Assembly: GCA_963837945.1 (NCBI GenBank)
Contig: CAWIQD010000009.1
Coordinates: 64,529-128,528, forward strand
Source of the DNA: an uncultured Acidobacteriota bacterium
GTDB taxonomy: Bacteria > Acidobacteriota > Thermoanaerobaculia > Multivoradales > DATKCC01
Direction of reading: 5' to 3'
DNA length: 64,000 nucleotides
Shown: one piece after another, positions 1 to 64,000 of the stretch
Layout of the letters: each line of letters begins with the position of its first letter
Numbering within the stretch: the first letter of the stretch is position 1
The notes under the pieces: model-generated
The model's database searches: none
The model's input: the letters and a program-made list of their open reading frames with translations, nothing else
What the model was told of the DNA's origin: nothing
Position numbers and translations under genes: made by a program

Positions 1-212
1 ACGAGGCGGCGCGGGGCGCCGGCGGCGTGGTGATCGCCACCGAGTGGAACCAGTTCCGCAGCCTCGAGTGGGGCGAGCTCGCCGAGCTCCTGGCGGAGCC
101 CCTGGTCGTCGACCTGCGGAACCTCTACAACCCGGAGAGGATGGCGGCCGCAGGCTTCCGCTACGTCTCGGTCGGGAGGCCCGAAGGCCATCCGTACGCG
201 GGAGGAGAGCGC
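1..212 (+). CDS. ugd: UDP-glucose 6-dehydrogenase, C-terminal end (gene begins upstream of window); reads without a stop into the next gene
   Basis: Translation ...[51 protein letters not shown] is the conserved Ugd C-terminus. The frame is open from base 3. No in-frame stop before the UXS domain. Confidence 0.6.
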
Positions 213-1175
213 TTGACCACCTCGCTCGTCACCGGCGGCGCCGGCTTCCTCGGCTCCCACCTGTGCGACCGCCTCGCCTCCGAGGGACACCGCGTGATCT
301 GCGTCGACAACCTGATCACCGGCAAGCGGGCCAACGTCGCGCACCTCGCCGAGCGGGACGACTTCCGCTTCATCGAGCACGACGTCTCGAAGCCGCTCTT
401 CCTCGACGAGCCGATCGACCACGTGCTGCACTTCGCCTCTCCCGCCTCGCCGATCGACTACCTCGAGCTGCCGATCCAGACCCTCAAGGTCGGCTCGCTC
501 GGTACCCACAACAGCCTCGGCCTGGCGAAGGCCCACCGCGCCCGCTTCCTCCTCGCCTCGACCTCCGAGGTCTACGGCGACCCGCTGGTCCATCCCCAGC
601 CGGAGGATTACTGGGGCAACGTCAACCCGGTCGGGCCGCGGGGCGTCTACGACGAGGCCAAGCGCTTCGCCGAGGCGATGACCATGGCCTATCACCGGGT
701 CCACGCCCTGGAGGTGCGAATCGTCCGCATCTTCAACACCTACGGGCCGCGCATGCGGCTGCGCGACGGCCGCGTGGTGCCCGCGTTCGTCCAGCAGGCG
801 CTCCAGGACGAGCCGCTGACCGTCTTCGGCGACGGCAGCCAGACGCGCTCCTTCTGCTACGTCTCGGACCTGATCGAGGGCATCTTCCGACTGCTTCTGA
901 GCGACGTGCGCGAGCCGGTCAACGTCGGCAACCCCCACGAGATGACGATCAAGGAGTTCGCCGAGACGATCATCCGCGCCACCGGCAGCGCCTCGACCCT
1001 CGCCTTCGAGCCGCTGCCGGTCGACGACCCGAAGGTTCGCCAGCCCGACATCCGGCGCGCCCGGCGGCTGCTCGGCTGGGAGCCGCGGGTCCAGCTCGCC
1101 GAGGGCCTCGAGCAGACCGTCGCCTACTTCCGCCGGGCGCTCGAGGCAGGGGCCGCGGTGCAGCCGGCGAGCTAG
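213..1175 (+). CDS. UDP-glucuronate decarboxylase (UXS / NAD-dependent epimerase-dehydratase family)
   Basis: N-terminal [15 protein letters not shown] Rossmann motif, YxxxK catalytic region and UXS-like C-terminus. Candidate TTG start at 213 sits behind GGAGGAG (201-207). A TGA at 214-216 in the +1 frame overlaps that TTG. Confidence 0.7.
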
Positions 1176-1184
1176 AATCACCCC

Positions 1185-1466
1185 ATGGACGACCGAGCCG
1201 AACGGGGCGACGCCCGCAAGACCCTGCTCTTCGCCCTCGACCACTACCCCGAGCGGATCCAGGCGATCGACCTGGCCGAGCTGGTGATCGAGAGCGCCCG
1301 CGAGAACCCGAAGCGCCCGGCCTACGTGAAGCTCGCGGTGCCCGACGACTGGGTCAAGGCCCTGCGCGGACCGCGCGAGAGCGACAACCGCTGGCTGCTG
1401 GTCGAGGTGCCCCGCGAGGTCGAGGAGCGCTCCCAGAGCTCGATCATCCTGCCCGGGGAGGTGTGA
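1185..1466 (+). CDS. hypothetical protein (93 aa)
   Basis: ORF in an operon-like position between uxs and yggX. Its stop overlaps the yggX ATG (gtgATGa). No family recognised. Confidence 0.4.
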   Translation: MDDRAERGDARKTLLFALDHYPERIQAIDLAELVIESARENPKRPAYVKLAVPDDWVKALRGPRESDNRWLLVEVPREVEERSQSSIILPGEV

Positions 1467-1726
1467 TGAGCGCGACCGTCGAGTGCAGCCGCTGCGGGCG
1501 GACCGCCGCCGCCCTGTCCCGGCCCCCGTACGCCGGCGAGCTCGGCCGGCAGCTCCAGGAGCGCGTCTGCGCCGACTGCTGGGCGGAGTGGCAGCGCATG
1601 GAAGTCATGGTGATCAACGAGCTGCGCCTGAACTTCATGGACCCCGGGTCGATGGACGTGCTCGCCGAACAGGTCCGGAAGTTCTTCGGGCTCGACGCTC
1701 CGGAGGGCGCCGGCTCCCCCAGTTGA
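1466..1726 (+). CDS. yggX: Fe(2+)-trafficking / oxidative-damage protection protein YggX
   Basis: CSRCGRTAAALSRPPYAGELGRQLQERVCADCWAEWQRMEVMVINELRLNFMD matches the YggX family (cf. E. coli YggX ...[37 protein letters not shown]). ATG at 1466. Confidence 0.8.
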   Translation: MSATVECSRCGRTAAALSRPPYAGELGRQLQERVCADCWAEWQRMEVMVINELRLNFMDPGSMDVLAEQVRKFFGLDAPEGAGSPS

Positions 1727-1806
1727 CCGCGCGGTCCGGCCCTCCTCCGAGCGCCCGGCCGACCCTTCGTCGCGAGCACGCCACGTTGCCCATCGATCCG
1801 GTCGTC

Positions 1807-2841
1807 ATGGAGGGCCTCGCCGCCTGGCGGCGCTCGGACTATCACGGCGCCCGGACGGCCTGGGAAGACCCGGCCGCCGAGACCTCGGGCGACCACCACG
1901 CCCTGCTCTCGGCCCTGGCCGACCTCGCCGGCTCCCTGGAGCGCCAGGGCGCGGGCCACGCCCAGGCGGCGAGCCATCTTCTCGGCGCCACGCGCGACCG
2001 CCTGGCCGAGCTGCCGGCGCAGGTCCTCGGCGTGGACGTCGACCGGCTGCGCGCCGAGCTGCCGGCCGACCCGGCCGCCGCGCTCGCCTCGCCCCCGACG
2101 CTGCGCCCGGTGCGCGCCATCCCGCCCTGGGCCGTGGGGCGCTTCGTCCTGTTCCTCCTGCTCCTCGCCTCGGGCTTCCTGATCCTGCGCTACACGCCGT
2201 TGGGGTCGCGGCTCAACGCCTTCCTCGACCAGGACCGCCTCGAAGCCGTGCGGGCGAGCCTGCGCGCGCACTGGTGGACGGCGCCCGCGCTGCTCGGGCT
2301 CTACTCGGTCCTCGCCCCGCTCGGCGCACCGGTCAGCCCGCTGATGCTCGCCGGCGGCGCGATCTTCGGCGTGCTCTGGGGCTCGGTGCTGAACTTCCTC
2401 GGCACGTTCATCGGCGGGGCGCTCAGCTTCTACCTCGCCCGCTGGCTGGGCCGCGACTTCGTCGCCCACCTGGTCGGCGAGCGGCTGCGCCGGGTCGAGC
2501 GGCTGGTCGCGCGGCGCGGGTTCTGGCCCCTGGTGCGCATCCGGTTCCTGCCCATCCCGTTCCCGGTGGTCAACTATGGCGCCGCCCTGGCGGGGGTCCC
2601 GGCGGCGCTGTTCCTGCTCACCACCGGCCTCGGGCTGATCCCGGCCAACATCGTCTTCACCTACCTCTCGGCCTCCCTCGTCGACGCCGTCGAAGGGGAC
2701 CGGGCGGGGATCATCCTGCGGGTCGCGCTGTCGGTCGCCGGACTGCTGGTGCTCTCGTTCCTGCCCAACGTCCTGGTCGGCCGGCAGCGCCGCAAGCGCT
2801 ACCGCGAGCTCGTCGCGCAGAGGCGAAACCGAGCCGGCTGA
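1807..2841 (+). CDS. TVP38/TMEM64 (DedA-related) family membrane protein with ~115 aa N-terminal cytoplasmic extension
   Basis: Core PLMLAGGAIFGVLWGSVLNFLGTFIGGALSFYLARWLGRDFV is diagnostic of TVP38/TMEM64/SNARE-associated proteins. ATG at 1807. The upstream part of the long ORF is Arg/Pro-rich wrong-frame artefact. Confidence 0.7.
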   Translation: MEGLAAWRRSDYHGARTAWEDPAAETSGDHHALLSALADLAGSLERQGAGHAQAASHLLGATRDRLAELPAQVLGVDVDRLRAELPADPAAALASPPTLRPVRAIPPWAVGRFVLFLLLLASGFLILRYTPLGSRLNAFLDQDRLEAVRASLRAHWWTAPALLGLYSVLAPLGAPVSPLMLAGGAIFGVLWGSVLNFLGTFIGGALSFYLARWLGRDFVAHLVGERLRRVERLVARRGFWPLVRIRFLPIPFPVVNYGAALAGVPAALFLLTTGLGLIPANIVFTYLSASLVDAVEGDRAGIILRVALSVAGLLVLSFLPNVLVGRQRRKRYRELVAQRRNRAG

Positions 2842-2844
2842 AGA

Positions 2845-3045
2845 AGGATCTCGGCCCGGAGGAACCGCTCGCTGCATGCCGAATGGATCGCCCGGCCGAG
2901 ACGGAGCTCGGCCCGGAAGAACCGCTCGCTGCATGCCGAACGGATCGCCCGGCCGAGACGGAGCTCGGCCGCTTCATCCGGGATTGCCTTCGCCGATCGT
3001 CTCAGGCCATGAAGCGGCCGAGCTCCGTCTCGGCCGGCCAGGCGG
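2845..3045. repeat. REP-like palindromic element cluster: two ~62-bp tandem units plus one inverted copy of core GGCCGAG-N6-CTCGGCC
   Basis: Direct repeat ctcggcccgga(g/a)gaaccgctcgctgcatgccgaa(t/c)ggatcgcccggccgagacggag twice. Then inverted copy atgaagcggccgagctccgtctcggccgg. The same core recurs at three other loci in the window. Confidence 0.75.
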
Positions 3046-3128
3046 CCCAACCGGCACCGAGCCCTCCCGCGGAGGCACACCCCGGGCACTCTCCGCGCTG
3101 CGACCGTCAGTCCGAGCTCCGCCAGGTC

Positions 3129-4265
3129 TCACCCTTCGAGAGCTTCCTTGACGTCCTCCTCGTCGATCAGCAGGGCGCCCTGGTTCACCGCGCGCGAGGC
3201 CGCGGGATCGAACTCGTGGTCGCGGATCACCCGCCGGAAGACCTCCTTCAGCGCTCGCGCCCCGAGCCTCGGCTGACGGGCCGCCTGGAGCGCGATCCGG
3301 CGCACCGCCGCCGGCGACAGGGCGAGCCGGATCCCCTGGCTGTCGAAGTACTCCCGCGTCTGGCGCAGGCCCGACTCCGGGCTCTCGAGAAAGATCTTGG
3401 TGAGCTCCTCGACCCCCAGGTCCTCGAGCAGCACCACGGCGTCGAAGCGGGACAGGAACTGCGGCGTCATGCCGTAGTCGAAGAGGTCCTCGTTGCGCAG
3501 CCAGTCGCGCAGCCGGAAGATCTCCTCGCGCCGGACCTTGCCGCCTTCGACCACCGTCACCGGCTGCAGGGCGCCCCGGTCGCGGCCGATGGTCACCCGG
3601 TCGTAGACCGCGTCGTACAGGCCCTCGAAGGCGCCCGCGCAGACGAAGAGCAGGCCGCTCGAGTCGAAGGTGGCGGTGCCGCCGCCCGCCCACGGCGGCA
3701 TCTCGACCTGCACCGCCTCGTTCTCGATCAGGGTGAGCAGGGCCTCCTGGGCGCGGATGCCCTCGACGTTCGGGCGCTCGCCCACGTGGGAGCGGATCTT
3801 GTCCACCTCGTCGACGAAGACGAGAGCGCGCGAGGCGCGGGCGAGAAGCTCCGCCGGCTTGCGGCGCGCCGCCTCGTCCGATCCGAGCTCCTCGCGCACC
3901 CGGTCGAGCAGCCGGTCGACGACCGCCTGCCCGGGTCGCCCCCGCCGCGCCTCCTCGGCCAGCACGTTGGCGTGCAGCCGCACGACCGTCGAGCGGGCCT
4001 CGAGCTCCGGCCGCGAGGCCAGGAGCCGCTCGACCGCGCGCATGAGCGTGGTCTTGCCGGTCCCCGAGGAGCCGATCATCAGGATGTTGCCGGTCGCGAG
4101 GCCCGCCAGGTGCTTGGCGAGCGCGATCGCCATCTCGCGGATCGCCGCCTCCTGCCCGATCACCCGAGAGCGAAGCGCCTCGGCGATCTCCGCCGGTGGA
4201 GGGGTCTTTGGACGAAGAGGGGGTCGAGGTCGTGAGCGGAAGCAAGGTGTCGGAAGCCATCCCAC
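3129..4265 (-). CDS. ClpX/HslU-family AAA+ ATPase (ClpX-like unfoldase lacking the N-terminal zinc-binding domain; IGF docking loop degenerate)
   Basis: VIGQEAAIREMAIALAKH...NILMIGSSGTGKTTLMRAVERLL (Walker A), FVDEVDKI (Walker B), LLFVCAGAF, and C-terminal GARALKEVF sensor region align with ClpX/HslU. No ClpP/HslV gene is adjacent. The region equivalent to the ClpX GIGFG loop reads TIGRDRG. Confidence 0.75.
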   Translation of the reverse strand: MGWLPTPCFRSRPRPPLRPKTPPPAEIAEALRSRVIGQEAAIREMAIALAKHLAGLATGNILMIGSSGTGKTTLMRAVERLLASRPELEARSTVVRLHANVLAEEARRGRPGQAVVDRLLDRVREELGSDEAARRKPAELLARASRALVFVDEVDKIRSHVGERPNVEGIRAQEALLTLIENEAVQVEMPPWAGGGTATFDSSGLLFVCAGAFEGLYDAVYDRVTIGRDRGALQPVTVVEGGKVRREEIFRLRDWLRNEDLFDYGMTPQFLSRFDAVVLLEDLGVEELTKIFLESPESGLRQTREYFDSQGIRLALSPAAVRRIALQAARQPRLGARALKEVFRRVIRDHEFDPAASRAVNQGALLIDEEDVKEALEG

Positions 4266-4267
4266 AT

Positions 4268-4950
4268 TGTAACCGTTCGGTGCCCGCCCACCGATCGCCC
4301 GGCCGAGGCAGAGCTCGGCCCGGGAACCGGGTGCGCGGCCGGAATGGGGTCGCCTCCGGCGGACCGTTCGGTGCCGAGCGCAAGGATCGCCCGGCCGAGG
4401 CAGAGCTCGGCCGCTTCATGGGGGATTGCAGATCGTCACGGGGATCGGACGTCGGGGGGATCGGACGCCGAGGAGTCCGACCCCGCCGATCCATCCCTCC
4501 CCCCTCCGCGGCGGAGCGCACCGCCCCAACCACCGAGGGGCAGCCCGCGGGGCGGGTGGTTTCTCGCCGGCGCAGTTTGCCGCCGAGAAAGCCATCCGCC
4601 CCGCGGGCGTTGGGGTCGCCTCCGGCGGGATGTTCGGTGCTGAATGCCAGGATCGCCCGGCCGAGGCAGAGCTCGGCCCGGGAACCGGGGTGCGCGGCCG
4701 GAATGGGATCGCCTCCGGCGGACCGTTCGGTGCCGAGCGCAAGGGTCGCCCGGCCGAGGCAGAGCTCGGCCGCTTCATGGGGGATTGCAGATCGTCACCG
4801 GGATCGGACGCCGGGGAGTCCGACCCCGCCGATCCACCCCTCCCCTCCCTAGGCCGGGGTCATCGCCCCAATTACCGAGGGGGCAGCCCGCGGGGCGGGT
4901 GGTTTCTCGCCGGCGCAGTTTGCCGCCGAGAAAGCCACCCGCCCCGGGGC
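4268..4950. repeat. REP-like element array including a ~360-bp direct tandem duplication (copy 1 ~4291-4649, copy 2 ~4650-4950); four REP cores total
   Basis: gatcgcccggccgaggcagagctcggcc(cgggaacc|gcttcatggggg) occurs four times. The whole ~360-bp block (two REPs plus a G-rich spacer) is repeated with ~95% identity. Confidence 0.75.
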
Positions 4951-5020
4951 GTGAGCCACGCACCGCCCCACACCGCCGGGGCGTTGGCGAAGCCCGCCCC
5001 GATTCGATAGATTCCAGGCC

Positions 5021-6070
5021 ATGCCACCGAGCCCGTCCTCACCCTCTGTCCTCTCTTCTGCTCTCAGTCCTCGAATCCCGCTCCGCGCTCAAGCCGCCCC
5101 CCCGGCCGCCCCGACCCTCGACCAGGCCCAGCACCTCCTCGACACCGGCAAGCCCCAGGAAGCCCTCGACCTCCTCGCCCCCGTCCTGCGCCGCCACCGC
5201 GACGACCCCCGCGCCCTCCTGCTGCGCTCCACCGCCCGCTTCATGCTCGGCGACACCGACGGCGGTCGGGCCGACCTCGACCGCTCGATCCAGCTCGACC
5301 CGGCTCAGCGCCAGGCCTGGCTCAACCGCGCCGGCCTCGAGATCGCCGAGGGCAGCTACGACCAAGCCCTCCAAGCCCTCGCCAAGGCGCGCACGCTCGA
5401 CCCGACCAACTCCGACAACGACCTCAACACGGGGGCCGTGCTCCTGCTCCAGGGACGGCTGTCGGAGGCCACGGCGCGGTTCCGCAGCTACCTCGAGGCG
5501 GCGCCCGACCAGGCCGCGGCCCACTACCTGGTCGCCACCAACTACGCCGGCCGCGGCTACGCCCGGCTGGCGGTCGAGACCCTGCGCAGCGCGGTCGAGA
5601 TCGACGAGCTCTATCGGCTCCGCGCGCGGACCGATCCCAACTTCGACGGGGTCGCCGACTCGCCCGAGCTCCAGGCGCTCCTCGAAGCCTCGCCGGCACG
5701 CCCGCCGGCCGACCACCGCGTCGCGCGCCAGGCCTTTCCGACCCCGTACGCCGGCGGCCAGGGACTGCTCCTGAGCGCCGTGCTCGAGGCCCTCCACCAG
5801 ATCGGAGCCACCTTCGACCCGCGGGTCGAGGTGGCCACCGGCTGGGCCCTGATCCACGGGCTCCTGCGCATCCAGCTCTACGACCGGCCCGGCGGGGCGG
5901 CCGGCGCCTCGGAGGGCGTCGTCCAGGTGTCGGCACCGCCGGACGCGTTCGATGCCGAGGCGTGGCACCAGCGCACCGACCAGCTCTACCAGGCGATCGA
6001 GCTCGCCTTGCTGAGGCGCCAGCGGACCGGCGCGCCGCCCCCCAAGGAGCCGCTGCCGCCAGGGGCCTGA
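5021..6070 (+). CDS. TPR-repeat protein with N-terminal signal peptide
   Basis: Signal-like N-terminus. Repeated A/L-rich 34-aa TPR-like units (RADLDRSIQLDPAQRQAWLNRAGLEIAEGSYDQALQALAKARTLDP...). Confidence 0.6.
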   Translation: MPPSPSSPSVLSSALSPRIPLRAQAAPPAAPTLDQAQHLLDTGKPQEALDLLAPVLRRHRDDPRALLLRSTARFMLGDTDGGRADLDRSIQLDPAQRQAWLNRAGLEIAEGSYDQALQALAKARTLDPTNSDNDLNTGAVLLLQGRLSEATARFRSYLEAAPDQAAAHYLVATNYAGRGYARLAVETLRSAVEIDELYRLRARTDPNFDGVADSPELQALLEASPARPPADHRVARQAFPTPYAGGQGLLLSAVLEALHQIGATFDPRVEVATGWALIHGLLRIQLYDRPGGAAGASEGVVQVSAPPDAFDAEAWHQRTDQLYQAIELALLRRQRTGAPPPKEPLPPGA

Positions 6071-6321
6071 CCGGCACCACCACGATCCAGCCGATCCAGC
6101 TCCTTGGACCGGGAGCCCATAGGGGTTATGCAGGCCCCTCCCAGGCCCGCAACCGGCCCGAGCGGTAGAGAACGCTCCTTCCCGACCCCGCCCTCCGACC
6201 CGGAGGACTCATACGATCTATGCTCTATCGACGGTCGGCGGCCTGCCGGCGAGCTCGGGCGAGTCGTTCCATCCGACTGATTTCAAGCAGCTTAAGCCCT
6301 CTCCCGCGGCTCGCGGCCGAG

Positions 6322-6338
6322 TTGGCATAGCCGTTGCG
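6322..6338 (+). promoter_or_regulatory. candidate sigma-54 (-24/-12) promoter TTGGCAT-AGCCG-TTGCG
   Basis: GG and GC dinucleotides are exactly 10 nt apart and match TGGCAC-N5-TTGCW. Located ~165 nt upstream of the cytochrome-TPR gene, in a 430-bp noncoding stretch. Confidence 0.35.
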
Positions 6339-6501
6339 CGGGAGTCGAGCCACGGCGAAATCCTGGCGACGCGCCTCCGGTGGGTCTCCGGGCGGACGGA
6401 GGGGACGGCTGCGGTAGACTGGCCCTTCGCACCCGTACCGAAGCAGCCCCCGGAGCCGCCGGTCCGGCCCGGACACTCGACTTTTTCCCCTGCGAAACCC
6501 G

Positions 6502-9358
6502 ATGCGTCTCGACACCCACCGTCTCCTCGCTCTCTCCGGCGCCCTGCTGGTCGCCAACAGCGCGTACCTCGCCGCTTCCGGCGACCCGCGGCCGCTCTAC
6601 TTCTTCAGCCTCCTGGCCCACCTCGGTCTGGGCCTGGTGGCCGCGGCGCTCTTCCTGCCCTGGTGGTGGCGGCGCCGCGGCGAGCGGCTGCTCTTCGCCT
6701 CCGGCGCCGCGCTGGTCGCCTCGGGGCTGGTGGCGGTGGCCCTGCTCGCCGTCGGCAACCGGCGGCCCACCTACTTCCTGGTGCCGGTCCACTGGGGGTT
6801 GGCGCTCGCCGGCCTGGTGGGGATCGCGGCCTGGGGGCTCGCGCGGCGCGGGGGACGGGCCTGGGACCTGGCGGCGGTGGGCCTGGCGCTCGCCGTCGTC
6901 CTGCCGGCGGCCGCCGTCGTCTACCAGCGCCGGCACCCCGACCCGAAGAGCGTGGTCGTCAACACCCCCGCGCCGGTGAGCATGGACCAGGAGGCGATGG
7001 GCGGGCCCGGCGGCCCCTACTTCCCGTCCTCGGTCTCCAACAGCCACGGCGGCCTGGTGCCGTCGTCGATCTACATGGACCCGCAGAGCTGCGGGCGCTC
7101 CGGGTGCCACCCGGACATCCTCGACCAGTGGAACAGCTCGGCGCACCACCGCGGGAGCTTCAACAACCAGTGGTACCGGAAATCCGTCGAGTACATGCAG
7201 GACGTGGTCGGCGTCCAGCCTTCGAAGTGGTGCGGCGGGTGCCACGACCCGGCGATCCTCCAGTCCGGGATGATGGACACGCCGATCGAGAAGATCGTCG
7301 ACACGCCGCAGGCGCAGGCCGGGATCACCTGCACGGCGTGCCACATGATCTCCGAGATCCACAACACGATGGGCAACGGGAACTACGAGATCACCCTCCC
7401 GCCGCTCCACGGCCTGGCGACCAACAAGAACCCCATGCTCTCCGGGCTCCACGACTTCCTGGTGCGCATGGACCCCGAGCCCCACCGCCGGACCTTCATC
7501 AAGCCGTTCTTCAGCGGGGCCGACGTCCCCAAGATGTGCTCCGCCTGTCACAAGGTGCACCTCGACGTGCCGGTCAACCACTACCGCTGGTTCCGCGGCT
7601 TCGACGAATACGACGCCTGGCAGGCGAGCGGCGTCTCCGGCTTCGGCGCCCGCTCCTTCTATTACCCGCCGAGCCCGAAGTCCTGCCCCGACTGCCACAT
7701 GCCGCGGGTCGTCTCGGACGACGCCGGCAACGTCGACGGGATGGTCCACTCGCACCGCTTCCCCGCCGCCAACACCGCCCTGCCCTTCGCCTACCACGAC
7801 CAGACCCAGCTCGATCAGGTGGTCGAGTTCCTCCAGGCGAACCAGGTGAGCGTCGACATCTTCGCCATGACCCGGGGCCGCGAGCCGGAGACCGGGAGAG
7901 AGAGCCGGGGCCTCGAGACCGAGGGGCCGGCCCTCTCCACCACCTCCACCGTCGGCGAGGAGACCGGGATCGCCGTGGGCTCGGGCCTGGGCGCCGCGCC
8001 GCGCGGCCCGGCCGAGCCGGTCTACGCCCCCCTCGACCGGATCCCCGCCACCGTGCGCCGGGGCGACTCGACGCGCATCGACGTGGTGGTGCGCACCCGC
8101 GGCGTGGGCCACGCCTTCCCCGGCGGCACCATCGACGCCGCCGACTGCTGGGTCGAGCTCAAGGCGACCGACTCGGCGGGCAAGACGGTCTTCTGGAGCG
8201 GCATGGCCGACGAGTCGGCGCCGGTCGACAAGGGCGCCCACTTCTACCGCGCCCTGCTGATCGACGAGCACGGCAACCCGATCGACAAGAGAAACGCCTG
8301 GGCGACGCGGGCCGTGATCTACGCCCAGGCGATCCCGCCCGGGGCGGCGGACACCGTCCGTTTCCGGCTGCACGTCCCGCCGGACGCCGCCGACACCATC
8401 CACCTCGAGGCGCGGCTCGACTATCGGAAGTTCTCGTACGACAACACCCGGTACGCCTACTCCGGGCTGCCGCCGGAGGGCGAGAGGGACCTGGTGACCC
8501 CGGCCTACGACGACCGGGGCCTGCGCTACGAGGTCGACCCGAGCCGGATCTCCGGCCCCACCAAGACGGTGCCCGAGCTGCCCATCGTGGTCATGGCCCA
8601 GGACACCCAGGACCTCCACGTGATCGACGCCGGGTCGCCGGTGCCCGACATGACGCACCCGGCCGAGAAGCCCGACGTCGACCGCGAGCGCTGGAACGAC
8701 TACGGCATCGGCTTCCTGCGCCAGGGGGACCTGCGCAGCGCACGCCTGGCCTTCACCCGGGTGACCGAGCTCCAGCCCGGCTACGTCGACGGCTGGGTGA
8801 ACCTCGGCCGGGTGGCGGTGGCCGAAGGCGCGCTCGACGAGGCCCGGCAGGGTGCTCGGCAAGGCGCTCGAGATCGAGCCGAAGCTGCCCCGCGCGCACT
8901 ACTTCCTCGGCCTGGTCGACAAGGAGAGGGGCGAGTACGACTCCGCGCTCGAGCACCTGCGGACCACCGCCGCCAAGTATCCCTACGACCGGGTGGTGCG
9001 CAACCAGATCGGCCGCGTCCTCTTCCTGCGCCACGACTACCGCGCGGCGGTCGACGAGCTCCAGAAGGTGCTCGACATCGACCCCGAGGACCTGATGGCG
9101 CATTACACGCTGATGCTCGCCTACCGCGGGCTGGGCGACCTCGAGAGCTCCCACCACGAGCAGGCGCTCTACGAGCGCTTCAAGGCGGACGAGCCCTCCC
9201 AGGAGCTGACCCGCGTCTACCGCGAGACCCACCCCGAGGACAACAACGAGCGCCAGGCGATCCACGAGCACGGCTCGCCGAGCCGCCAGGAGATCCGAAC
9301 CTTCCTCGCCGCGCACGGCGACCAGAAGGTGATCGGGATCACCGCTGGCGGCGGCTAG
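6502..9358 (+). CDS. membrane-anchored multihaem c-type cytochrome (>=4 CXXCH plus one CX4CH) with C-terminal TPR domain; ORF interrupted by an apparent 1-nt frameshift near 8845-8855
   Basis: N-terminal TM helices, then CGGCHDP, CTACHM, CSACHKVH, CPDCHMP haem-binding motifs. The TPR sequence continues seamlessly in another frame from 8852 (…AEGALDEARQ / VLGKALEIEPKLPRAHYFLGL…). The original frame continues only as Arg/Pro-rich text. Confidence 0.6.
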
Positions 9359-9430
9359 ACCGCCGGCCGCGGCCCCGCGTCGAAACCTCGATCCCGTCGA
9401 ATTCCAGCCGAGACCCAGCGAACGACCATC

Positions 9431-11125
9431 ATGAGCCCGAGAGCCTTCCTCGCGTCCTGCCTCCTCGTCCTCCTCGCCCTGCCGGCGGCCGCCGCCACCG
9501 GTCCGGGGCCCCGCTTCGTCGACGTCACGGCGGCGAGCGGCGTGGACTTCACCCACCAGACCGGCGGCTTCGGCAAGAAGTGGCTGCCCGAGACCATGGG
9601 CTCGGGCGTCGTCCTGCTCGACGCCAACGGCGACGGCCGCCTGGACATCCTGTTCTTGAACGGCCACAGCTTCCCCGGGCAGGCCAAGTCGCCGGGCAAG
9701 GACGCGACCCAGAAGCTGTTCCTGAACCGGGGCGGGCTCAAGTTCGAGGACGCCACGAAGAAGGCGGGGCTCGATCTCTCCGCCTACTGCCTGGGGGGCG
9801 CGGCCGGCGACGTCGACAACGACGGGGACACCGACCTCTACCTCTCCTGCCTGGGGACCGACCACCTGCTGCGCAACGACGGCGGCCACTTCACCGACGT
9901 CTCGAAGCAGGCCGGCCTCTCGCGCGTCGCCGAGTTCGGGGTCTCGGTCGCCATGCTCGACGCCGACCACGACGGCGACCTCGACATCTACGCCACCCGT
10001 TACGTCACCTGGACGCCCGACACGGACCTCTTCTGCACCCTCGACGGCGAGTCCAAGGCCTTCTGCACCCCGGAGTCCTACCCCGGCGCCTCGCCCCGCT
10101 TCTACCGCAACAAGGGCGACGGCACCTTCGAGGACGCGACCAAGCAGGCCGGCCTCTTCAAGCCGACCGCCAAGTCCCTGGGGGTCGCCGTGCTCGACCT
10201 GGACGGCGACGGCTGGGAGGACCTGGCGGTGGCCAACGACACGCAGCCCAACCTGCTCTACCGCAACCGGGGCGACGGCACCTTCGAGGAGATCGGCGTC
10301 GCCTCGGGCATGGCGTTCTCGGAGACCGGAGTCGCCCGCGGCGGCATGGGGATCGACGCCGCCGACTACGACCGGAGCGGCCGTCCCTCGCTGGTGATCG
10401 GCAACTTCGCCAACGAGATGGCCGCCCTCTACCGCAACGAGGGCAACCAGCTCTTCGTCGACGTGGCGCCGGTCTCGGAGCTCGGGCGCAAGACGCTCCT
10501 CACCCTGACCTTCAGCGCCTTCTACTTCGACTACGACCTCGACGGCTGGCTCGACCTGTTCCTGGCCAACGGCCACCTCGACCCGGACATCGAGCAGGTC
10601 CAGCCGCGCGTCCTCTACGCCCAGCCCTCGCAGCTCTTCCACAACGCCGGCAAGGGCAAGTTCGAGGCCGCTCCCGAGGCGACGGTGCACGACCTCGAGC
10701 GCCCGCGGGTGGCGCGCGGCGCGGCCTACGGCGACCTCGACGGCGACGGCGACCTCGACCTGGTGGTGACCGCCAACGGCGGCAAGGCGGCGCTCTTCGA
10801 GAACCGGGGACCGGGCCAGGGCAACTGGCTGCGCCTCGCCCTGCGGGGCACCCGGAGCGACCGGGACGGCGTCGGGGCCCGGATCGAGCTGACCGCCGGC
10901 GGCGGCACGCAGCGCTGGCTGGTGCGGACCGGCGGAAGCTACCTCTCCCAGTCCCAGGTGGCGCCGGTCTTCGGCCTGGGCGCCGCGAGCCGCGCCGACA
11001 AGGTGGTCGTCCGGTGGCCGTCGGGAACGGTCCAGACGTTGACCGACGTGCAGGCCAACCAGGTCCTCGAGGTGGTGGAGCCCGAGGCGGCGAAGCCGGC
11101 TCCCGCGGCCAAGGCGACCCGCTAG
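9431..11125 (+). CDS. CRTAC1 family protein (FG-GAP/VCBS repeats + ASPIC/UnbV domain), secreted
   Basis: Signal peptide. Repeated DxDGDGxxD FG-GAP/VCBS calcium-binding motifs. C-terminal WLRLALRGTRSDRDGVGARIELTAGGGTQRWLVRTGGSYLSQSQ is the ASPIC/UnbV signature. Confidence 0.8.
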   Translation: MSPRAFLASCLLVLLALPAAAATGPGPRFVDVTAASGVDFTHQTGGFGKKWLPETMGSGVVLLDANGDGRLDILFLNGHSFPGQAKSPGKDATQKLFLNRGGLKFEDATKKAGLDLSAYCLGGAAGDVDNDGDTDLYLSCLGTDHLLRNDGGHFTDVSKQAGLSRVAEFGVSVAMLDADHDGDLDIYATRYVTWTPDTDLFCTLDGESKAFCTPESYPGASPRFYRNKGDGTFEDATKQAGLFKPTAKSLGVAVLDLDGDGWEDLAVANDTQPNLLYRNRGDGTFEEIGVASGMAFSETGVARGGMGIDAADYDRSGRPSLVIGNFANEMAALYRNEGNQLFVDVAPVSELGRKTLLTLTFSAFYFDYDLDGWLDLFLANGHLDPDIEQVQPRVLYAQPSQLFHNAGKGKFEAAPEATVHDLERPRVARGAAYGDLDGDGDLDLVVTANGGKAALFENRGPGQGNWLRLALRGTRSDRDGVGARIELTAGGGTQRWLVRTGGSYLSQSQVAPVFGLGAASRADKVVVRWPSGTVQTLTDVQANQVLEVVEPEAAKPAPAAKATR

Positions 11126-11142
11126 ACCGAAACCGCACAGAT

Positions 11143-11222
11143 CTCGCGCAGAGCCGCAGAGGCGCAGGGGCGCGGCTCTTCCCGTCGGTCGCCCTACTCT
11201 GCGTCTCTGCGCCTCTGCGCGA
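11143..11222. repeat. palindromic element of (g/c)cgcagag heptad repeats (family 2), hairpin-forming
   Basis: tctcgcgcagagccgcagaggcgcag ... ctgcgtctctgcgcctctgcgcgag are inverted arms with a 30-bp spacer. The same arms recur at 60848-61053. Confidence 0.5.
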
Positions 11223-11330
11223 GCACTTCGGATCGTACGGCGCAGGATGAAAGCTTCCGCTACTCGCCGTGCTGCCAGCAGAAGCGCGAGCCCGGCTGCG
11301 CCTCGCGGCCGCAGCGCCGGCCGCTCTTCG

Positions 11331-11537
11331 TCACGGCCTCGCACTGCGCATCCGTTGCCGCGGAGCGGCGGGCGGCTCGGGAGCGGCCGGGGCCGGCCCG
11401 GCGGCCTCCGCCTGCGGGCCACTCTCCTCTTCGGCTCTCAGGAGTCCGTAGGCCAGGGCGCCGAGGCCGAGCGCGCCGAGGAGAAGGCAGAGCTTCCTCA
11501 GGAAACGATTCATGGCGCGCTGATTGTAGCCTGCCAC
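11331..11537 (-). CDS. small hypothetical secreted/membrane protein (68 aa)
   Basis: MNRFLRKLCLLLGALGLGALAYGLL signal-peptide-like N-terminus. Sits alone in the intergenic gap. Weak support. Confidence 0.25.
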   Translation of the reverse strand: MAGYNQRAMNRFLRKLCLLLGALGLGALAYGLLRAEEESGPQAEAAGPAPAAPEPPAAPRQRMRSARP

Positions 11538-11541
11538 CGGC

Positions 11542-12615
11542 TCACACGCGCATCAGGACCGAGCCCCAGTGGAGGCCTGCCCCGAGGGCGGTGAAAGCGA
11601 CCAGCGAGCCGGGCGGAGCCTTCCCCTCGAGGCGCGCCTCGTGGAAGGCGAGCGGCAGGGTGGCCGAGGTCGTGTTGCCGTACTTCTGGATGTTGTTGAA
11701 GACCTTCTCCTCGGGCAGCGCCAGGGCCTTGCGCGAGGCTTCGTTGATCCGCAGATTGGCCTGGTGCATGACCAGCAGGTCGAGGTCCTCGATGCCGTAG
11801 CCCTGCGCCGCCAGGACCTCCAGCGTCACCTCCGGCATGCGCGAGACCGCCAGCTTGAAGACCTGGCGGCCGTCCATCACCGGCACCGTCTCCCCCTTGG
11901 CCACCATCTCGCTGGTGACGAAGGGGCGCCGGGCCGAGCCGCCTCCGGGCACGTAGAGGATGTCCTTGTGGCTGCCGTCGGCGTAGAGGCGCGACGCGAG
12001 GATGCCCCGGCCGTCCGCCTCCTCGGCGGCACGGAAGACCATGGCGCCGGCGGCGTCGCCGAACAGGACCAGCAGGTGGCGGAACTGCGAGTTCCAGGCG
12101 AATTCCTCCTCGGAGAGGGCGTCGTCGCCGTCGCCCATCAGCACCTCCCAGGTCCGCTCGGAGAACGGCATCAGCGAGGTGTGGACGTCGGTGCCGATCA
12201 GCAGGACGGTCCGCGCCGTGCCGCTCCCGATCAGGGCGTCGACGGTCTGGAGGCCATAGGCGAAGCCGGCGCACTGCTGCCGGATGTCCAGGACCGGCAG
12301 GGCGTCGATCCCCAGGCGCTCCTGGACGAGCGGGCCGGAGCCGGGGAAGTAGTGGTCCGGGGTCATGGTGGCGAGCACCATGTAGTCGATCTCGCCGGGC
12401 TCCACCCCGGCGTCCTCGAGGGCGGCGCGGGCGGCCTGGGCGCCCAGGTCGGCCGAGCCCGTGCCGGGCTCCACGAAGTAGCGGGTGACGATGCCGCTGC
12501 GCTCCTGGATCCACTCGTCGTCGGTGTCGACGATCCGGGCGAGCCGGTGATTGTCGACGCGGATCGGGGGCACGGCGATCCCGCTGCCGGCGAAGACGGC
12601 TCGAAGTCGGCTCAT
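11542..12615 (-). CDS. 3-oxoacyl-ACP synthase III (FabH-like KAS III family)
   Basis: Thiolase-fold with QQCAGFAYGL active-site Cys region, HQAN and GNTTSATLPLAF motifs typical of FabH-like condensing enzymes. Confidence 0.8.
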   Translation of the reverse strand: MSRLRAVFAGSGIAVPPIRVDNHRLARIVDTDDEWIQERSGIVTRYFVEPGTGSADLGAQAARAALEDAGVEPGEIDYMVLATMTPDHYFPGSGPLVQERLGIDALPVLDIRQQCAGFAYGLQTVDALIGSGTARTVLLIGTDVHTSLMPFSERTWEVLMGDGDDALSEEEFAWNSQFRHLLVLFGDAAGAMVFRAAEEADGRGILASRLYADGSHKDILYVPGGGSARRPFVTSEMVAKGETVPVMDGRQVFKLAVSRMPEVTLEVLAAQGYGIEDLDLLVMHQANLRINEASRKALALPEEKVFNNIQKYGNTTSATLPLAFHEARLEGKAPPGSLVAFTALGAGLHWGSVLMRV

Positions 12616-12652
12616 GATCGGTTTCCTCTGCCTGCCGGACTCGAAGTGCCGC

Positions 12653-13258
12653 TCAGCGCGGAGGCGGGACGGCCCGCCGGGCGCCGGGCTGGTAGAAGGT
12701 GGTCACGCCCCCCTGCTCGTGGAACCAGTAGAAGTGCTCGGGGCGGCGCCCGTCGAGCCCCGCCGGGGCGTCCTCCGCGTAGGTCCAGACCTCGACCGCC
12801 GAGCCGTCGCGCGGCGCGACCTCGTAGGAGACCTTCGCGGGCTCGCCGTAGAGCACGTAGATCGTGCCGCGGGCGGTGCGGCGGCCGAGGACGCCGCCCT
12901 CGCCGTACAGGCGATCGGCGTCGGCGGCCCGGCGCTCGAGCTCGAGGCGCACCGGGTTGCCGGGCTCGGCGGGATCGGGGTCCCGCCGGCTCCAGAAGGT
13001 CTCGATGAAGTCGCCGGCCGCGAAGTCGTCCGTGAGGTGCGAGTAGGCCTCGATCTCCGCGGGCGTCGCGATCCGGGCGACCGGGCCCACCAGCCAGCCC
13101 GCGTAGTCCGGGCCGAGCGCGGTGTTGACCAGGTCGCCGGGGCGGGCCGACGGCGCGCGGGTCGCGCCGCTGCCGCAGGCCGCGAGAGAGAGCAACGCGC
13201 CGGCGACCAGAGCGAGACCGGCGCTTCGGGAGGCCGCCCGGGAGCGCCGGTCAACCAC
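12653..13258 (-). CDS. GWxTD domain-containing lipoprotein
   Basis: Lipobox-like LSLAACGS, then YAGWLVGP...ETFWSRRDPDP region matching the GWxTD domain. Confidence 0.55.
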   Translation of the reverse strand: MVDRRSRAASRSAGLALVAGALLSLAACGSGATRAPSARPGDLVNTALGPDYAGWLVGPVARIATPAEIEAYSHLTDDFAAGDFIETFWSRRDPDPAEPGNPVRLELERRAADADRLYGEGGVLGRRTARGTIYVLYGEPAKVSYEVAPRDGSAVEVWTYAEDAPAGLDGRRPEHFYWFHEQGGVTTFYQPGARRAVPPPR

Positions 13259-13868
13259 GGCGCAGCAGGTCCAGGAACTCTTCCCGGACCTCCTTGCGGT
13301 AGAAGGTGCCGCGAATCGCCGAGGTCACGGTGACCGCCCCCGGCTTTTTGACCCCCCGCATCTCGACGCACAGGTGGCGGGCCTCGACAACCACCATCGC
13401 TCCGAGGGGGTTGAGCTGGTCCTGGAGGAAGCCGACCACCTGCTCGGTGAGCCGCTCCTGGAGCTGCGGGCGCTTGGCGTAGAACTCCACGATCCGCGCC
13501 ATCTTCGACAGGCCGATGATCCGGTCTCTCGGGATGTAGCCGATGTGGGCGTGGCCGTAGAAGGGGACCAGGTGGTGGGCGCACATGGAGTAGAAGGGGA
13601 TCTCCTTCTCGATCACCATGCCGCTGTACCCCTCCTCGTTCGGGAAGGTAGTGACGTTCGGCTCGGAGCCCTCGAGCAGGCCGTGGAACATCTCGAGGTA
13701 CATCTTCGCCACTCGCAGGTCGGTCCCCTGGAGGTTGGGATCGGCCAGGTCCAGGCCGAGGTCCTCCAGGAGGCCCCGGACGTGGCCGGCCAGGCGCAGA
13801 GCCCGCGCGCGGTTCTCCGGGTCGAGGTCGTCGAGCTCCGCGGGCGGGGTGTCGAGTTCGAGGGTCAT
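13251..13868 (-). CDS. folE: GTP cyclohydrolase I
   Basis: FYSMCAHHLVPFYGHAHIGYIP and C-terminal RHLCVEMRGV...TVTSAIRGTF are canonical FolE motifs. Confidence 0.85.
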   Translation of the reverse strand: MTLELDTPPAELDDLDPENRARALRLAGHVRGLLEDLGLDLADPNLQGTDLRVAKMYLEMFHGLLEGSEPNVTTFPNEEGYSGMVIEKEIPFYSMCAHHLVPFYGHAHIGYIPRDRIIGLSKMARIVEFYAKRPQLQERLTEQVVGFLQDQLNPLGAMVVVEARHLCVEMRGVKKPGAVTVTSAIRGTFYRKEVREEFLDLLRRG

Positions 13869-13963
13869 GGGAGCCGTAGTCTACAATGGCGCGCCGTGTC
13901 CCATCGGGTGCCCCTCGCTCCCCTCCCCGCGGCGGGCGACGATTGGTTCTACAATAGCCCGCC

Positions 13964-15193
13964 GTGTCCGCCCGGCTCCCTCCCGACGTCCTCGACCCGC
14001 GCTTCTACGACCGTCTCGGCGAGGTTCCCGAGGCGCTGTTCGACGACCACCTCTACTGGAGCGTCGAGCTGTTGGAGCGCTACGCCCGGGAGTGGGCCCT
14101 CGAGATCGCCGCCCGTTTGGGCCTGCCGGCGGCTCTCGCCACGGCTCCGGAAGGCGGCGCCACCGCCCGCGACCTGGTCGTGGAGCTCGGCCTCGTCCCG
14201 AGCTTCGCCTACCCTCTCTCCTGGGTGCTCGAGCAGCTCGCGGCGCTCGGCGAGATCGACGCCGCCGGCCGGCCCGGCGATCCGGACCGGCGGCGGTTCC
14301 GGGCCTCCGGCACGCCGCGCGCCGCCCGCCGCGAGCCGATCCGCGAGGCGGTGCTCGCCCACGGACCGGACAACGCGCCGTTCGTCGAGCTGCTGGACGC
14401 CGCGGGCGAGGCCTGGCCGCAGGTCGCGCGCGGCGAGGCGCGCGGCGAGGACCTGCTGCTGTCGCCGGGCAGGATCGGCTCGTGGGTGCGCTACTTCGCG
14501 AACGACAACCCGGTCTACGCCCTCAACAACCGCCTGGCCGCGGTCGCCGCCGCCCACCGGCTGCCGCCGGCGGGAGGGTTCCGGCTGCTCGAGGTGGGGG
14601 CCGGAGCGGGAAGCGGCAGCGTCGCGCTGCTCGAGGCGCTCGAAGCCGGCGGCCTCCTGGGCCACCTGGAGGAGTACCGGCTCACCGAGCCCGCCCCGAT
14701 GCTCCGCCGGAGGGCGACGCGGACCGTCACCGGGCGCTGGCCGACCGTGCCGCTCCAGGAAGGGGCGCTCGACATCGACCGTCCCTGGTCGCAGGAGGTC
14801 GAGCCCGAGAGCGTCGACCTGGTGTTCGGGGTCAACGTGTTCCACGTCGCGGTCGACCTGGAGCGGGCCCTCCGCGAGGCGCTCCGGACGTTGCGGCCGG
14901 GAGGCCGGCTGGTGCTCGGCGAGTGTCTGCGACCCTTCCCGGGCCAGCCGGTGGCGGCGGAGATGACCTTCTTACCCCTCGAGGGCTTCCGCGACGTCCA
15001 CCTCGATCCGGACCTCCGTCCCCATCCCGGCTTCCTCACCCCCGAGCTGTGGCTGGCGAACCTGGAGCGGGCCGGGTTCGCCGAGCTCGAGGTGGTGCCC
15101 GACGTCCGCGCGCTGCGCGAGATCTATCCGCGGGCCGCCGCCGGCGCGATCTGCGGCCGGCGGCCTCGTGCCCCCGGTACAATCACTGCATGA
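13964..15193 (+). CDS. class I SAM-dependent methyltransferase
   Basis: LLEVGAGAGSGSVALLEAL (motif I), LVFGVNVFH (motif II-like) and RPGGRLVLGE (post-II) in a ~400 aa ORF. Confidence 0.55.
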   Translation: MSARLPPDVLDPRFYDRLGEVPEALFDDHLYWSVELLERYAREWALEIAARLGLPAALATAPEGGATARDLVVELGLVPSFAYPLSWVLEQLAALGEIDAAGRPGDPDRRRFRASGTPRAARREPIREAVLAHGPDNAPFVELLDAAGEAWPQVARGEARGEDLLLSPGRIGSWVRYFANDNPVYALNNRLAAVAAAHRLPPAGGFRLLEVGAGAGSGSVALLEALEAGGLLGHLEEYRLTEPAPMLRRRATRTVTGRWPTVPLQEGALDIDRPWSQEVEPESVDLVFGVNVFHVAVDLERALREALRTLRPGGRLVLGECLRPFPGQPVAAEMTFLPLEGFRDVHLDPDLRPHPGFLTPELWLANLERAGFAELEVVPDVRALREIYPRAAAGAICGRRPRAPGTITA

Positions 15194-15230
15194 GCCTTCG
15201 GGACGCACGAGACGAAAGGAACCGACCGAC

Positions 15231-15464
15231 ATGAGCCACCACCTGAGCATCGAGTACTGCACCGCTTGAAACTACCGCCCCCGGGCCGCCGGTCTGGCGG
15301 ACTCGATCCAGCGGCGTTTCGACCTCGAGGCCGACCTCGTCAAGGGGCGGGGCGGCGTCTTCGAGGTGACCTTCGACGGCGAGACCCTGTTCTCGAAGAA
15401 GGAGACCGGACGCTTTCCGCAGCCGGACGAGGTGGAGACGGCGCTCGGCGAGAGGCTGGGTTGA
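15231..15464 (+). CDS. SelW/Rdx-family selenoprotein (CxxU motif; in-frame TGA at 15267-15269 decoded as selenocysteine)
   Basis: MSHHLSIEYCTA-U-NYRPRAAGLADSIQRRFDLEADLVKGRGGVFEVTFDGETLFSKKETGRFPQPDEVETALGERLG. The YCxxU...RA...GGVFEV..G..lfSKKetGrFP pattern is the SelW/SelT/Rdx fold. AAAGGAA sits 10 nt upstream of the ATG. A GC-rich hairpin with GGUCU loop lies 17 nt after the UGA. selB is 2.4 kb away. Confidence 0.7.
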
Positions 15465-15530
15465 TCGCATCGCCCCCGCACCCTCGATCCCTCTCCCGAA
15501 GCCTTGCTTGGCCCGAGGGATCCGCCGGCG

Positions 15531-16661
15531 TCAGGGCGTGAGCTCGAGGGCGGCGAGGAAGCGTTCCGCGACCCGCTGCCAGTCGTAGCCTTCGGCCCGG
15601 CGGCGGCCGGCCGCGCCGAAGCGGTGCCGGAGCTCGGCGTCGTCCAGCAGGCGCACCAGGGCCGCGGCCAGCGCCTCCGGATCGCGCGGCGGCACCAGGA
15701 GGCCGGCCTCGCCGTCCGGCACCAGCTCGGGCACCGCCCCGGCGGCCGCAGCCACCACCGGCAGCCCGGCGGCCATCGCCTCCAGGAAGGCGATGCCGAA
15801 CCCCTCCTGGAGGCTGGGCAGGCAGAAGAGGTCGGCCGCGAAGTACTCCCGGCGCACCTGCCGTTCGTCGGGCACCTCGCCGAGGAACCGGACCGCACCG
15901 TCGAGCCCCAGGGCCCGGGCACGGGCGACGAGCGACGGCAGCTCCGGACCGCCGCCGACGATCCGCACCCGCACCCCGGGATGGCGCCGGAAGACGGCCG
16001 GGAGAGCCGCGAGTAGCGTCGCCGTGTCCTTGCGCCGGTACTGGCGCGCCACGCTCAGGATGACCGGCCCCCCGGCTCCTACGCCGCCCGTGCCCTCGCC
16101 GGCGGCGACCTCGTCCACCGCCTCCGGCCGCCACTCGGCGAGGCGGATGCCTTCCGGGACCACGAGGAGGCGGCCGGGCTCGACCCCGTAGGCGGCCGCC
16201 GCCGCCCGGCGGCAGTACTCGCTGGTCACCACCACCCGGTCGGCACGCCGGGCGTTGCGCCCTTCCAGCCGCGCGAGGAGGCCGAGGGTGAGGCCGGGAG
16301 CTCCCCGCTCGTGGCGCCTCTCCTCGGCCGCGACGCCCTTGAGGGAGACGATCCTCGCCGGCCGCTCGCCGGCGGCGCCCGGCGGCGCCAGGAAGCAGCC
16401 GTCGAGGTCGAAACCGACCACCGCGTCGACCGGACCGAGCCGGGCGAGCGCGCCCGCCAGGCGCCGTCGCAGGCCGAGGTTGAAGGCCAGGCGCCGAGCC
16501 AGGCTGAGCGGGCGGCCTCGGTCGTTTCCGCCGGGCGCGATCCAGGTGACCCGGCACCCGAGCGCTTCGAGCCCTTGGCCCAGCCCGGAGATCGCGGCCG
16601 CGGTGCCGGTGCCCTTCTCGGGGGCGAGGGTCCAGGAGTTGAGGAAGAGGAGGTGGCTCAT
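15531..16661 (-). CDS. glycosyltransferase family 4
   Basis: GT-B fold. C-terminal CLPSLQEGFGIAFLEAMAAGLPVVAAAAGAVPELV with EX7E-like motif typical of GT4. Confidence 0.8.
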   Translation of the reverse strand: MSHLLFLNSWTLAPEKGTGTAAAISGLGQGLEALGCRVTWIAPGGNDRGRPLSLARRLAFNLGLRRRLAGALARLGPVDAVVGFDLDGCFLAPPGAAGERPARIVSLKGVAAEERRHERGAPGLTLGLLARLEGRNARRADRVVVTSEYCRRAAAAAYGVEPGRLLVVPEGIRLAEWRPEAVDEVAAGEGTGGVGAGGPVILSVARQYRRKDTATLLAALPAVFRRHPGVRVRIVGGGPELPSLVARARALGLDGAVRFLGEVPDERQVRREYFAADLFCLPSLQEGFGIAFLEAMAAGLPVVAAAAGAVPELVPDGEAGLLVPPRDPEALAAALVRLLDDAELRHRFGAAGRRRAEGYDWQRVAERFLAALELTP

Positions 16662-16671
16662 CGGCTGCCGG

Positions 16672-16850
16672 AGCCTGGACTATTCATCAGGCGCCGTAGC
16701 GAGAGGCGCAAGTGTGTGTGAGATCAGGGCGCACGTAGCGATAAGCGACGCAGGCGTACTGGACAGTACGTCGAAGAGCGAAGAGCGAGTACGCCCTGAG
16801 ATCGCGTGCAATTGCGCCTCGTAGTAGGTGGCTCGGGAATAGTCCAGGCT
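16672..16850. mobile_element. MITE-like element, ~179 bp, bounded by 14-bp perfect terminal inverted repeats AGCCTGGACTATTC / GAATAGTCCAGGCT
   Basis: TIRs at 16672-16685 and 16837-16850. Lower-GC interior with internal palindrome CGTACTG-GA-CAGTACG. No ORF. Confidence 0.4.
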
Positions 16851-17358
16851 AGCCGGCCGGCCCGACGCCGGCCCGGTACGCGCAGCTCTGCCCCGCGGTC
16901 TCCTCCACCTCGACGGTCAGGACCTCGACCGGCGTCTCGGCGAGCGCGGGAGCGATCTGGTCCCAGAGCACCCGTGCGAGGAGCTCGATCGAGACGTTCT
17001 CGAGCGGCAGAAACACCACGTCGTCGGCCGGGAAGCGGTAGGTCCTGCCGTCGAAGCTCACCTCCACGGCGCCTTCCGACGGGCGCACCTCGAGACGGCT
17101 CTCGCGGCCGGCCCGATCGGGGATGAGCGTGCGCTCGTCGAGTGCCCGGCAGGAGCTGCGGATCCGGTCCTTGACGGCCGCGACGTCCACCAGCAGGCCG
17201 ACCTCGTCCAGGCGAGGGCCGGCGAGCAGCACGCGCACCCGGTAGTTGTGCCCGTGGAGGAGCTCCGCGCGACCGCCCGGGAAGAGGGTGAAGTGGGCCG
17301 CCGAGAACTTGAAGTCCTCCTTGGCCAGCCGGATCTCGAAGCAGGGAACCTGGGCCAT
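16849..17358 (-). CDS. queD: 6-carboxy-5,6,7,8-tetrahydropterin synthase / 6-pyruvoyl-tetrahydropterin synthase family
   Basis: FSAAHFTL...HGHNYRV motif (zinc-binding His triad region) characteristic of QueD/PTPS. folE is nearby. Confidence 0.8.
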   Translation of the reverse strand: MAQVPCFEIRLAKEDFKFSAAHFTLFPGGRAELLHGHNYRVRVLLAGPRLDEVGLLVDVAAVKDRIRSSCRALDERTLIPDRAGRESRLEVRPSEGAVEVSFDGRTYRFPADDVVFLPLENVSIELLARVLWDQIAPALAETPVEVLTVEVEETAGQSCAYRAGVGPAG

Positions 17359-17417
17359 CGCCCCGCGATTCTACGAGACGGGAGGGCGGCCTTCCTCTCC
17401 CGCCTATAATCCCTGCC

Positions 17418-17873
17418 ATGGCCGAGACACCGCAGCAACGCATCGAGTCGGACCTCAGGACCGCGATGAAGGCCCGGCAGAGCGAGCGGGTCGGCAACCT
17501 GCGCATGCTCCTCGCCGAGCTCAAGAACGAGCGGATCCGGCGTGGCCAGGAGGTCGACGAGAGCGGCTTTCTCGCCCTGCTGCGCCGGGGGATCAAGCAG
17601 CGCCAGGAGGCGGCCGAGCAGTTCGAGAAGGGCGCCCGGCCCGAGCAGGCGGCCAAGGAGCGCCGCGAGGCCGCGGAGCTCGAGGCCTACCTGCCCGCCG
17701 CGCCGAGCGACGACGAGATCCGCTCCGCCGTCGAGGCCTTCGTCGCCGAGCACGGCCTCTCGGGCCCCGCGGCGATGGGCCAGGTGATGCCGGCCATGAT
17801 CGAGCGCTTCTCCGGCCGCGCCGACAACGCCGCCCTCAGCCGGATCGCCCGCGACGTCCTGCAGGGGCGATGA
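17418..17873 (+). CDS. GatB/YqeY domain-containing protein
   Basis: RIESDLRTAMKARQSERVGNLRMLLAELKNERI...EAAELEAYLP...HGLSGPAAMGQVMPAMIERFSGRADNAALSRIARDVL matches the YqeY family. Confidence 0.75.
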   Translation: MAETPQQRIESDLRTAMKARQSERVGNLRMLLAELKNERIRRGQEVDESGFLALLRRGIKQRQEAAEQFEKGARPEQAAKERREAAELEAYLPAAPSDDEIRSAVEAFVAEHGLSGPAAMGQVMPAMIERFSGRADNAALSRIARDVLQGR

Positions 17874-19912
17874 GCCCCGCGGCTTCCGATCGCGGGCCGG
17901 CGGCCGGGGGGGCCGGCGAGGCTCCGGACGAGACCGTCCGGCGGGTCGTGGTGGGCACGGCCGGGCACATCGACCACGGCAAGACTCGCTTGGTCCAGGC
18001 CCTGACCGGCATCGACTGCGACCGCTGGGCCGAGGAGAAGGAGCGCGGGATCACCATCGACCTCGGGTTCGCGCACCTCGAGCGCGAGCTCCCCGACGGC
18101 TCGACCCTCCAGATCGGCTTCATCGACGTCCCGGGCCACGAGCGCTTCCTGCGCAACGCGCTCGCCGGGCTGGGGGGCATCCGGGTGATGCTCCTGGTGG
18201 TGGCGGCCGACGAAGGCGTCAAGCCCCAGACCCGGGAGCACCTCGCGATCTGCTCGTTGCTCGGCATCCCGGCCGGCCTGGTCGCCCTCACCAAGGTCGA
18301 CCTGGTCGAGCCCGACCTGGTCGAGCTCGCCCGCATGGAGGTCGAGGAGCTCCTCGAGCCCACACCCTACGCCGGGGCCGAGATCCTGGCCGTGTCGAGC
18401 GTCACCGGCGAGGGGATCGAGCCGCTCGAGCGGGCGCTGGTCGAGCTCGCCGCCGCCCGGGCGCGCAGCCCCGCCGGCGATCCGGCCCTCGCCCTGCCCG
18501 CCCGCCTGCCGATCGACCGCGCCTTCCACCTCAAAGGGCTGGGCGTGGTGGTCACCGGCACGCTCACCAGCGGACGGATCGCGGTGGGCGACAGCCTGGA
18601 GATCCTGCCCGAGCCCGCCACCCTCGCCCGGGTGCGAAGCATCCAGGTCCACGGGCGGGCGAGGAGCGAGGCGTTGGCCGGCGAGCGTTCGGCGCTCCAG
18701 CTCGCCGGCGTGGCGCTCGAGGAGCTCGAGCGCGGCGAGGCAGCGGCGACGCCGGGGCGCTTCGAGGCCACCCGCCGGCTGCTGGCCGAGGTCCGGCTCC
18801 TCCCCGACGCGCCGGAGCCTCTGCGCGGCTTCACGCCCGTGCGCGTCCACCTGCTCTCGAGCGAGGTGGTGGGCAAGCTCCGCCCCCTGCCCCGGGGAGA
18901 CCGCCCGGGCGAGATCGTCCCGGGAGGCTCCGGCCTGGCGGAGGTCCGCCTGAGCGAGCCCCTGGTGGCGATCCGCGGCGACCGGCTGATCCTGCGCCGG
19001 CCGTCGCCCGAGACGACCCTGGGCGGCGGCCGGGTGCTCGATCCGCGGCCGGGCGCCCGGCGGCTGCGCGACCTGGCGGCGGCGGGCGAGGCGCTGCGCA
19101 TGGGTGAGGCCGACGACGGCGAAACGACCGCCGGCGCCCTCCTCCACTGGGCGCGGGAGGCCGGGGCCGCCGGGCTCGCCGCCGAGGAGGCCGCCCGCCG
19201 CCTGGGGGTGGAGCCGGCCGAGGTCGCCCGCCGCCTCGCCGCCCTGGCCGGCGAGCAGAAGCTCCTGGCGGTGCCGGAAGGCGCGGGGGGCGGGAGGACG
19301 CGCCGCTGGATCGCCCCGGCGGCCTACCGCGAGATCGCCGAGCGGGCGGCGAAGACCCTCGCCGCCTACTTCGAGCGCGACCGCCTGGCCCGTGGCGTGC
19401 CCAAGGCCGAGGCGGTGCGCCGGATCCTCCCCGGGCGGGCCGCCGAGCTCGCCGACGTGTACCTCGAGTGGCTGAGGGCCCAGAACGTGCTCGCGGTCGA
19501 CGGCGACCTGGTGACCCTGCCCGGGCGGCAGGCCGAGCTGACCGGCGAGGAATCGAGCCTCGCCCGGTCGGTCGTCGAGCGCTTCGCCGCCGCCGGCCTG
19601 ACCCCGGGCTCCCCCGAGGAGATCGGCCGGCAGATCGGAGCCAAGCCGCAGATCCTCGACGGCGTGGTGCGCTACCTGACCGAGCGGGGCCGGCTGGTCC
19701 GGCTGCCCGGCGGGCTCCTGGTCGCGGCCTCGGCGATCGAGAAACTCCGCGGCGACCTCGAGTCGACCGGCTGGGAGCGGTTCTCCGTGCCCCAGTTCAA
19801 GGACCACTTCGGGCTCAGCCGCAAGTGGGCGATCCCGCTCCTCGAGCACCTCGACTCGACCGGTGCCACCCGGCGCCTGGGCGACGAGCGGATGATCGTC
19901 CGCCGCCGCTGA
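17870..19912 (+). CDS. selB: selenocysteine-specific translation elongation factor SelB
   Basis: GTAGHIDHGKT (G1), DVPGHERF (G3), TKVD (G4) in an EF-Tu-like GTPase. Followed by ~330 aa of winged-helix C-terminal domains ending ...WAIPLLEHLDSTGATRR. ATG overlaps the previous stop (ATGA). Confidence 0.85.
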   Translation: MSPAASDRGPAAGGAGEAPDETVRRVVVGTAGHIDHGKTRLVQALTGIDCDRWAEEKERGITIDLGFAHLERELPDGSTLQIGFIDVPGHERFLRNALAGLGGIRVMLLVVAADEGVKPQTREHLAICSLLGIPAGLVALTKVDLVEPDLVELARMEVEELLEPTPYAGAEILAVSSVTGEGIEPLERALVELAAARARSPAGDPALALPARLPIDRAFHLKGLGVVVTGTLTSGRIAVGDSLEILPEPATLARVRSIQVHGRARSEALAGERSALQLAGVALEELERGEAAATPGRFEATRRLLAEVRLLPDAPEPLRGFTPVRVHLLSSEVVGKLRPLPRGDRPGEIVPGGSGLAEVRLSEPLVAIRGDRLILRRPSPETTLGGGRVLDPRPGARRLRDLAAAGEALRMGEADDGETTAGALLHWAREAGAAGLAAEEAARRLGVEPAEVARRLAALAGEQKLLAVPEGAGGGRTRRWIAPAAYREIAERAAKTLAAYFERDRLARGVPKAEAVRRILPGRAAELADVYLEWLRAQNVLAVDGDLVTLPGRQAELTGEESSLARSVVERFAAAGLTPGSPEEIGRQIGAKPQILDGVVRYLTERGRLVRLPGGLLVAASAIEKLRGDLESTGWERFSVPQFKDHFGLSRKWAIPLLEHLDSTGATRRLGDERMIVRRR

Positions 19913-19920
19913 CCCGCGCC

Positions 19921-20207
19921 CCCCTTCCCCCCCACCCAGGCGCGGGAGGGGGCGTCCCCTTCCCCCGGGGTGGGAAGGGGATCGAGGGGTTGCGGGGGGA
20001 TCGTCGATCGCGTCCCTCCCCTGGGTGGGAAGGGATCGAGGGGGGGGGCATCCTCCCTTCCCCCCCGTGGGGTGGGAAGGGGATCGAGGGGATGCGGGGG
20101 GCATCCGATCGATCGCGTCCCCTTCCCCCCCGTGGGGTGGGAAGGGGATCGAGGGGATGCGGGGGGCATCCGATCGATCGTCGAGGGGATGCGGGGGGCA
20201 TCCGATC
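19921..20207. repeat. tandem direct repeat array (4-5 units of ~60-66 bp), each unit a strong hairpin CCCCTTCCCCCCC-GTG-GGGTGGGAAGGGG plus GGATGC-G6-GCATCC; G-quadruplex-capable
   Basis: Begins 9 bp after the selB stop. Units nearly identical with no unique spacers, so not CRISPR. Four consecutive G-tracts per unit (GGGG T GGG AA GGGG ATCGA GGGG). Confidence 0.65.
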
Positions 20208-20617
20208 AGGCATCGGGATTGCAGGACTCCGCGGTGTCGTACGAAGCGGACGGTCCTCCGGCCGCCCGCCAACTCGAACGGCAATGAGGCTGCGGTAGGA
20301 CAGCTCCTCCCCCGGTACCCAGTCCCCCGCCGGGGCGCTGTCCCCGCAGCCTCCTCTTTGTTTTGGAGCTCGGGACGGGCGCCTTCCCTGCTGCGAGGCG
20401 CGGAGACGCGCCGTCTCGCGCCGTCCTCGCTCTTCGCTCCCTGCGACGTAGCCGCCGACTACGCCTCGGTCGCTCATCTCTGCGGTGGCACGATCCGACA
20501 CCCCTCCGGGCCTCTCGCGACGGGAAGGCGTCCGACCCGAGCTCCGCGCAACCGTTCCGCTTCCTTCGACCTATGGACACCTGATCCGCGCAGGGTGCCG
20601 GGGAGGCCGAGATCGGG

Positions 20618-21059
20618 GTGACGGGGCAGGGTAGGATTGGGGTCGACTTCGGGTTCGACCGTGAAGAAACTGCACTGGAGGCGGGGGTGAAACGAGTCGC
20701 CGTGTTGGGTGCGTCGCCCGACCACAGGAAGTTCGGCAACAAGAGCGTACGGGCGCACGCTCGAGGCGGGGTGGGAGGTCTTCCCCGTCAATCCGAAGGC
20801 CGAGGAGACGGCGGGCCTCGCGGCCTACCGGTCGCTCGCCGAGGTCCCGGTGCCGGTCGAGCGCATCACCGTCTATCTGCCGCCGCCGGTGACCATGAAG
20901 CTGCTGCCGGAGATCGCCGCCGCCGGGGCGCAGGAGGTCTGGTTCAATCCGGGCGCCGCCGACGCCGCCGTGCTCGCGCGCGCCCGAGAGCTCGGCATCC
21001 CGGCGATCGACGGGTGCAGCATCGTCGACCTCGGCCTGTCCCCATCCATGTTTCCCTGA
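20618..21059 (+). CDS. CoA-binding domain protein (YccU-like); apparent 1-nt frameshift near 20745-20755
   Basis: N-terminal KRVAVLGASPDHRKFGNKSVRA in one frame continues as YGRTLEAGWEVFPVNPKAEE...VWFNPGAADAAVLARARELGIPAIDGCSIV in the next frame. Confidence 0.55.
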
Positions 21060-21071
21060 AAGGACGTCGCG

Positions 21072-21224
21072 ATGAGCAGAAACTCACTCGGAGTGAAGAT
21101 CCTGGCCGTCTACCTGATCCTCGTGGGCATCGTCCTGCTGCTCAGCCTGGCCATTCCGTACTGGTCGATCATCCAGGGCATCCTGGCGCTGGTGGCGGGC
21201 ATCCTGCTCCTCGTCGGCCGGTAG
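21072..21224 (+). CDS. small hydrophobic membrane protein (50 aa)
   Basis: MSRNSLGVKILAVYLILVGIVLLLSLAIPYWSIIQGILALVAGILLLVGR. AAAGGA sits 8 nt upstream. Its stop overlaps the GTG of the next gene (TAGTG). Confidence 0.35.
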   Translation: MSRNSLGVKILAVYLILVGIVLLLSLAIPYWSIIQGILALVAGILLLVGR

Positions 21225-21802
21225 TGTTCGACCTGTTCTCCCTGCTCGGCGACGCGGTCTGGCTGGCGCCGGTCCTGATCTTCGCGGCGCGGGTGAGCGA
21301 CGTCTCGCTGGGGACGTTCCGGATCATCCTGATCTCGCGCGGGATGAGCCGGTGGGCGGCGTTCACCGGCTTCTTCGAAAGCTTCATCTGGCTGGTCGCG
21401 CTCTCCCAGGTCTTCCAGCACCTCGATCACCCGCTCAACTACGTGGCCTACGCCGGCGGCTACGCCACCGGCACCGGGGTGGGCGTGGTGCTCGAGCGCC
21501 GGGTCGCCCTCGGGCTGGTCGCGGTCCGGATCATCACCCGCGAGGATGCCTCGGGGCTGACCGAGGCGCTCCGCACCGAGAGCTTCGGCGTGACCCGGGT
21601 TGCGGCGCGCGGGCTCCACGGCCGGGTGCGCCTGATCTTCACGATCGCCAAGCGCAAGAACCTGACCCGGCTGCTCGACATCATCCGGGCGAACAACCCG
21701 AAGGCGTTCGTGTCGGTGTCCGACGTCCGAGCCGCCGAGGAGGGCTACCTGCCCTCGTCGTCGCGCGGCAACTTGCTCTGGGGGTTGATGAAGAGGAAGT
21801 AA
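21224..21802 (+). CDS. DUF2179 domain protein (UPF0316 family)
   Basis: C-terminal ...LTRLLDIIRANNPKAFVSVSDVRAAEEGY resembles UPF0316 (…NDPKAFITVTDVR…). Membrane N-terminal half. GTG start. Confidence 0.6.
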   Translation: MFDLFSLLGDAVWLAPVLIFAARVSDVSLGTFRIILISRGMSRWAAFTGFFESFIWLVALSQVFQHLDHPLNYVAYAGGYATGTGVGVVLERRVALGLVAVRIITREDASGLTEALRTESFGVTRVAARGLHGRVRLIFTIAKRKNLTRLLDIIRANNPKAFVSVSDVRAAEEGYLPSSSRGNLLWGLMKRK

Positions 21803-21920
21803 GGCCGGGGCCGGGCCGGGGTCGGACTCTTCGGGAGGGGTGGTTGGAGCGTGGCAGTCCTCGGGAGGCGGGAGCGGCGGTCGGAAGGCGGCGGGGATCG
21901 GGGGTCGGGGTCGGTGCCGG

Positions 21921-22170
21921 GGGGCCGAGACGGAGCTCGGCCCGGCAGCTGGGGTGCGAAACGTGGCCGAAGTGTGCCTCCGCAGGAGGGCTCGGTGCGG
22001 GTCATACCGGTCGCCCGGCCGAGGCAGAGCTCGGCCGCTTCATCCGGGATCGCCCTATCGCAACGCTACCCGCGTTGACCGGCAGGGCTCTCCGCCGCCT
22101 GAAGAGTTGTCCCTCCCGCCACGCTACCAACGGTTGAAGCGGCCGAGCTCTGCCTCGGCCGGCCCGACGG
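21921..22170. repeat. REP-like element cluster (two forward cores and one inverted core of GGCCGAG-N6-CTCGGCC)
   Basis: ggccgagacggagctcggcc, cgcccggccgaggcagagctcggccgcttcatccggg, and inverted ttgaagcggccgagctctgcctcggccggcc. Confidence 0.7.
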
Positions 22171-22440
22171 TCCCCACGGCGACGAACGATTCGCTAGGAC
22201 GCATCGCCCACCCTTTCAACCGCCGACCCCGCCGATCCCCCCTTCTCCTCTTCAGGGCGAGCTGGCCAGTCCGACCCCGGAGGGCCGGGGGCTCCCGCCC
22301 GGCGACGTCATGGACCGCGCGCTCGAGGACTCCCCAGAGTCCGGGTGGGACAAGCGCGGGCCATGCCGAGGCGCGGCTCCTCCGCCCCGAAGTTCTAGCA
22401 AGCCGCGCCGTTCGCAAGGGCGGGAGCCCCCGGCCCGGCC

Positions 22441-25128
22441 CTACCCCTTCGCCTCGTACCAGCTCGCCCCCCACCCCACGTCCACCGCGAGCGGCACGTC
22501 CAGCTCGCACACCCCGCACATCTCCGCCTTCGCCAGCTCCGCCACCGCCTCGACCTCCCCCTCCGGCACCTCGAGCACCAGCTCGTCGTGCACCGTCAGC
22601 AGCAGCTTGGCCCCCGGGCGCTCCTCGCGCAGGCGCCGGTCGAGCCGGATCATCGCCAGCTTCATGATGTCGGCCGCCGTGCCCTGGATCGGCGCGTTGA
22701 TCGCCATGCGCTCGGCGTTTTCCCGCAGCATCCGGTTCTTGCTCGCGACGTCCGGCAGGTGGCGCACGCGGCCGTAGAGGGTCTCGACCCTGCCCTCGCT
22801 CCGCGCCTTGGCGAGCGTCTCCTCCCGGTAGCGCTCGACGCCGGCGTAGCGCGCGAGGTATGCCTTGATGAACGCCTCCGCCTCGGCGCGCGAGATCCCC
22901 AGGTTCTGGGCAAGGCCGTAGGCGCTCATGCCGTACATGATCCCGAAGTTGATGGTCTTGGCCGCCCGGCGCTGCTCGGGGTTGACCAGCGCGGGATCGA
23001 CGCCGAGCACCGCGGCGGCGGTCGTCCGGTGGATGTCCTCGCCCCGGCGGAACGACTCGATCAGCGCCGGCTCGCGTGCGATGTGGGCGAGGATCCGCAG
23101 CTCGACCTGGCTGTAGTCCGCCGCGAGCAGCACGTGGCCCGGCGCGGCGACGAACGCCCTGCGGATGCGCTGGCCGAGCTCCGTGCGCACCGGGATGTTC
23201 TGGAGGTTCGGGTTGGCCGAGGAGAGGCGGCCGGTCGCCGCCACCGCCTGGTTGAAGCGGGTGTGGAGGCGCCCGTCGGCGGCGACCAAGACGGGCAGCG
23301 CGTCGACGTAGGTCGACTTGAGCTTGGTCAGCTCGCGGTAGCGCAGGAGCAGCAGCGGCAGCTGGTAGCCGCGCCCCGCGAGCTCCTCGAGGATCTCGGC
23401 GCCGGTGGCGTAGCTCTTCGTCTTCCGGGTGCGCTTGATCACCGGGTAGCCGAGCTTCTCGAACAGGATGACGCCGAGCTGCTGCGGCGAAGCGACGTTG
23501 AACTCCTCCCCGGCCACGTCGTAGATCCCGCGCTCGAGCTCGCCGATCTCGGCCCCCAGCTCCTCGGACATGGCGGCCAGGTAGTCGCAGTCGAGCCGCA
23601 CCCCGCGCTCCTCCATCCCCAGGAGCACCGGCAGGAGCGGGGCCTCGATCTCGCGGTAGACGCGCGCGAGCGCCGCGCTCTCGACCGCTTCGAGCTCGGC
23701 GCGCGAGCTCTCGGCCAGCTGGGCACCCAGGTGGAGGCGCTCGCCGGCGAGCGCGGCGAGACGCGAGTCGCCGACCGGCGGCGGCCCCTGCTTGTCCCAG
23801 CCCGCGTCCTTCTCGGTCAGCGCCCGCCGGCCCAGGCGCTCGAGCGCCATCTCCTCGAAGCCGTGGCCGTGGACCGCCGGCCGGATCAGGTAGGAGACCA
23901 GCATGACGTCGAACAGCTCCGCCGCCACCTCGAGCTCGCCGATCTCGCCTCCATGGGCGGCGGCCGCCGCCGGCCGGAGCACCTCCTTCAGGTCGTGGCC
24001 GACGAGCTCGCGCTCCGGATCGGCGGCCCACCCGGTCAGGGTTTCGAGCGCCGCCGCCGCCATGCCGTCGCGCCGGAGGTCGGCGAGCCAGACCTTCGCG
24101 CCTCCGTCGCCCACCCCGTCGGCCGGCCCCACCGCGATGCCGAGGGCCTCGTCGCCGCCCAGCCGCGCCACGCCGATGCGCGGTCCCAGGGCTCCGGCCG
24201 TCGCCCTCCAGGCCGCGGGATCGACGATCTCGACCGCCGCCGGCATCTCCTCCTGCGCCGCCGCGTCCCGGTCGAGCTCCTCGACCAGGCTGAAGAACTC
24301 GAGGTCGGCGAACAGCTGCCGCAGGGCCTCGGCGTCCGGCGGGTCGTGGTGCAGGTCCTCGGGGTCGAAGGCGACGTCGAGGTCGGTGTGGATGGTCACC
24401 AGCTCCTGCGAGAGGAGCGCCTGGTCGCGGTTCGTCTCGAGCGACTCCCGGTAGCTCTTGCGGGAGATCTCGGAGGCGTGATCGAGGAGGGCGGCGAGCG
24501 AGCCGTGCTCCCGGATCAGCGCCTTCGCGCCCTTCTCCCCGATGCCGGGCACTCCCGGCACGTTGTCCGAGGCGTCGCCCATCAGCGCCAGCACGTCGAC
24601 CACCTTCTCCGGCGGCACGCCGAAGTCCTCCTCGACGAGCGCCGCGTCATAGAGCTTGTTGCGGCCGGTGTGCATCAGGGAGACGTTGGGGCCGACGAGC
24701 TGCATCAGGTCCTTGTCCGCCGAGACCAGCACCACCTGGTAGCCCGCCGCCGACGCCTTCTTCGCCAGCGTGCCGAGCACGTCGTCGGCCTCGTAGCGCT
24801 CCATCTCCAGGATCGGGATGCGGTAGGCCTCGAGCGCCTTGCGGATCCAGGGGATCTGCGGGCGCAGCTCCTCCGGCATGGGGGCGCGGTGGGCCTTGTA
24901 GTCCTGGTAGCGCTCGGTGCGCACGGTCTGCGAGGAGACGTCGAGCGCCACGCCCACGTGCTCGGGCCGCTCCTCACGCAGGAGCTTGCGGAGCATCTGG
25001 ATGAAGCCGTAGACGGCGTTGGTCGGCTCGCCGCGCGAGTTGGAGAGGTTGCGGATCGCGTAGAAGGCGCGGAAGATGTTCGAGTAGCCGTCGATCAGGA
25101 ACAGGCGTGGAGCGGTCGGATCGGCCAT
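22441..25128 (-). CDS. polA: DNA polymerase I
   Basis: 5'-3' exonuclease N-terminus (LFLIDGYSNIFRAFYA, DASDNVPGVPGIGEKGA). Polymerase motifs A (LLAADYSQVELRILAH), B (RRAAKTINFGIMYG) and C (LLTVHDELVLE). Confidence 0.9.
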   Translation of the reverse strand: MADPTAPRLFLIDGYSNIFRAFYAIRNLSNSRGEPTNAVYGFIQMLRKLLREERPEHVGVALDVSSQTVRTERYQDYKAHRAPMPEELRPQIPWIRKALEAYRIPILEMERYEADDVLGTLAKKASAAGYQVVLVSADKDLMQLVGPNVSLMHTGRNKLYDAALVEEDFGVPPEKVVDVLALMGDASDNVPGVPGIGEKGAKALIREHGSLAALLDHASEISRKSYRESLETNRDQALLSQELVTIHTDLDVAFDPEDLHHDPPDAEALRQLFADLEFFSLVEELDRDAAAQEEMPAAVEIVDPAAWRATAGALGPRIGVARLGGDEALGIAVGPADGVGDGGAKVWLADLRRDGMAAAALETLTGWAADPERELVGHDLKEVLRPAAAAAHGGEIGELEVAAELFDVMLVSYLIRPAVHGHGFEEMALERLGRRALTEKDAGWDKQGPPPVGDSRLAALAGERLHLGAQLAESSRAELEAVESAALARVYREIEAPLLPVLLGMEERGVRLDCDYLAAMSEELGAEIGELERGIYDVAGEEFNVASPQQLGVILFEKLGYPVIKRTRKTKSYATGAEILEELAGRGYQLPLLLLRYRELTKLKSTYVDALPVLVAADGRLHTRFNQAVAATGRLSSANPNLQNIPVRTELGQRIRRAFVAAPGHVLLAADYSQVELRILAHIAREPALIESFRRGEDIHRTTAAAVLGVDPALVNPEQRRAAKTINFGIMYGMSAYGLAQNLGISRAEAEAFIKAYLARYAGVERYREETLAKARSEGRVETLYGRVRHLPDVASKNRMLRENAERMAINAPIQGTAADIMKLAMIRLDRRLREERPGAKLLLTVHDELVLEVPEGEVEAVAELAKAEMCGVCELDVPLAVDVGWGASWYEAKG

Positions 25129-25243
25129 CCGCCGGATTGTATCTTGCGGGTATGGGCAGCCTCCGGCACGGATCTTGGATCGATCCTTGCCCCGGGGGAC
25201 GCTCCACTCCGCAGTCCAACTTCGTCTCCGAGGAGGGAACCGA

Positions 25244-25492
25244 ATGGGACTCGTCTACTGGATCCTCATGGGCCTGATCGCCGGGGCCATCGCCAAGCTC
25301 TTGACGCCGGGAAGGGACCCGGGCGGCTGCATCATCACCATCCTGATCGGCGTCGCCGGCGCGCTGATCGGCGGCTTCCTGGCCACCCTGCTGGGGTTCG
25401 GCGGGCTGACCGGGTTCGACCTGCGCAGCCTGGTGATCGCCACCCTGGGCGCGATCATCCTGCTGGTGGTGTTCCGGGCGCTGCGCCGCTGA
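25244..25492 (+). CDS. GlsB/YeaQ/YmgE family stress-response membrane protein
   Basis: MGLVYWILMGLIAGAIAKLLTPGRDPGGCIITILIGVAGALIGGFLA is the transglycosylase-associated/GlsB signature. Perfect RBS GAGGAGGG 6 nt upstream of the ATG at 25244. Confidence 0.7.
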   Translation: MGLVYWILMGLIAGAIAKLLTPGRDPGGCIITILIGVAGALIGGFLATLLGFGGLTGFDLRSLVIATLGAIILLVVFRALRR

Positions 25493-25574
25493 GCCAAAAC
25501 CCCGAGCAACGAGCCGAGCTCTTCCCGCGCGCGGCAGGGATCGGCTCTCGACTCCGAAGAGTCGCTCGATGCCC

Positions 25575-25740
25575 ACCTGGGAGATCGCCCGGCCGAGACA
25601 GAGCTCGGCCGCTTCATGGGTTGGGTGCCGAGGCCGACTGGAGGCGGCGAGGGGATGCGGGGGCATCCGGCCCACAGGCACCGTCGGGTGCCCCGCGGCC
25701 CGTTCGCCCGGCCGAGACAGAGCTCGGCCGCTTCATGGGT
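25575..25740. repeat. REP-like element cluster (two forward cores) with embedded GGATGC-G5-GCATCC hairpin
   Basis: gatcgcccggccgagacagagctcggccgcttcatggg twice. Between them cgaggggatgcgggggcatcc, the same hairpin seen in the selB-downstream array. Confidence 0.7.
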
Positions 25741-25795
25741 TCGGAGTGTTTCCGCAGCCAGGGGCGTCCGGCCGACGCCCCGGTAGAATGCCGGC

Positions 25796-28700
25796 ATGGC
25801 CCTCCGCGCCGCGCTCGCTCTGCCGCTCGCCCTCGCCCTGACCCTGGCCCCGGCCCGACACGGCTCCGGCGCGCCGGCCGCCGCCGGGAAGGCGCCGGAC
25901 TGGGGACGCGCCGTCGCCCTGCAGCGCCAGGCCCTGGCGCAGCTCGAGAACGAGCAACCGGGCAAGGCGGAGGAGCTCTTCCGGGAGCTCACCCGGGTGG
26001 TGCCCGGAGATCCCATGCCGTGGGCCAACCTGGCGGTCGCGCAGCTCCGCCAGCAGCAGACCGACGACGCCCTCCGCTCGATCGCCCGCGCCATCGAGCT
26101 CGCGCCCGGAAACGGCGAGGTGCTGGCGGTGAAGGGAGCGATCCTCGACTGGACCGGCGACGGCGACGCCGCGCTCGCCGCCTACCGCCAGGCGGCCGAG
26201 CTCGATCCGCGGGACCCGCAGGTCCTCTATGCCCTGCTCCGCGAGGCGACCGCCTCGGGGGACCGGGAAGCCGGCCGCCAGGCGCTCGCCGACCTCGCCA
26301 GGGTGCGTCCCGACAACTTCGTGGTCCTTCTCGAGCGCGGCAAGGCGGCGATCCAGAGCGGCGACCGGGAGGCCGCGAGCGGCGTCTTCCTGCGCGTCCG
26401 CGACCTGGTCTGGCAGGCGCCGCCGGTGGCCGTGACCGCGCTCCAGGGGGTGTTCGACGCCCTCGAGAGCGGCGACGTCTCGAACGCCCGCATCCCCGCG
26501 GCCCGGCTCGAGAACGTCCTCAAGATCACGCCCATGTACCGCGAGAGCCTCCGGGAGCTGTCGAGCGGCATCCAGGGGGTGCCGCTCCAGCACTTCGCCG
26601 GCGAGCCGCCGACCACCTCCTTCGGCGACCCGATCGCGGTGCGCTTCACCGGCGCGCGGCTCTCGGACGTCCCGACCCGGGCCGGCGGCCTCGCCCTGGG
26701 CGACTTCGACGGCGACGGCACCCCCGACGTCGCTCGTCTCCTCGAGCGCAAGGACGGCGGCCTCGAGATCCGCGCGGTGTCCGCCAAGGCCCGGAACGAG
26801 CCGCGGGTCCTGGCCGCGTCCGGGGCGACCGGCCTCCTCGCCGCCGACCTCTGGAACGACGGCGCCCTCGACCTGGTCGCCTTCGGCCCGAAGGGCACGA
26901 CGGTGCTGGCGGGGACGGCCGGAAAGGACGGCGCCGCCGGCCTGGCACCGAGCGACCCGGCGAAGACCGGCCTGGGGAAGGCGGCGGGCAGCGCCGGCGC
27001 GGTCCTCGACTACGACATCGAAGGGGACCTCGACCTTGCCCTGGCGGGCGGCGGGGCCGACGCTCCGGTCGCGCTCTTCCGCAACCCGCTCGACGCCCCG
27101 CTCGAGGACGTCTCCTCCAAGGTCTTCCCGAAGCTCCACTTCCCGGGCGCCCGGGCGCTGGTCGCGAGCGATCTCGACCGCGACGGCGACGTCGACCTGC
27201 TGGCCGGCGGCACGGCCGGCCTGCTCTGGCTCGACAACCTGCGCCAGGGCCGCTTCGTCGACCGCACCGCGGCGGGCGGCCTCGCCGGGGCTTTGCCGGT
27301 CGAGGCGCTGGTCTCGGCCGACCTCGACGGCGACGGCCGGCCGGACGTGGTGGCCGCCGGCCGGGGCGTCGCCCTGTGGCGCCACGCCGGCGACCGGTTC
27401 GAGCGCTGGAACGCTCCCGGCCTGCCCGGAGCCGATGCCGGCAGCTTCACCGCCGCGGTCGCCTTCGACGCGGACAACGACGGCCGCCTCGACCTCGCCC
27501 TGGCCGGCCCGGGCGGCGTCCGCGTCCTCGGCCAGGACGGCAGGGGCGGTTTCCGCACGCTCGCGGTCTCGGGAGGGCCGCCCTCCGCGGCGGCGATCGA
27601 CGCCCTCGACGCCGACGGCGACGGCGACCTCGACCTGGTGGTGGCCGGCCCCGCCGGGCTCCACCTGCTGACCAACGAGGGCGGCAACCGAAACCACTGG
27701 CTCGCGGTGCGGCTGGCGGGGCTCACCCAGGGCAACGGCAAGAACAACGTCCGGGGCGTGGGCGCGACGGTCGAGGTCGAGACCGGCACCGCCTACCAGT
27801 TCCGCGAGCACGATGGGCGGGTGAGCCACTTCGGCATCGGCCGCCTCACCGCCGCCGACGTCCTGCGCGTAGTCTGGAACAACGGTGTGCCCCAGGACCG
27901 GCTCGACGTCGCGGGCAACCAGACGATCACCGAGGAGCAGGTGCTCAAGGGCAGCTGCCCGTTCCTCTATACCTGGAACGGCCGCCGCATCGCCTTCGTG
28001 ACCGACCTGCTCTGGAACGCTCCGGCGGGCCTGCCCGCGGCGCCTGGAGCGTGGATCCCCGCCGACCCCGAGGAGCTGGTGCGGGTCGAGGGCGCCCGGC
28101 CGCTGCCGGGCCGGCCGGGCGTCTACGACCTGCGCATCACCGAGGAGCTCTGGGAGGCGGCCTACTTCGACCTCGCCCGCCTGTGGGTGGTCGACCACCC
28201 GCCCGGAGTCGCGGTCGCCTCGAACCTGCGGGTGGTCCCTGGCGGCGGGCCCCGGCCCGAGCGCGTGCTCGGCACCCGCGACGTGCGGCCGATCGCGGCC
28301 GCCTGGGACGGCGAGGGCCGGGACGTGACCGCCCGGGTGCGCTCGCGCGACTCGGTCTACGCCGACGGCTACCGCCCGAGCGCCTACCAGGGCCTCGCCG
28401 CGGCCCCCTGGAGCCTCACCTTCGATCTCGGCGAGGCGCCGGCGGCGCCGGTGCGCCTGCTGCTCGACGGGTGGATCTTCCCGACCGACGCCAGCATCAA
28501 CATCGCCCTTGCCCAGCGCCACGACCTCGCGCTCGAAGCGCCGAAGCTCGAGGTCGAGACCGCCGCCGGCTGGCGCGTGCTCATGCCCGCCATGGGGCAC
28601 CCCGCCGGCAAGACCAAGACGATGGTGGTCGACACCCCGCCGCTGCCGCCGGGCGCCCACCGGCTCCGGATCACCACCTCGATGTGGATCTCCTGGGACC

Positions 28701-29236
28701 GGATCGCCTGGAGCACCAGACCCGCCGACGGCGCGCCGCGGGTCGTCGCCCGCCTCGCGCCGGAGCGCGCCGATCTCCACTTCCGCGGGTTCTCGGCCCT
28801 GGTGCGTCGGGCGCCCAACGCCCCCCACGAGTTCGACTACACCCGGGTCTCCACCCGCTCCCCCTGGGCGCCGGTGCGCGGGCGCTACACGCGCTACGGC
28901 GACGTGGGCGCGCTGCTCGCCGACTCCGATAGCCGCTCGGTGGTGCTCGCTCCGGGCGACGAGATCGCCCTTCTCTTCGACACTTCGCGCCTCCCGCCGC
29001 CGCCCGCCGGCTGGCACCGCACCCTCTTCCTCGAGAACCACGGCTGGGACAAGGACTTCGACAAGCACACCTGGGCCATCGAGTCGGGCAGCCTGCCGCT
29101 CCCGTTCGAGGGCATGGGAACCTATCCCTGGGGCGATGACGTTCGGCCGCCCGCCGGGGCGGCCTGGGAGCGCTACCGGCGCGACTGGCTCACCCGCACG
29201 CCGGACGGCCCGGCCCCCGGCGCCCGCCGCCCCTGA
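25796..29236 (+). CDS. secreted TPR + FG-GAP/VCBS + ASPIC/UnbV (CRTAC1-like) multidomain protein, 1146 aa
   Basis: Signal peptide. N-terminal TPR units (LAVAQLRQQQTDDALRSIARAIELAP...). Multiple DxDGDGxxD repeats. NHWLAVRLAGLTQGNGKNNVRGVGATVEVETG UnbV/ASPIC signature. ~300 aa C-terminal extension. Confidence 0.8.
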   Translation: MALRAALALPLALALTLAPARHGSGAPAAAGKAPDWGRAVALQRQALAQLENEQPGKAEELFRELTRVVPGDPMPWANLAVAQLRQQQTDDALRSIARAIELAPGNGEVLAVKGAILDWTGDGDAALAAYRQAAELDPRDPQVLYALLREATASGDREAGRQALADLARVRPDNFVVLLERGKAAIQSGDREAASGVFLRVRDLVWQAPPVAVTALQGVFDALESGDVSNARIPAARLENVLKITPMYRESLRELSSGIQGVPLQHFAGEPPTTSFGDPIAVRFTGARLSDVPTRAGGLALGDFDGDGTPDVARLLERKDGGLEIRAVSAKARNEPRVLAASGATGLLAADLWNDGALDLVAFGPKGTTVLAGTAGKDGAAGLAPSDPAKTGLGKAAGSAGAVLDYDIEGDLDLALAGGGADAPVALFRNPLDAPLEDVSSKVFPKLHFPGARALVASDLDRDGDVDLLAGGTAGLLWLDNLRQGRFVDRTAAGGLAGALPVEALVSADLDGDGRPDVVAAGRGVALWRHAGDRFERWNAPGLPGADAGSFTAAVAFDADNDGRLDLALAGPGGVRVLGQDGRGGFRTLAVSGGPPSAAAIDALDADGDGDLDLVVAGPAGLHLLTNEGGNRNHWLAVRLAGLTQGNGKNNVRGVGATVEVETGTAYQFREHDGRVSHFGIGRLTAADVLRVVWNNGVPQDRLDVAGNQTITEEQVLKGSCPFLYTWNGRRIAFVTDLLWNAPAGLPAAPGAWIPADPEELVRVEGARPLPGRPGVYDLRITEELWEAAYFDLARLWVVDHPPGVAVASNLRVVPGGGPRPERVLGTRDVRPIAAAWDGEGRDVTARVRSRDSVYADGYRPSAYQGLAAAPWSLTFDLGEAPAAPVRLLLDGWIFPTDASINIALAQRHDLALEAPKLEVETAAGWRVLMPAMGHPAGKTKTMVVDTPPLPPGAHRLRITTSMWISWDRIAWSTRPADGAPRVVARLAPERADLHFRGFSALVRRAPNAPHEFDYTRVSTRSPWAPVRGRYTRYGDVGALLADSDSRSVVLAPGDEIALLFDTSRLPPPPAGWHRTLFLENHGWDKDFDKHTWAIESGSLPLPFEGMGTYPWGDDVRPPAGAAWERYRRDWLTRTPDGPAPGARRP

Positions 29237-29487
29237 GCCCCCGCCGACCGGTCGCGCGGCCCTCGGGCGCCGGCTTCTCCCCACCATTCACGATTTGTCT
29301 CATTTTCGCATCTCCGCGCACGTAGGCTGAGGAAGTCACACCACGCCCGACACCTCTCGCTAGGCGTACCCTGGCCGGCCGCCGAGAGCGAGCCCTCGGT
29401 GAGGGTTCCACCGGCAGTCGGCCTTTCGATCCATGGTTCGCCGGCCCCTCTGCATGGCCGGCGGAGAGGGATTCAAGGAGGAGAGGT

Positions 29488-31047
29488 ATGTCTCGTAGCG
29501 TGTGGTTTCTCGCAGTCGCGGTACTTGCCCTCGGCCTGGGCGGTGCGCCCGCCGGCGCGCAGACGGTCGCGCCCGGCGACGACGGCCCGGCCCTGACGGT
29601 GACCGACGGGCTGACCCAGACCCAGGTCGTCCAGGACTTGCAGAACGCCCAGAACCAGGGCCCGGACCCGTTCAAGACCGAGCTCGACTTCTACCGCAGC
29701 CTCGGCCTGATCGTCTTCACCACGCCGTTCAACGAGAAGGACGGCCTGGGGGACGGCCCGTTCGACCCCGACGAGTCGGGCACGCCGATCGACCTGGGAA
29801 GCCGGCCGACGCTCCAGGGCAACGGCCAGTTCCTGCGAGTCAACGGCCTGGACTCCCAGAGCTGCAACGAGTGCCACAGCATCGTCAGCGACGCTACCGT
29901 GCCGCCCGATCTCGGCATCGGCGGCGTCGGTGGCGTGTCGGCCAACGCGATCATCATGCCGAGCCTGATCGACGTCGCCGACTCGTTCGACGACCGCGTG
30001 CACTTCGTCGCCGGCCACGATCCGAACCTGCCCCTGACCGAGGACGGCGTCGCGGACTTCAACGGCCGGTTCGCCAACTCTCCGTTCCTGTTCGGCGGCG
30101 GCGGGGTCGAGCTGGTGGCCAAGGAGATGACCCGGGAGCTCGAGAAGATCCTCGCGGACCTCAAGGCCGGGCCGGGCGGTGTCACCGTCGCTCTTCGACG
30201 CCAAGGGCGTCCACTTCGGCACCGCCACCAAGCTCGAAAACGGGAAGATCGAGCTCGACCTCCAAGGGATCGGCTTCCTTCCCGATCCTCTGAAGCCGCG
30301 GAGCGACGAACAACAGATCGTCGTCCGCCCCTTCGGCCGCAAGGGCGACCGCTTCAGCATGCGCGACTTCGACCTCGGCGCGATGGAGTTCCACTTCGGG
30401 ATCCAGCCGGTCGAGGACCCGACCCTCGAGAGCGAGGACGACGATCGGCGACGGCGTCACCGAACGAGCTCACGGTGCCCGAGATGACGGTGCTCGACCT
30501 GTTCAACGTGACCAACCCGCCGCCGGTCCAGGCGCCGGACGCGGACAGCCGGGGGCGGACGCTGTTCACCCAGATCGGCTGTGCCGACTGCCACCGGCCC
30601 ACCTTCGCCACCGAGTCGCCCAACCTCACTCTCTCCTTCCCCGAGGTCGCGGAGGATCCGGACGCGAACGTCTTCATCAGCATCGATCTGCGGAGATTCG
30701 GCTTCGCCCAGGATCCCGACGGCCCCGGCGTGCTGGTGCCGCTCTACTCGGATCTGAAGCGCCACGACATGGGCGAGGGCCTGGAGGAGGACTTCGACGC
30801 CCTGCGCCGAACGGTCTCCAACCGGGAGTTCGTCACCGCGCGCCTCTGGGGGATCGCCGACACCGGACCCTACCTCCACGACGGGCGGGCGACGAGCATC
30901 TACCAGGCGATCGTCCGCCACGGCGGTGAGGCCGCGCACGCCGAGTCCGCCTTCGAGGATCTCTCGGCGACCGACAAGCGGCACCTCATCTCGTTCCTCA
31001 AGAGCCTCCACACACCGGCTCATCCCAACGAGGACATCACGCCGTAG
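29488..31047 (+). pseudogene. dihaem cytochrome c oxidoreductase (DUF1111 / MauG-CCP superfamily), disrupted by at least two frameshifts (~30175 and ~30440-30465)
   Basis: Signal peptide. CNECHS and CADCHRP haem motifs. C-terminal GPYLHDGRATSIYQAIVRHGGEA typical of CCP/DUF1111. The middle 100 aa are Arg-rich in this frame, while the +1 frame (30179-30487) reads the natural sequence LFDAKGVHFGTATKLENGKIELDLQGIGFLPDP.... Confidence 0.6.
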
Positions 31048-31085
31048 CGGGTCGGCAGAGGCCGCTCCGCTATGCTGGGGGGGCC

Positions 31086-32804
31086 ATGGTCCGGCCCCTC
31101 CAGCCGTTCGTCCTCGCGTCGGGCCTCGCCCTGGCCGCGGTCCTGGCCTCGTCGGCCGGAGCCGCGAGCCAGGACGAGCTCGGCGAGACCTTGCGCCGGA
31201 CGCTCGACGCCGGCCGGGCCGAGGGGCGGCTCGAGATCGGCAGCACGGCCGCCTACGCCTCGGAGGCACTGCCGCACTTCTACGAGGCGCGAGGGTTCGA
31301 GCCGGTCTGGACCGACGCCGGCGGAGCCCTGCCGCGGGCCGCCCGGATGGTGCTCGTCCTGCGCCAGGCCGAGCGCGAGGGCCTCTCGCCGCGGGATTAC
31401 CACCTGGCGGCCATCGAAGGCCTCCTGGCCGGGTTGGCGGAACACCCGCGGCCGCGCGCCGGCGCGGCGCCCGCCAGCGAACCGCCGCCGGAGCTCGCCC
31501 AGCTCGACCTGCTCCTCTCCGACGCCGCGCTCCTCTACGCCAGCCACCTGGTGTCGGGAAAGACCGACCCGGCGACCCTCCACACCCACTGGCGGGCCGA
31601 CCGGCGCGAGCTCGACGCGGCCGGCTTCCTCGAGGACGCCCTCGGCTCCGGCGATCTCGCCGCCGCCTACGAGGGGCTCCTCCCCGCCTACCCCGGATAT
31701 CGGCGGCTTCGCCGGGCCCTGGCCGATCTCCAGCGGATCGCCGACGCGGGCGGCTGGGGCAGGGTGCCGGCGGGCGAGCCTCTGCGGCCCGGCGAGACGA
31801 GCGCACGAGCGCCGGCGCTGCGCCGGCGCCTCGCGCTCTCCGGTGACCTGGCGGCGGATCGCGCGTCCGCCCCGAGCGCCGGCGAGGAGACCCTCTACGA
31901 CCCCGACCTCGAGGCCGCGGTCCGCTCGTTCCAGGCCCGCCACGGCCTGACGGCGGACGGCGTCGTCGGCGGACGCACCCTCGCCGCCCTCGACGTGCCG
32001 GTCGAGCGCAGGATCGAGCAGGTGATCGTGAGCCTCGAGCGCTGGCGCTGGCTGCCCCAGGACCTGGGGGAGCGCCACGTCCTGGTGAACATCGCGGGCT
32101 TCGAGCTCCAGGCGGTCGACCGGGGACGCGTCGCGCTCGCCTCGCGGGTGATCGTGGGCAAGCTCTTCACCAAGACGCCGGTCTTTTCCGGCCGGATGAC
32201 CTACCTGGTGCTGAACCCGTTCTGGTACGTGCCGGCGTCGATCGCCAGGAACGAGATCCTGCGCGACGTGCAGAAGGACCCGGGCTACCTCGCCCGGGAG
32301 AAGCTCGACGTGATGGACGGCACGGGGCCTGCGGCCCGCGTGCTCGATCCGGCGGCGATCGACTGGCGGAGCCTCGGTCCCGGCGACCTGCCGTACGTCT
32401 TCCGCCAGCGCCCCGGCAAGGCGAACTCCCTGGGGCGGATCAAGCTCATGTTCCCCAACCCGTACAACGTCTACCTCCACGACACACCGGCTCGCAGCCT
32501 CTTCGCGCGCGACGTCCGGGCCTTCAGCCACGGCTGCATCCGCGTCGAGAAGCCCCTGGAGCTCGCCGCCTGGGCGCTCGCAGGCGATCCGCGCTGGAAC
32601 GAGGAGACGCTGGCGGCGGCGATCGACACCGGGGTCCAGCGGACGATCCTCCTCGCCCAGCCGCTGCCGGTGCACGTCCTCTACTGGACCGCCTGGGTCG
32701 ACGAGCAGGGCGTGCTCCAGCTCCGCGACGACGTCTATGGCCGCGATCCGGTGGTGCTCCGGGCGCTCCGCGAGACGCCGCCCGCAGCCACCCCTTCGCG
32801 CTGA
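31086..32804 (+). CDS. L,D-transpeptidase (YcbB/LdtD family) with peptidoglycan-binding domain
   Basis: Signal peptide. PG-binding repeat (DPDLEAAVRSFQARHGLTADGVVGGRTLAAL). YkuD catalytic domain with SHGCIRV active-site Cys. Confidence 0.8.
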   Translation: MVRPLQPFVLASGLALAAVLASSAGAASQDELGETLRRTLDAGRAEGRLEIGSTAAYASEALPHFYEARGFEPVWTDAGGALPRAARMVLVLRQAEREGLSPRDYHLAAIEGLLAGLAEHPRPRAGAAPASEPPPELAQLDLLLSDAALLYASHLVSGKTDPATLHTHWRADRRELDAAGFLEDALGSGDLAAAYEGLLPAYPGYRRLRRALADLQRIADAGGWGRVPAGEPLRPGETSARAPALRRRLALSGDLAADRASAPSAGEETLYDPDLEAAVRSFQARHGLTADGVVGGRTLAALDVPVERRIEQVIVSLERWRWLPQDLGERHVLVNIAGFELQAVDRGRVALASRVIVGKLFTKTPVFSGRMTYLVLNPFWYVPASIARNEILRDVQKDPGYLAREKLDVMDGTGPAARVLDPAAIDWRSLGPGDLPYVFRQRPGKANSLGRIKLMFPNPYNVYLHDTPARSLFARDVRAFSHGCIRVEKPLELAAWALAGDPRWNEETLAAAIDTGVQRTILLAQPLPVHVLYWTAWVDEQGVLQLRDDVYGRDPVVLRALRETPPAATPSR

Positions 32805-32846
32805 GATCCGGCCCGCCGAGCCGAAACCCGGGACGGGAGGGGGCGA

Positions 32847-33248
32847 TCAGCCGACTTCGCTCATCAGCGCCAGCAGGTTGCCCTCGGAGTCCCGGAAGAA
32901 GGCCATCCAGAGCTCGTAGGTCTCGGTGCGGTGGACGACGTGGGGCTCGCCCTCGAGCTCGACGCCGCGGCCGGCGAGCACCCGGTGCGCCTCGCGCACG
33001 TCCGCGACCCGGAAGTAGAGGACCGACGACAGGTGGTCGTGCTCGGGATTCGAGGGGAGCCCGAGGAGCAGCCGGACGCCGGCGCAGTCGAAGAAGCTCA
33101 TGCCGGGCGCGCCGAACAGGAACCGCACTCCCAGCGTGTCGCGGTAGAAGGCGGTGGCGCGGTCCAGGTCGTGGACGTTGACGGCGATCTGGCCGATCTC
33201 CGAGAGGCCGAAGGCGGCCTCGGGACCGGGTCGGGCGGTGGCATTCAT
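32847..33248 (-). CDS. VOC (glyoxalase/bleomycin-resistance/dioxygenase) family protein
   Basis: IGQIAVNVHDLDRATAFYRDTLGVRF...ELWMAFFRDSEGNLLALM beta-alpha-beta-beta-beta VOC fold motifs. ATG at 33248 preceded by GGAGG. Confidence 0.7.
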   Translation of the reverse strand: MNATARPGPEAAFGLSEIGQIAVNVHDLDRATAFYRDTLGVRFLFGAPGMSFFDCAGVRLLLGLPSNPEHDHLSSVLYFRVADVREAHRVLAGRGVELEGEPHVVHRTETYELWMAFFRDSEGNLLALMSEVG

Positions 33249-33345
33249 CTCGGGGACCTCCTGGTGACGGGCTCTCCGGGCCAGCCGACCGGTTCCGTGG
33301 GCGACGGGCCACGAATTTGACCCGCCGGCGGGCGCCGTGAGATAG

Positions 33346-33358
33346 TTAGCTTGGCTAA
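33346..33358. promoter_or_regulatory. palindromic box TTAGC-TTG-GCTAA in the marR/VOC divergent region (candidate MarR operator)
   Basis: Perfect 5-bp inverted repeat 14 bp upstream of the marR ATG. Confidence 0.3.
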
Positions 33359-33371
33359 GGAAAATAACCGA

Positions 33372-33848
33372 ATGTCTCCCGCCCGTCAAGATCCGTCGCT
33401 CGGCGCCCGCACCGAGCTCGCCGACCGGCTCCACTCGGCGGCGATTCACCTGCTCCGCAAGCTCCGGACCCAGGACGCCTCCTCCGGGCTCACCGCCCCG
33501 CGCCTTTCGGCCCTGTCGGTGATCGTGTTCGGCGGGCCGATCACCGTGAGCGCCCTGGCCGACGCCGAGCAGGTACGCCTGCCCACCATCTCGCGGCTGG
33601 TCAAGGAGCTCGAAGCGGAAGGCCTGGTCGAGCGCCTCGCCGATCCGACGGACGGGCGGGTGCACCGAGTGCGGGCGACGCCCGCGGGCCGCGAGCTGCT
33701 CGAGCGCGGGCGCGACCGTCGGGTGACGCTTCTCGCCTCGGAGCTGGCGCAGCTGACGCCGGTGGAGGCCCGCACCCTCGCCGAGGCCCTGGCGATCCTC
33801 GAGCGGGTCACGCTGCCCCGCGAGCACCCGCGGCGGGAGGAGTCGTGA
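33372..33848 (+). CDS. MarR family transcriptional regulator
   Basis: Winged-helix region TAPRLSALSVIVFGGPITVSALADAEQVRLPTISRLVKELEAEGLVER...DGRVHRVRATPAGRELL. ATG at 33372 behind AAGGAAAA. Confidence 0.75.
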   Translation: MSPARQDPSLGARTELADRLHSAAIHLLRKLRTQDASSGLTAPRLSALSVIVFGGPITVSALADAEQVRLPTISRLVKELEAEGLVERLADPTDGRVHRVRATPAGRELLERGRDRRVTLLASELAQLTPVEARTLAEALAILERVTLPREHPRREES

Positions 33849-34501
33849 CGGCCGAGCGTCGAGCGCTCGTGCGCCGGGGCCTGGTGCTCTGCGCCCTGAC
33901 CCTCGCCTGGGACCTGGTGGAGGGGGTGGTCGCGGTCGCGGCCGGCGCCGCCGCGGGCTCGGTCGCCCTCGTGGGCTTCGGCGTCGACTCGCTGGCCGAG
34001 ATGGTGAGCGCCTCGGTGGTCGGCGCCCGCTTCGCCTATGAGACGGGCGAGGCGCCGGAGGAGCGAGCCGAGAGGATCGAGCGCTTCGAGCGGATCGCCA
34101 CGCGCATCGCCGGCGGCCTGCTCCTCCTGGTCGCCCTCTACGTCCTGGTCGATTCGCTGCGCCGGCTGCTCGGCCATGGCCCGGAGCCCCGGCCGAGCAT
34201 GCCCGGGACGATTCTCACCGCCGTCGCGCTTCCGATCATGGGCCTCCTCGCCTGGGGCAAGCTCCGGACCGCCAGGGCGCTGGGCAGCCGCTCGCTCCGC
34301 GCCGACGCCTACGAGAGCGTCAGCTGCGCCTGGCTCGCCGCCGCCACCTTGGCCGGCCTCGTCGCCAACGCCACTCTCGGCTGGTGGTGGGCCGACCCGG
34401 TGGCCGCCCTCGCCGTCCTCCCGCTGGTGGTCAAGGAGGGGCTCGAGGGCCTGCGCGGCGAGGAAGAGGAACGCGGCGAGGAGCCCGCGCCGGACGCCTA
34501 G
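33845..34501 (+). CDS. cation-diffusion-facilitator-like membrane protein (transmembrane domain only)
   Basis: GSVALVGFGVDSLAEMVSA and ...WWWADPVAALAVLPLVVKEG resemble the CDF transmembrane core. No C-terminal cytoplasmic domain. ATG overlaps the marR stop. Confidence 0.55.
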   Translation: MTAERRALVRRGLVLCALTLAWDLVEGVVAVAAGAAAGSVALVGFGVDSLAEMVSASVVGARFAYETGEAPEERAERIERFERIATRIAGGLLLLVALYVLVDSLRRLLGHGPEPRPSMPGTILTAVALPIMGLLAWGKLRTARALGSRSLRADAYESVSCAWLAAATLAGLVANATLGWWWADPVAALAVLPLVVKEGLEGLRGEEEERGEEPAPDA

Positions 34502-35004
34502 GCGTCCGGCGCGGCCTGTGCCAGGCGCTTGAGGAGCTGGATCTGGCCGGCGTGGTAGAGATCGTGGGCGGCGGCGCCGGTGAGCAGCTCGAGGACCGTG
34601 TGCTTCGTGCCCTCGGGGCTCGCCTCGAGGTCGCGGCCGGCGAGGTCCGCGACCGCCTGGCGCAGGCGCCGGTGCTCCTCATCGAGGAGCGCCCGGTCCG
34701 CCTTCCACGCCGCCTTCGTCTCCTTGCCCGCCTCGGGGCGGGGGAAGAAGCTCGAGCCCTGGAGGGGAAAAGAGCCCTGCGGCTCGCCGGTCAAGAGGCG
34801 CCTCACCCGGTACTTCCAGTAGGCGGCGTGGAGCGTGTACTCCCAGGCGTTGTGGCGTCCCGGAGCGGGACGCCAGACGGCCACGGCGACGGGCATGCCG
34901 CGGAGCGAGCCCTTGAGGTTGGTGCCGTGCCAGGACTTGTGGTCGTAGGCCCGGTCGAGGGCGGCGAGGAGCACGGCGACGGCGGGGTCGGTGGGATCCG
35001 GCAA
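34498..35004 (-). CDS. DinB/YfiT-like (DinB_2) family protein
   Basis: Four-helix-bundle family signature with conserved His triad context (…SWHGTNLKGSL…HDLYHAGQIQLL). Confidence 0.65.
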   Translation of the reverse strand: MPDPTDPAVAVLLAALDRAYDHKSWHGTNLKGSLRGMPVAVAVWRPAPGRHNAWEYTLHAAYWKYRVRRLLTGEPQGSFPLQGSSFFPRPEAGKETKAAWKADRALLDEEHRRLRQAVADLAGRDLEASPEGTKHTVLELLTGAAAHDLYHAGQIQLLKRLAQAAPDA

Positions 35005-35026
35005 GAGTGAGCTCCTTTCGGAAGCG

Positions 35027-36628
35027 CTACTCGCGGTACTCGCCGTAGACCGCGCGCAGGCGGTCGGAGATCTCGCCGAGGGTGGCCTCGGCGCGGACGC
35101 AGTCGAGGATCGCGGGCATCAGGTTGCGGTCCTCGCGGGCGGCGCGCTCGAGATCGCCCAGGGCGGCCTCGGCGCGGGCGGCGTCCCGGCGGGCGCGAAA
35201 GGCCCGGAGCCGCTCGACCTGGGCGGCCTCGGCCTCCGGATCGATGGTCAGGATCTCCTGGGGCACCTCGTCTTCCGCTCGGTGCACGTTCACTCCGACG
35301 ACCTTCGCCTCGCCCTCCTCGACCGCGCGCTGCCAGCGGTAGGCGGCGTCGGCGATCTCGCGCTGCTGGAAGCCCCGTTCGAGGCCGGCGAGCGCGCCGC
35401 CCATCTCGTCGATCCGCACCAGGTACTCGCGCGCCCGGCGGGCGATCTCGTCGGTCCAGGACTCGACCAGCCAGCTCCCGCCGAGCGGGTCGGCGGCGTC
35501 GGCCACGCCGCTCTCGTGGGCGATCACCTGCTGGGTGCGCAGGGCGAGAAGCGCCGTCTCTTCGGTCGGGAGCCCCAGGGCCTCGTCGAGGGCGTTGGTG
35601 TGGAGCGACTGGGTGCCGCCGCAGACCGCCGCCAGCGCCTGGATCGTCGTCCGGACCACGTTGTTCTTCGGCTGCTGGGCGGTCAAGGTCGAGCCCGCGG
35701 TCTGGGTGTGGAAGCGCAGCCAGAGCGAGCGCTCGTCGCGCGGCGCGAAACGCTCGGCCATGAGCTCGGCCCACAGGCGCCGCGCCGCCCGGAACTTCGC
35801 CACCTCCTCGAGGAAGTTGCTGTGGGCGTTGAAGAAGAAGGAGACCCGCTGGGCGAAGTCGTCGACGTCGAGGCCGCGCGCGACCGCGGCGGCGACGTAG
35901 GCGAGGCCGTTGGCGAGGGTGAAGGCCACCTCCTGGACCGCGGTCGAGCCGGCCTCGCGCATGTGGTAGCCGGAGACCGAGATCGGGTTCCAGCGCGGCA
36001 CGTGGCGGGCGCAGAACTCGATCACGTCGGTGACCAGCTTCATCGACGGCCCCGGCGGGTAGATGTAGGTGCCGCGGGCGGCGTACTCTTTGAGGATGTC
36101 GTTCTGGACCGTGCCGCCGAGCGCCTCCCAGGACACCCCCTGCTCCTCCGCGACCGCCAGGTAGAGGGCGAGGAGGATCGCCGCCGTGGCGTTGATCGTC
36201 ATCGAGGTCGTCACCCGGTCGAGGGGAATGCCGTCGAAGAGGCGGCGCATGTCGGCGATCGAGTCGATCGCCACCCCCACCCGCCCCACCTCGCCCCGGG
36301 CGAGCGGCGCGTCGGAGTCGTAGCCGATCTGGGTCGGCAGGTCGAAGGCCACCGAGAGGCCGGTCGTGCCCTGCTCCAAGAGGTAGCGGTAACGCCGGTT
36401 CGACTCCGCGGCGTCGGCGTAGCCGGCGTACTGTCGCATGGTCCAGAGCCGCGAGCGGTACATGTCCGGGTAGAGCCCGCGGGTGAAGGGGGCCTCCCCC
36501 GGGTCGCCGATCTCCCGGCGGTAGTCGATGCCGGCGGTGTCGGCCGGCCGGTAGGTCGCCTGAATCTCGAGCCCCGAGGTCGTCTCGCGCGGCGCGGCCG
36601 GCGCCCGGGGTTCGCTCTTCTTCGCCAT
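35027..36628 (-). CDS. methylmalonyl-CoA mutase family protein, catalytic (TIM-barrel) subunit without B12-binding domain
   Basis: [68 protein letters not shown] are diagnostic MCM alpha motifs. The protein ends after the barrel (533 aa). Confidence 0.85.
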
Positions 36629-36657
36629 GGGGGAGGCTTCGCAGCCCGCGGAGCGTG

Positions 36658-37845
36658 CTACGCCATCAACCGGACGAGCTCGCGCTGGGGCTCGCCGCCG
36701 GTGACCTCGGCGCCCTCGGGGGTGAGGGCGACGTTGATCTCGCTCCGGATGCCGATCTCGCCGGCGAGGTAGATCCCCGGCTCGATCGAGAACCCGGTCA
36801 TCGGGATCAGGAGGCGCTCGTCGTGGGTCTCGAGGTTGTCCATGTTGGCGCCCTGGCCGTGGTCCGAGGTGTCGATCGAGTGGCCGGTGCGGTGGAAGAA
36901 GCGCTCGCCGTAGCCGGCGTCGCGGATCTCGGCGCGCGCCGCGTCGTCGACCTCGTAGCCGTGGACCGGTTGGGCCGGGAAGCGGCTCTGGACGAGCCCC
37001 AGGGCGGCGTCGCGGGCCCGGGAAACGATCTCGAACAGCTCCTGCTGGCGCTCCGTGGGCGACGGCCCACAGACGGCGGTCCAGGTGATGTCGGCGTAGA
37101 TCGAGCCCGGCGCCTTCTCCTTGGCCCAGAGGTCGATGAGCAGGAGGTTGCCGGGGCGGATCGGCGTCGATCCCTCGGGCGCCGGCTGATAGTGCGGGTC
37201 GGCGGCGTGGGCGTCGACCGCCACGATCGGCGGCGCCTCGGCGAACAGGCCGGCGGCGGCGAAGCGCTCCCAGATGAGCTGCTGCACCGCGTACTCGTCG
37301 ATCGCTTCGCCGGCCGCGAGCGCCCGGCGCACGCGGTCGAAGGCGGCGTGGACCGTGGCGTGGAGCTCGTGGTTGGCCCGCCGGTGGCTCTCGAGCTGCT
37401 CCGGGCTCCAGGTGGCGGCGAAGCGCTGGACCAGCTCCGCCGAGGAGGCGAGGCGGCAGCCGGCGGCGCGCAGGAGCTCGGCCGTACCCAGGTCGAGCCG
37501 CGAGACGGTGGGCAGGGCGCACTCCGGGCTGTACTGGACGGCCAGGTTCGGATGGCCGGAGACCAGGCGGGCGAGGCCATCGCGGTGCTCCTGCCAGGTC
37601 AGGTACTGCGCCTTCTCCCCGGGCAGGTGGTCGAGCTGGCCGGGCTCGAGCGCGTGGACCAGCTTCGCCGGCTCGCCGCTCGCCGGGATCAGGTAGTAGC
37701 AGCGCCGGGTGACCAGGTGGTTGCCGCCGAGCCCCAGGAGCTGGAGGGTGATCGGGTCGTTGAGCTGGAAGCAGGTGAAGAGCCAGGCGTCGTGCCCGCC
37801 CTCGGTGAGCGCGTCCTGGATCGCTCCGATCTGATCGCTGAGCAT
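36658..37845 (-). CDS. M24 family metallopeptidase (Xaa-Pro aminopeptidase/creatinase-like)
   Basis: Pita-bread metal ligand motifs (…[27 protein letters not shown]…, [32 protein letters not shown]). ATG at 37845 behind GGAGG. Confidence 0.8.
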
Positions 37846-37912
37846 CCGTTCCTCCGTCACGTCCGGCGGCGTCCCCCGGACCGCCCGGGATCGTATCAGG
37901 CGCGAAGCCACG

Positions 37913-37933
37913 CCGACGGCACCGATCTTGAAC
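37913..37933 (+). promoter_or_regulatory. conserved 20-nt motif CGACGGCACCGATCTTGAAC (sigma-54-like -24 GGCAC / N5 / -12 TTGA variant), copy 1
   Basis: Identical 20-mer also at 40698-40718. GGCAC-N5-TTG spacing matches -24/-12 geometry but -12 is GA rather than GC. Confidence 0.3.
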
Positions 37934-38078
37934 CTCTACCGGCCGGGGACAGACAGCGGCGCCCGCCTTCCGTGCCAGAGCGAGCGGCCCGGCCGGGACC
38001 GGTCGAGGCCGAACGCCGGACGGGGCGGCGGGCCGGAACCCTTGGAACGAACACGCACGAGGAGGTCGAATTTTCACC

Positions 38079-38648
38079 ATGAGCGACAGACTGCAAGGCA
38101 AGAGGATCGCCATCCTGGTCGCGGACGGCTTCGAGCAGGTCGAGATGACGAGCCCGCGCGAGGCCCTGGAGCAAGCCGGTGCCAAGCCCGAGCTGGTCTC
38201 GCCGTCCGACGGCAAGGTCAAGGGCTGGAACCATACCGAGTGGGGGGACGAGTTCCCGGTCGACCGCCGCCTCGCCGACGCCGAGGCCGACGACTACGAC
38301 GGCCTGGTGCTTCCGGGCGGCGTGATGAACCCGGACCACCTGCGGACCGACGAGACGGCGCGCCGCTTCGTCCGCTCCTTCTTCGAGCAGAGCAAGCCGG
38401 TGGCGGCGATCTGCCATGGCCCGTGGACCCTGATCGACGCCGGCGTCGCCCGCGGCCGCGAGATGACCTCCTACCCTTCGATCCGGACCGACCTCGAGAA
38501 CGCCGGGGTGCACTGGGTCGACCGGGAGGTGGTGGTCGACCACGGCCTGGTGACCAGCCGCAAGCCCGACGACCTGCCCGCCTTCAACGCCAAGATGGTC
38601 GAGGAGATGGCCGAGGGCAAGCACGAGCTCCAGGCGCAGAGCGTCTGA
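38079..38648 (+). CDS. DJ-1/PfpI family protein (class I glutamine amidotransferase-like)
   Basis: [16 protein letters not shown]...YDGLVLPGG...[15 protein letters not shown] with nucleophile-elbow Cys, typical of PfpI/YhbO. Confidence 0.85.
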
Positions 38649-38713
38649 TCGATCCGGCGCTTCCGCAGCGTCGTCGCGATGATCTGGGCCGCTCCTCCGC
38701 CAGGAGCGGCCCT

Positions 38714-38926
38714 TTGTCGGTGGCGGACGATCCGATCGTTCTCGCGGTCGACCAGGAGAGGGCCGACACCTACGCCCAGGTGCGCGCCGAGCTGCGGCGG
38801 GCCGGCCGCCCGATTCCGGAGAACGACGTTTGGATCGCGGCGCTCGCCCGGCAGCACGGCCAGGAGGTGGTCAGCCGGGACGGCCACTTCGACTCCGTGG
38901 AGGGTCTCCACCGGATCTCCTGGTAG
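38714..38926 (+). pseudogene. VapC-type PIN-domain toxin remnant (C-terminal half only)
   Basis: …IVLAVDQERADTYAQVRAELRRAGRPIPENDVWIAALARQHGQEVVSRDGHFDSVEGLHRISW aligns to the C-terminal half of VapC. The N-terminal half with the first catalytic Asp residues is missing (the upstream space is occupied by the DJ-1 gene). No antitoxin ORF. Confidence 0.45.
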
Positions 38927-38992
38927 CACCCGCCCGATCGGATCTCCGCCGTAGTAGTCTCGCCGGCGAACCTTTCACCTGGAGGAACCGCG

Positions 38993-39421
38993 ATGGCCGA
39001 CGAGACCATGGAACCCGCCGCCGGCGAGCGGCGCCACGCGCCGCAGTCGCTGCGCCTGCGATCGATTTCCCCCGCCCTGACCGCCGACGACCTGGAGCGG
39101 AGCCTCCGCTTCTATGTCGACGCGGTCGGGTTCACCGTCGAGGATCGCTGGGAGCAGGACGGCAAGCTCCTGGGCGTGATGCTCGTCGCCGGTGCCTGCC
39201 GCATCGGCCTGTCGCAGGACGACTGGGCCAAGGGGCGGGACCGGACGAAGGGCATCGGCTTCCGGATCTTCGCCGAGACGGCGCAGGACCTCGACGCCCT
39301 CGCCGCCCGCCTGCGCGAGCACGGGGTCGAGCCCGACGGCCCCAAGACCGAGCCCTGGGGCGACCGCACGCTCACCGTCACCGACCCCGACGGCTTCAAG
39401 CTCACCCTGACCGCCGTCTGA
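38993..39421 (+). CDS. VOC (glyoxalase/bleomycin-resistance) family protein
   Basis: LRFYVDAVGFTVEDRWEQDGKLLGVML…FRIFAETAQDLDALAARLREHGVE…DPDGFKLTL. Confidence 0.75.
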   Translation: MADETMEPAAGERRHAPQSLRLRSISPALTADDLERSLRFYVDAVGFTVEDRWEQDGKLLGVMLVAGACRIGLSQDDWAKGRDRTKGIGFRIFAETAQDLDALAARLREHGVEPDGPKTEPWGDRTLTVTDPDGFKLTLTAV

Positions 39422-39583
39422 GTGGTCCGTCAACCTTCAATTGACGGGTCCCGACGGTCCTTCACGCCGCTGGCGGCGTTGCTCCTCCTCGACGTAGGCC
39501 CCGCTACGCCTGCGTCGGAGCGCCTGGCCAGCGACGCGAAATCCTCGCCGGATACCTCTGTCAAATGAAGATTGACGGACCAC
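39422..39583. mobile_element. MITE-like element or paired operator: 12-bp perfect inverted termini GTGGTCCGTCAA (extended ~26 bp, 23/26), each terminus itself containing GTCAA-N7-TTGAC
   Basis: gtggtccgtcaaccttcaattgacgg at 39422 and its inverted copy at 39558-39583. Interior carries a GC hairpin ACGCCGC-TG-GCGGCGT. Starts directly at the VOC stop codon. Confidence 0.4.
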
Positions 39584-39627
39584 TGAGGGCCGCCGGCTCC
39601 GTGGTAGAACCGCTCCGGAGGTGAGCC

Positions 39628-39834
39628 ATGACCCGTTCGACGGACGCTGCCCTGAACATCCCCCAGGACGAGGCCGCCGCGATCGCCGCGGCGATCCGGA
39701 GCGAGGCGAGCCCGGTCGGGATCGATGCCGCCAAGACCCACGTGATCATCATCCAGAAGCTCCTCGAGATCGAGCGCCGGCTCGAGCGGATCGAGGACCG
39801 GATCGAGGCGCGGACCGAGAGCCGGCCGGGCTGA
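39628..39834 (+). CDS. small hypothetical protein (68 aa)
   Basis: Coiled-coil-like C-terminus (IIQKLLEIERRLERIEDRIEARTE). GGAGG upstream of the ATG. Confidence 0.35.
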   Translation: MTRSTDAALNIPQDEAAAIAAAIRSEASPVGIDAAKTHVIIIQKLLEIERRLERIEDRIEARTESRPG

Positions 39835-39912
39835 GCTCGCCCGGGCCCGCCCCGGTTTCGCGCGCGGCCGCGCCTGGCGTAAGCTCCCCGGTACCGACCG
39901 AGGAGCGGTGCG

Positions 39913-40689
39913 ATGCCATCGAGCGAAGACGCGCAGAAGGCCGTGGCCGGGCTCTGGCAGGAGCTCCGGACGAATCGGCGTGCCTGGATCGTGCTGGGCC
40001 GCAACCTGGTGCCGGTAGTGGGCGTGCTCGCCTTCGCCTGGTCGGCCGGCCTCGCGCTGTTCGACTACTGGTTCGACGGGCTCTCCGCGGTGGCCGCGAT
40101 CATCGCCGTGATGCTGCCGCGCGCGATCCGTGAGTCCGGTCCCATCGCCCAGGCCGGCCTGGCGCGCAAGCTCGTGACCGGCGTCTTCGTCTGGGGTGTC
40201 CTGATGGTGTTCGTCGCCCTCCCCTACTGGATCGTCCTGATCCCGCTCCACCGCGTCCTGCTCGATCCCGACCTCTGGACCCTGATCCGGCAGGAGCCCT
40301 CGGTCTGGGTGGGGCTCCTCTGGGTTGCCGGCAGCAACTCGTGGACCGCCGTCCGGCGCCGCTACGCCGCCCTGCCCGACAAGGAGATGAAGCAGGCGCT
40401 GCGCTGGGACGTCTACCTGCTGATCCTGCGCGCCATGGCCATGTTCCTGCTGGCGATCCCGGCGTTCCCGCTCGGCATGCTCGTCGTGATGGCGCTGGTC
40501 ATGACCTGGCTCGAGGTCTTCCCGGCGCGGGCCCTGCGCGCGACGTTCGGCGACCCGGAACGGCTGTGGGATTATGACCCGGCCGAGGAGCGGGAGCGCC
40601 GGGTGGCGGCGCGCCCGGCGAAGGCGGCGCTCGTCGCGCCGGCCGGGGCCCCGGCCGGCGCCCGGAAGCGCCGCCGGTCGCGGCGCTGA
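39913..40689 (+). CDS. hypothetical integral membrane protein (258 aa)
   Basis: Six or more predicted TM segments. Basic C-terminal tail. Confidence 0.5.
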   Translation: MPSSEDAQKAVAGLWQELRTNRRAWIVLGRNLVPVVGVLAFAWSAGLALFDYWFDGLSAVAAIIAVMLPRAIRESGPIAQAGLARKLVTGVFVWGVLMVFVALPYWIVLIPLHRVLLDPDLWTLIRQEPSVWVGLLWVAGSNSWTAVRRRYAALPDKEMKQALRWDVYLLILRAMAMFLLAIPAFPLGMLVVMALVMTWLEVFPARALRATFGDPERLWDYDPAEERERRVAARPAKAALVAPAGAPAGARKRRRSRR

Positions 40690-40697
40690 GCGGGAGC

Positions 40698-40718
40698 TCG
40701 ACGGCACCGATCTTGAAC
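40698..40718 (+). promoter_or_regulatory. conserved 20-nt motif CGACGGCACCGATCTTGAAC, copy 2, ~28 nt upstream of the aconitase start
   Basis: Identical to the copy at 37913. Followed by GGAGAGGAG RBS and ATG at 40747. Confidence 0.3.
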
Positions 40719-40746
40719 GCTCCTGCGGGCGGAGAGGAGCGCCTCG

Positions 40747-42699
40747 ATGCCGGACAACGTGACCCAGAAGCTGATCCGCTCGCACCTTGCCGTCGGCGAG
40801 ATGGAGCCGGGCTCGGAGATCGGGCTCAGGATCGACCAGACCCTGACCCAGGATGCCACCGGCACCATGGTGATGCTCGAGCTCGAGGCCATGGACGTCG
40901 ATCGCGTGGCGACCGAGGTCTCGGTCCAGTACGTCGACCACAACCTCCTCCAGACCGACTTCAAGAACGCGGACGACCACCTGTTCCTGCGCTCGGCCTG
41001 CCGGCGCTTCGGGGTCTGGTTCTCGAAGCCGGGCAACGGTGTGTCCCACCCGGTGCACATGGAGCACTTCGGCGCGCCCGGCAAGACCCTGGTCGGCTCG
41101 GACAGCCACACGCCCGCCGGCGGCGCCCTGGGGATGCTCGCCGTCGGCTCGGGCGGGATCGACGTGGCGCTGGCGATGATCGGCGAGCCGCTCTACTTGA
41201 AGATGCCGCGGGTGATGGGCGTCCGGCTGACCGGCTCGCTGCCGGACTGGGTGAGCGCCAAGGACGTGGTGCTCGAGATGCTCCGCCGCCACGACGTCGA
41301 CGGCGGCCGGGGCAAGGTGATCGAGTACCACGGCCCCGGCCTCGCGCACCTTTCGGCCTGGGATCGGCACGTGATCGCCAACATGGGGACCGAGCTCGGG
41401 GCGACCAGCACCGTGTTCCCGGCGGACGAGGAGGTGCGGCGCTTCCTGCGCGCCCACCACCGGGAGGAAGCCTTCCGCGAGCTGGTGGCCGACGAGGGCT
41501 CGGCCTACGACGAGGAGGACGAGATCGACCTCTCGGAGCTCGAGCCGCTCATCGCTTGTCCGTCGTCGCCGGGCAACGTGGTGCCGGTGCGCGAGGTGGC
41601 GGGCAAGCCGATCTACCAGGCCTACGTCGGCTCCTCGGCGAACCCCGGGCCGCGCGACTTCTGGCTTCCCGCCCAGGTGGTCCGCGGCCGGATGACCCAT
41701 CCCCGAGTCTCCTTCGACGTCACGCCGAGCTCGCGCCAGATCTTCCAGGGCCTGGCCGAGGCGGGCGTGCTCCAGGCCCTCTACGCTGCCGGCGCCCGCC
41801 TCCACCAGGCCGGCTGCGGCGGCTGCATCGGCATGGGGCAGGCGCCCGCGAGCGGAGGCATCAGCCTGCGGACGGTGCCGCGGAACTTTCCCGGACGCTC
41901 GGGCACCCCCGACGACCTCGTCTACCTGTGCAGCCCGGAGACCGCGGTCGCCTCGGCGCTGACCGGCGAGATCACCGACCCGCGGGAGCTCCCCGACCGC
42001 CTGGGGATCGCCTACCCGCGCTGGCGCGAGCCCGAGAGCGTCGCGACCAACGACCTGATGCTCGAGGAGCCGCCGGCAAACGGCGCGGACGTGGAGCTGG
42101 TCAAAGGGCCCAACATCCGGGACTTCCCGTCCTTCGAGCCACTGGTCGACCGCTTCCGGGTTCCGGTGCTCCTCAAGGTGGGCGACGACGTCTCGACCGA
42201 CGAGATCATGCCGGCCGGCGAGAACGTCCTCCCCTTCCGCTCGAACATCCCAAGAATCAGCGACTTCGTCTACTACCTGAAGCGCGAGGGCTTCGCGGAC
42301 GCGGCGCGCGCCGCGAAGGAGGCGCACGGCGGCCACGTGGTCCTGGCCGGCGAGAACTACGCCCAGGGCTCCTCGCGCGAGCACGCCGCGATCGCCCCGC
42401 GCTATCTGGGCCAGGTGGCGGTCCTCGCCAAGAGCTACGCTCGGATCGGCTGGCAGAACCTCGCGAACTTCGGGATCGTGCCGCTCGAGCTCGCGGACGG
42501 CGAGGACTACGACCGGATCGAGGAGGGCGACGAGCTCGAGGTCGAGGGGCTCAGGCAGGCCCTCCAGGGAGGCGGCGAGGTCACCGTCCACGACCGCACC
42601 CGGGGCTTCGACGTCCGGGCCACCCACACCCTTTCCGAGCGCCAGGTGAAGGTGATCCTCGAAGGCGGGATCGTCAACTACTTCAAGGCGAGGCTATGA
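40747..42699 (+). CDS. aconitate hydratase (650-aa putative-aconitase family)
   Basis: Aconitase family motifs VGSDSHTPAGGALGMLAVGSGGID, Fe-S ligands around IACPSSPGN and GCGGCIGMGQ, swivel-domain C-terminus. ~650 aa. Confidence 0.85.
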   Translation: MPDNVTQKLIRSHLAVGEMEPGSEIGLRIDQTLTQDATGTMVMLELEAMDVDRVATEVSVQYVDHNLLQTDFKNADDHLFLRSACRRFGVWFSKPGNGVSHPVHMEHFGAPGKTLVGSDSHTPAGGALGMLAVGSGGIDVALAMIGEPLYLKMPRVMGVRLTGSLPDWVSAKDVVLEMLRRHDVDGGRGKVIEYHGPGLAHLSAWDRHVIANMGTELGATSTVFPADEEVRRFLRAHHREEAFRELVADEGSAYDEEDEIDLSELEPLIACPSSPGNVVPVREVAGKPIYQAYVGSSANPGPRDFWLPAQVVRGRMTHPRVSFDVTPSSRQIFQGLAEAGVLQALYAAGARLHQAGCGGCIGMGQAPASGGISLRTVPRNFPGRSGTPDDLVYLCSPETAVASALTGEITDPRELPDRLGIAYPRWREPESVATNDLMLEEPPANGADVELVKGPNIRDFPSFEPLVDRFRVPVLLKVGDDVSTDEIMPAGENVLPFRSNIPRISDFVYYLKREGFADAARAAKEAHGGHVVLAGENYAQGSSREHAAIAPRYLGQVAVLAKSYARIGWQNLANFGIVPLELADGEDYDRIEEGDELEVEGLRQALQGGGEVTVHDRTRGFDVRATHTLSERQVKVILEGGIVNYFKARL

Positions 42700-42750
42700 G
42701 CCCTGTCACGCATGGATGCTCCGTGGGCCGAGGCACACACTGCCAGAAGA

Positions 42751-42777
42751 CCTGGGGCCGGTGAGACACCGGCCCCA
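42751..42777. terminator. bidirectional intrinsic terminator hairpin CTGGGGCCGGTG-AGA-CACCGGCCCCAG between convergent genes
   Basis: 12-bp perfect stem, 3-nt loop, located between the aconitase stop (42699) and the stop of the minus-strand gene (42825). Confidence 0.5.
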
Positions 42778-42824
42778 GGTCGATCGTCACCTGCCTGTGC
42801 TTGCGCGCGTCGGACCCGCGGTCA

Positions 42825-43928
42825 CTAGACGCAGTGGGGCTCGCCTTCCTCGCCGACACCGCAGCAGCACTGCGGCACGACCACCACGGAGTCCCGCAAG
42901 CTCAGCCGGCCGGCCGGCGACACGGTCGCCCGACCGAAGACCACCGTCCGGTGCCTTCGGGCGTCGGCGTACTGGAGCGCCACGTGATCCGTGAGCGCGC
43001 TGCGGACCGCGGAGTTCCCCTGTGGGTCCGAGGAGTCCAGGATCAGCATCCGGTCGACCCCGCCGGCCTTCGCCACCTCCGCCCGGAACCAGAACTCCTG
43101 GGCGCCGGAACGGTCCCGCCAGTCGACGGGTAGATCGAGAGGCGCCAAGTGAGGCGTGGGCATGAAGCGCTGGTTGTGAGGATGCTCCCCCGCCTCCACG
43201 ACCAGGACCGTGGTGCTGGTCCCATGCGGCTGGTAATAGCGGTCCAGAGAGCCTTCCACGTGGGCGACGAAGGCGTCGGACGAGGCGAACTCGACCCGCG
43301 GCTCGCCGGTATCGGAAGAGATCACGGCCCACTCCGGGGACAGGTACCGTCCATCGGATCGCTCGAACGTCCTCGAGAGCCCGAGGCCCGCCGCCTCGGC
43401 GGCCTCGGGCGCGAGCGTCGCGCCGCCGCCGGTCATGATGGTAGTCGTCGTTGCGCCCGGCACGACCGCGCAACCGCCACCGCCGCCACCACCGCCGCCA
43501 CCGCCGCCGCCACCCGACGGTTGACAGTAGGCTCCGACCAAGCTCGAGAGGTCCGAGTCCAGCCACTCCTTGATGCCGACGAAAGTGGTCCCGAATTTAC
43601 TGGTGCTGTTCCAGGTACCGGAGCAGGTGGAGAAGGTACGACTGTACGACAGCCAGGCGCCGAGGTCCGGACTGCCTTCGACCTTGTCGTTGCTCGCGAC
43701 CTGCTGGCCGTTGTCGAGGGTCGTGGACCGGAGGATCATCGTCCTCGAGTTGATGCAGTCCGACTTGGTGATCTGGCCGAAGTGATCGCTTCTGATGAGT
43801 CCGTCGCTGGCTAAGATGCCGGCAGCTGCCCTGCCAGCGAAGCACTGTGCGTCCGCGCCACCCGCCCCTGCGAGGCCCGCGACGACGGTCCAGGCGAAGA
43901 TGCCGAGGGTCCAGCACGCCCCCCTCAT
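42825..43928 (-). CDS. secreted hypothetical protein, 367 aa: Cys-containing N-domain, 14-residue poly-Gly linker, ~220-aa C-domain ending PQCCCGVGEEGEPHCV
   Basis: Signal peptide MRGACWTLGIFAWTVVAGLAGAGGADA. (GGN)14 tract at ~43470-43515. Local GC ~55% versus ~70% background. No family recognised. Confidence 0.55.
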   Translation of the reverse strand: MRGACWTLGIFAWTVVAGLAGAGGADAQCFAGRAAAGILASDGLIRSDHFGQITKSDCINSRTMILRSTTLDNGQQVASNDKVEGSPDLGAWLSYSRTFSTCSGTWNSTSKFGTTFVGIKEWLDSDLSSLVGAYCQPSGGGGGGGGGGGGGGCAVVPGATTTTIMTGGGATLAPEAAEAAGLGLSRTFERSDGRYLSPEWAVISSDTGEPRVEFASSDAFVAHVEGSLDRYYQPHGTSTTVLVVEAGEHPHNQRFMPTPHLAPLDLPVDWRDRSGAQEFWFRAEVAKAGGVDRMLILDSSDPQGNSAVRSALTDHVALQYADARRHRTVVFGRATVSPAGRLSLRDSVVVVPQCCCGVGEEGEPHCV

Positions 43929-44605
43929 CGGCCACCTCCCCGCGACCCACGCTGGAGCACCGCCTGCAGCGGCACGCCGTATTCCTGTCGGAAGCTCTCC
44001 TCGAACGCCGCGGACTCCTTGTCGAGCTGCTCCATCGTGGGCGGACCCGTCTCCCAGAAGGCCGAGACACTGTAGCTGTCGGCGATCCGGGCGAGGAAGT
44101 GGTCCGTGTCCTGGCCCTCGTCGCTCAAGTGGGCCAGCCAGGCGCCGAGCACTCCACCTGTAAAGGCGGCCCGCTCGATCAGGAACGCGTCCCCCGCCTC
44201 GTCGATCTTCTTCGGCTGTCCCGCGAGCTCGTGCAGCATCTTCCTGCCCCGTGCTCCCTGGTCCTCGTCGAAGTCGCCGTAGAGAGAGGTCAGGACTTCC
44301 AGATCCTCATCGGTCGCGGTAAGCCCGAGGCCCCTCAGGAACTGCTTCAAGAAGTCGGGTTCGTCGCGGGCCTGCTTGTCGATCTGGCTGACAAACGTGG
44401 AAAGCCGCATGCCGACCGGGAGGTCCTTATCGGACAAGGTCTTCACCACGGTCTGTGCCAACTCTGCCTCCGGTGGCCGCTGCGCCGAGAGCGGCCCGGC
44501 GACCAGCCAGCCCGCGCCACCCAGGGCGACGAGTACTACAGACAATCCGTGCCTCTTCAAGATCCTTTCCCCTTTCTCGATCCGTTGACGGAGCCGCGAC
44601 GGCAT
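43925..44605 (-). CDS. hypothetical protein with N-terminal TM/signal anchor, 226 aa
   Basis: LSVVLVALGGAGWLVAGPLSA hydrophobic segment, then acidic soluble domain. ATGA overlap with the downstream gene. Lower-GC. Confidence 0.5.
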   Translation of the reverse strand: MPSRLRQRIEKGERILKRHGLSVVLVALGGAGWLVAGPLSAQRPPEAELAQTVVKTLSDKDLPVGMRLSTFVSQIDKQARDEPDFLKQFLRGLGLTATDEDLEVLTSLYGDFDEDQGARGRKMLHELAGQPKKIDEAGDAFLIERAAFTGGVLGAWLAHLSDEGQDTDHFLARIADSYSVSAFWETGPPTMEQLDKESAAFEESFRQEYGVPLQAVLQRGSRGGGR

Positions 44606-44700
44606 GCACAGGACGACTCAGGACAGGCGCGCCGCCGCACTGCCCGGCGACCGGTGCCGCGAGGCCAGGCAGAAGCCCTACACAATCCTTGTATATCCGT

Positions 44701-44729
44701 ATACTAGACGATTCGACATGATCTGTCAA
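44701..44729 (-). promoter_or_regulatory. near-consensus sigma-70 promoter TTGACA-17 bp-TAGTAT on the minus strand
   Basis: Plus-strand tgtcaa (44724-44729) and atacta (44701-44706). Read on the minus strand: TTGACAgatcatgtcgaatcgtcTAGTAT. AT-rich context (~45% GC). ~90-nt leader to the ATG at 44605. Confidence 0.45.
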
Positions 44730-44772
44730 CACGACCGGATGTCGTCTCGACGCATCGTCGGTTCCGGGCGCC

Positions 44773-46218
44773 CTACCCGGTCTCGCGGCGCAGGCCGATC
44801 CCGAGGCGCAGGCGGGCGACACAGCCCCGGCCGCCCCGGCGCTCCTCCAGGGTGACGGTGCCGCCGTGCGCCTCAGCGATCTGGCGCGAGAGCACCAGGC
44901 CGATGCCGGTGCCGCGCGGCTTGGTGGTGTAGAAGGGGACGAAGAGGTTTTCGGGGTTCGAGAGGCCCGGCCCGGAGTCCTCCACCCAGACCTCCACCCC
45001 CGACTCGCCCGGCCCCCACCCCATGCGCACCCCGCCGCCGGTCTCGAGCGAGGCCTCGGCGGCGTTCTGCACCAGGTTGATCAGCGCCTGCTCGAGCTGG
45101 TCCGGGTCGGCGGGCAGGGTGAGGTCCGGGCCGGCTTCGACCGTGACCGGCACCCGCCACTCGAGCGCCGCCACCCGCCGGACGAGGGGCGCGATCTCGG
45201 TCTCCCGGATCGACGGCGGGGGCAGGCGCGCCAGGCGGGAGTACGCGGCGAGAAAGCGCGCCAGGGCTTCCGAGCGACCCGAGATCATGCCGAGCGAGCG
45301 GCGGGTGTCGGCCTCCCAGTCGGCGGGCCGCGGGTCCCGGTCGAGCAGGTTGGCCAGGGTCTCGGCGGTCGACTTGATCGGCGCGAGCGAGTTGTTGAGC
45401 TCGTGGCCGAGCACCCGGATCAGGCGCTTCCAGGCCTGGCGTTCCTCTTCGCGCAGGGGGCGGGAGAGATCCGAGAGCACGATCAGCCGGACCGGCAGGC
45501 CGTCCTTGCGAAAGCCGCTCCGGCGCACGTCCCAGCGCGCGGCGCGGCCCGGGAAGGCGCGGTCGACCAGGCGGTTCGCTTCGCCGGTCAGGAACTCCGC
45601 GAGGCCGAGCTCGGCCGCCGAGCTCCCGAGGACGGTCTCGGCCGGCCGCGCGAGGAGGCGCGCGCCGGCGCGATTGACCACCTGCAGGCGCTCGTCGCCG
45701 TCGAAGGCGAAGACCGCGACGTCGATCGCGTCGATCACCTTGCGCAGGAGCACCGTCGCCTCCATGGCTCCGAGCCGCTGCTCGCGGAGGATCGCGCCCA
45801 GGGCGTTGACCTCGGTCATCACCTCCTCCATCGGGCCGCCGCCCAGGGCGGTTCGGGCGCGCAGCGAGAAGTCGCCTTCGCGCAGCGCCTCGAGGAGGTT
45901 CGCCAGGGTGTTCAAGGTGTAGGAGAGGCGGCGCAGGAGCACGATCGGCAAGCCGACGGCCAGGCCGAGCAGCAGCAGGGTGGCGCCGACCGCCAGCGGG
46001 CCCTCGATCCGGTCCCAGAGCAGCGCGAGCGCCAGCGCCGCGGCCGGCAGGCCGGCCCCGAGGGCGAGCAGGAAGAGGCGGAGCTCGAACGCGAGGCGGG
46101 GCGGTCGCTCCTCGTCCGCGGCGGCGGCGGCGTCGCCGGGGACCTCGATGGCCGGCGGCCCGGCGTCGCCCGTCTCGCCGCCCTCGTCCGGCGTCGAGTC
46201 CGACCCCGGCCCGCTCAT
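44773..46218 (-). CDS. sensor histidine kinase (NtrB-like: membrane anchor, HAMP/PAS region, HisKA, HATPase_c)
   Basis: H-box RVLGHELNNSLAPI, N/G1/G2 boxes (LINLVQNAAEA, VEDSGPGL, GTGIGLVLS). ATGA overlap with the upstream response regulator. Confidence 0.8.
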   Translation of the reverse strand: MSGPGSDSTPDEGGETGDAGPPAIEVPGDAAAAADEERPPRLAFELRLFLLALGAGLPAAALALALLWDRIEGPLAVGATLLLLGLAVGLPIVLLRRLSYTLNTLANLLEALREGDFSLRARTALGGGPMEEVMTEVNALGAILREQRLGAMEATVLLRKVIDAIDVAVFAFDGDERLQVVNRAGARLLARPAETVLGSSAAELGLAEFLTGEANRLVDRAFPGRAARWDVRRSGFRKDGLPVRLIVLSDLSRPLREEERQAWKRLIRVLGHELNNSLAPIKSTAETLANLLDRDPRPADWEADTRRSLGMISGRSEALARFLAAYSRLARLPPPSIRETEIAPLVRRVAALEWRVPVTVEAGPDLTLPADPDQLEQALINLVQNAAEASLETGGGVRMGWGPGESGVEVWVEDSGPGLSNPENLFVPFYTTKPRGTGIGLVLSRQIAEAHGGTVTLEERRGGRGCVARLRLGIGLRRETG

Positions 46219-47606
46219 CCCGAGTCCGTGCCGAGCTCGTACTTCTCGAGCCGGCGATAGAGCGCGCTGCGGGAGAGCCCGAGAGCCCGGGCGGCGTCGC
46301 TCACGCTGCCGCCGTGGCGGTCGAGCGCCTTCTGGATCATCACGCGCTCGGCCTCCTCGAGGGTCATCTGCTCGAGGCGGGGCGCGGGCGGCTCGAGGCC
46401 GGTCTGGGCGAGGCCCAGGTCCTCCTCCCGGATCGTTTCGTCGCGCGTCATGAGGACCCCGCGCTCGATCGCGTGGTCGAGCTCCCGGACGTTTCCGGGC
46501 CAGCCGTAGCGGGTCATCGCCCGGGTCGCCCCCTCGCTGAAGCCGGAGAGCGCCTTCCTGTAGCGCCGGCCGTGGCGTTCGAGGAAGCGCCGGGCGAGCC
46601 GGGGAACGTCCTCGCGCCGCTCGCGCAACGGCGGCAGATGGATGGTCACGGTGTTGAGCCGGAAGAGCAGGTCCTGGCGGAAGCGGCCGGCGGCGACCTC
46701 GGCCTGGAGGTCGGCGTTGGTCGCGGAGAGGATGCGGACGTCGATCGTCCGGGTGCGCGAGGAGCCGACCCGCTCGAGCTCGCCGGTCTCGACCACGCGC
46801 AGCAGCTTCGCCTGCTGGGCGAGAGTGATGTTGGCGATCTCGTCGAGGAAGAGGGTGCCGCCGTCGGCCATCTCGAAGCGGCCGATCCGCTCGTCCTTGG
46901 CGTCGGTGAAGGCGCCGCGGACGTGGCCGAAGAGCTCGCTCTCGAAGATGGTGTCGGAGAGGGCGCCGGTGTTGACCGTGACCAGCGGGCTCCTGGCCCG
47001 CGGCGAGAGGCCGTGGAGCACCTCGGCGAGCAGGCTCTTGCCGGTGCCGTGCTCGCCGGTGATCAGCACGTTCGCCTCCGACGGGCCGATCCGCTCGACC
47101 AGCTCGAGCACCGGGCGCATGGCGGGCGCGTCGGCCACCAGGCGCGTGCCGTCGCCGCGCAGCAGCCGGTTCTCGGCCTCGAGCCGCTGGCCCCGGCGCA
47201 GGGCCCGGGCGAGCTCCACCTGGGTGGCGACGAGCGAGAGGAGCCGGGCGTTGTCCCAGGGCTTCTCGATGAAGTCCCGGGCGCCGCGGCGCATCGCCTC
47301 GACCGCCACGTCGACGCTCGCCCAGGCGGTCATGACGACGACCGGCAGGCTCGGATCGACGGCGCGGAGCTGGTCGAGGAGCTCGAGGCCCTCGCGGCCG
47401 GAGGTGGTGTCGCGGGCGTAGTTGAGATCGACGAGGACGGCGTCGAGCTCCTGGGCGCGGACCGTCTCGAGAACGCGCGCGGGCGAGGTCGCGGTCACGA
47501 CCTCGTAGCCCTCCCCCTTGAGCAGCAGGCGGAGAGCGTCGAGGACGTCCTGCTGGTCGTCGGCGACCAGCACGCGGGGGGCGGTCTCGCGGCTCACGAG
47601 GCCCAT
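46215..47606 (-). CDS. sigma-54-dependent Fis-family response regulator (NtrC-like; REC + AAA+ + HTH)
   Basis: REC Asp region VLVDLNY. Walker A GEHGTGKS. ESELFGHVRGAFTDA (GAFTGA variant). GGTLFLDEI, R-finger. C-terminal Fis HTH (AARALGLSRSALYRRLEKY). Confidence 0.85.
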   Translation of the reverse strand: MGLVSRETAPRVLVADDQQDVLDALRLLLKGEGYEVVTATSPARVLETVRAQELDAVLVDLNYARDTTSGREGLELLDQLRAVDPSLPVVVMTAWASVDVAVEAMRRGARDFIEKPWDNARLLSLVATQVELARALRRGQRLEAENRLLRGDGTRLVADAPAMRPVLELVERIGPSEANVLITGEHGTGKSLLAEVLHGLSPRARSPLVTVNTGALSDTIFESELFGHVRGAFTDAKDERIGRFEMADGGTLFLDEIANITLAQQAKLLRVVETGELERVGSSRTRTIDVRILSATNADLQAEVAAGRFRQDLLFRLNTVTIHLPPLRERREDVPRLARRFLERHGRRYRKALSGFSEGATRAMTRYGWPGNVRELDHAIERGVLMTRDETIREEDLGLAQTGLEPPAPRLEQMTLEEAERVMIQKALDRHGGSVSDAARALGLSRSALYRRLEKYELGTDSG

Positions 47607-49525
47607 TCTACGCAGGTCGCCGGCCCCCGCCGGATCAGCCGTCTCCCGCGCAGCGCAGGAGCAACCGCCGCCGGGCCGCGCGGCGCTCGGCCAGTGACAG
47701 CTGCCGCGCCGCCGAGGCGAGCTCGGGCGCGATCCAGCGCAGATCGAGCTCGGCGTGGCGCTCCACCCGGAAACCGCCTCCCTCGAGGAGGGTCACGGTC
47801 TGCCGAAAGCGGCCGGCGTCGTTGGCCGTCTCGTCGTCGGCCGCCGCGGGAGCGCACCAGGAGGCCGGGGTCTCGAGCTTCCCAGACCGTCGCCCAGCGG
47901 ACCGGCCGGACCGCGAGCGGGCTCTGGAGCCCCTCGAGCTTCGAGGGCTCCGGGAAGGCTTCCGGCGCCGGCAGGGCGAGCGAGCGGACCGACGAGCCTT
48001 CCACCAGCCGCGGAAAGCTGGCGGAAGCCGAGAGCTCGACCATGGGCAGGCCGTCGACGTCGCCCTGGCTCCAGCGGGGCGTCCCCAGCCGGGCGCCGGG
48101 GAGGACGCCGTGGAGGACTTCGGTCGCCACCTCGCCGAGCCGCTCCGGGGTCGCCGAGGCCGTCATCCGGGAAAGGGCCCAGGCTCCCGAGCCGGTCAGC
48201 CGGAGCTCGGCTCGCCCGGCGGCGTCGCCGCTCTCGGAGACCTGCAAGTGCACCGTCAGGCTCCGGGCCTCCCGGCCGGCGAGGACCGGCACCGTCGCGA
48301 GCTCCGAGGCCTCTTTGCGCACCACCAGGGCCCGCTGCCCCTGGAGCGCCGGGTGGAGCCAGGTGAGGCCGCCCATCTCCTGGGTGGGGTCGACGAACAG
48401 GTAGCCGCCGCCGGCGGCGTCGTCCGGCCGCGGCGCCACTTCCGCCGCCGGCACGGCCACGATCAGGTGGTTGAACTGGTCGGCGGCGGGGAAGTCCGCG
48501 TCGATCCCCCGAGCTTCGTCGAGCCGCACCAGCGCCGGGTGGGCCTCGATTCCGGCGTCGGCCAGCAGGTCGACCAGGAGCAGCGCCTTGTCCTTGCAGT
48601 CGCCCCACCGGCGCTCGAGCACCTCGGCCGGCGGCGTCGGCCGGTAGCCGCCGACCCCCATCTCGACCGCCACGTAGCGCACTCGCCGGCGGACGAAGCC
48701 GAGGAGCGCCGCGAGGCGCCCGCGCGGGCTCTCGGCCCCCGCGGCCGCCTCGCGGCCCGCGGAACGCACCGCTCCCGAGCCGCGCGGGACGTCCCGGATC
48801 AGGTGCTCGTACCACCGGCCCACGTCCCCCCAGGTCCGCGCCGTGCCCCAGGCGATGTGCAAGACCGGCTGCGGATCCTCGTCGCGCTCCGGCGGCTCGA
48901 GGCCGGTGGCCGAGAGGGTGAGCCCGCCCGCGCGTTCGGTGACCTCGAAGGGGACCGCCCCGCCCTCCTGGGCGACGGCCGGCGGCGGGTCGATCCGCCA
49001 GCGGAAGCCCTCGCCCGCTCCGCGCACCTCGACCGTCAGGCTCTCCTCCGGCGCGTCACCGGCGAAGAGCGGGACCGTGGCGCTCTCGAGCCACGGCTCC
49101 TCGCGGATCTCGTAGGCGACGTTGAGCACCGAGCCCGCGGGCAGCGGCGGGAAGCGCAGCAGCCGGGCGCGCGCCGAGCTGTGGAGGACGCCCGCGCCGC
49201 CCGCCCCCTCGACGGTCGTGACGTCGTCGGCGCCGAGGACCACCCGCGAGCCGTCGGGCCGGAGCGCCCAGCCCGACGCCGAGACCAGCGTGTCGTTGTC
49301 GTCGAGGGGCACCGGGAAGGGCGACCAGGCATCGAGGTCGCCGGCCTCGTCGAGGCGCACCTGCAAGGCCACGCGCTGGTCGAGGACCCCCGCCGGGTCG
49401 AAGGCGAGAACGATCCGGCGCGCGAGCACCGTGTCGCCCCGCGCCGCGGGCGCCAGGGCCGCCGACAGCGCCAGGACGGCGAGCAGGATCGCCCTAGTCG
49501 TGGAGCAGGAGCAGCTTCTGGCCAT
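47594..49525 (-). CDS. DUF3857 + transglutaminase-like domain protein (paralog 1); C-terminal ~90 codons look like out-of-frame text
   Basis: Signal peptide. RWGDCKDKALLLVDLLADAGIEAHPALV is the transglutaminase-like Cys-protease core. After ...GLLVRS the ORF continues as Arg/Gly/Pro-rich sequence, so a frameshift near 47850 is likely and the true end is uncertain. Confidence 0.6.
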   Translation of the reverse strand: MARSCSCSTTRAILLAVLALSAALAPAARGDTVLARRIVLAFDPAGVLDQRVALQVRLDEAGDLDAWSPFPVPLDDNDTLVSASGWALRPDGSRVVLGADDVTTVEGAGGAGVLHSSARARLLRFPPLPAGSVLNVAYEIREEPWLESATVPLFAGDAPEESLTVEVRGAGEGFRWRIDPPPAVAQEGGAVPFEVTERAGGLTLSATGLEPPERDEDPQPVLHIAWGTARTWGDVGRWYEHLIRDVPRGSGAVRSAGREAAAGAESPRGRLAALLGFVRRRVRYVAVEMGVGGYRPTPPAEVLERRWGDCKDKALLLVDLLADAGIEAHPALVRLDEARGIDADFPAADQFNHLIVAVPAAEVAPRPDDAAGGGYLFVDPTQEMGGLTWLHPALQGQRALVVRKEASELATVPVLAGREARSLTVHLQVSESGDAAGRAELRLTGSGAWALSRMTASATPERLGEVATEVLHGVLPGARLGTPRWSQGDVDGLPMVELSASASFPRLVEGSSVRSLALPAPEAFPEPSKLEGLQSPLAVRPVRWATVWEARDPGLLVRSRGGRRRDGQRRRPLSADRDPPRGRRFPGGAPRRARSALDRARARLGGAAAVTGRAPRGPAAVAPALRGRRLIRRGPATCVEWAS

Positions 49526-51439
49526 CGCTGGTCTCGGCGGCAGCGTAGAGCCCGCGCAGCGCCGCGTAGGCCTCGCGGCCGACGAACTGCCGCTCGCGGG
49601 TGTCGAACCGGCGCGTGTAGGTGAGCGCGTGCCCCGCGGGATCGAGGAGCACCTGGGCGGTGAAGGCCCCCGCAGCGCTCGAGTAGCTCGTCGCCTCCGG
49701 CTCCGCCTCGGGGCGCCAGCCGTCGGGCCAGGAGAGGGTCAGCTCGACCTCGTCCCGGTCGGCGAACGGCAGGAGGACCGGCGTCAGGCGGTCGGAGGGC
49801 GCCAGCGTGAAGCGCTGGGCGACCGGCCCCAGGGGCCGGCTGAGGACCACCGCCGCCTGGTCGCCGAGCACGTCTTCCTCCCGTTGCGCGAGGCTCCAGG
49901 CGAGCTCGATCCGAGGGGCGTCCAGGTCCTCGGAGACCGTCACCTCGCTCACGTCGAAGCCGGGGAACGAGGCCTCGAGGTACTCGGTCAGGGCGTCGCG
50001 CCGATCCTCGGAGGTGGCCTCGGAGCGCAGCCACGCCGCCGCGTGGTGGCCCTCGAAGACCAGCCGGCCGGTACCGCTCACCGCGCCGTCCTCGGACAGG
50101 CGCAGGTCGAGCGTGGCGTGGCGCAGGTTGCTCTCCCAAGGCCGGGTCGGGAGCTCGATCTGCTCGGGCTTGCGCCGGCTGAAGACCAGGGCCCCCATGC
50201 CTTCCAGGTCGGCTTCGAGATAGCCGAAGCCGTTGCCCGGCTCGGAGGGATCGAGGAACACCTCCCGCCCCCCAGCCCGAGACGCACGAGGACCTTCTCG
50301 AACCAGTTCGGGTTGGCGAGCGCGAGGTCGATCTGGCCGGAGCTCCGCTCGGCCGCCCAGACCAGGTCGCCTTCGAGGCCGGCGGCGTCGAGCATTGCCT
50401 GGAGGATCAGCGCCTTGCCCGCCGGGTCCGCCCGCTGCGCCCGGAGCATCTCGTCCAGGGTGTCGTCCAGAGAGGGTGCGACCGAGGGGAGGGGGAGCGG
50501 TGGCGATCGAGTCCCGGACGAAGGCGAAGATCGCGCGCGCCCGCGCCTCCGGCTCGGCGCCCGCCGTCCGGGCGATCTCCTTGCCCTTGGAATGAACGGC
50601 GCCCTCGGAGTGCCGGGCCTCGGTGTAGAGCGAATCGAGGACCTCGCAAGTCGACCGCCAGTCGTGAAACAGCGGATAGCGCTCGATGTCCGTGGGCAGG
50701 AGGATGAACCGCGACGACAGGTCTTCGAAGGGGAACGCCTCGGGCTCGTCGGGGATCGGCGGCAGGTCGTCCATCCACACCTTGAACTCGGTGCCGCGCG
50801 CGGTCTTCTGCTGGCTGTGCTCGAACGTCCGGCCGAAGGTGGCACTGCCCCAGGGCGCCGCGGCCACGTCCGCGGGGCACGTAGTAGGTGATCTCCGAGT
50901 GGAGCGTCGGGATCCAATCCTGGAAGTACCACGGGTCGAGGTGGGCGATCGACTCGAAGCGCAGCTCGTAGCGGTAGTCGAGGATCGCGCCCGGCTCGAT
51001 CGCCGGGAACGTGGCGGTGGTCAGGCTCCAGCGCTTCTGGTCGGCCACCGTCTGCTGGAAGAGGGCGTCCTCGGGCACCGGCACCTCCCGCCCGTCGGGC
51101 AGCACCGTGCGCCCCTCGAAGGAGACCAGCCGCACGAAATCGCTGTGGGGCACACGGACCTCGCCGTACTTCTTGCCCTCCTCGGTCAGGAGCTTGATCC
51201 GGCCCTCGACCACGAGGCTCGAGGCCGTCTGGCTGACGAGCGTCCCCATCATGGTGAAGCGGGCGTCGCGGTAGAGGACCACCGCCGGCGCTTCCGGGTA
51301 GCCCGGCACGGAGGACATCTCCCGCTCGCTCTTCGCGACGGGCGGGAAGCCGGCCGCCCGGAGAGCGGCGGGCGAGGCGATCGAGCGGCAGGATCGCCAG
51401 GGCGAGGGCGAGGCGGAGGAGGTTACGGCGTTCAGGCAT
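49494..51439 (-). pseudogene. DUF3857 + transglutaminase-like domain protein (paralog 2), broken by >=4-5 frameshifts
   Basis: Natural-looking segments alternate between three minus-strand frames: signal peptide MPERRNLLRLALALAILP (from 51439), DUF3857 N-domain (50407-51318 frame), TGase-like region (50078 frame: ALILQAMLDAAGLEGDLVWAAERSSG), C-terminal domain (49494 frame). Confidence 0.55.
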
Positions 51440-51552
51440 GGACACTCCTGGCATCGTGAGGAGCCTCCGGCGGCTCGCGGGCACGACGGCGCCCGCGTTC
51501 CGGAGTCCCGGTTCCAGAACTACGTGTCCAAGGATAGCAAAACGATTTCGTC

Positions 51553-51584
51553 AACCACAGAAGAAGGCGGAAAGCCGCCGGCAT
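51553..51584 (-). terminator. intrinsic terminator (GGCGGC-TTTC-CGCC hairpin followed by a U-rich tract) downstream of the ABC ATPase
   Basis: Minus-strand reading gccggcggctttccgccttcttctgtggtt immediately 3' of the stop at 51657. Confidence 0.4.
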
Positions 51585-51656
51585 GCGCCGGCCGGGGGAC
51601 CGCGGCGATCACGGGCCCCCGGGCCGGCAGGAGAGGGATGGGGAGGGGTCAGCCGT

Positions 51657-52400
<744 letters not shown>

Positions 52401-52528
52401 CGGTCGCTCTCCTGGGTCCGCGGTACGCGTACGCCGGTTCGTTCGGTGTCGGGAGTTAGTACGGTCTTCGGTCCCGATGTGTTTCGTACTTCAGCGCTCC
52501 TGCGAGTATAAGCCCCTTCTGGCCGGCC

Positions 52529-53788
52529 TCACTCGAGCTTGATCCGGTCGACCTCGTCGAACTGGGAGGTGTCCGAAAGGATCACCTCGTCCCCGACGTC
52601 GAGGCCCTCGACCACTTCGATGGTGTCGACGGAGGCCCGGCCCAGCTTCACCGGCACGCGCACCGCCATGGCGCCGTCGTCGATCAGCTTGAACAGCTCC
52701 ACCTGGCTGTTGGCCTGGCCGTAGGTGGGCCGGTTGACGTAGAGGACGTCGTCGAGCTTCTCGATCTGGATCGTGCCGTCGACCGAGAGATCGGGGCGCG
52801 CGCCCGGCGGCAGCGCGCCCTCGAGCGCGACGTCCACCGTCACCGTGCCCTCGTGGACCGAGGGATCGATGCGCGAGACCTTGCCGGCGACGATGCCGTT
52901 GCGGGTGTCGATCTTCGCCGGCAGGCCGATCTCGATGTCCTTGGCCTGGGTCTCGGCGATCCGCAGCTCGGCCTTGAGGTCCTCGGGCTTGGCCACCCGG
53001 GCGAGCACGGTGCCGGCGTTGACCCGCTCGCCGACCTCGACCGGGACCTCCTGGAGGACGCCCGCGATGCCGGCCCGCACGCGCAAGGAGCCGACCTCCT
53101 CGCGGCGCAGCCGGTAGAGCGCCTCGGCCTGCGCGAGCTTGGCCTTCTGCGCGTCGAGCTGCGCCTGGAGCGACTCCTGGGCCTTGTCGAGCCGCCGCTT
53201 CTCGAGGTCGACCCGCTTCTCGAGCTGCTCCGAGCGGATCCGCGAGCGCTTGAGGTCGATCTTGGGGATCAGCCCGTCCTTGTCCAGGGTCTCGTTGGCC
53301 TCGACCTGGAGCTTGGCCTCGCTGTAGTCGGACTCCACCTCCGCCGCGCCGGCCTGCTGGCTGAGCAGGTCGCTCTGGAGGCGCACCTTGAGGTCGGCGA
53401 GGTCGGCCTGGGCGGCGTTGTAGGCGAGGCGCGCATCCTCGACCTGCTGCTCGAGCTGGGGGTTGGCGAGCTCGAGGATCACGGTGTCCGGCGCCACCCG
53501 CACGCCCGCCTTGAGGTGGATCTCCTCGACCCGGCCCTCGATCGAGGTGGTGATCCAGCGGATCTCCTCCGGCACCAGCGAGCCGGGGCCGCGGACCTGG
53601 CGGATCATCGAGCCGCGCTGGACCTTCCCCGTCCACACGCTCTGGCGCGAGACGCTCATGGCGGCGGGCTCGAGGCTCGAGATGCCGTAGCTCACGAGGA
53701 CCACCGCGGCCAGCCCGATCGCCCCGTAGATGATGCGCTTCTTGCGGCGCTTCTTCTTGAAGTCCTTGCGCTCGACGTCCATGCTCAT
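52529..53788 (-). CDS. HlyD-family efflux periplasmic adaptor (membrane fusion protein)
   Basis: N-terminal TM anchor, long coiled-coil (…QAQLDAQKAKLAQAEALYRL…), beta-barrel/lipoyl hairpin motifs. Start chosen at ATG 53788 (MSMDVERK) behind GGAGGGGAAAGGAG. Confidence 0.75.
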   Translation of the reverse strand: MSMDVERKDFKKKRRKKRIIYGAIGLAAVVLVSYGISSLEPAAMSVSRQSVWTGKVQRGSMIRQVRGPGSLVPEEIRWITTSIEGRVEEIHLKAGVRVAPDTVILELANPQLEQQVEDARLAYNAAQADLADLKVRLQSDLLSQQAGAAEVESDYSEAKLQVEANETLDKDGLIPKIDLKRSRIRSEQLEKRVDLEKRRLDKAQESLQAQLDAQKAKLAQAEALYRLRREEVGSLRVRAGIAGVLQEVPVEVGERVNAGTVLARVAKPEDLKAELRIAETQAKDIEIGLPAKIDTRNGIVAGKVSRIDPSVHEGTVTVDVALEGALPPGARPDLSVDGTIQIEKLDDVLYVNRPTYGQANSQVELFKLIDDGAMAVRVPVKLGRASVDTIEVVEGLDVGDEVILSDTSQFDEVDRIKLE

Positions 53789-53819
53789 GATGCACCTGCT
53801 CCTTTCCCCTCCCACTCTA

Positions 53820-53836
53820 GCAGCCCCCGTGCCAGG
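53820..53836 (-). promoter_or_regulatory. candidate sigma-54 promoter (minus strand) CTGGCACG-GGGG-CTGCT, ~30 nt upstream of the HlyD start
   Basis: Read on the minus strand: ccctggcacgggggctgctagagtggg. GG-N10-GC geometry exact. -12 CTGCT is one mismatch from TTGCT. Confidence 0.35.
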
Positions 53837-53960
53837 GAGTCCCGAGGTTCCAAGTTACTGACGGGGAAAGGCTTGCACGAGAGGGCAGGATGCCAGCGGC
53901 CACCCCGCGTCCGGTCGCGGGACGGCACGTCCCGGAACCGGACGCGGCCGCCGGAAGGGC

Positions 53961-55535
53961 TCAGCTCCCGCCGGCGGCGGCCTTCTCGGCCTTGTCCTTG
54001 GCCACCGGCTTGGCCGTTCGCACCGCCTCCAGGCCGTGGAGCACGGCGTCGCCCGTCTCCTTCGAGAGGAGGAGCTCGGCGTCGCGAGCCGAGGAGCGCG
54101 CCGGGTAGCCGTTCTCGCCGGCGGCGAAGAGGCTCAGGGTCTCCCGGGCGCCTTTCTCGCCGCTCAGGGCGAGGGTCAGGATCGGCTTGCCGGGCGTCGC
54201 GGGCGGCGCCTCCGGCAGCTCGCCCTTGGCGTCGGTCACGGCGAAGAGCAGGTCGCTCGCCGCGGTGTAGGGAATGGTCTCGGCGGCGCCCTTGGCGGTG
54301 CGCAGCCAGTCGGAGCCCTCCCGGGTCAGGACGAGCGGTCCTCCGCCGCCCGATCCGGACGATCCGCCGGCTCCGGACGGGGCCCGTTCGGCCGTCAGCC
54401 GGCTCACCTCGTAGGAGCTCAGGTCGGTCCACGAGCGCGAGCGCCACTCGTCGACCGGCGTCGCAGCCGTCCGCGCGAGATCGGTCGAGGCCTCGAACAG
54501 CTTGCCGCCGGCGCGAGCGTAGACCGTGCCGGTCGCGCCCTCGACCGGCGAGCCGATGTCGAGCACCAGGGTCTCGGTGGGGGCCGGAGCCGTTTTCGCG
54601 GCGGCGCCGCTCCCCTTCTTCTCGGCGGCCCCGCCATCCGGCGCCTCCGCGGCCTCGCCGGCACCGGAAGCGGACGGCGGCGCGAGCTCGGCCTCGATGT
54701 GCGCGACCGGCGGCTCGAGGCCGAGATCGGCCGGCGCCGGCTGCGTCTCGCCCTTGCCGCCACCTCCCAGGAGCTTGGTCGCCCGCAAGTCGACGAGGTC
54801 CGAGAGCAGGCGGTCGACCTTGTCCGAGTCGGCGAGGTCGGCGAGCGGCTTTTCGAGGTAGAAGCGGTCGTCCCGCTTCGCCAGGACCACCGGCTCTCCC
54901 GGCCGATCGGCCGAGCGCAGCGTCAGGCGCGCGATCCGGTCGCGCCCGGCGGTGAAGATCTCCTTCGACCGCCAGTCGTTGGGCTGTTTCTCGAGCTGGT
55001 CGACGAAGGACCGGGAGGTCACGTAGACCTCGGGCTCGCCGGCGAGCGAGACCAGGAGGTTGTCGGACGCCGGGACGTCGGCGCCGACGACCAGGGTGCG
55101 GGCGCCTTTCGGCGTCTCGAGCGTCACCTTGCCCCGGGGGGAATCGAGGCCCGCCTCTGCGGGCTTGGCGTCCTCGATCGTCCGCTCCTTCTCGAGCCCG
55201 GTGAGCGACGAGAGCAGCCGTTCGACGGCGCTCTGGTCGGCGCGGTCTGCGAGCGGCTCGGTGAGCCGCCACTCGCGCGCTCCCGCCCCCTCGCCCTCCG
55301 CCGCTTCGTCCTCGCCCGCCTCGGCTTTCGGCTTCGCGGCCGGACGCTCGAGGTGCACGGTCCGGTCGCCCCACTGGAGCGTCACCGCGGTCACGTCGTC
55401 GCTTTCGACCGGCAGCACCTTGCGCGAGCGCGCGGTCATCTCTTCGCTCGACGGCAGGTCGCGGCCGAAGAACCAGACGAAGGCGGCGAGCGCCGCCACC
55501 ACGATCGCCAGCACCAGGACGGTCTTCGGCTTCAC
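53961..55535 (-). CDS. DUF4340 domain-containing protein (GldG-associated)
   Basis: N-terminal TM (KPKTVLVLAIVVAALAAFVWFF) then repeated DUF4340-like modules. GTG start overlaps the gldG stop (GTGA) behind GGAGGAGGG. Confidence 0.6.
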   Translation of the reverse strand: MKPKTVLVLAIVVAALAAFVWFFGRDLPSSEEMTARSRKVLPVESDDVTAVTLQWGDRTVHLERPAAKPKAEAGEDEAAEGEGAGAREWRLTEPLADRADQSAVERLLSSLTGLEKERTIEDAKPAEAGLDSPRGKVTLETPKGARTLVVGADVPASDNLLVSLAGEPEVYVTSRSFVDQLEKQPNDWRSKEIFTAGRDRIARLTLRSADRPGEPVVLAKRDDRFYLEKPLADLADSDKVDRLLSDLVDLRATKLLGGGGKGETQPAPADLGLEPPVAHIEAELAPPSASGAGEAAEAPDGGAAEKKGSGAAAKTAPAPTETLVLDIGSPVEGATGTVYARAGGKLFEASTDLARTAATPVDEWRSRSWTDLSSYEVSRLTAERAPSGAGGSSGSGGGGPLVLTREGSDWLRTAKGAAETIPYTAASDLLFAVTDAKGELPEAPPATPGKPILTLALSGEKGARETLSLFAAGENGYPARSSARDAELLLSKETGDAVLHGLEAVRTAKPVAKDKAEKAAAGGS

Positions 55536-57223
55536 AGCGCCCTCCTCCGGCGCGACCAGACCCAGAGCCCGAGGAGCACCGCCAGGCCCGGCAGGACCAG
55601 CACCACGAAGGCCATCGACCAGCGCAGCTGGGACGGGGTCATCGAGAGCCGCACCTGCTCCGGCTTCTTGGGCGGGATCCCGAGCAGGGTCTCGCGCTCG
55701 ATCAGCCAGTTGAAGAGGTTGTTGGCGAGGGTCCGGTTGCCCGGACCGAGGCGCAGGAAGGCCGTCGAGACGAGGTCGGAGTCGCCCACCACGACCAGGC
55801 GCATGGCCTGGGGCTTCTTCGCCTCGGCCGTCCCCTCCTGGTCCTTCTCCTCGGGGGTGGGCTTGGCGGCCTCGGCCTGCGGGTCCTTCGCGGCGGGTGG
55901 AGGATCGTCGTCTTCGGCCTGCGCGGCCTGGGCCTCCTCGGCCTGGGCGCCCCCGCCTCCGCCGTCCGCGGCGCCGGCCGCCTTGCCCTCGACCGCGACC
56001 GCCAACGAGACCGGACCCTTGAGGTCCCCCTCGCCCGGTCCCTGGAGCGTCTGGCTCGCGAAGCTGGTCACCGCCCAGCCGTCCGCGCTGCTCTGCATCA
56101 GCTCGGTCACCTTTGCGCCCTCGGGCGCCTTGCCGGCGCCGACCGAGCGGCTCTCGCGCACCAACACCGGGATGCCGGCATCGGCCAGGGCCTTGGTGAT
56201 CGGATGGTCGGTATAGCGCGTGGCGAAGAAAGTCTCCGGGGAGAAGCCCTGCGGGGTCGTCGACGGATCGACCACGACGTCGTCGCCGACCTTCACGCCG
56301 TAGTCGGCCAGCCACTTGCCGAGACCGAGATCGGCGAACCCGGCCTGGACGCCACCGGGCTGGAAGGCGGGGTCGAGGAGCACGAGCAGCCGGCCGCCAC
56401 CGGCGAGGTAGTCGCCGAGGGTCGCGAGCTCGCCCTGGGTGAAGGCGGCCCGGGGGCCGGCGATCACCACCAGGTCGGTTCCCTCGGGCACCGACTTGGC
56501 GCCCAGCGAGGCCCATTCCTGGAGATCGGTGTTGTCCGGGTTCAGCAGCTGGCGCACCGCCTGGAGGCCGGAGGTCGAGGCGTCGTCGAGAGAGAGCTCG
56601 CCGTGGCCGGTGGTGAACACGACCTTCGGCTTCTCGCCCTGGGTCAGGTCGACCAGGGCGGCGGTGAACTTCTCCTCGCCCTCGAAGGCCTTGATCTCCG
56701 CCTCCCGGCCCATCTGGGCGCCCGAGAAATCGAGCTGCGCCAGGTCGTCCGCCGGGACCACCCGGCGCTCGCCGCCGGCCTCGAACACCACGCCGGCCGA
56801 GGAGACTTTGTACTGGTCGACCAGGCGCTTGGCCTCGACCGGGTTGCGCTCCGGATCGATCCAGCGCACCTTCAGGTGCCGCGAGGCGGCCTCGTAGCGC
56901 GAGAGCAGCTCCTTGGTCGGCTCGTAGAGGCGCCCGCCGGGGGTGATGAACACCGTCACCTGCACGTCCTTGTCGAGGTGGGAGAGGACGTTTTCGGTGG
57001 TCTGGGAGAGGGAGTAGATCTTGGTCCTGGTCCAGTCGAAGCGGGCGTGGTACTTCCAGCCCAGGTAGTTGACGATCACCAGCAGGGCGAGCATCAGCAG
57101 AACCCCGGCCCCCAGCAGGGATCCCTTGATCGCGGCCGGGCCGGCGGAGCGGCGCTCCGGCCTTCCGGGCCGCGCTTCGTGCTCTTCGCTCGCCCCTCGT
57201 GTCGAATTCAGCTCGTCGGCCAC
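55532..57223 (-). CDS. GldG family protein (ABC-type uncharacterised transport system auxiliary component)
   Basis: N-terminal TM, large periplasmic domain with …VVFTTGHGE…DLVVIAGP… pattern and C-terminal TM (MAFVVLVLPGLAVLLGLWVW), typical of GldG. Confidence 0.8.
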   Translation of the reverse strand: MADELNSTRGASEEHEARPGRPERRSAGPAAIKGSLLGAGVLLMLALLVIVNYLGWKYHARFDWTRTKIYSLSQTTENVLSHLDKDVQVTVFITPGGRLYEPTKELLSRYEAASRHLKVRWIDPERNPVEAKRLVDQYKVSSAGVVFEAGGERRVVPADDLAQLDFSGAQMGREAEIKAFEGEEKFTAALVDLTQGEKPKVVFTTGHGELSLDDASTSGLQAVRQLLNPDNTDLQEWASLGAKSVPEGTDLVVIAGPRAAFTQGELATLGDYLAGGGRLLVLLDPAFQPGGVQAGFADLGLGKWLADYGVKVGDDVVVDPSTTPQGFSPETFFATRYTDHPITKALADAGIPVLVRESRSVGAGKAPEGAKVTELMQSSADGWAVTSFASQTLQGPGEGDLKGPVSLAVAVEGKAAGAADGGGGGAQAEEAQAAQAEDDDPPPAAKDPQAEAAKPTPEEKDQEGTAEAKKPQAMRLVVVGDSDLVSTAFLRLGPGNRTLANNLFNWLIERETLLGIPPKKPEQVRLSMTPSQLRWSMAFVVLVLPGLAVLLGLWVWSRRRRAL

Positions 57224-57226
57224 CGG

Positions 57227-57963
57227 CTACCTCCACTTCCCGGACTCGAGGGCCCGGCTGCTCAAGAACAGGAAGAACGCGGTCGTCGTCAGGTAGAAGA
57301 CCAGGCGCCGCGTGTCGACGATCCCTTTCGCCAGATCCTCCATGTTGCCCGGCAGGCTCAGGTAGGCGACGACGTCCTTCAGGCCCTGGGCGTTGACGAA
57401 GTACTCGAGGAAGGCGACGCAGATGAGGACCAGGAGGATCGCGAAGCTGATGACCGCCGCGATGATCTGGTTGCGGGTCATGGCGGAGGCGAAGAGGCCG
57501 ACGGCCAGGAACAGGGCACCGATCAGCAGCACCCCCAGGTAGCCGGCCGCCACCACCCCCCAGTCGATCTCGCTGTAGAGGGCCACGATGACCGCGTAGC
57601 TCACCGTCGGGAGCCAGAGGAAGACGTAGAAGACGAGCGCCGCGAAGTACTTGCCGAGCACCACCTGGGTCTCGGAGACCGGCGCCGTCATGAGCACCTC
57701 GATCGAGCCGCTCTTGCGCTCCTCGGCGAGCAGGCGCATGGTCAGGACCGGCGCCACGAACAGGAGCACCAGCCAGAACAGGAAGGTGCCGCCGAAGAAC
57801 AGGTCGAGCGGCCGCCCCGCCTGCGCGAGCGGGTCGTTGAGGGCGAGGAGGATCAGCGAGAAGATGATCCCGTTGACGATCAAGAGGAAGCAGAGCACGA
57901 CGTAGGCGAGGGGCGAGAGGAAGTACGCCCGGATCTCGCGCTGGAAGGTGGCGAGGATGCCGT

Positions 57964-57967
<4 letters not shown>
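57227..57967 (-). CDS. ABC-2 family transporter permease (GldF-like)
   Basis: Six TM segments. FQREIRAYFLSPLAYVVL… start region and LAEERKSGSIEVLMTAPV ABC-2 signature. GTG start overlaps the upstream stop (GTGA) behind GGGAGG. Confidence 0.75.
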
Positions 57968-59016
<1,049 letters not shown>

Positions 59017-59068
59017 CTTTCCGGGGGACTCCTTTCGACGGGCGTGTGGTTCCAGCTCGGAGAGCCTT

Positions 59069-59083
59069 AGCAAATCGGGTGCC
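59069..59083 (-). promoter_or_regulatory. candidate sigma-54 promoter (minus strand) CGGCAC-CCGAT-TTGCT upstream of the gldA-like operon
   Basis: Read on the minus strand: ggcccggcacccgatttgctaagg. GG-N10-GC exact. -12 TTGCT consensus. ~45 nt upstream of ATG 59016. Confidence 0.4.
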
Positions 59084-59158
59084 GGGCCCAAAGGCCCCAT
59101 GTTTCAGGGCGCCGGCGGCGAACCCCGGGAGCCACTCTGCCAATTGGCTGGCCGGGCA

Positions 59159-60794
59159 TCAAACCGCGCCGAACTCCTCGCCGAAGCGCCGCACCGCCTC
59201 GGGCGGGCCACAGACGTAGACCGTGTCGCGGGGCTCGAAGCGGAAGTCGGCGCCGAGGTCGAGGATCAGCTCGTCGTCCCGCTCGACCGCCACGACCGAG
59301 CAGCCGGTGCGCTCGCGGATCCGGAGCTCCGCCGGGTCGTAGCCGGCCAGCCGGCCCTCGGCGCTCGTCTTGAGCACCTTGAGCTGCGGGTCGATCGAGA
59401 TCGCCTCCTCGCGCAGCAGCCGGCGTGCCAGGATCTGTCCGGAGACCTGGCTGATCGAGAGGGCGAAGTCGGCGCCCGCCCGGTGGATCCGCTCGACGTT
59501 CTCGGCACGGTTGACCCGGGCGATCACCGGAACGTCCGGTGCGGCCTCCTTCGCGATCACGGTGGCGAAGAGGGTCGCGGAGTCGGTGTCGAGGGCGAGG
59601 ATCACCCCCTGGGTGCTCTCGCCCAGGAGCTGCTCGACGACGGTCGGATCGAGCATGTCCCCCACCAGGTCGACGCCTTCGCCCTCCTTGCGGTCGACCA
59701 CCACCACGCTCTCGCCGGCGTCGGTCGAGGAGCTCGACGACCTTGCGCCCCACCTCGCCGTGGCCGCCGACCACGAACCGCCCGCGCCGGCGCAGAGGCA
59801 CCGCCCCGCTCACCAGCTCGAGCAGGCGCTCGACGCTCTCGTCGGTGCCGGCGATCACCAGGATCGCCCCCGGCTCGATGCGGGTCGAGGCCGACGGCGG
59901 GGCGTGGAGCACGCCGCCCACCCACTGCCCGATGACCGCCGCGCCGGTGCGGGCACCGATCGCCGCCTCCTCGAGCGTCTGTCCCGCCAGGCTGCTCTCC
60001 GGTTGCACCCGCAGCTGGTGGATCTCGAGCCGGCCGAGGTTCTGGACGCCGGCGACCCGGGGGCTGATCCGAACGCTCGCCCGCGCCGCGAGCGCCGCGC
60101 CCAGGACGTGGCGCGGGGTGAAGACCGCCGTGGCGCCGGCGAGCAGCAGGGGGCGGCGGTGGAGAGGCTCCTCCACCAGTCCCAGGATCTCGCCCGCGAA
60201 CCCGGACTGGCGCGCCGCCAGGATGACCGCCGCGTTGACGTCGTCCGAGCCGTTGGCGATCAAGGCCCGGGCTTGCTCGAGACGGGCGCCCTCGAGGGCG
60301 CCGTCGTCGAGGCGGGAGTGGACCACCCGTCGGCCGCGCTCGGCGAGGCGCCGTGCCACGGCTTCGTCCTCCTCGACCACGACCGTCGCGAGGCCCTCGC
60401 GCTCGGTCTGCTCGACCAGCGTCTCGACCGCCGGGCCGTAACCGTAGACCACCAGGTGGCCGGTGAGCTCCTCGTCGAGCTCCTGGGGCAGGCGGGTTTC
60501 GAAGCGCTCCTCGAGGAAGGGGATGAGGAAGATGGGGATGATCAGGAAGACCAGGAAGACGCCCAAGAACTGGAGCAGGACCACGAACAGCACCATCGTC
60601 GGGCTGTGCCAGGCGGCGTCCGCACCGTAGCCCGTCGTGCTCAGGGTCTCGCCCACGAACTCGAGACTCTGCCAGAAACCCCGGGGGCGGCCCTCGAGCC
60701 AGGCCATGCCCGCCATGTAGGCCAAGCTCGAGACGACCAGCAGGACCGGCAGCGAGGCGAGCAGGGCGAGAAGCCGCCGGCGCGAGGTCCGCAT
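59159..60794 (-). CDS. potassium channel protein with tandem RCK (TrkA-N/TrkA-C) domains; apparent frameshift near 59700
   Basis: Pore region TTGYGD selectivity filter, then TrkA-N (GHLVVYGYGPAVETL), TrkA-C. The second RCK (VVVDRKEGEGVDLVGDML…) is in the adjacent frame (59159-59707 ORF) while the original frame turns Arg/Gly-rich. Confidence 0.6.
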
Positions 60795-60847
60795 CGGCCG
60801 ATTGTACGGCGAGCGGCGTCGTCGCCCCGCCGCGCACGACAGCCGAG

Positions 60848-61053
60848 GCTGGAGAAGTCTCGCGCAGAGCCGCAGAGGCGCAGAGGCGCGGCTCATGTCG
60901 ACGAGGGGGGGGTGATGCCCTCCTCGATCCGATGCGCGCCGAAGCTCGAGAGCCCGCATTGGGCGCTCTACCTAATGCCCTCGTGGCCTGGTCCATGAGC
61001 TGAGGCTGCGCCCATCGATCGCCCTCCTCTGCGGCTCTGCGCCTCTGCGCGAG
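60848..61053. repeat. palindromic heptad-repeat element (family 2) as inverted arms bracketing ~145 bp
   Basis: tctcgcgcagagccgcagaggcgcagaggcgcggctc (60848-60885) and cctctgcggctctgcgcctctgcgcgag (61026-61053). The left arm is 38/40 identical to the copy at 11143. Confidence 0.45.
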
Positions 61054-61111
61054 AATCTACGTGCCGGATCCCGGCGCCTCGTCGCTTTGAGGCGGAGCTT
61101 CACTAGAATCC

Positions 61112-61495
61112 ATGCCGATGGAGGTGCGTCTCGACAAGTGGCTCCAGGTCGCCCGGGTGTTCAAGACCCGGAGCCAGGCGACCCGGGCCTGCACCCTCTC
61201 GCGGGTCAGGGTCAACGGCCAGTCCGCCAAGCCGCACAAGAGCCTGGCGCTGGGCGACCGGATCGAGGTCGAGCAGGGAGACTGGACCCGGACCCTGGTG
61301 GTCCGCGAGCTGCGCGACAAGCCGGTCGCCAAGGCCCTGGCCGCCGAGCTCTACGAGGACCTGAGCCCGCCCCGGCCCCACCTCAGCGAGCTCGAGCGGC
61401 TGATGCGCAAGCCTCCGGAGCGGCGCGAGCGGGGAACCGGGCGGCCGACGAAGAAGGAGCGGCGGGACCTGGAGCGGTGGCGAGACGACCTGTAG
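61112..61495 (+). CDS. hslR: ribosome-associated heat-shock protein Hsp15 (S4-domain RNA-binding)
   Basis: VRLDKWLQVARVFKTRSQATRACTLSRVRVNGQSAKPHKSLALGDRIEV S4 fold. C-terminal …KKERRDLERWRDD as in E. coli HslR. Confidence 0.8.
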   Translation: MPMEVRLDKWLQVARVFKTRSQATRACTLSRVRVNGQSAKPHKSLALGDRIEVEQGDWTRTLVVRELRDKPVAKALAAELYEDLSPPRPHLSELERLMRKPPERRERGTGRPTKKERRDLERWRDDL

Positions 61496-62639
61496 GCCGG
61501 CTCACGCCGCCGAGCAGCTCGCCCCAGGGCTTGAGCGGCTCGACGTGGTCGCAGACGATCTTCACCGTCGCGATCAGCGGCACCGCCAGCAGGGCTCCGA
61601 CGACCCCCCACATCCAGCCCCAGAAGATGATCCCGACGAAGATGATCAGCGGGTTGAGGGTGAGGCGGCGGCCCACGATGGTCGGGGTCACGAACGACCC
61701 CTCGATGGCGGTCAGCGTCAGGTAGAGCGCCGGCGGCGCCAGCGCCGCGCCCACGCTGTCGAAGGTCAGCAGCGCGACCAGGGCGACCACCGAGACCCCG
61801 ACCACGGCGCCGAGGTAGGGCACGAAGTTGAGCAGACCGGCCATGACTCCCCAGAGCACGGGGTTGGGCATGTCCAGCCACCACAGGCCGAGGCCCACCA
61901 GGATCCCGAGGCAGGTGTTGATCAAGGTGATGGTGAACAGGTACATGGAAATGCTGTGCTCGACCCGGCGGGCGATGCTCAGCATTCGCGTGCGGTGCCG
62001 CTGGGTCGGCAAGACGCCCGCCGCCTTGCGCAGGAAGACGTCCCCCGAAGCGAGCAGGAAGTAGAGCAACACGAGCATCACCGCGCCCGCCGAGGCGACG
62101 GTCGCGGTGAAGTCCATCAGGTTGCCCGAGAGCGACTTGCCGGCGACCTCGACCTCGCGCGTCTTCTTGCCGCCGACGTCGGTGATCCGTTCGACCTCCT
62201 GGGTCGCCCGGTTGACCTTGGCCACCGGCTCCTTGATCTGGCGGACCTTCGCCTCGAGCTTGCGCAGGCTCCGCGGCGCCCGGTCCATCCAGTCGGCGGC
62301 GGGAGAGGCGAGGTAGTAGACGCCTCCCCCGACCACCGCGACCAGACCGGCGACCACCACTCCCGCCGCGATCCAGCGCGGCACGTGGAGCCGGCGCAAG
62401 AACCGGACGGCCGGCGCGAGAAGCAGCCCGAGCATGACCGCGAGGACGATCGGCAGCACCACCACCCGGGCCACGTAGAGGGCACCGAGCAGAGCCAGCA
62501 CGAACAGCCCGACGACGGCCGCGCGCGGCACGTCGTAGCGCATCCGACGCCGGCGGCCGCCCGCCGCCTGCGGCGGCGCTTCCGCCGCCGCGGGCTCGAA
62601 CGCCGCGGGATCCGCTTCGCGGTGGAAGGGATGGCTCAT
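61383..62639 (-). CDS. AI-2E family transporter (PerM/UPF0118), copy 1
   Basis: Eight TM segments with conserved …LNFVPYLGAVVGVSVVALVALL… and …VPLIATVKIVCDHVEPL motifs. The predicted 3' end overlaps hslR by 113 bp on the opposite strand, so the C-terminus is uncertain. Confidence 0.6.
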   Translation of the reverse strand: MSHPFHREADPAAFEPAAAEAPPQAAGGRRRRMRYDVPRAAVVGLFVLALLGALYVARVVVLPIVLAVMLGLLLAPAVRFLRRLHVPRWIAAGVVVAGLVAVVGGGVYYLASPAADWMDRAPRSLRKLEAKVRQIKEPVAKVNRATQEVERITDVGGKKTREVEVAGKSLSGNLMDFTATVASAGAVMLVLLYFLLASGDVFLRKAAGVLPTQRHRTRMLSIARRVEHSISMYLFTITLINTCLGILVGLGLWWLDMPNPVLWGVMAGLLNFVPYLGAVVGVSVVALVALLTFDSVGAALAPPALYLTLTAIEGSFVTPTIVGRRLTLNPLIIFVGIIFWGWMWGVVGALLAVPLIATVKIVCDHVEPLKPWGELLGGVSRPTGRLATAPGPAAPSSSAARFPARAAPEACASAARAR

Positions 62640-62664
62640 CTCGCGCCGCCGTCCCTCCCGGCGC

Positions 62665-62829
62665 TCACACCCTCCGCACGAGGTGGAGGATCAGCGAGAT
62701 GATGAAGATCACCAGGAAGATGAAGAAGAGGATCTTGGCGATGCCCGCGGCGGCTCCGGCGACTCCACCGAAGCCGAAGACCGCGGCGATGATGGCGATG
62801 ACCAGGAAAATCAAAGCCCATTGCAACAT
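62665..62829 (-). CDS. DUF1328 (UPF0391) family small membrane protein
   Basis: [50 protein letters not shown] is the family consensus. ATG at 62829 behind AAAGGAGGG. Confidence 0.7.
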
Positions 62830-62985
62830 GCTACTCCCTCCTTTCGGCATTTGGATCTCATGGCATCTGACACTCTCGCAGCCGGAGCCGACATCGATCG
62901 ACCTCGCCAGCTTTGGATCTTGGCTGCGCGATCGCCCGGCACGGCTGCAAGAGGCAGGCCAACCGCGCTCGACGAGACGGCGCGA

Positions 62986-64000
62986 TCAGCTCGGCGAAGC
63001 GCCCGGCGGGGGCTGCGGAGGGGCGGCCACCTCGCCCCGGTAGATCCTCGACGCGCGGTAGCTCTCGAGCCAGTGGCGCAGGAAGACCTGGATCGCCGCC
63101 GCCGCCGGAACGGCGATCAGCATGCCGAAGATCCCGAACAGCGAGCCCCCTACGATGATGGCGAGGAGCACCCATACGGGGTGGAGGTTGACGCTCCGGC
63201 CGAGGATCCGGGGCGACAGGAAGGTCCCCTCGAGGAGCTGCGAGGCGCTGAAGACGGCGAGCACCAGGAGCACCCGCACCCAGCTTCCGTACTCGGCCCA
63301 GCACAGGAGGATCGCGGGCAACAAGCCGACGACCAGCGACATGTAGGGGATCATGTTGGCCAGGCCCGCCACGATCCCGATCACCAGCCCGAGCGGCACG
63401 CCGATCAGCAGCAGCCCGACCGAGTTGATGAAGGCGAGGATCAGCGCGATCGTGAGCTGACCGCGGAGGAAGCTCGCCACCGCCTCGTCCACCTCCCGCA
63501 CGCGCGCGAGCACCACCGCGCGATAGGGCATCGGCACGAGCTCGCGCATGCCCCGCTTGACCTTCGGGAAGTCGACCAGCAGGTAGAAGGCGAAGACCGG
63601 CACGAAGATCAGGTTGAGCAGGAAGAGGATGAAGGCCCCGACGCTGACGAAGATCCGCGACAGCCAGTGCCCCACCGAGGCCGCGAGCTTCGGCAGGTTC
63701 TCGCGCGCGGTCTCCACCGTCCGGTCCCGCATCTCGACGAACTCGGCGGGGTACCGGGCGCGGACCCGCTCGAGCAGGGGCTGGACCTGGTCGCGCAGCC
63801 GGCGGGTGTACTGGGGCAAGCGTTCGGTGAGGCTCTGGAACTCCTGCCCGATGGCCGGCACCAGGTAGAGGAAGAAGCCGGTCAGGGCGAGGACCAGCAC
63901 CAGCGTCATGACGATGACCGCCCAGCCGCGGCTCCACCCGTGGCGCTCGAGCCAGGAGACCACCGGATCGAGCAGGTAGGCGATGCCGAAGCCGACCAGC
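62986..64000 (-). CDS. AI-2E family transporter, copy 2 (N-terminus beyond window end)
   Basis: …GLLNFxPY-like LANMIPYMSLVVGLLPAILL, …VPAAAAIQVFL. ORF remains open at 64000. Confidence 0.65.
   Translation of the reverse strand, partial: LVGFGIAYLLDPVVSWLERHGWSRGWAVIVMTLVLVLALTGFFLYLVPAIGQEFQSLTERLPQYTRRLRDQVQPLLERVRARYPAEFVEMRDRTVETARENLPKLAASVGHWLSRIFVSVGAFILFLLNLIFVPVFAFYLLVDFPKVKRGMRELVPMPYRAVVLARVREVDEAVASFLRGQLTIALILAFINSVGLLLIGVPLGLVIGIVAGLANMIPYMSLVVGLLPAILLCWAEYGSWVRVLLVLAVFSASQLLEGTFLSPRILGRSVNLHPVWVLLAIIVGGSLFGIFGMLIAVPAAAAIQVFLRHWLESYRASRIYRGEVAAPPQPPPGASPS

Follow-up and report, generated by a model that had tools for sequence, protein, structure and literature searches.

The short palindromic repeats that form four clusters in the window (the whole 64-kb stretch of DNA analyzed here) are, with a probability that we put at roughly 85%, REP elements of a Thermoanaerobaculia lineage that depend, as non-autonomous partners, on a HUH/Y1 tyrosine transposase (RAYT, TnpA-REP). 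Its gene, seen in a sister species and in more distant relatives, would be present once, at another site in the genome. A previous reading of the window from its sequence only had described them as a family of REP-like extragenic palindromes, a description that holds, given that the repeats are dispersed, strongly extragenic, and flank a RAYT gene in the sister genome.

The core of the repeat, GGCCGAG-N6-CTCGGCC, occurs in 12 exact copies (0 mismatches) in the window, compared to 0.28 expected and at most 2 in 100 shuffles, and the 7-nt arms of all 12 are perfectly complementary. The sequence-only reading had counted at least 12 copies in four clusters and in both orientations, and the exact cores all fall within the clusters it named (Table 1). 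The loop, in which four of six positions are fixed, reads RCRGAG in 10 window copies and the complement in the other two (cores starting at 3016 and 22141). On the strand bearing the tag described below, the unit is 5'-TGAAG-[C GGCCGAG]-CTCYGY-[CTCGGCC G]-GGCGA, with a perfect 8-bp stem and a 6-nt loop. Copies with a GCTTCA tail show this 8-bp stem and 6-nt loop at a dG of about -10 kcal/mol as DNA, and copies with a CGGGAACC tail have a bulged stem of ~10 bp. A lone REP hairpin is unexceptional for 72%-GC DNA (z about -1.3 to -1.6). For the asymmetric tail CTCGGCCGCTTCA, eight occurrences were counted and 0.29 are expected.

Conservation of the core is partly due to ascertainment, because copies were collected with the exact pattern (those with a 2-mismatch core, mostly GC-rich noise, were left out). 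Outside the search pattern, the flanks are conserved as well, with CC at positions -2/-1 in 94-98% of copies, G at +1 in 91%, and the CTTCA flank kept in 81-85%. This flank belongs to a non-pairing tag 5' of the palindrome, TGAAG (GCTTCA on the other strand), which is present in 66 of 97 copies (CTTC in 70 of 97) and is absent altogether from seven copies, four of them in the window. Read on the reverse strand, a tagged copy (ATG AAG CGG CCG AGC TCT GCC TCG GCC GG) translates as MKRPSSASAG, a peptide that recurs in the open reading frame (ORF) lists of related loci, just as the MKRPSSASAGR pseudo-ORFs remarked on earlier would lead one to expect. No Rfam family was matched anywhere in the window at gathering thresholds, and scans for consensus terminators and promoters returned nothing at any REP.

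Table 1. Window positions of the REP copies, of the structures they build, and of the genes bordering each cluster. REP copies are assigned to strand + when RCRGAG is the + strand reading of the loop; in that case the tag (5'-TGAAGC-stem) is borne by the - strand.
Feature	Position	Strand	Remarks
Spacer 1 flanks: VTT/DedA gene; AAA+ gene	1483-2841; 3129-4265	+; -	
Truncated REP, palindrome 3' half and B-type tail (CTCGGCCCGGAGGAACC)	2851-2867	+	10 nt past VTT/DedA stop codon
REP, core 2894-2913, loop ACGGAG, B-type tail CGGAAGAACC, no TGAAGC tag	2886-2924	+	
REPIN-like doublet, two REPs tag-to-tag	2943-3045	.	65 nt start to start; between convergent VTT/DedA and AAA+ genes
REP, core 2951-2970, tail GCTTCA, left arm of inverted doublet	2943-2981	+	Hairpin dG -10 kcal/mol
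Inverse REP, core 3016-3035, tag ATGAAGC 3009-3015, right arm of inverted doublet	3007-3045	-	
Spacer 2 flanks: AAA+ gene; TPR gene	3129-4265; 5021-6070	-; +	
Tandem duplication, composite block: B-type REP, linker, tagged REP, second-family hairpin module	4293-4950	+	
REP, core 4301-4320, loop GCAGAG, B-type tail CGGGAACCGGG	4293-4331	+	28 nt upstream of AAA+ start codon (4265)
REP, core 4393-4412, tail GCTTCATGGGG	4385-4423	+	Orthologous copy at L063 7202
Long hairpin of second dispersed module (module about 4470-4610)	4543-4608	.	dG -36.8 kcal/mol, z -5.8
REP, core 4659-4678, B-type tail, duplication unit 2	4651-4689	+	100% identical to 4293-4331
REP, core 4752-4771, tail GCTTCATGGGG, duplication unit 2	4744-4782	+	
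Spacer 3 flanks: DUF5698/DUF2179 gene; polA	20618-21802; 22441-25128	+; -	
REP, core 21923-21942, untagged tail CGGCAGC	21915-21953	+	
REP, core 22017-22036, tail GCTTCATCC, left arm of inverted doublet	22009-22047	+	
Inverse REP, core 22141-22160, tag TTGAAGC, right arm	22133-22168	-	124 nt from partner
Spacer 4 flanks: Transgly_assoc gene; TPR/FG-GAP gene	25175-25492; 25796-29236	+; +	
REP, core 25591-25610, loop ACAGAG, tail GCTTCATGGG	25583-25621	+	Missing in L071 and L072 orthologous spacers
REP, core 25710-25729, loop ACAGAG, tail GCTTCATGGG	25702-25740	+	

All 12 window copies sit between Pfam-supported genes, which agrees with their earlier description as always intergenic. The clusters had also been placed on both sides of a ClpX-like gene and of polA. 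The first part stands, except that the supposed ClpX is an AAA+ protein scoring far below the ClpX cut-offs; on the polA side, the fourth cluster is not directly beside the gene (- strand), being separated from it by the small Transgly_assoc gene. The truncated REP at 2851-2867 is the first, partial unit of a 57-nt tandem array (2834-2970), and the second REP of the fourth cluster is held in a larger unit (25648-25762) that is 93% identical to two copies in another locus (L052).

Beside the AAA+ gene, a composite block is duplicated in tandem (units 4293-4606 and 4651-4949) with 94.6% identity over ungapped columns, a 16-nt indel moving the period from 359 to 343. These values, obtained by repeat search and pairwise alignment (the TRF listing does not include the duplication), closely match the ~359-bp period and ~95% identity estimated earlier. 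The orthologous AAA/TPR spacer of the sister genome (L063) holds the block only once, with a single REP and no counterpart of REP 4293-4331, in line with the suggestion that the array expanded locally by slippage or recombination. What had been labeled a G-rich spacer within the block is itself a second dispersed hairpin module, whose long hairpin has a second copy at 4886-4949 and copies of which adjoin REPs in L019 (two), L030, L003, L011, and L063. REPs occur in mosaics with other repeated modules, and their orientation within arrays is mostly direct. A separate TIR-type MITE lies at 39421-39584 of the window; over 39300-39700, no Rfam family reached even E<=1.

The REPIN-like doublet of the first cluster folds as one long hairpin (dG -46.8 kcal/mol, z -9.3, 0 of 200 shuffles as good), and the stretch 22009-22158 likewise folds as a long hairpin (dG -49.2 kcal/mol, z -6.4). 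Over the window and related loci, seven of eight tag-to-tag pairs are spaced 65-66 nt apart. An inverted REP pair with a fixed short spacer and a long hairpin also characterizes the REPINs of Pseudomonas fluorescens SBW25 (Bertels and Rainey; PMC3116915, PMC3337134), where the REPIN is thought to be the replicating unit. Here, in contrast, such doublets make up a minority of the sampled copies: the tag-to-tag form accounts for 8 of 27 adjacent pairs in the sampled loci (16 direct, or head-to-tail, and 11 inverted), when the core is applied strictly as the criterion, 52 of 72 clusters consist of one REP, and the doublet spacer is polar, not palindromic. Besides the 359-bp duplication, there are head-to-tail repeats of 57 nt and of 92-94 nt, and local slippage explains the head-to-tail excess no less well than transposition does.

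Beyond the window, the exact 22-mer is found in at least 64 stretches, and 63 of the 64 matches listed lie in six Thermoanaerobaculia/Acidobacteriota MAGs; the lone Streptomyces match (L057) was taken as chance. The MAG CAVUJU01, which is syntenic with and ~90% identical to the window, carries at least 61 copies with 0-1 mismatch on four contigs (0.56-3.08 Mb). A genome-wide count had been proposed as a check on the family, and the motif is indeed dispersed throughout related Thermoanaerobaculia MAGs rather than confined to four loci. The same holds for the intergenic bias, as crude ORFs contain only 13 of 99 cores, mostly where their 5' ends are over-extended, compared to a called coding fraction of at least 0.67 (p about 1e-28). 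Nor did the motif turn out to be a piece of conserved coding sequence, the exception being a true intragenic REP doublet, in frame, within an rnfC-like gene of the sister genome (L026). Of the spacers that hold clusters, 22 are convergent, 25 are tandem, and 1 is divergent, where the background is 47/131/30 (p = 1.6e-4); the placement is biased towards gene 3' ends.

REP content differs between close genomes. Three window clusters that are comparable with orthologues hold 4, 3, and 2 REPs, while the orthologous spacers, from genomes with PolA 89-90% identical to that of the window, hold 1, 0 (one remnant, L071), and 0; both L071 and L072 lack an intact REP opposite the 21915-22168 cluster. Given that sister genomes have fewer or no REPs in these spacers, the turnover is recent. 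REP-free orthologous spacers measure 139-176 nt and those in the window 303-638 nt, which indicates a gain of DNA at new sites. At the single filled-versus-simpler site comparison (window versus L063), no target-site duplication was visible, and the extra REP of the window is bounded by REP sequence itself.

The window itself was said to hold no RAYT, and we found none: the best tblastn match to the cognate RAYT of the sister genome had an E-value of 9.9, and no HUH and Y motifs turned up in any of the six frames. A search for the gene further afield had been suggested, and in the ~90%-identical sister genome CAVUJU01 a RAYT gene is indeed flanked by identical REPs. This gene (L032, 3423-3908, - strand) encodes a 161-aa protein with HLH and YxxxNP motifs that scores 80.2 bits against NF047646, "REP-associated tyrosine transposase" (cut-off 80), and 22 bits against Pfam Y1_Tnp, just under the 23-bit cut-off. 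All 13 aligned relatives match NF047646 (best 2.7e-35), and one of the 13 touches the IS200 model. The family profile matches PDB 4ER8 (6.7e-13), which is also the best fold match of the AlphaFold model of the L032 protein (pLDDT 85; E 4e-6, TM 0.60). Residues H74, H76, W110, Q111, Y131, N135, and P136 are invariant in the family; in L032, a G replaces the D of the PDHLH found in all relatives (GHLH), so this copy may be impaired. REPs lie on both sides of the gene (3181+, 3247-, 3370- and 3985+, 4050-, 4144-), with the nearest copies mutually inverted. The closest relative, P0002, shares 81% identity, each of 16 homologues is recorded on one contig only, and tblastn with the RAYT over 424 kb of loci found one gene. 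A weak tblastn match was also seen in L017 (34% over 61 aa, E 0.36). With genuine REPs and a matching RAYT flanked by identical repeats in the sister genome, this is an ordinary system in a little-studied phylum.

More distant RAYT relatives extend this association. Those in L065-L069 (44-65% identity) are each flanked by inverted REPs in which TGAAGC and the GGCC base of the stem are unchanged, and the upper stem varies among RAYT loci by paired substitutions (GAG/CTC, GAC/GTC, GGG/CCC, GGC/GCC). In a set extracted by demanding a paired stem of at least 6 bp, two of eight stem pairs change on both sides, in 13 cells, with every slid control at 0. The TGAAG tag is invariant in 15 REP variants from seven RAYT-linked sources, and canonical GTAG REPs are seen only with the RAYT relative in L070 (40% identity, on a 41%-GC contig).

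The literature describes REPtrons, group-3 RAYTs whose REPs are short perfect palindromes, processing of single-stranded DNA in a strand-specific way, and a guiding role of the tag (PMC8266576, PMC3333891, PMC3479197, PMC6006769, PMC3733652). By analogy with the biochemistry from E. coli, Stenotrophomonas, and Marinomonas, the hairpin would fold once the DNA is single-stranded, and the RAYT would bind the stem-loop and tag on one strand only, cleave nearby via its catalytic tyrosine, and rejoin the DNA. New copies may be seeded singly or as a tag-to-tag doublet with its fixed 65-66-nt spacing, a REPIN-like unit. Arrays of close copies could then expand by replication slippage or unequal recombination, which would account for the 359-bp duplication beside the AAA+ gene as well as for the head-to-tail repeats of 57 nt and 92-94 nt. 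Where transcribed, the GC-rich hairpins, mostly at gene 3' ends, would, on the same analogy, probably serve to protect mRNA 3' ends or to block transcription.

An improbable alternative is that the repeats are structural or regulatory hairpins of the host (mRNA 3' stabilizers, transcription barriers, or protein-binding sites) kept by selection and spread only by recombination, gene conversion, and slippage, with no transposase involved and the RAYT gene being one more place of accumulation. Enrichment between convergent and tandem genes and near absence from divergent promoter regions would suit such a role, the head-to-tail arrays and the 359-bp duplication resemble the products of slippage or unequal recombination, and the boundaries of the extra REP relative to L063 are REP sequence and not a target-site duplication. 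However, inverted REP arrays with locus-specific upper stems stand on both sides of each of six independent RAYT genes, which is hard to explain without a functional link, and the conserved asymmetric tag plays no part in pairing. The orientation of REPs relative to the upstream gene is random (34 versus 31), and the short REP-free orthologous spacers speak for DNA gained at new sites. As no REP has a U tract or a terminator-like match, these hairpins are probably not canonical terminators, and a plain terminator reading was rejected.

More doubtful still is an origin as a TIR MITE mobilized by a DDE transposase, or as the ends of an autonomous IS200/IS605 element present in multiple copies, instead of as the partner of a domesticated single-copy RAYT. 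The fixed-length inverted doublets do fold into long hairpins as MITEs do, the genome has a separate TIR-type MITE (39421-39584), and RAYTs are structurally near IS200/IS605 TnpA. Yet most REPs are singletons or direct pairs and not TIR pairs, and the one comparison of a filled with a simpler site showed no target-site duplication. The DDE-type MITE was rejected, and so was membership in IS200/IS605: the Y motif is YxxxNP (class 2, RAYT), not the YxxxQ of IS200 (PMC6006769), the RAYT model is matched by 13 of 13 relatives and the IS200 model by one, each homologue is on a single contig, and no tnpB was called beside the RAYT genes in L065-L070. Finally, a CRISPR-like array, or chance in GC-rich sequence, would suit repeats that are short, palindromic, and locally clustered, but is most improbable; these readings are refuted by mixed orientation within clusters, irregular spacing (57-266 nt), "spacers" that are themselves repeated elsewhere, an identical 22-mer dispersed over megabase contigs, and the excess of copies over shuffled sequence.

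Among the described systems closest to the REP/RAYT pair are the group 3/subclass 2.5 REPtrons of Pseudomonas, Stenotrophomonas, and Marinomonas (PMC8266576, PMC6006769), a class in which motif comparison would place this RAYT. Shared features are a short perfect palindrome (8-bp stem here) with conserved loop positions, a RAYT of ~150-160 aa with D-H-L-H, WQ, and Y-x-x-x-N-P motifs (family consensus here), a gene bracketed by inverted REPs, stems that differ between RAYT loci, and a RAYT on a single contig. The differences are the host (Acidobacteriota, Thermoanaerobaculia), the tag (TGAAG(C) in place of GTAG), the common head-to-tail pairs, and the GHLH of the sister copy. In E. coli, TnpA-REP (YafM; PDB 4ER8; PMC3333891, PMC3479197) is the best sequence and fold match, although its C-terminal extension is missing in the 161-aa protein and the match ends near residue 152. 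E. coli REP/BIME elements are likewise extragenic hairpins that prefer sites downstream of genes and form mosaic clusters with other repeats (here the module at 4470-4610); they are longer, their stem is bulged, their tag is strictly GTAG, and they alternate in BIMEs, whereas perfect stems, another tag, and many direct arrays are seen here.

The tag deserves closer comparison. REPs are defined by a conserved tetranucleotide directly 5' of the palindrome, "most often GTAG" (PMC8266576), and a conserved non-pairing tag is present at this position here, but literally as TGAAG. The GTAG super-family (Di Nocera et al. 2013, PMC3733652) similarly has 6-9-bp stems, short loops, and a non-pairing end tag, occurs as singletons, dimers, and trimers between convergent or unidirectional ORFs with occasional intragenic copies, and is associated with RAYTs. 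Since GAAG lies outside its listed forms (GYAG, GYRG, GTRG, GTMG, GTGG), we have not filed the element in the super-family as defined, though it works like a member. In the same survey, Acidobacteria had only TIR-flanked tyrosine transposases and no GTAG repeats, and head-to-tail dimers were rare (PMC3733652); the excess of direct pairs seen here is unusual among the described REP families. No new kind of system is implied by these differences: this is a REP/RAYT "REPtron" of the known kind, with a non-GTAG tag and many head-to-tail arrays.

Tentatively, the Thermoanaerobaculia REPtron could be a distinct REP lineage, in which the tag changed from GTAG to TGAAG together with the RAYT clade and a tag-less "B" REP followed by a tagged "A" REP, ~92-94 nt apart, spread as a head-to-tail composite. 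If so, it would be the first REP/RAYT system characterized in Acidobacteriota, and, if the cleavage site is also chosen by the tag (as has been demonstrated with a group-3 RAYT), the clade would be a natural case of RAYT retargeting. The REPs also disturb annotation in this 72%-GC lineage: MKRPSSASAG pseudo-ORFs keep recurring, and genes are predicted to start too far upstream. Gene calling in Thermoanaerobaculia MAGs would improve if the family were masked. REP arrays are also likely assembly breakpoints, many short-read contigs in the scan ending at or near a REP. More broadly, the REP/RAYT partnership is extended to an uncultured soil class of Acidobacteriota, and the graded RAYT/REP series, with one tag, co-varying upper stems, and one GTAG outgroup, is usable for testing how RAYTs read stem, loop, and tag.

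We conclude that the intergenic palindromes of the window are REPs, probably serviced by a REP-associated tyrosine transposase (RAYT) encoded outside it, the RAYT gene being known from the sister genome. The core GGCCGAG-N6-CTCGGCC occurs 12 times without mismatch in the 64-kb window (72% G+C), against 0.28 copies expected from dinucleotide-preserving shuffles, where the maximum was 2. The sequence-only reading had claimed at least 12 copies in four clusters and in both orientations, and the 12 perfect cores fall in the same places (see table), with the loop reading RCRGAG in 10 copies and its complement in 2, so that an orientation can be assigned to each copy. Directly 3′ of the core, 8 copies carry GCTTCA (tagged) and 4 carry CGG(G/A)A.. 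without GCTTCA (untagged); clusters 1 and 3 have a common architecture of untagged REP(+), tagged REP(+), and tagged REP(-). The MKRPSSASAG pseudo-ORF noted in that reading can be read directly off the reverse strand of a tagged copy. We also observed that 10 of the 12 copies point the same way, with the RCRGAG loop on the + strand, and that their density is very uneven, with all 12 in the first 26 kb and none in the remaining 38 kb.

Features of the window and REP variants at related RAYT loci
Feature	Position	Strand	Basis or sequence
VTT/DedA gene	1483-2841	+	Pfam
Truncated REP	2851		
REP cluster 1	cores 2894, 2951, 3016		pattern count
AAA+ ATPase gene	3129-4265	-	Pfam
REP cluster 2	cores 4301, 4393, 4659, 4752		pattern count
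Second repeat module	4470-4610 and 4815-4950		hairpins 4543-4608, 4886-4949
TPR protein gene	5021-6070	+	Pfam
DUF5698/DUF2179 gene	20618-21802	+	Pfam
REP cluster 3	cores 21923, 22017, 22141		pattern count
PolA gene	22441-25128	-	Pfam
Transgly_assoc protein gene	25175-25492	+	Pfam
REP cluster 4	cores 25591, 25710		pattern count
TPR/FG-GAP protein gene	25796-29236	+	Pfam
REP flanking RAYT gene, L065			TGAAGC-GGCCGAC-CTCCGC-GTCGGCC
REP flanking RAYT gene, L066			TGAAGC-GGCCGGG-CTTG-CCCGGCC
REP flanking RAYT gene, L067			TGAAGC-GGCCGGC-N5-6-GCCGGCC
REP flanking RAYT gene, L068			TGAAGC-GGCCGGT-CTCTGC-GCCGGCC
REP flanking RAYT gene, L069			TGAAGC-GGCCGGG-CCCCGY-CCCGGCC

A scan for CCGGCCGAGRCRGAGCTCGGCC over one genome per GTDB species returned at least 64 stretches, and all but one of the matches listed lie in six Thermoanaerobaculia/Acidobacteriota MAGs. 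The lone Streptomyces match among those listed was taken as chance. One of these MAGs, CAVUJU01 (MFD01721.bin.1.239, with megabase contigs), is collinear with window 3525-11999 at ~90% identity (locus L063), and the window therefore derives from a sister species. We collected 99 REPs with at most one core mismatch from the window and the fetched loci; the search pattern imposes the conservation of the core in this set and leaves the flanks unconstrained, and the flanks are conserved nonetheless, with CC before the core in 94–98% of copies, CTTCA in 81–85%, and a G after the core in 91%, which adds an 8th base pair. A weaker box, cGyTCGGTGCC-N10-GrTCGCCC, lies upstream of the core in the same set. 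Read on the opposite strand, the REP is 5′-TGAAG-CGGCCGAG-CTCYGY-CTCGGCCG, a perfect 8-bp hairpin with a conserved, non-pairing tag ahead of the stem, and the fold of a single REP is ordinary for its base composition (z about -1.5).

The reading that the window holds no RAYT was confirmed: searching its six frames for HUH and Y-x-x-x-NP motifs gave no match, and tblastn with the sister-genome RAYT gave a best E of 9.9. The same motif search of the fetched loci yielded one ORF, on a 3.08-Mb contig of the sister genome (L032 3423-3908(-)), which scores 80.2 bits on NCBIfam NF047646 "REP-associated tyrosine transposase" (cut-off 80) and 22 bits on Pfam Y1_Tnp, slightly below the cut-off of 23, and whose closest PDB sequence match is E. 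coli TnpA-REP (4ER8). Its 16 relatives in a large protein collection each lie on a single contig, and several are named RayT by JGI. H-x-H, WQ, and Y-x-x-x-N-P, the class-2 (RAYT) signatures (PMC6006769 Table 1), are invariant in their alignment, and NF047646 is matched by 13 of 13 aligned members. The family profile matches 4ER8 at 6.7e-13, with IS200/IS605 transposases weaker by about seven or more orders of magnitude, and 4ER8 is the sole match below E 1e-3 (TM 0.60) to an AlphaFold model of the RAYT (pLDDT 85). Judged by motifs and length, the clade is closest to subclass 2.5/group 3.

In the sister genome, the RAYT gene is bracketed by the REP of the window (L032 3181+, 3247-, and 3370- on one side; 3985+, 4050-, and 4144- on the other), the nearest copies being mutually inverted with their tags distal to the gene. 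We fetched the loci of RAYT relatives at 44–65% identity (L065-L069), and each RAYT gene is flanked by hairpin arrays in which the tag and the GGCC stem base are kept and the upper stem is different. Across an alignment of 15 stem variants, extracted under the requirement of a paired stem of at least 6 bp, 2 of the 8 stem pairs change on both sides (13 cells; 0 in slid controls). A more distant RAYT, 40% identical to that of Thermoanaerobaculia, lies on an ENA contig of 41% GC (SCHO22-1...scaffold_51915; L070) and is flanked by classical GTAG-GGTCCGTTC-TCC-GAACGGACC REPs, with at least 10 GTAG-tagged copies in alternating orientation around it (GTAGGGTCCGTTCTCCGAACGGACC and GGCCTGTTCGGAGAACAGGCCCTAC; 400-1556). 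The RAYT loci thus have REPtron organisation. The way the stem differs between RAYT loci is reminiscent of the REP/RAYT co-evolution of groups 2 and 3 (PMC8266576); the tag, however, is TGAAG instead of GTAG.

Tagged copies form a REPIN-like unit of fixed length, with 7 of the 8 tag-to-tag adjacent pairs at 65 or 66 nt; direct adjacent pairs are more frequent (n=16) and are spaced 36–168 nt apart, with a mode near 92–96. The doublet at 2943-3045 folds as a single long hairpin (dG -46.8 kcal/mol, z -9.3), as does 22009-22158 (z -6.4). The claim that the REPs are always intergenic held for all 12 window copies, which have Pfam-supported genes on both sides of each cluster; of the two clusters said to flank polA, cluster 3 does adjoin it, whereas cluster 4 is separated from it by the small Transgly_assoc gene. 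In a crude gene call based on GC3, which assigns 67% of the sequence to genes, only 13 of the 99 cores fall within called ORFs (binomial p about 1e-28). Of these 13, 12 are found in the first ~110 codons or at the edge of a locus, suggesting that gene starts were over-extended. Of the spacers occupied by clusters, 22 are convergent, 25 tandem, and 1 divergent, against a background of 47/131/30 (chi-square p = 1.6e-4). This is the bias to positions downstream of genes known for REPs (PMC3733652), which makes cluster 2, lying between the divergent AAA+ and TPR genes, the exception. REPs show no preferred orientation with respect to the gene upstream of them (34 vs 31), and intrinsic-terminator likeness was found at no REP. 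Separately, an rnfC-like gene of the sister genome (L026 1928-3463, CAVUJU010000003.1; RnfC_N, Complex1_51K at 3.4e-49, SLBB, and Fer4 domains) holds REPs at 2616 and 2712, in frame and 96 nt (32 codons) apart, which lengthen its FMN-binding domain (translated ...SRMKRPSSASAGR...SRMKRPSSASAGA...); this doublet is an intragenic REP insertion that preserves the reading frame.

Three of the window's clusters could be compared across orthologous spacers. In the sister genome, the AAA+/TPR spacer contains a single tagged REP and the downstream module once, whereas the window has an additional 92-nt unit with an untagged REP and the entire block twice. The DUF5698-to-polA spacer holds 3 REPs in the window, whereas CAVUJU (L072) has none there and a JGI contig (L071) just a half-remnant; the Transgly_assoc-to-TPR spacer holds 2 REPs in 303 nt, compared to none in 139–153 nt in L071 and L072. 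Between genomes with 89–90% identical PolA proteins, all sites that could be compared thus differ in REP content. The polA loci of two sister genomes (10.7 kb each) contain no intact REP.

The tandem duplication was also verified, with 4293-4606 and 4651-4949 being 94.6% identical over ungapped columns and differing by a 16-nt indel. What had been called a G-rich spacer within it is not a mere spacer; it is a second dispersed repeat module with its own hairpin (~30 bp, z -5.8). Copies of this module adjoin REPs in L019 (two), L030, L003, L011, and L063, so that REPs and other motifs together make up BIME-like mosaics. The neighbouring "ClpX-like" gene does not hold up as ClpX: its 378-aa product, with AAA_2 and ClpB_D2-small domains, lacks the N-terminal zinc-binding domain and scores 134 bits on the ClpX model (cut-off 359), and we have instead assigned it as a stand-alone ClpX/HslU-related ATPase. 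A REP starts 28 nt 5′ of its start codon, and one is also found at this position in the sister genome.

Other repeats were noted in the window. A 164-nt element at 39421-39584, with terminal inverted repeats of ~25–30 nt (AGTGGTCCGTCAAC.TTCA.TTGAC) and a G+C below that of the genome, begins at the stop codon of gene 38993-39421, folds into a single long hairpin (dG -51 kcal/mol, z -5.8), and has no match in Rfam. Further copies are found at a non-syntenic site of the sister genome (L033 7732-7895; 99.4% identity), in L035 (91%), and in L019 (87%), and the element resembles a TIR-type MITE with recent activity and no relation to the REPs. At 20055-20180, a 65-nt unit (CCCTTCCCCCCCGTGGGGTGGGAAGGGGATCGAGGGGATGCGGGGGGCATCCGATCGATCGCGTC; 1.9 repeats, 100% identity), overlapping a looser 47-nt repeat (19948-20106), is a very recent tandem duplication in intergenic DNA rich in G/C runs. 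The motif GTCGGACTC..CGGGAGGGGTGGTTGG.GCGTGG.AG.CCTCGGGAG is a further length-variable intergenic repeat: a single unit follows the DUF5698 gene in the window (~21820-21870), against three tandem units of ~60–65 nt in the orthologous sister-genome spacer (L072 6860-7060, reverse strand).

By analogy with work in E. coli, Stenotrophomonas, and Marinomonas (PMC3333891, PMC3479197, PMC8266576), the folded single-strand REP would be bound strand-specifically by the RAYT, followed by tyrosine-mediated cleavage and rejoining; arrays may grow locally by slippage or unequal recombination, and the transcribed hairpins could have a role at mRNA 3′ ends. One weakness is that the D of PDHLH is replaced by G in the sister RAYT, and another that this family is richer in direct arrays and untagged copies than REP families described so far. 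At residue 73, the sister protein (P0001) reads PGHLH, compared to PDHLH or PDHxH in 11 of 12 aligned relatives and PAHVH in P0012; the catalytic activity of this copy may be reduced, despite the large number of its REPs.

In function and structure, the family belongs with the REPtrons that have short perfect palindromes, showing every defining feature that could be tested except a literal GTAG, and given this difference in the tag, we have kept it out of the GTAG super-family as PMC3733652 defines it. In that survey, from 2013, repeats tagged with GTAG were recorded in Proteobacteria, Cyanobacteria, Chloroflexi, and the PVC group, and only TIR-flanked tyrosine transposases in Acidobacteria; our literature search found no account of REPs in Acidobacteria. 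The protein is already called RayT by JGI automatic annotation, and the tag is a variant one, for whose change the GTAG-flanked RAYT locus L070 is a useful outgroup.

Follow-up and report, generated by a model that had tools for sequence, protein, structure and literature searches.

Bacterial SelW-like selenoproteins with a CxxU redox motif comprise an abundant and long-known family (PMC1088965, PMC1794560, PMC2398784, PMC13188914). Members of this family have been described since 2004-2008 (PMC1088965, PMC2398784), have been catalogued in Geobacter, Desulfotalea, Alkaliphilus and Symbiobacterium (PMC1088965, PMC1794560, PMC2398784) and are also listed in a 2026 review, where the family is graded as 'predicted with high confidence' (PMC13188914). 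As to function, only an interaction with glutathione and a presumed redox function have been given (PMC1088965). Curated models for the family, TIGR02174 and NF041051, are already included in the NCBI annotation library. The model of the bacterial SECIS (bSECIS) describes a hairpin with a stem of 4-16 bp and a loop of 3-9 nt that has a G in its first two positions, usually followed by G or U, with a spacing of 16-37 nt between the UGA and the loop and an MFE of -7.5 kcal/mol or below (PMC13188914).

Here, a locus of this type is analyzed in an uncultured lineage of Acidobacteriota. The window, that is, the whole stretch of DNA that was analyzed, is 64 kb long and has a GC content of 72%. At a probability of about 0.93, it contains a real SelW-like selenoprotein gene in which the UGA at 15267-15269 is read as selenocysteine (Sec13) via a SECIS located within the open reading frame (ORF) and SelB. 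The gene at 15231-15464 is an ordinary, previously unannotated member of a known family, and all that is mildly new is the lineage of the host and the clean support that covariation lends to the SECIS of the family.

The open reading frame and its protein family

The features of the gene are as follows.

15216-15220, + strand: Shine-Dalgarno-like motif AAGGA, 10 nt 5' of ATG 15231, read from the sequence, with a putative function
15231-15464, + strand: SelW-like (Rdx family) selenoprotein gene, 77 codons including Sec13, plus the TGA stop; identified by Pfam and NCBIfam scores, a GC3 of 0.90 and the ortholog in locus L001
15258-15260, + strand: Cys10 codon TGC, the predicted resolving Cys of the CxxU motif, aligned with the first Cys of CTQC in 3DEX and 2FA8
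15267-15269, + strand: in-frame UGA, the predicted Sec13 codon, aligned with the second Cys of CxxC in PDB homologs; TGA in the orthologs
15462-15464, + strand: terminal UGA stop of the SelW-like gene, without a downstream SECIS, by sequence reading

The initial annotation had noted an ORF of 77 codons that contains TGA in frame at 15267-15269, and the sequence reads exactly so: the translation of 15231-15464 is MSHHLSIEYCTA, the in-frame stop, NYRPRAAGLADSIQRRFDLEADLVKGRGGVFEVTFDGETLFSKKETGRFPQPDEVETALGERLG and the terminal stop. Twelve sense codons (M S H H L S I E Y C T A) precede the first TGA and 64 follow it, and the redox motif, C10-T-A-U13, is located just past the strand-like segment LSIEY. 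The + frame ORF shows GC1/2/3 values of 0.65/0.46/0.90, a coding signature in DNA with 72% GC; the antisense ORF 15183-15470 that overlaps the gene has a GC3 of 0.65 and lacks such a signature. The upstream methyltransferase gene (13964-15193) ends 37 nt before the SelW-like gene, and a consensus scan of 13800-15700 for promoters and terminators gave no match; the SelW-like gene may have its own promoter or may be co-transcribed with the methyltransferase gene.

Family assignment relied on profile searches in which the 77-residue product was queried with U13 written as C. Three curated profiles matched above their cut-offs, namely Pfam Rdx PF10262 (74 bits vs a cut-off of 22.6), TIGR02174 CXXU_selWTH (61.9 bits vs 34.2) and the equivalog NF041051, 'SelT/SelW/SelH family (seleno)protein' (93.2 bits vs 88), and the matches cover residues 5-70/72, that is, both sides of the UGA. 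A search of PDB sequences retrieved 3DEX, 2FA8, 2OJL, 2OKA, 2OBK and 2P0G with E values of 1e-11 to 2e-5, as well as human MIEN1 (2LJK, C17orf37; E = 2e-7). In the two PDB alignments that were printed (3DEX and 2FA8, both CTQC), CxxC is aligned to C10..U13. Judged by these profile matches, the product is a SelW-like (Rdx family) protein, as had been proposed along with the CxxU motif, and homology to the solved structures suggests a thioredoxin-like fold.

To collect orthologs, one genome per species (GTDB) was scanned, which yielded at least 530 relatives, and the best 80 loci were kept. These 80 of at least 530 include representatives of Acidobacteriota/Thermoanaerobaculia, Fibrobacterota, Planctomycetota, Gemmatimonadota, Krumholzibacteriia, Myxococcota, Bacillota and others. 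The closest locus, L001, belongs to an uncultured Acidobacteriota metagenome-assembled genome (MAG) and encodes an ortholog that is 84% identical to the window protein; the neighboring genes are syntenic with those of the window and 68-92% identical to them, and this relationship assigns the window to Acidobacteriota. As to whether the orthologs carry Cys or TGA, all of the best 80 loci (of at least 530) have TGA at the homologous codon, and all 80 keep the Cys three codons 5' of it, so that the TGA at 15267-15269 is, by its conservation in 80 of 80 loci, not a product of chance.

This conservation bears directly on whether the TGA could have arisen through faulty sequencing or assembly, or through a mutation that inactivated a Cys codon in what is really a CxxC Rdx gene or a pseudogene. 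Cys-form homologs are known (P0004 with CGTCNY, and the CxxC homologs in PDB), and a single base change converts TGC or TGT to TGA. However, TGA occupies the same codon in 80 independent loci out of 80 (best 80 of at least 530), and for this reason the sequencing-error and pseudogene readings are considered excluded, with a residual probability close to nil. They are further contradicted by the covarying SECIS at a constant offset, by the presence of selB and by the coding signature and profile match, which run on beyond the TGA.

The homologous TGA is rendered as W in some public gene calls, which would agree with a reassignment of UGA to Trp or Gly (genetic code 4 or 25) and a residue other than Sec at this position. 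These W calls are gene-caller artefacts, as the DNA of one of the loci concerned, L082, has TGA there. In the window, TGA is the stop of 21 of the 30 well-supported genes, including the SelW-like gene and the gene just upstream, and a dedicated selB is present; moreover, the genome is acidobacterial with 72% GC, unlike the known code-4 and code-25 lineages. The organism thus uses the standard genetic code, the normal use of TGA as a stop in 21 of 30 window genes excluding reassignment, which retains a practically negligible probability. The UGA at 15267-15269 is most plausibly a Sec codon.

Genes of this kind often escape automatic annotation. Past TGA 15267, the first in-frame ATG, GTG or TTG is a GTG at about 15366, and the ~30 codons that remain are not enough for a standard gene caller. 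The expectation that gene callers miss or shorten such genes was borne out in the databases: the best match of the window protein in the protein database reaches only 56% identity because gene callers miss the gene, and the L001 ortholog, at 84% identity, has no entry in a database of 5.8 billion protein sequences. Among the public predictions P0001-P0030, many have 'W' at the Sec position, the TGA having been translated as Trp (confirmed on the L082 DNA), and others are cut to 54-60 aa and start past the UGA.

A variant of the motif was observed in marine Verrucomicrobiales, where the SelW-like genes of L081, L082 and L083 (about 2945-3165, + strand) have TGA at both redox positions, giving U-G-M-U. 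The gene starts with ATG GAA ATA TCT ATT CTC TAT TGA GGA ATG TGA AAC TAC, and its hairpin, GCCGUC AGUUU GGCGG, keeps the normal offset relative to the second UGA and is about 30 nt away from the first. One TARA assembly and two NCBI MAGs, three independent assemblies in all, share an identical sequence, and 146 indexed blocks of the sequence collection contain its truncated product, P0027. From its sequence, this motif could potentially form a diselenide. The 2026 review lists SELENOW-like proteins only as CxxU with one Sec (PMC13188914), and a full-text literature search for UxxU together with SelW found no description.

The hairpin downstream of the UGA

Two nested structures were delineated 3' of the UGA.

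15286-15300, + strand: core predicted SECIS hairpin CCGCC-GGUCU-GGCGG, with a 5-bp stem (CCGCC/GGCGG) and the apical loop GGUCU at 15291-15295, identified by covariation and RNAalifold
15282-15305, + strand: extended hairpin of 9 bp with a bulged A at 15301, found in the fold of this window's sequence alone (-13.8 kcal/mol)

The first base of the core hairpin, 15286, is the 17th nucleotide past the UGA, and the hairpin lies inside the coding sequence, over codons of the conserved peptide A-A-G-L-A. The lower 4 bp of the extended hairpin are seen only in the fold of this window's own sequence. The hairpin is present in the predicted fold of the region past the UGA, but its energy is not exceptional: the 64-nt fold has z = -0.72 relative to shuffled sequences, and a hairpin that passes simple bSECIS criteria follows 18% of the random TGA sites of the 72% GC window. 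Folding energy was accordingly dropped as evidence for a SECIS, and covariation was used instead.

Covariation was assessed in an ungapped alignment of 81 sequences comprising 57 nt from the UGA, so that the offset of the hairpin from the UGA is identical throughout. The helix formed by columns 20-24 and 30-34 is paired in nearly all of the 81 sequences, with 90.3% of the cells paired, compared to 19-62% in a control in which the partners were slid. Double-sided changes were found at four of the six tested pairs, in 26 cells of this 81-sequence alignment. The covariation score is 0.212 vs 0.062 +/- 0.010 in shuffled alignments, none of 500 shuffles reaching 0.212, and sliding the partners by 1-3 columns gives 0.02-0.07. 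An independent prediction with RNAalifold yields the same helix, its alternative being a 6-bp stem with a 3-nt loop; the pair adjoining the core, columns 19-35, is paired in 41 of 79 sequences and unpaired in this window.

The codons that encode A-A-G/S-L-A offer another explanation, namely that the hairpin is a by-product of the conserved peptide and the high GC content, and that Sec insertion, if any, uses a different signal. The stem does overlie conserved Ala and Leu codons, the folding energy is as unremarkable as noted above, and comparable structures follow 18% of the random TGA sites in the window. However, the main covarying pair, columns 21-33 (CG in 59 sequences, GC in 13, UA in 5 and UG in 1), connects two Ala codons at their third positions, and its changes are therefore synonymous, with the swaps GCC...GCG, GCG...GCC and GCU...GCA; a second synonymous swap, GCG/CUC, occurs in L080. 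Conversely, pairing is kept despite amino acid changes in L064 (CCUUC/GAAGG), L057 (CGCUC/GAGCG) and L021 (CUUCC/GGGAG). The entropy of third positions collapses to 0.19-0.33 bits within the stem and loop vs about 1.5-1.9 bits in the flanking codons. In the loop, G25-G26-U27-C28-U29, G26 is invariant and U27 is at least 90% conserved among the 81 sequences, even though they belong to a Gly/Ser codon. A peptide-driven origin of the hairpin is thus very unlikely.

A SECIS remains the favored interpretation, and the features of the hairpin fall within the bSECIS model throughout. The loop has 5 nt and starts with GG, the conserved stem has 5 bp (9 bp with the bulged A in this window), 21 nt (15270-15290) separate the UGA from the loop, the core has an MFE of -8.2 kcal/mol and the extended hairpin one of -13.8 kcal/mol, and the covariation across the 81 sequences indicates evolutionary maintenance. 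The conservation and covariation of the hairpin among the aligned orthologs are far beyond chance, and on these grounds 15286-15300 is a conserved predicted bacterial SECIS, so that the initial suggestion of CCGCC-GGUCU-GGCGG as a possible SECIS was strengthened, with 0 of 500 shuffles matching its covariation.

selB and the gene neighborhood

The genes around the SelW-like gene that are relevant to Sec decoding, and those that are conserved with it, are as follows.

13251-13868, - strand: GTP cyclohydrolase I, which together with the PTPS-like gene (16849-17358) still brackets the SelW-like gene in the window
15531-16661, - strand: GT4 glycosyltransferase, between the SelW-like gene and selB
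16849-17358, - strand: PTPS-like gene, between the SelW-like gene and selB
17418-17873, + strand: YqeY-like gene (Pfam PF09424, 132.9 bits), not part of the Sec system
17870-19912, + strand: selB, Sec-specific elongation factor, in a separate transcription unit (TIGR00475, 349.8 bits vs a cut-off of 242.25)

The assignment of selB to 17870-19912 was upheld by the agreement between TIGR00475 and Pfam, which detects the domains GTP_EFTU, GTP_EFTU_D2, Beta-barrel_SelB, SelB-wing_2 and SelB-wing_3; judged by this domain content, the gene is genuine and intact, including the winged-helix domains. The stop codon of the YqeY-like gene overlaps the start of selB (ATGA), and the two genes are adjacent in L001, too. 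In the 64-kb window, no selA, selD or tRNA-Sec was found with ARAGORN, Rfam at the gathering threshold or Pfam on 36 of the window ORFs, the Rfam scan giving zero matches in total. ARAGORN reported a 91-nt tRNA-Leu(GAG) at 48677-48767 (- strand), inside the long ORF 47594-49525 (- strand) with a coding-like GC3; no tRNA match is obtained there by Rfam at the gathering threshold (window) or at E <= 1 (48400-49000), and GC-rich sequence has probably produced a false positive here.

The distance between the SelW-like gene and selB is 2.4 kb in the window and likewise in L001, the closest relative. Linkage was examined by comparing the proteins encoded by the window neighbors, using tblastn, with the 80 loci (best 80 of at least 530), of which 52 have at least 4.7 kb of flank downstream, 60 upstream and 68 on one side or the other. 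selB was found near the SelW-like gene in 1 of these 80 loci, and in 1 of the 68 with enough flank, in both cases L001, and linkage to selB was rejected as a conserved feature. The 2.4-kb spacing in the window and L001 would fit a functional Sec 'island', with co-regulation or a cis-preference of SelB for the nearby mRNA. Apart from the scarcity of selB in the fetched flanks (1 of 80 loci, 1 of 68 with at least 4.7 kb), this explanation is contradicted by the two intervening genes on the opposite strand (15531-16661 and 16849-17358), by the coupling of selB to the YqeY-like gene upstream of it and by the lack of selA, selD and selC nearby in the 64-kb window, and it appears highly improbable. 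Because the proximity recurs, among the 68 loci with enough flank, only in L001 and two opposite-strand genes intervene, it is a lineage-specific coincidence without evident functional weight. Thus, of the initial description of the linkage as uncommon and worth noting, the first part stands (1 of 68 loci), whereas the second does not, the arrangement being an accident of one lineage.

A different association is characteristic of the Thermoanaerobaculia/Acidobacteriota clade, in which the SelW-like gene is habitually flanked by genes for GTP cyclohydrolase I and a 6-pyruvoyl-tetrahydropterin synthase (PTPS)/QueD-like protein (L003-L020, L024, L037). Among the best 80 of at least 530 loci, GTP cyclohydrolase I is divergent and immediately upstream of the SelW-like gene in 12, and the PTPS/QueD-like gene is nearby in 16; the latter switches side and strand and remains within about 3 kb. 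In the window and L001, the methyltransferase (13964-15193) and GT4 glycosyltransferase (15531-16661) genes are inserted between the SelW-like gene and the pterin genes. The association is absent from the other phyla among these best 80 of at least 530 loci. A dedicated redox role of the selenoprotein of this clade in the metabolism of pterins or 7-deazaguanine (the queuosine precursor) can be imagined but is doubtful; if true, it would be the first physiological context for the SelW-like family.

A scan of the window for in-frame stops with a coding signal on both sides, aimed at a second selenoprotein, produced one TGA candidate, which turned out to be an ordinary stop.

20691-21059, + strand: gene ending in TGA 21057-21059, a CoA-binding protein by the look of its sequence
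21072-21224, + strand: small hydrophobic membrane protein of 50 aa, opening at ATG 21072 after the Shine-Dalgarno motif AAGGA

The TGA at 21057-21059 was rejected as a Sec codon: GC3 is high on both sides, but the TGA is a gene end that is followed by AAGGA and ATG 21072. The long ORF 20618-21802 matches DUF5698/DUF2179 in its C-terminal part only, and its true start is therefore probably much later. Two further pairs were discarded as recoded genes: 3-1175/1176-1466 are adjacent genes, with TAG as the stop at 1173-1175, and in 8801-9358/9359-11125 Pfam identifies two separate proteins, at 8852-9358 and 9431-11125. The latter two represent one of two occurrences of a TPR + FG-GAP + UnbV/ASPIC architecture in the window (+ strand in both cases). 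At 8852-11125, this architecture is distributed over two adjacent genes in the same frame, separated by a stop and 72 nt, and at 25796-29236 it forms a single protein of 1146 aa; the two copies may be paralogs, or the pair at 8852-11125 may be a split gene.

Decoding, significance and comparison with known systems

Directly supported by the analysis are the family membership of the gene product, the conservation of the UGA, the constraint on the hairpin at the RNA level, the presence of selB and the standard use of UGA as a stop. By analogy with the established bacterial Sec pathway, the hairpin at 15286-15300 would act as a SECIS during translation, its apical loop GGUCU, 21 nt 3' of the UGA, serving as the binding site for the winged-helix domains at the C-terminus of SelB. 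The complex of SelB, GTP and Sec-tRNA(Sec) would be positioned on the loop as the ribosome reaches the UGA and would deliver Sec-tRNA(Sec) to the A site, so that the UGA at 15267-15269 would be read as selenocysteine rather than as a stop, and the second UGA, at 15462-15464, which lacks a SECIS, would cause termination. The product is most likely a small thiol/selenol oxidoreductase that cycles via a Cys10-Sec13 selenenylsulfide. Sec insertion, SelB binding and this redox chemistry are all predictions.

The practical value of the finding lies in annotation, the gene being invisible to standard callers. The gene points to this acidobacterial genome as a probable user of Sec and extends its predicted selenoproteome by one member. 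Current views on how Sec is decoded and on the SelW family are unchanged, as the family, CxxU and the in-ORF SECIS have been known for about two decades, and the alignment of 81 SECIS sequences, with its clean covariation at synonymous sites, is useful as an illustration but is not a discovery.

Compared to the described bacterial SelW-like selenoproteins (PF10262, TIGR02174, NF041051; PMC1088965, PMC1794560, PMC2398784, PMC13188914), the predicted protein shows no substantive difference other than its host, an uncultured lineage of Acidobacteriota: it shares with them a length of ~75 aa, CxxU near the N-terminus, a UGA codon for the putative Sec and a SECIS hairpin immediately 3' inside the coding region. 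The Cys-type bacterial Rdx/SelW-like proteins of known structure (3DEX SAV_2001, 2FA8 Atu0228, 2OBK, 2P0G, 2OJL and 2OKA) are homologous to it over residues 2-75, with E values down to 1e-11, but have Cys in place of Sec, are ~25-30 residues longer and need neither a SECIS nor recoding. Mammalian SELENOW and the related Rdx proteins (SELENOT, SELENOH and Rdx12/MIEN1; 2LJK) belong to the same Pfam family and share the CxxU/CxxC motif; in eukaryotes, the SECIS is located in the 3' UTR, contains a kink-turn quartet and is served by SBP2/eEFSec (PMC13188914), whereas here it is predicted to be within the ORF and to be read by SelB. Among the SECIS elements, the closest comparison is with that of Escherichia coli fdhF, the sequence of which was verified in 5,419 E. 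coli genomes. Both are intra-ORF stem-loops that directly follow the Sec UGA, with an identical apical GGUCUG, and the G and U of the fdhF loop are those conserved among the SelW-like orthologs. They differ in the spacing between the UGA and the loop, which is 18 nt in fdhF and 21 nt here (counted from the sequences), in the conserved stem, which here has only 5 bp and overlies a different peptide, and in the bulged base, an A in the 3' arm of the present hairpin, as seen in the fold of this sequence.

Follow-up and report, generated by a model that had tools for sequence, protein, structure and literature searches.

In the 64,000-nt stretch of DNA analysed here (the window), selB is followed within a few nucleotides by a tandem array of strongly folding units (19921-20207, + strand). 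The locus raises the question of whether this array serves selB, for instance as a terminator or as a structured RNA, or whether its presence is unrelated to the gene upstream. We consider it probable that the array represents one site of a non-coding repeat family of the Thermoanaerobaculia (Acidobacteriota) that is both dispersed and lineage-specific. The array would derive from a single insertion followed by local head-to-tail growth, and most likely lacks a dedicated selB function.

Anatomy of the array and of the region that follows it

The selB gene (selenocysteine-specific elongation factor; 17870..19912, +, stop codon TGA at 19910-19912) encodes a protein with the Pfam domains GTP_EFTU, GTP_EFTU_D2, Beta-barrel_SelB, SelB-wing_2 and SelB-wing_3, and SelB orthologues exhibited 86-100% identity. 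An 8-nt spacer, CCCGCGCC (19913..19920, +), separates its stop codon from the array and marks the left insertion boundary, which is common to the related locus L096. The array itself consists of two perfect 65-bp units, three decayed units of about 34, 58 and 41 bp located 5' to the perfect ones, and a terminal half unit. TRF recovered a period of 65 with 1.9 copies and 100% matches at 20055-20180, as well as a degenerate array at 19948-20106. The preliminary description had counted 4-5 tandem units of ~62 bp; the array was thus recovered, but the size of the unit had to be corrected to 65 bp, as measured on the two perfect copies, the older copies being decayed.

From 5' to 3', a unit contains a pyrimidine arm CCCCTTCCCCCCC, a short loop, a purine arm GGGTGGGAAGGGG, the linker ATCGA, a mirror G-rich block GGGGATGCGGGGGG and a short tail. 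All units lie on the + strand. The remnant of unit 1 (19921..19954) retains the pyrimidine arm CCCCTTCCCCCCC (19921-19933) without its partner arm, followed by GGGAGGGGGCGT (19943-19954), which is the usual 5' lead-in of a unit. Unit 2 (19955..20012) is partly decayed: its Y arm (19956-19966), R arm (19967-19980), ATCGA linker and mirror block GGGGTTGCGGGGGG (19986-19999) are present and the GCATCC arm of its hairpin 2 is missing. The strongly decayed unit 3 (20013..20053, 41 nt) reads CCCTCCCC..GGGTGGGAAGGG ATCGA G9 CATCC. Unit 4 (20054..20118, 65 nt) is intact, with its Y arm at 20055-20066, a GTG loop, its R arm at 20069-20082, the ATCGA linker, a right half at 20088-20106 that carries the mirror block and hairpin 2, and the tail GATCGATCGCG. 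Unit 5 (20119..20180) is also intact; from the T at 20118 onwards, its initial 55 nt are identical to the consensus of the family in another species. The terminal half unit (20181..20207) comprises only the linker, the mirror block and hairpin 2 (TCGAGGGGATGCGGGGGGCATCCGATC); a repeat search identified this 27-nt right half as the third of three exact copies.

The two hairpins per unit, the G-quadruplex (G4)-capable tracts and the near-identity of the units were all found as initially described. Hairpin 1, CCCCTTCCCCCCC-GTG-GGGTGGGAAGGGG, forms 12 of 13 pairs with a single C.T mismatch and is intact in units 4 and 5, the only two matches (0 expected in shuffles) of a search allowing at most one mismatch. 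Hairpin 2, GGATGC-G6-GCATCC, gave four matches (0.08 expected): three exact copies in the array and one at 25653-25668 with a G5 loop, which corresponds to the recurrence previously reported near 25641-25665. This last copy is part of a solo right-hand module (CGAGGGGATGC-G5-GCATCCG; 25649..25669, +) adjoining an unrelated REP-like pair. A separate classical REP-like family (CCCGGCCGAGRCNGAGCTCGGCCG) is also present in the window, and the source genome is GC-rich (72%).

Several identities could be discarded at this stage. The units abut without unique spacers, in agreement with the earlier statement that this is not a CRISPR array. High-GC open reading frames run across the array on either strand, but a gene caller based on position-specific GC likelihood, validated on loci L096 and L099, called none of them; the period cannot be divided by 3, and some relatives lack the sequence altogether. 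Searches against Rfam 15 returned no match at the gathering score in the window, and only sub-threshold miRNA-like hairpin noise at 19800-20800. The only tRNA found by ARAGORN, when a tRNA-Sec downstream of selB was considered, was a tRNA-Leu at 48677-48767.

The predicted RNA folds could suggest a cis element specific to selB, i.e., a multi-hairpin terminator, an RNA-stabilising structure of the 3' UTR or a SECIS-like decoy. Unit 4 folded at -42.4 kcal/mol (z = -3.2) into two hairpins in ViennaRNA, which considers only Watson-Crick and wobble pairs, and the whole region had a z of -4.2. Such very stable hairpins (-42 kcal/mol per unit) lie 8 nt past the selB stop, on the sense strand, and REP and BOX elements, which can stabilise upstream mRNA (PMC3049150), provide a precedent for mRNA stabilisation. 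However, we regard a selB-specific element as very unlikely. The sequence after hairpin 1 is ATCGAGGGG and that after hairpin 2 is GATCGATCG. None of the units has a U-tract behind it, and the array therefore does not resemble a terminator; the sole match of a terminator scan (20337-20350) lies outside it. The proposal of a terminator or insulator of selB is unsupported for this reason and because close relatives lack any unit (see below).

The ~400 bp following the array had been considered devoid of genes. They are not empty, since a promoter element, a structured RNA with a terminator and a MITE-like insertion, all outside the repeat, directly follow the array. The first is a sigma54-type -24/-12 element, GGCAT-CGGGA-TTGCA (20209..20223, +), that abuts the array. 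Its GG-N10-GC spacing, with a variable N5, is kept in L096, L097, L099, L101 and L102, and the element is found in nine of the ten metagenome contigs L104-L113 (with GGCAT or GGCAC as -24), the tenth (L106) ending before the promoter position; a promoter function is predicted from the consensus. The second is a conserved structured region (20225..20365, +; ~140 nt, fold z = -3.4) comprising a stem-loop 1 with a CUCC loop, a long hairpin at 20286-20353 and a T-run. RNAalifold recovered 40 pairs in six species, six of them with compensatory changes, and ten more copies were present in metagenomes. No Rfam family corresponded to this RNA, or to the array, at the gathering threshold or at E <= 10. 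The structured region is a candidate sigma54-dependent small RNA, and also the candidate for the real terminator of the region: the only good terminator, at 20286-20365, is located downstream of the array and would belong to this separately promoted RNA. The third is a 181-bp MITE-like insertion (20366..20546, no strand assigned) with 24-nt terminal inverted repeats GGAGCTCGGGACGGGCGCCTTCCC, of which a 96% identical copy occupies the same place in L096 and which is absent in L097 and L099. The conserved sigma54-type promoter and small structured RNA after selB may turn out to be more interesting than the array.

The selB site in relatives and the dispersed repeat family

We recovered no unit at the orthologous selB site in seven distinct relatives. 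The unit is missing from the interval between the selB stop and the promoter in L099/L100, L097/L098, L101 and L102, and from the selB-bearing metagenome contigs L104, L105/L111, L107/L108 and L112/L113; SelB orthologues without the unit share 71-86% protein identity. In L096, an independent assembly, a single unit follows the same TGACCCGCGCC at the identical position, and the window contains about 4.5 units as assembled. The series 0, 1 and ~4.5 at an orthologous site indicates an insertion followed by a minisatellite-like expansion, which agrees with the recombination hotspot evoked in the preliminary description. We saw no target-site duplication when comparing empty and filled selB sites, and the junction between the end of selB and the array had no match in the metagenome scan.

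An array, or a copy number, created by mis-assembly of repetitive reads appears extremely improbable to us. Two units are 100% identical, the lengths of C- and G-runs differ between copies in a long-read metagenome-assembled genome (MAG), and the neighbouring CoA-binding gene of the window has a probable 1-nt indel, so that the assembly of the window is not error-free. Against this, the units of the window exhibit graded differences that collapse or expansion would not create, L096 was assembled independently with a unit at the same site, and arrays are found in several independent MAGs and metagenomes.

A scan with the right-hand module detected at least 95 stretches, most of them in the related Thermoanaerobaculia MAG CAVUJU01, with a tandem spacing of 63-66 bp. 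The unit, first seen as a local feature, is thus a member of a dispersed repeat family. By module mapping and TRF on 74 fetched blocks, we counted at least 104 unit sites in CAVUJU01, and variants occur in other relatives. All sites are strictly intergenic (0/104 overlap a called gene). A 53-nt core occurs alone (37 sites) or repeated head-to-tail, with as many as 16 units in one array, copy number per site varying from 1 to 16 with no pattern. The period of the family, 63-66 bp, is not consistently a multiple of 3. With the G-rich strand taken as forward, 33 sites are sense and 20 antisense between co-directional genes, 23 lie between convergent and only 6 between divergent genes.

Because the unit occurs at more than 100 unrelated intergenic sites, and next to genes of either relative orientation, the array is neither a terminator nor an RNA gene specific to selB; the idea of a structured non-coding RNA, for which Rfam gave no match either, is not supported by this result. 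The SECIS-like decoy of SelB was likewise rejected since the unit is not selB-specific; the loops of its hairpins are also unlike those of SECIS elements such as that of E. coli fdhF. The mild excess of sense over antisense sites between co-directional genes (33 vs 20) could reflect a role of the units at the transcript level. The 55-nt core of units 4 and 5 is identical to the consensus of the MAG although the selB genes are only 87% identical at the nucleotide level. Such perfect conservation of the core despite 13% divergence of selB could reflect selection for function instead of ongoing homogenisation.

Mobilisation by a transposase is the most probable of the alternatives, although we hold it to be rather unlikely. 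The unit would then be a non-autonomous element, either alone or as a ~262-bp composite (REP/REPIN-like via RAYT, PATE-like via an IS200/IS605 TnpA reading the two hairpins, or a MITE via an IS), and the array a by-product. In CAVUJU01, most solo units are indeed located inside a conserved ~262-nt element with CTAG at both ends, in which arms of ~77 nt on the left and ~135 nt on the right flank (unit)n, and two neighbouring elements can share one CTAG. The position of the mismatch in hairpin 1 is conserved across the family while its base varies (T, A or C), which recalls the hairpins recognised by Y1 transposases; near-identity across species and the filled or empty state of the selB site in different relatives are also in line with mobility. 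However, the units are arranged head-to-tail and not as inverted pairs, terminal inverted repeats are not clear, and folding three copies of the composite revealed no consistent pairing of the left with the right arm, so a MITE with paired arms was discarded as well. The lack of a target-site duplication at the selB site also argues against this mechanism. No transposase was found among eight proteins encoded between oppositely oriented arrays, which are those of unrelated housekeeping genes (DXP synthase/transketolase-like, DUF455, M20 peptidase, BON, aconitase, BlaR1-like, HD-domain and one unknown). Finally, an HMM of the whole ~262-nt element matched the window array in the unit part only; the array lacks both arms, and a fragment of the right arm was detected at 61056-61109.

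We thus favour insertion followed by local growth. One unit would have entered the gap of 10-30 bp between the selB stop and the sigma54-type promoter in a common ancestor with the MAG CAVUJU01. In the lineage of the window, it would have grown head-to-tail to about 4.5 units, most likely through replication slippage or unequal recombination at a structure-prone sequence, with the oldest (5') units decaying and the 3' units being kept identical to the family consensus. The array would most likely be selfish or neutral minisatellite-like DNA tolerated downstream of genes, without a function dedicated to selB, and any effect on the stability of selB mRNA or on the adjacent promoter would be incidental. 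In annotations, the label appropriate to the array is that of a repeat-family member, not that of a selB terminator or RNA gene. With several hundred units per genome, Thermoanaerobaculia MAGs will cause errors in ORF calling, in CRISPR and tandem-repeat detection and in assembly. The differences in copy number between close relatives could serve as strain markers.

Potential triplex and G-quadruplex structures

According to structural models, a single strand of the unit could adopt one of three folds, namely a pair of hairpins, a G-quadruplex or an intrastrand triplex of the class II purine-motif type. The G4 prediction called for earlier gave a positive result: canonical motifs (G3+N1-7 x4) occur in four units, at 19967-19999, 20023-20048, 20069-20101 and 20134-20166, with G4Hunter scores of 2.3-2.4, and they represent 4/8 of the G-strand motifs of the whole 64-kb window. 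Three of the G4 tracts are sequestered in hairpin 1.

The preliminary description had overlooked a mirror relation between the purine arm of hairpin 1 and the G-rich block of hairpin 2. In a register test, the third block mirrors the purine arm at shift 0 only (10/12 triads), and A positions agree in 604/681 cases at the exact register, compared with <=287 at other registers. The array exhibits the class II architecture, with a Y block, an R block and an antiparallel third block forming G.G-C and A/T.A-T triads, when stems of at least 8-9 nt with at most one mismatch are considered. Scanning both strands of the window with 9-nt stems (<=1 mismatch each) and loops of 3-14 and 3-6 nt, we obtained five matches in 128 kb, all of them in units 2, 4 and 5 of the array on the + strand. 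Loop 1 of the array is 7-11 nt for the 9-nt core, above the ITxF limit of 6. In subfamily A'B', CTT/AAG is replaced by TCT/AGA on both arms and the third block becomes GGG(T/A)GAGGG; the combined hairpin and mirror architecture is conserved in the family. A frequent A/T polymorphism, GGGGATGC/GGGGTTGC, leaves the triplex unaffected and breaks hairpin 2. The mirror relation hints only faintly at selection on triplex formation, because GGGAGAGGG is mirror-symmetric and GGGAAGGGG nearly so, and a direct copy of the purine arm that has since diverged could look alike. For the same reason, we downgraded mirror covariation as a proof of the triplex. Formation of a triplex or G4 by the unit in cells is predicted from these models.

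Two further scenarios would give these structures a role. In the first, the array would be an adaptive non-B-DNA element whose triplex, G4 or i-motif is useful, e.g., in transcription-replication encounters, in insulating the sigma54 promoter from selB read-through, in setting the enhancer-promoter distance or in promoting local variability. We find this unlikely. It would account for the high G4Hunter scores, the triplex layout kept through subfamily changes, a polymorphism that spares the triplex at the expense of hairpin 2, the identity of the core across species, and the position of the array against a sigma54-type promoter, a type that depends on upstream enhancer sites. It fits poorly with the seven distinct relatives that have the same selB-promoter arrangement and no unit, with patternless copy numbers of 1-16 per site, with functionally unrelated neighbouring genes, with the strong competition of the 13-bp GC hairpin against the G4, and with the E. 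coli PIT elements, which showed neither promoter or terminator activity nor a triplex in vivo (PMC4666352). In the second scenario, which we consider equally doubtful, the units may persist by folding into the purine-motif triplex or the competing G4 on transient single-stranded DNA, and the structure itself would drive head-to-tail growth and spread by polymerase stalling and template switching, without a transposase, as a structure-propagated "mobile minisatellite." If this were true, the co-ordinated changes in three blocks would be the first comparative-genomic evidence of bacterial selection for triplex-forming ability.

Comparison with known repeat systems

Like REP/BIME/REPIN elements, the units are extragenic imperfect palindromes, mostly downstream of genes, conserved in a lineage and often clustered. 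REP clusters, however, have alternating orientations and are associated with a RAYT gene, whereas the clusters of the present family are direct head-to-tail repeats, with no RAYT among the eight genes between inverted arrays.

The mycobacterial interspersed repetitive units (MIRU-VNTR; Supply et al., 1997, 2000) share with the family direct tandem repeats of 40-100 bp, many dispersed intergenic loci, a GC-rich genome and copy numbers that vary between relatives; here, units of 63-66 bp are found in 1-16 copies at 104 sites, the selB site having 0, 1 or ~4.5. MIRUs lie within operons and carry short ORFs overlapping the flanking genes. The present family has no ORF, occurs in both orientations and consists of strongly palindromic units (65 bp in the window, 63-66 bp elsewhere), and none of its arrays overlaps a coding call.

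The pneumococcal BOX elements, boxA-(boxB)n-boxC (Croucher et al., 2011, PMC3049150), are similarly modular, dispersed and intergenic, with an internal module tandemly repeated a variable number of times, strong folding and an enrichment downstream of genes, and are regarded as non-autonomous or parasitic. The resemblance is greatest in CAVUJU01, where the unit is the variable middle of the composite element, left arm-(unit)n-right arm. In contrast to BOX, the family shows no sequence relation, the arms of the composite are unpaired, the array of the window is armless and the genome has a GC content of 72%.

The closest architecture is that of the BoxC/PIT/TMECO repeats of E. coli, PIT standing for potential intrastrand triplex (Hoyne et al., 2000, as cited in PMC4666352). 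These are always found between genes, without strand bias, act neither as promoters nor as terminators, form a triplex as single strands in vitro and are markers of unstable loci (PMC4666352); Holder et al. (2015) detected a stable triplex neither in double-stranded DNA nor in vivo (PMC4666352). The present family is likewise short, G/C-rich, dispersed and strictly intergenic, combines a pyrimidine block, a purine block and a mirror G-rich block (class II purine motif), shows no strand preference and no link with gene function, its sites having unrelated neighbours and both orientations, and marks variable loci. The TMECO pattern 5'-CCCTCNCCC N3-6 GGGNGAGGG N3 GGGNGAGGG (Holder et al., 2015) had no match, strict or with relaxed loops, on either strand of the window, because the unit carries there CCCCTTCCC / GGGAAGGGG / GGGGATGCG instead of the TMECO blocks. 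Among all fetched loci, there was again no strict match, but loops of 3-14 and 3-6 nt gave 21 matches in 13 loci, all of subfamily A'B'. This subfamily, from a related MAG, carries the same three TMECO 9-mers, CCCTCTCCC / GGGAGAGGG / GGGTGAGGG, including the mismatch variant CCCTCGCCC, as in E. coli. Compared with the E. coli repeats, the stems of the array are longer (13 nt with one mismatch), loop 2 is 5 nt instead of 3, and the second hairpin (GGATGC/GCATCC) overlaps the third block. The family is arranged head-to-tail with up to 16 units, whereas the E. coli repeats are single copies or inverted pairs, and the host phylum differs. The likeness may be due to homology or to convergence.

The family thus offers a natural series of 1-16 tandem copies combining a hairpin pair, a G4 and a BoxC-type triplex motif, with subfamilies that change all three blocks together. 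It allows an old question, namely whether selection acts on the structure of PIT/BoxC-type motifs, to be tested by comparison and biophysics. In terms of known systems, the array after selB is a new variant of an already known sort of intergenic repeat.

The tandem array behind selB

In the window, selB (17870-19912, + strand; Pfam domains GTP_EFTU, EFTU_D2, Beta-barrel_SelB, SelB-wing_2 and SelB-wing_3) ends with a TGA stop followed by the 8-nt spacer CCCGCGCC and then by repetitive sequence. Tandem Repeats Finder (TRF) detected 1.9 copies of period 65 with 100% identity at 20055-20180 and a degenerate array at 19948-20106, and a repeat search showed that the 27-nt right half of the unit recurs exactly a third time at 20181-20207. 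The two-hairpin array is real. Landmark mapping divided it into six pieces, all on the + strand: the remains of one unit (19921-19954), a unit in partial decay (19955-20012), one that is strongly decayed (20013-20053), two 65-bp units that are intact (20054-20118 and 20119-20180) and a half unit (20181-20207). The near-identical units of about 62 bp reported in the preliminary description correspond to two fully identical units of 65 bp; the period is 65 and the older copies are decayed.

Hairpin 1 of the unit is CCCCTTCCCCCCC-GTG-GGGTGGGAAGGGG, with 12 of 13 positions paired. Three exact copies of hairpin 2 (GGATGC-G6-GCATCC) lie in the array, and a further match lies at 25653-25668, where a copy had already been noticed (25641-25665); 0.08 matches would be expected by chance, versus the four observed. 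The G-tracts suspected of forming G-quadruplexes (G4) are canonical G4 motifs in four array units (G4Hunter 2.3-2.4) and represent half of the window's G-strand G4 motifs. Folded as RNA, one array unit reaches -42.4 kcal/mol (z = -3.2); its reverse strand folds about equally well.

The proposal of a multi-hairpin terminator had to be abandoned, as no unit is followed by a U-run and the sole terminator-like site (20337-20350) lies beyond the array. The array was rightly distinguished from CRISPR, having no spacers between units, and it matched no known RNA family.

A dispersed intergenic family

The window belongs to a Thermoanaerobaculia (Acidobacteriota) genome and has a G+C content of 72%; its SelB is nearest to proteins of Thermoanaerobaculia MAGs, and parts of it are syntenic with contigs of two such MAGs (78-95% nucleotide identity). 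Scanning one genome per species with the pattern GAGGGGATGCGGGG-N0-5-GCATCC returned at least 95 stretches, the majority of the matches listed coming from the long-read MAG CAVUJU01, with a 63-66 bp spacing between matches in many listed stretches; isolated matches in genera such as Streptomyces and Microbacterium appear fortuitous. Two-module mapping and TRF on 74 fetched blocks placed the family at no fewer than 104 sites. Among these fetched sites were 37 solo units, alongside arrays of 2-16 units, 97-100% identical within arrays and sometimes made of the left or the right module alone. The unit's presence at many other places in the family scan led us to reject a selB-specific element, and that the array, directly behind selB, acts as a cis element of this gene is a very improbable reading.

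The repeat is restricted to intergenic regions: none of the 104 sites in the fetched blocks fell inside a gene (0/104) with a simple likelihood gene caller that reproduced the supplied calls of L096 and L099, two loci of relatives. The array was likewise dismissed as coding sequence on the basis of these calls. Taking the G-rich strand as forward, we counted 33 gene-unit-gene contexts in sense, 20 antisense, 23 convergent and only 6 divergent; given the latter figure and the ratio of 33 to 20, units avoid promoter regions and have only a weak orientation preference.

Most solo units of CAVUJU01 occupy the variable centre of a conserved composite of ~262 nt with CTAG at both ends, CTAG-ATGTCTGATCAGGCCAGAATCGTGACGAACGAGCCGAG...(unit)n...CCTCGTCGGTTTGAGGCGGAGCTTCA-CTAG, found in L012, L018, L031, L039, L061 and many further CAVUJU01 loci. 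One CTAG can be common to two neighbouring composites, and the arms of the ~262-nt element showed no consistent pairing. Units also occur naked, outside the composite, as in the window array. Mobilisation of the unit by a transposase, which overlaps with our main account, seems rather unlikely: no transposase link was visible, and the eight genes between inverted arrays were housekeeping genes, a test limited to those eight.

Other elements were observed in the window. A right-module solo copy (25649-25669) is bracketed by one pair of a second, classical REP-like family, GATCGCCCGGCCGAGRCNGAGCTCGGCCG..., whose ten window copies are often paired ~57-120 bp apart (2886-2981, 4293-4423, 4651-4782, 21915-22047, 25583-25740). 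Old solo modules in decay are exemplified by a degenerate right module at 13906-13923 (-), for which the Thermoanaerobaculia MAG CAZIIB01 has an exact copy in syntenic position (L079:3598-3618). The elements at 11143-11225 and 60811-61114 have long inverted ends built from octamer repeats of the GCGCAGAG type, and the latter lies within a stretch of ~305 bp that is only 36 bp long in the syntenic MAG locus L031; its end is a 50-nt fragment of the composite's right arm (61056-61109), and the ATG of an S4-domain-like gene follows 5 nt later. A 164-bp MITE (39421-39584; terminal inverted repeats GTGGTCCGTCAA...TTGACGGACCAC) had 30 matches in 26 fetched loci and is up to 99% identical to CAVUJU01 copies, whereas genes of both genomes differ by ~13%, suggesting that it was recently active or exchanged.

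The orthologous selB site

The neighbourhood YqeY-selB-(spacer)-CoA_binding_2-small ORF-DUF5698/DUF2179 is kept in five relatives; L102 lacks the CoA_binding_2 gene, and in L103 the common part is limited to PTPS-YqeY-selB. In seven distinct relatives (L097/98/104, L099/100, L101, L102, L105/111, L107/108 and L112/113) the selB stop is separated by 0-31 nt, without any unit, from a sigma54-type element, GGCA(T/C)-N5-TTGCA. The same interval has received an insertion that stands at one, somewhat decayed, unit in L096 and has expanded to about 4.5 units in the window, with an identical left boundary (TGACCCGCGCC).

The ~400 bp previously described as devoid of genes after the array contain this promoter-like element, a candidate small RNA and a MITE-like insert, the next gene lying at 20687-21059. 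The element GGCAT-CGGGA-TTGCA (20209-20223, +), directly 3' of the array, shows the spacing typical of sigma54 promoters (GG-N10-GC); its flanks are conserved and its N5 spacer variable in L096, L097, L099, L101, L102 and 9/10 metagenome contigs (-24 element GGCAT or GGCAC), L106 ending before the promoter position. It is followed by a conserved RNA-like region of ~140 nt (to 20365, +) with two stem-loops and a T-run/intrinsic terminator, six base pairs with compensatory changes among six species and C-rich loops (CUCC and CCCAGUCCCCCG); it matched no Rfam family. Judged from sequence, 20209-20365 is a candidate sigma54-dependent small RNA. Other copies (L096:6118-6272, L097:6072-6224, L099:3041-3194, L101:3511-3666, L102:3580-3726 and L104-L113) usually start 0-31 nt after the selB stop, and after another gene in L109 and L110.

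The 181-bp MITE-like insert (20366-20546; perfect 24-nt terminal inverted repeats GGAGCTCGGGACGGGCGCCTTCCC) has a 96% identical counterpart at this position in L096, is absent from the other relatives, such as L097 and L099, and had no further copy among the fetched loci. Window and L096 are therefore sister lineages, and the unit insertion after selB is probably ancestral to both. The CoA_binding_2 gene 3' of this insert (20687-21059) has, near 20764, a 1-nt insertion relative to its L096 orthologue and is split into two reading frames (CACGCTCGAGGCGG versus CACGTCCG-GGCGG), either as a pseudogene or through an assembly indel, which would call for caution on homopolymer lengths in the array. 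That the array itself is an assembly artefact is scarcely credible.

Over 55 nt, the two 3' array units match the family consensus of another species at every position, despite a selB nucleotide identity of only 87.4%, which points to continuing homogenisation or turnover. CAVUJU01 also has arrays where the window has none, for instance in the upstream region of the L031 segment that is syntenic with 59167-63530, and a family array or unit lies between the small (50-aa) ORF and DUF5698 at L096:7294-7475, a site again empty in the window. Further copies at window-empty sites were observed at L097:1-197, in the syntenic selB neighbourhood, and, in reverse orientation 3' of the small RNA, at L101:~3790-3850 (-).

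We consider it likely that the array goes back to a single insertion, after selB, of a dispersed non-coding repeat prone to forming structures, and that slippage or unequal exchange enlarged it afterwards. Such a repeat would have entered between selB and the neighbouring promoter, and the array would then grow at its 3' end, as fits the gradient from decayed 5' to perfect 3' units. We infer the slippage mechanism, as well as the route to new sites and the absence of function.

Unit architecture and comparison with BoxC

E. coli BoxC (PIT, TMECO), of pattern CCCTCNCCC-N3-6-GGGNGAGGG-N3-GGGNGAGGG, is a class II purine-motif intrastrand triplex, always intergenic, without strand bias and associated with locally unstable loci; the triplex is formed by the isolated strand and was not detectable in double-stranded DNA or in vivo (Holder et al. 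2015, PMC4666352). Work of Maher and colleagues, as cited there, reported no promoter or terminator activity.

A subfamily with altered arms and third block, A'B', found in L031, L041 and L093 and, as a reverse copy, in L101, has the sequence CCCTCTCCCCCC-GCGA-GGGTGGGAGAGGG-ATCGA-GGG(T/A)GAGGGGGG and contains all three 9-mers of TMECO. The blocks of the window-type unit are CCCCTTCCC / GGGAAGGGG / GGGGATGCG. On inspection, its third block, antiparallel to the purine arm, gives G.G-C and A/T.A-T triads at 8/9 core positions. The architecture is conserved: over 303 units, triads occur at 10/12 positions in the exact register only, with 604/681 A positions matching at shift 0 and at most 287 at other shifts. 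From one subfamily to another, the two arms (pyrimidine and purine) and the third block differ in a coordinated manner (CTT/AAG/AT to TCT/AGA/TGA), the third block of the L070 variant is a perfect GGGGTTGGG, and the commonest third-block polymorphism, A to T, is triplex-neutral and disrupts hairpin 2; all three fit a triplex layout. A generic class II triplex scan of both window strands matched in the array only. An adaptive non-B-DNA role of the arrays appears improbable to us.

The motifs being nearly mirror-symmetric, a pattern like that of a triplex could also arise by divergence from a direct copy of the purine arm. Because of this symmetry, of a loop 1 of the 9-nt core longer than the published loop limit, of the absence of a match of the window unit to the strict TMECO pattern and of the putative nature of the triplex, the unit is assigned, from its sequence, a BoxC/PIT architecture, not TMECO membership. 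Dispersed intergenic repeats, BoxC-type triplex motifs, modular BOX elements and MIRU-type minisatellites are already known, and a full-text literature search found no paper on intergenic repeats of Thermoanaerobaculia. What appears new is the combination of a three-block unit that resembles BoxC and has an overlapping second hairpin, its amplification into direct arrays that reach 16 copies, and its presence at more than 100 sites per genome, in an uncultured acidobacterial class.

Follow-up and report, generated by a model that had tools for sequence, protein, structure and literature searches.

A two-gene operon of an uncultured Acidobacteriota bacterium predicted to encode exported proteins outside described families

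Introduction

Two adjacent genes in the genome of an uncultured Acidobacteriota bacterium raise a double question: whether they are newcomers to that genome, and what their products do. The genes lie within positions 42825 to 44772 of a 64,000-nt stretch of contig CAWIQD010000009.1, which is the whole stretch of DNA that was analysed and is hereafter called the window. The original prediction was of a recently acquired foreign island, complete with imported promoter and encoding a secreted effector together with a membrane-anchored partner. The genes, the promoter and the features of the larger protein have withstood closer analysis; the recent arrival and the membrane partner have not.

Organization of the operon

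The stretch is a self-contained two-gene operon, comprising a sigma-70-type promoter, a leader, two translationally coupled genes and a terminal hairpin; its neighbours encode a histidine kinase, a sigma-54 regulator and an aconitase. The elements, from the promoter onward, are:

44724..44729, minus strand: -35 hexamer TTGACA, read from the sequence
44701..44706, minus strand: -10 hexamer TAGTAT, with a 17-nt spacer to TTGACA
44561..44694, minus strand: inferred 5′ leader of ~134 nt, the transcription start being placed from the position of the -10 hexamer
44563..44572, minus strand: ribosome-binding site (RBS) of gene A, GGGGAAAGGA, conserved in the relative L002
43925..44560, minus strand: gene A, probable frame of 211 aa, start TTG 44560
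44483..44560, minus strand: predicted signal peptide of A, MKRHGLSVVLVALGGAGWLVAGPLSA ahead of Q, from the sequence and aligned homologues, by eye
42825..43928, minus strand: gene B, 367 aa, start codon within the ATGA overlap with gene A
42751..42779, no strand assigned: perfect, GC-rich 12-bp hairpin in the gap that separates gene B from the convergent aconitase gene

Two overlapping minus-strand genes had been predicted, and this is what is found: the longest open reading frame of gene A (43925-44605) and gene B (42825-43928) share the four nucleotides ATGA. The GGAGG RBS of gene B sits inside the last codons of gene A, which explains the conserved GGGR end of the A protein. Beyond gene B, the hairpin is probably a two-way terminator that does without a T-run. 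No dedicated export genes lie near the operon.

Comparison with L002 leaves little doubt that both frames are real genes: dN/dS is 0.35 for gene A and 0.28 for gene B, indicative of purifying selection on each, and dS of the operon genes (0.23-0.36) is like that of their neighbours (0.35-0.46). At the level of whole genes, the same comparison gave no sign of positive selection on either.

A critical issue is where gene A begins. Read from ATG 44605 it encodes 226 aa, and it was this frame that had been described as a TM-anchored protein. A 211-aa pre-protein with a cleavable signal peptide is more likely: the upstream ATG is ACG in L002, and homologues of A measure 205-211 aa, with classical n-h-c signal peptides at their start. 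Gene A thus probably starts at TTG 44560, behind GGGGAAAGGA. The signal-peptide-like character of this N-terminus also argues against the role of membrane partner that had been proposed for A; the protein is Cys-free and acidic (mature pI 4.6), and is most likely a soluble exported protein.

The leader offers little by way of regulatory structure. It has no match in Rfam, its fold is no more stable than that of shuffled sequence (z +1.5), no covariation was seen within it, and no sigma-54-type promoter was found there although a sigma-54 regulator adjoins.

Promoter, composition and ancestry

With both strands of the 64-kb window searched, TTGACA-17-TAGTAT is the sole pair to match sigma-70 at 10/12 or better (in a 3.5-kb scan, shuffles led us to expect 0.1 such sites), and the near-consensus promoter that had been reported is therefore present. 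That it looks foreign is another matter. In L002, L011, L012 and L014, too, gene A is preceded by sigma-70-like pairs with 17-nt spacing, as it is in L015 by a weaker one; across these other loci, a regular-expression search found TTGACG/TATAAT, TTGACC/TATGGT and the weaker TTGATC/TATTGT, while TTGACT/CATAAT and TTGACG/CATAAT were read by eye. Recurrence of this kind marks the promoter as part of the cassette, and not as evidence of import.

The composition of the operon tells a similar story. GC content had been said to drop to ~55%; 42825-44772 in fact has 67.2%, with 65.6% in gene A and 68.8% in gene B, while the window as a whole has 72.1%. What stands of the claim is that the stretch has the lowest GC of the window at scales of 100, 300, 1000 and 2000 nt – the lowest 300-nt window being 59.7% and the lowest 100-nt window 51% – and that a 61-nt stretch at the promoter is down to 46%. 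At third codon positions the two genes have GC contents (GC3) of 0.837 and 0.861, which places them third and sixth from the bottom among ~40 genes whose mean is 0.926 (sd 0.045): a deviation of 1.4-2 sd, with other genes of the window equally low. The operon differs in composition from the host genome, modestly and in a manner not unique within the window.

Comparison with the relative L002/L003 bears most directly on the question of arrival. There the operon occupies the same site, between histidine kinase and aconitase, and shows the same dip in GC3 (0.84-0.87 versus 0.93-0.96). An identical GC profile in a syntenic relative had been named beforehand as the observation that refutes import, and the shared dip in L002/L003 answers to it. 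Since the syntenic operon shares both the composition and, as noted above, a dS similar to that of its neighbours, it is not a recent import.

The idea of a recently acquired island carrying an imported promoter, with an effector and a membrane-anchored partner, draws what strength it has from the lowest GC of the window, from the only near-consensus promoter, and from the single locus (L004) in which mobility genes lie beside the pair. Against it stand the shared locus and composition of the relative, the recurrence of the promoter, the slight deviation in GC3 and the signal-peptide-like start of A; moreover, no tRNA was found in the window (no Rfam family reached its gathering score across the whole 64 kb), and no mobility gene was found among the immediate neighbours scanned with Pfam. 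We regard the idea as highly improbable, and as largely refuted here. Our data indicate instead that the operon is an old accessory cassette of the lineage. Older or occasional horizontal movement is plausible, given that the family is patchy and that the L004 pair has a mobile context.

Predicted architecture of the B protein

The B family follows a common plan, as read from its members' sequences: a signal peptide, an exchangeable head, a Gly/Pro tether between two Cys, and a C-terminal domain that is constant. In the B protein of the window the parts are:

43848..43928, minus strand: predicted signal peptide, aa 1-27, ending ...GGADA ahead of QC, by sequence inference
43524..43847, minus strand: head domain Bn, aa 28-135, its four Cys conserved (alignment A4)
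43473..43514, minus strand: Gly14 tether, (GGN)14, aa 139-152, GGTGGCGGCGGCGGTGGCGGCGGTGGTGGCGGCGGTGGCGGT, between C135 and C153
42828..43472, minus strand: constant C-terminal domain, aa 153-367, ~215 aa, from profile search and an AF2 model
42900..43106, minus strand: putative TonB-C-terminal-like beta-beta-alpha-beta sub-domain, aa ~275-343, from Foldseek, profile and hhalign comparisons
42828..42875, minus strand: C-terminal Cys tail PQCCCGVGEEGEPHCV, marked by conservation of C354 and C355

Several of these features had been picked out in the original prediction and are borne out: the four-Cys N-domain (C29, C58, C102 and C135), the 14-Gly linker encoded by (GGN)14 at 43514-43473, and the C-terminus PQCCCGVGEEGEPHCV. 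The same can be said of secretion, B having a signal-peptide-like N-terminus by eye; indeed, visual inspection and a crude hydropathy scan showed basic and hydrophobic N-termini ending in a small-x-small motif in A, in B and in nearly all family members, and both A and B look exported.

The head is the variable part. Bn is one of about 30 head types, the 105 N-regions of the B family falling into ~30 unrelated clusters, of which two further ones are remotely related to Bn (hhalign 91-93%). At the position of the tether, relatives have G6-G10 or poly-Pro. Models were of little help here: the head has a pLDDT below 50, and the full-length model of B (pLDDT 45) is too poor for use.

The constant domain, by comparison, gives a confident model (pLDDT 87, pTM 0.87) and sits at the extreme C-terminus in every match to the family. 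The family is rare: 168 clusters at E<=1e-3 among 1.84 billion representatives. (A word-index protein search that used the C-domain profile gave 6 proteins, poly-Gly words having dominated it; the first search with B suffered likewise.) Members consisting of the C-domain alone, with a signal peptide of their own, exist (P0107 and P0152). In P0030 an A-like domain is fused straight to a C-domain that is without H249 and N252. The two halves of the domain showed no mutual relation when checked for internal duplication by hhalign.

Conservation within the domain is concentrated in Cys, His and other polar residues. Among 117 members, C153 is present in 116, C354, C355 and H326 each in 115, and H249 in 114; S216 follows (108), then R186 (106), N252 and R282 (102 each), and R254 and R327 (99 each). 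C356 and C366 are variable and mostly co-occur. The C-domain has an odd number of Cys in 110 of the 117 members: with C153, C354 and C355 fixed and an optional local pair beside them, a single thiol is expected to be left unpaired beside the C-terminal strand, although an intermolecular disulfide or a metal site could instead be the source of the odd count.

Searches of families, structures and literature

That neither protein resembles a known family, as had been judged by eye, is supported by every library consulted. Nothing above threshold was found for A or B in Pfam, NCBIfam, PADLOC or PHROGs, nor for A among PDB sequences. The best that A could muster was sub-threshold (DUF6820, E 0.15; PRK04758, E 0.023; phrog_11473, E 0.006). 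Pfam searches with 10, and then with 98, full-length members of the B family returned nothing, and no toxin domain of PADLOC or PHROGs was found in A, B, P0030 or the L009 partner. Searches of PDB sequences with A, B, the A4 profile and three long members gave only weak TonB matches beyond one chance motif: this was a match to CCT-gamma (VLxxxxxHPxxxRhIxxP, E 0.026), deemed chance because Foldseek showed no chaperonin match. Motifs of ADP-ribosyltransferases, clan CD (caspase-like) peptidases, sortases, amidase_2 and histidine phosphatases were likewise considered, and all five families were dropped because the confident C-domain model matched none of their PDB folds. No description of the family was found in the literature. 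What is new at this locus is thus the protein families A and B themselves, which are outside described families and have no solved-structure match in one PDB search.

Linkage of gene A to one type of head

Evidence that A and B belong together came from about a dozen genomic contexts read for the B family. Gene A lies directly upstream of a Bn-type B gene in seven loci (the window, L002, L004, L011, L012, L014 and L015), with start and stop codons overlapping by 1-4 nt in five of the seven, and is missing beside B genes with other heads (L005-L010). Linkage in seven independent loci bears out the suggestion that the pair is a conserved module. A metagenome scan with a narrower alignment recovered three loci; viral contigs and plasmids yielded no relatives of either protein. 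A and the head show no charge complementarity.

Individual loci add detail. In L002 an intact extra copy, A', stands beside the frameshifted and truncated remnant of a B' head, upstream of the A-B pair: a single case. In L004 the pair has an IS91 transposase plus integrase on one side and PIN toxin-antitoxin modules on the other, and in L006 an open reading frame for a GH-E nuclease (25.8 bits, cutoff 25) adjoins the B-like gene.

Functional interpretation

The reading that we favour, tentatively, is that the operon is an old cassette in which B would join a targeting head to an effector core that works outside the cytoplasm, and A would be the partner specific to that head. The constant domain would be the working part of B; we infer this from its stand-alone occurrence, its dense polar residues and its odd Cys count. 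A polar set comprising H249, H326, N252, R186, R254, R282, R327, E199 and S216 may constitute a thiol/His catalytic centre, or one that binds metal or ligand, on a TonB-C-like scaffold. The tethered head would set the target, and A, soluble and exported alongside B, would be the partner of the Bn head, either protecting in the manner of an immunity protein or serving as a chaperone. The probable setting is extracytoplasmic: other cells, or polymers of the envelope. Were the constant domain indeed a new extracytoplasmic module for catalysis or binding, it would represent a new building plan among bacterial secreted effectors and would give a function to ~170 protein clusters now without annotation; the pairing of A with the head, together with the few invariant His and Cys, makes the idea directly testable.

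A bolder version, which we hold to be doubtful, sees in B a hitherto unrecognised class of N-terminally polymorphic exported effectors, their constant Cys/His domain being catalytic and new in architecture, though in part TonB-C-like, their heads swappable and their partners serving as head-specific immunity or guide proteins, engaged in bacteriocin-like competition of inverted polarity among soil and sediment bacteria of the Acidobacteriota type. A related possibility assigns the parts differently: the head would be the warhead, the C-domain would effect delivery or receptor binding through TonB-C-like strand pairing, and A would be a periplasmic immunity protein. There are real parallels with polymorphic toxins and with bacteriocins of the colicin and pyocin type, in which a single constant module goes together with many exchangeable ones and a small partner gene is linked. 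A is specific to one head type; in the one case of L002, A' stands as a possible orphan beside a decayed B'; the spread is patchy, with mobile elements in one genome and a nuclease gene next to a B-like gene in another; the window, L002 and L005 share a reduced GC3; and the genes are tightly coupled behind a strong promoter of their own. There are also differences. In described polymorphic toxins the variable toxin part is C-terminal (PMC3482391), whereas in B it is the N-terminus that varies and the C-terminus that is constant. The partner gene lies upstream, not downstream, and its product is predicted to be exported; no toxin, immunity or trafficking domain is recognised in A or B, and no head among the 98 full-length members matches a known toxin domain in Pfam. 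Members with the C-domain alone have no warhead, the fusion seen in P0030 fits the notion that A is just another head better than it fits an immunity protein, dN/dS is well below 1, and dedicated export genes are missing nearby. A toxin with its immunity protein is, in our estimation, unlikely.

The TonB C-terminal domain is the only resemblance of B that recurs in both structure and sequence, and it is weak. The C-domain has no PDB match at E<1e-3, its best matches being TonB C-terminal domains: Foldseek of the model against 1xx3 gave E 0.02, probability 0.98 and a TM-score on the target of 0.54, and the B profile matched PDB TonB chains at E 0.28-0.95 (hhalign 59-74%). Pfam TonB_C (PF03544) does not match the B protein of the window at E<=10, and the best of 32 members reaches E 0.096, below threshold. 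Residues ~275-343 of B are predicted to form a beta-beta-alpha-beta unit, possibly akin to that of TonB and TolA, with strands of the G-x-V-x-V-x-F-x-V kind, followed by SS/helix; as in TonB, a Pro- or Gly-rich spacer runs ahead of the C-terminal domain.

On the strength of this likeness the C-domain might fasten B to peptidoglycan or an outer-membrane protein, adding a strand in the way of TonB/TolA and with disulfides for stability; the heads would be binding or enzymatic modules on display, and A a head-binding subunit. The order of hydrophobic N-terminus, spacer and C-terminal domain parallels TonB, and the invariable position of the constant domain at the extreme C-terminus is in keeping with an anchor. 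Unlike the membrane anchor of TonB, the N-terminus of B looks cleavable; the similar part makes up just a third of the C-domain, which includes a further sub-domain and the Cys tail as well; the conserved His/Arg/Cys set is absent from TonB; and no genes for ExbB/ExbD or a TonB-dependent receptor adjoin the operon. Dense polar residues and stand-alone domains suit an active or ligand-binding site more than a passive anchor. We consider docking improbable for these reasons; if B were merely a structural envelope protein, then A and B would be an ordinary pair of lineage-restricted hypothetical proteins.

A constant C-terminal domain behind a variable N-terminal cargo is also known from proteins with a type IX secretion C-terminal domain or an autotransporter barrel, which serve in export or anchoring. 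B shares with such cargo proteins a variable N-terminal part and constancy at the very C-terminus. The predicted fold of its domain, however, is not that of a barrel or of a beta-sandwich sorting tag, copies stand alone without cargo, no cognate secretion genes were seen, and the density of conserved polar residues is unexpected for a sorting tag.

Finally, A and B could be a periplasmic pair concerned with redox, metal or sulfur chemistry, the unpaired Cys near the C-terminus and two His binding copper or zinc, or carrying a covalent intermediate in the manner of SoxY, whose C-terminal cysteine arm works with the partner SoxZ. Such a role, proposed by analogy, seems to us very unlikely: the searches showed no resemblance to Sox, Sco, cupredoxin or any further carrier of metals or sulfur, some 30 exchangeable heads are hard to square with a housekeeping carrier, and in the contexts read the family has no conserved metabolic neighbours. 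In its favour are the odd Cys count, the invariance of H249 and H326, the production of two coupled, apparently exported proteins from one operon, and the arrangement at L005, where the B-like gene is followed by genes for a MauE-family membrane protein and a DUF4198-like protein.

Operon structure and gene models

The DNA in question is a self-contained operon that encodes two exported-looking proteins, A and B:

44729-44701, minus strand: promoter TTGACA-17-TAGTAT, a sigma-70 match
43925-44560, minus strand: gene A, probably 211 aa from TTG 44560
42825-43928, minus strand: gene B, 367 aa
43514-43473, minus strand: (GGN)14, encoding the G14 run of B
42751-42779: perfect 12-bp GC hairpin separating B from the convergent aconitase gene

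The overlap of the two minus-strand reading frames by ATGA, the four-Cys N-terminal part of B, its (GGN)14-encoded run and its tail PQCCCGVGEEGEPHCV can be read from the sequence much as the original prediction had them. The start of A differs. Although the longest reading frame (43925-44605, 226 aa) opens with ATG 44605, translation most likely begins at TTG 44560, because a ribosome-binding site (GGGGAAAGGA) precedes the TTG, the ATG is ACG in the closest relative, and homologues of A are 205-211 aa long. From this start the N-terminus, MKRHGLSVVLVALGGAGWLVAGPLSA/Q, resembles a signal peptide more than the membrane anchor once proposed, a reading made by sequence; that of B ends ADA/QC. The start codon of B sits inside the stop codon of A, and its GGAGG ribosome site lies within the last codons of A, which explains the conserved GGGR end of A. 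Comparison with L002, a locus from a syntenic relative, gives dN/dS of 0.35 for A and 0.28 for B: both are under purifying selection and are thus real genes.

Composition and ancestry

A critical issue is whether the operon, with its supposed membrane partner, is an island recently acquired from elsewhere, as its composition and promoter were taken to suggest. GC does fall, but to 67.2% (42825-44772) against 72.1% for the whole window, and not to the ~55% claimed; the lowest 300-nt window stands at 59.7% and the 61 nt round the promoter at 46%. The region is the window's GC minimum at all scales tried. GC3 is 0.837 in A and 0.861 in B (mean of ~40 window genes 0.926, sd 0.045), values matched by several other window genes. 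Three long reading frames (59370-60998, 29488-31047 and 32847-33827) have GC3 of 0.81-0.85, at or below that of A and B, which are therefore not the window's sole compositionally atypical coding region.

The predicted promoter is present. No other site in the 64-kb window, whichever strand is read, matches sigma-70 at 10/12 or better; shuffled sequence is expected to yield 0.1 such sites (3.5-kb scan). At other loci, too, sigma-70-like -35 and -10 elements stand 17 nt apart 5′ of A. The promoter thus belongs to the cassette and is no argument for import.

In the relative (L002/L003) the order is that of the window – sigma-54 regulator, histidine kinase, A, B, convergent aconitase gene – with amino-acid identities between window and L002 of 85% for A, 84% for B, 89-92% for kinase, regulator and aconitase, and 69% for a DUF6498 neighbour. 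The GC3 dip recurs in L002. A and B have dS of 0.23-0.36, their neighbours 0.35-0.46. Shared order, shared dip and comparable dS place the operon before the split of these genomes and show it to be vertically inherited in this lineage; the foreign-island reading is largely refuted, and we give it hardly any credence.

The B family: varied heads, one constant C-terminal domain

Profile and sequence searches bear out the claim that neither protein resembles a known family: A and B have zero above-threshold matches in Pfam, NCBIfam, PADLOC, PHROGs and PDB sequences, and no relatives in viral contigs or plasmids. The two families are undescribed. The word-index protein search was swamped by poly-Gly words. 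The exact 367-aa B is absent from a 15-billion-protein collection in which gene A and the aconitase, both from this 326-kb contig, are present; B may have been overlooked or called otherwise in the source annotation.

When 1.84 billion cluster representatives were searched exhaustively with a profile, 168 B-family proteins matched (E<=1e-3), all aligning at profile positions ~145-353, and always by their extreme C-terminus. Their N-terminal regions are mutually unrelated (105 regions fall into ~30 clusters); two more head clusters are remotely related to the window's head type. Pfam detected no domain in the 98 members scanned at full length. The common plan – hydrophobic N-terminus, head, Cys, Gly-rich or Pro-rich tether, second Cys, constant domain – shows the family to be modular; a few members, P0107 and P0152 among them, comprise signal peptide and constant domain only. 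The tether, in every case set between two conserved Cys, varies widely: G14 in the window (43473-43514), G8 in the relative that is 84% identical, and G6-G10 or poly-Pro elsewhere. Slippage could lengthen or shorten the imperfect (GGN)14 tract.

The AlphaFold2 model of the constant domain (32-sequence alignment) has pLDDT 87 and pTM 0.87; neither the PDB nor a viral structure set yields a Foldseek match to it at E<1e-3. TonB C-terminal domains are the sole recurrent structural matches (1xx3: E 0.02, probability 0.98, TM-score on target 0.54), and beyond this weak resemblance the domain matches no solved structure. Profile matches of the same region to TonB chains are weak (E 0.28-0.95); hhalign gives 59-74% probability against a sequence for the E. 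coli TonB C-terminal domain, the central 46 residues of which agree with the HMMER alignment. Since the Pfam TonB_C threshold is not reached, we call B residues ~275-343 TonB-C-like and do not place them in that family. That the constant domain is a passive envelope-docking domain displaying heads seems to us unlikely. A match of the B motif VLVVEAGEHPHNQRFMPTPHLAP (aa 241-263, window 43140-43208) to the start of the CCT-gamma apical domain (E 0.026) has no structural support and was therefore judged chance.

Conservation of constant-domain residues (members retaining the residue, of 117)
C153: 116
C354, C355, H326: 115 each
H249: 114
S216: 108
R186: 106
N252, R282: 102 each
R254, R327: 99 each

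More variable are the third Cys of the CCC run (87/117) and the last Cys (91/117), mostly co-present or co-absent in the manner of a local pair. We infer that the conserved residues cluster in space. In 110 of 117 members the domain has an odd number of Cys, which for an exported domain implies one of three things: a thiol left unpaired, a bound metal, or a bond between molecules. That A and B together act as a redox, metal or sulfur carrier seems very improbable to us.

Gene A and possible function

Relatives of A are rare: seven in 5.8 billion by word-index search. Each of the seven loci with the window's head type and readable upstream sequence (window, L002, L004, L011, L012, L014, L015) has an A gene directly 5′ of B, with a 1-4-nt overlap in five. 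No A was found at other-head B-like genes (L005-L010), one of which is preceded by an unrelated exported 321-aa protein. The linkage of A to the head is strict. P0030 (463 aa) joins a signal peptide, an A-like domain (aa 57-227, E 4e-25), a Pro-rich linker and the constant domain; it has no head, and H249 and N252 are replaced (QPHEGR). L002 (4381-5330; also L003:1697-2650) has an extra intact A′, 214 aa and 50% identical to A, and behind it the remains of a B head, frameshifted and truncated. This extra unit, which the window lacks, immediately precedes the promoter-A-B cassette.

A-B comes closest to the TonB/TolA C-terminal domain, a partial likeness, and to polymorphic toxin-immunity systems, with which it shares a modular logic and the linkage of a partner gene. 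Those systems have the opposite polarity to the B family (PMC3482391), and A-B lacks known toxin, immunity or trafficking domains. A bacteriocin-like pair, with the head as toxin and A as immunity protein, is a doubtful reading. We tentatively prefer, at less than even confidence, that the constant domain works, the head targets and A is a co-exported partner. Stand-alone occurrence, dense polar conservation and the odd Cys count suggest the constant domain as the working part: its scaffold, TonB-C-like in part, may carry a thiol/His centre that is catalytic or binds a ligand or metal. Choice of target would fall to the flexibly tethered head, and A would serve this head type in a protective or chaperone-like role. 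A-B is well-defined, testable protein dark matter, not a demonstrated new system.

Genomic surroundings

In L004:65-6138 (uncultured bacterium) A-B has genes for an IS91-family Y2 transposase and for a tyrosine recombinase on one side, and two RHH/PIN toxin-antitoxin modules on the other. In L006 (990-1985) a GH-E (HNH/EndoVII) nuclease frame, a type known from polymorphic toxins, lies just 5′ of the B-like gene, a marginal call (25.8 bits, cutoff 25). In L005:10753-12628 (Thermoanaerobaculia) a B-like gene with Cys-rich head and poly-Pro tether is followed on the same strand by three genes, for a membrane protein, a DUF4198/CarboxypepD_reg-like protein and a MauE homologue; all have a lowered GC3 of 0.83-0.89 (neighbours 0.93-0.98). 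In the window, two long high-GC3 frames (47594-49525 and 49494-50867) without Pfam matches at E<=1e-5 lie 5′ of the sigma-54 regulator; the 13-nt overlap of the former with the regulator start suggests one transcription unit with regulator and kinase.
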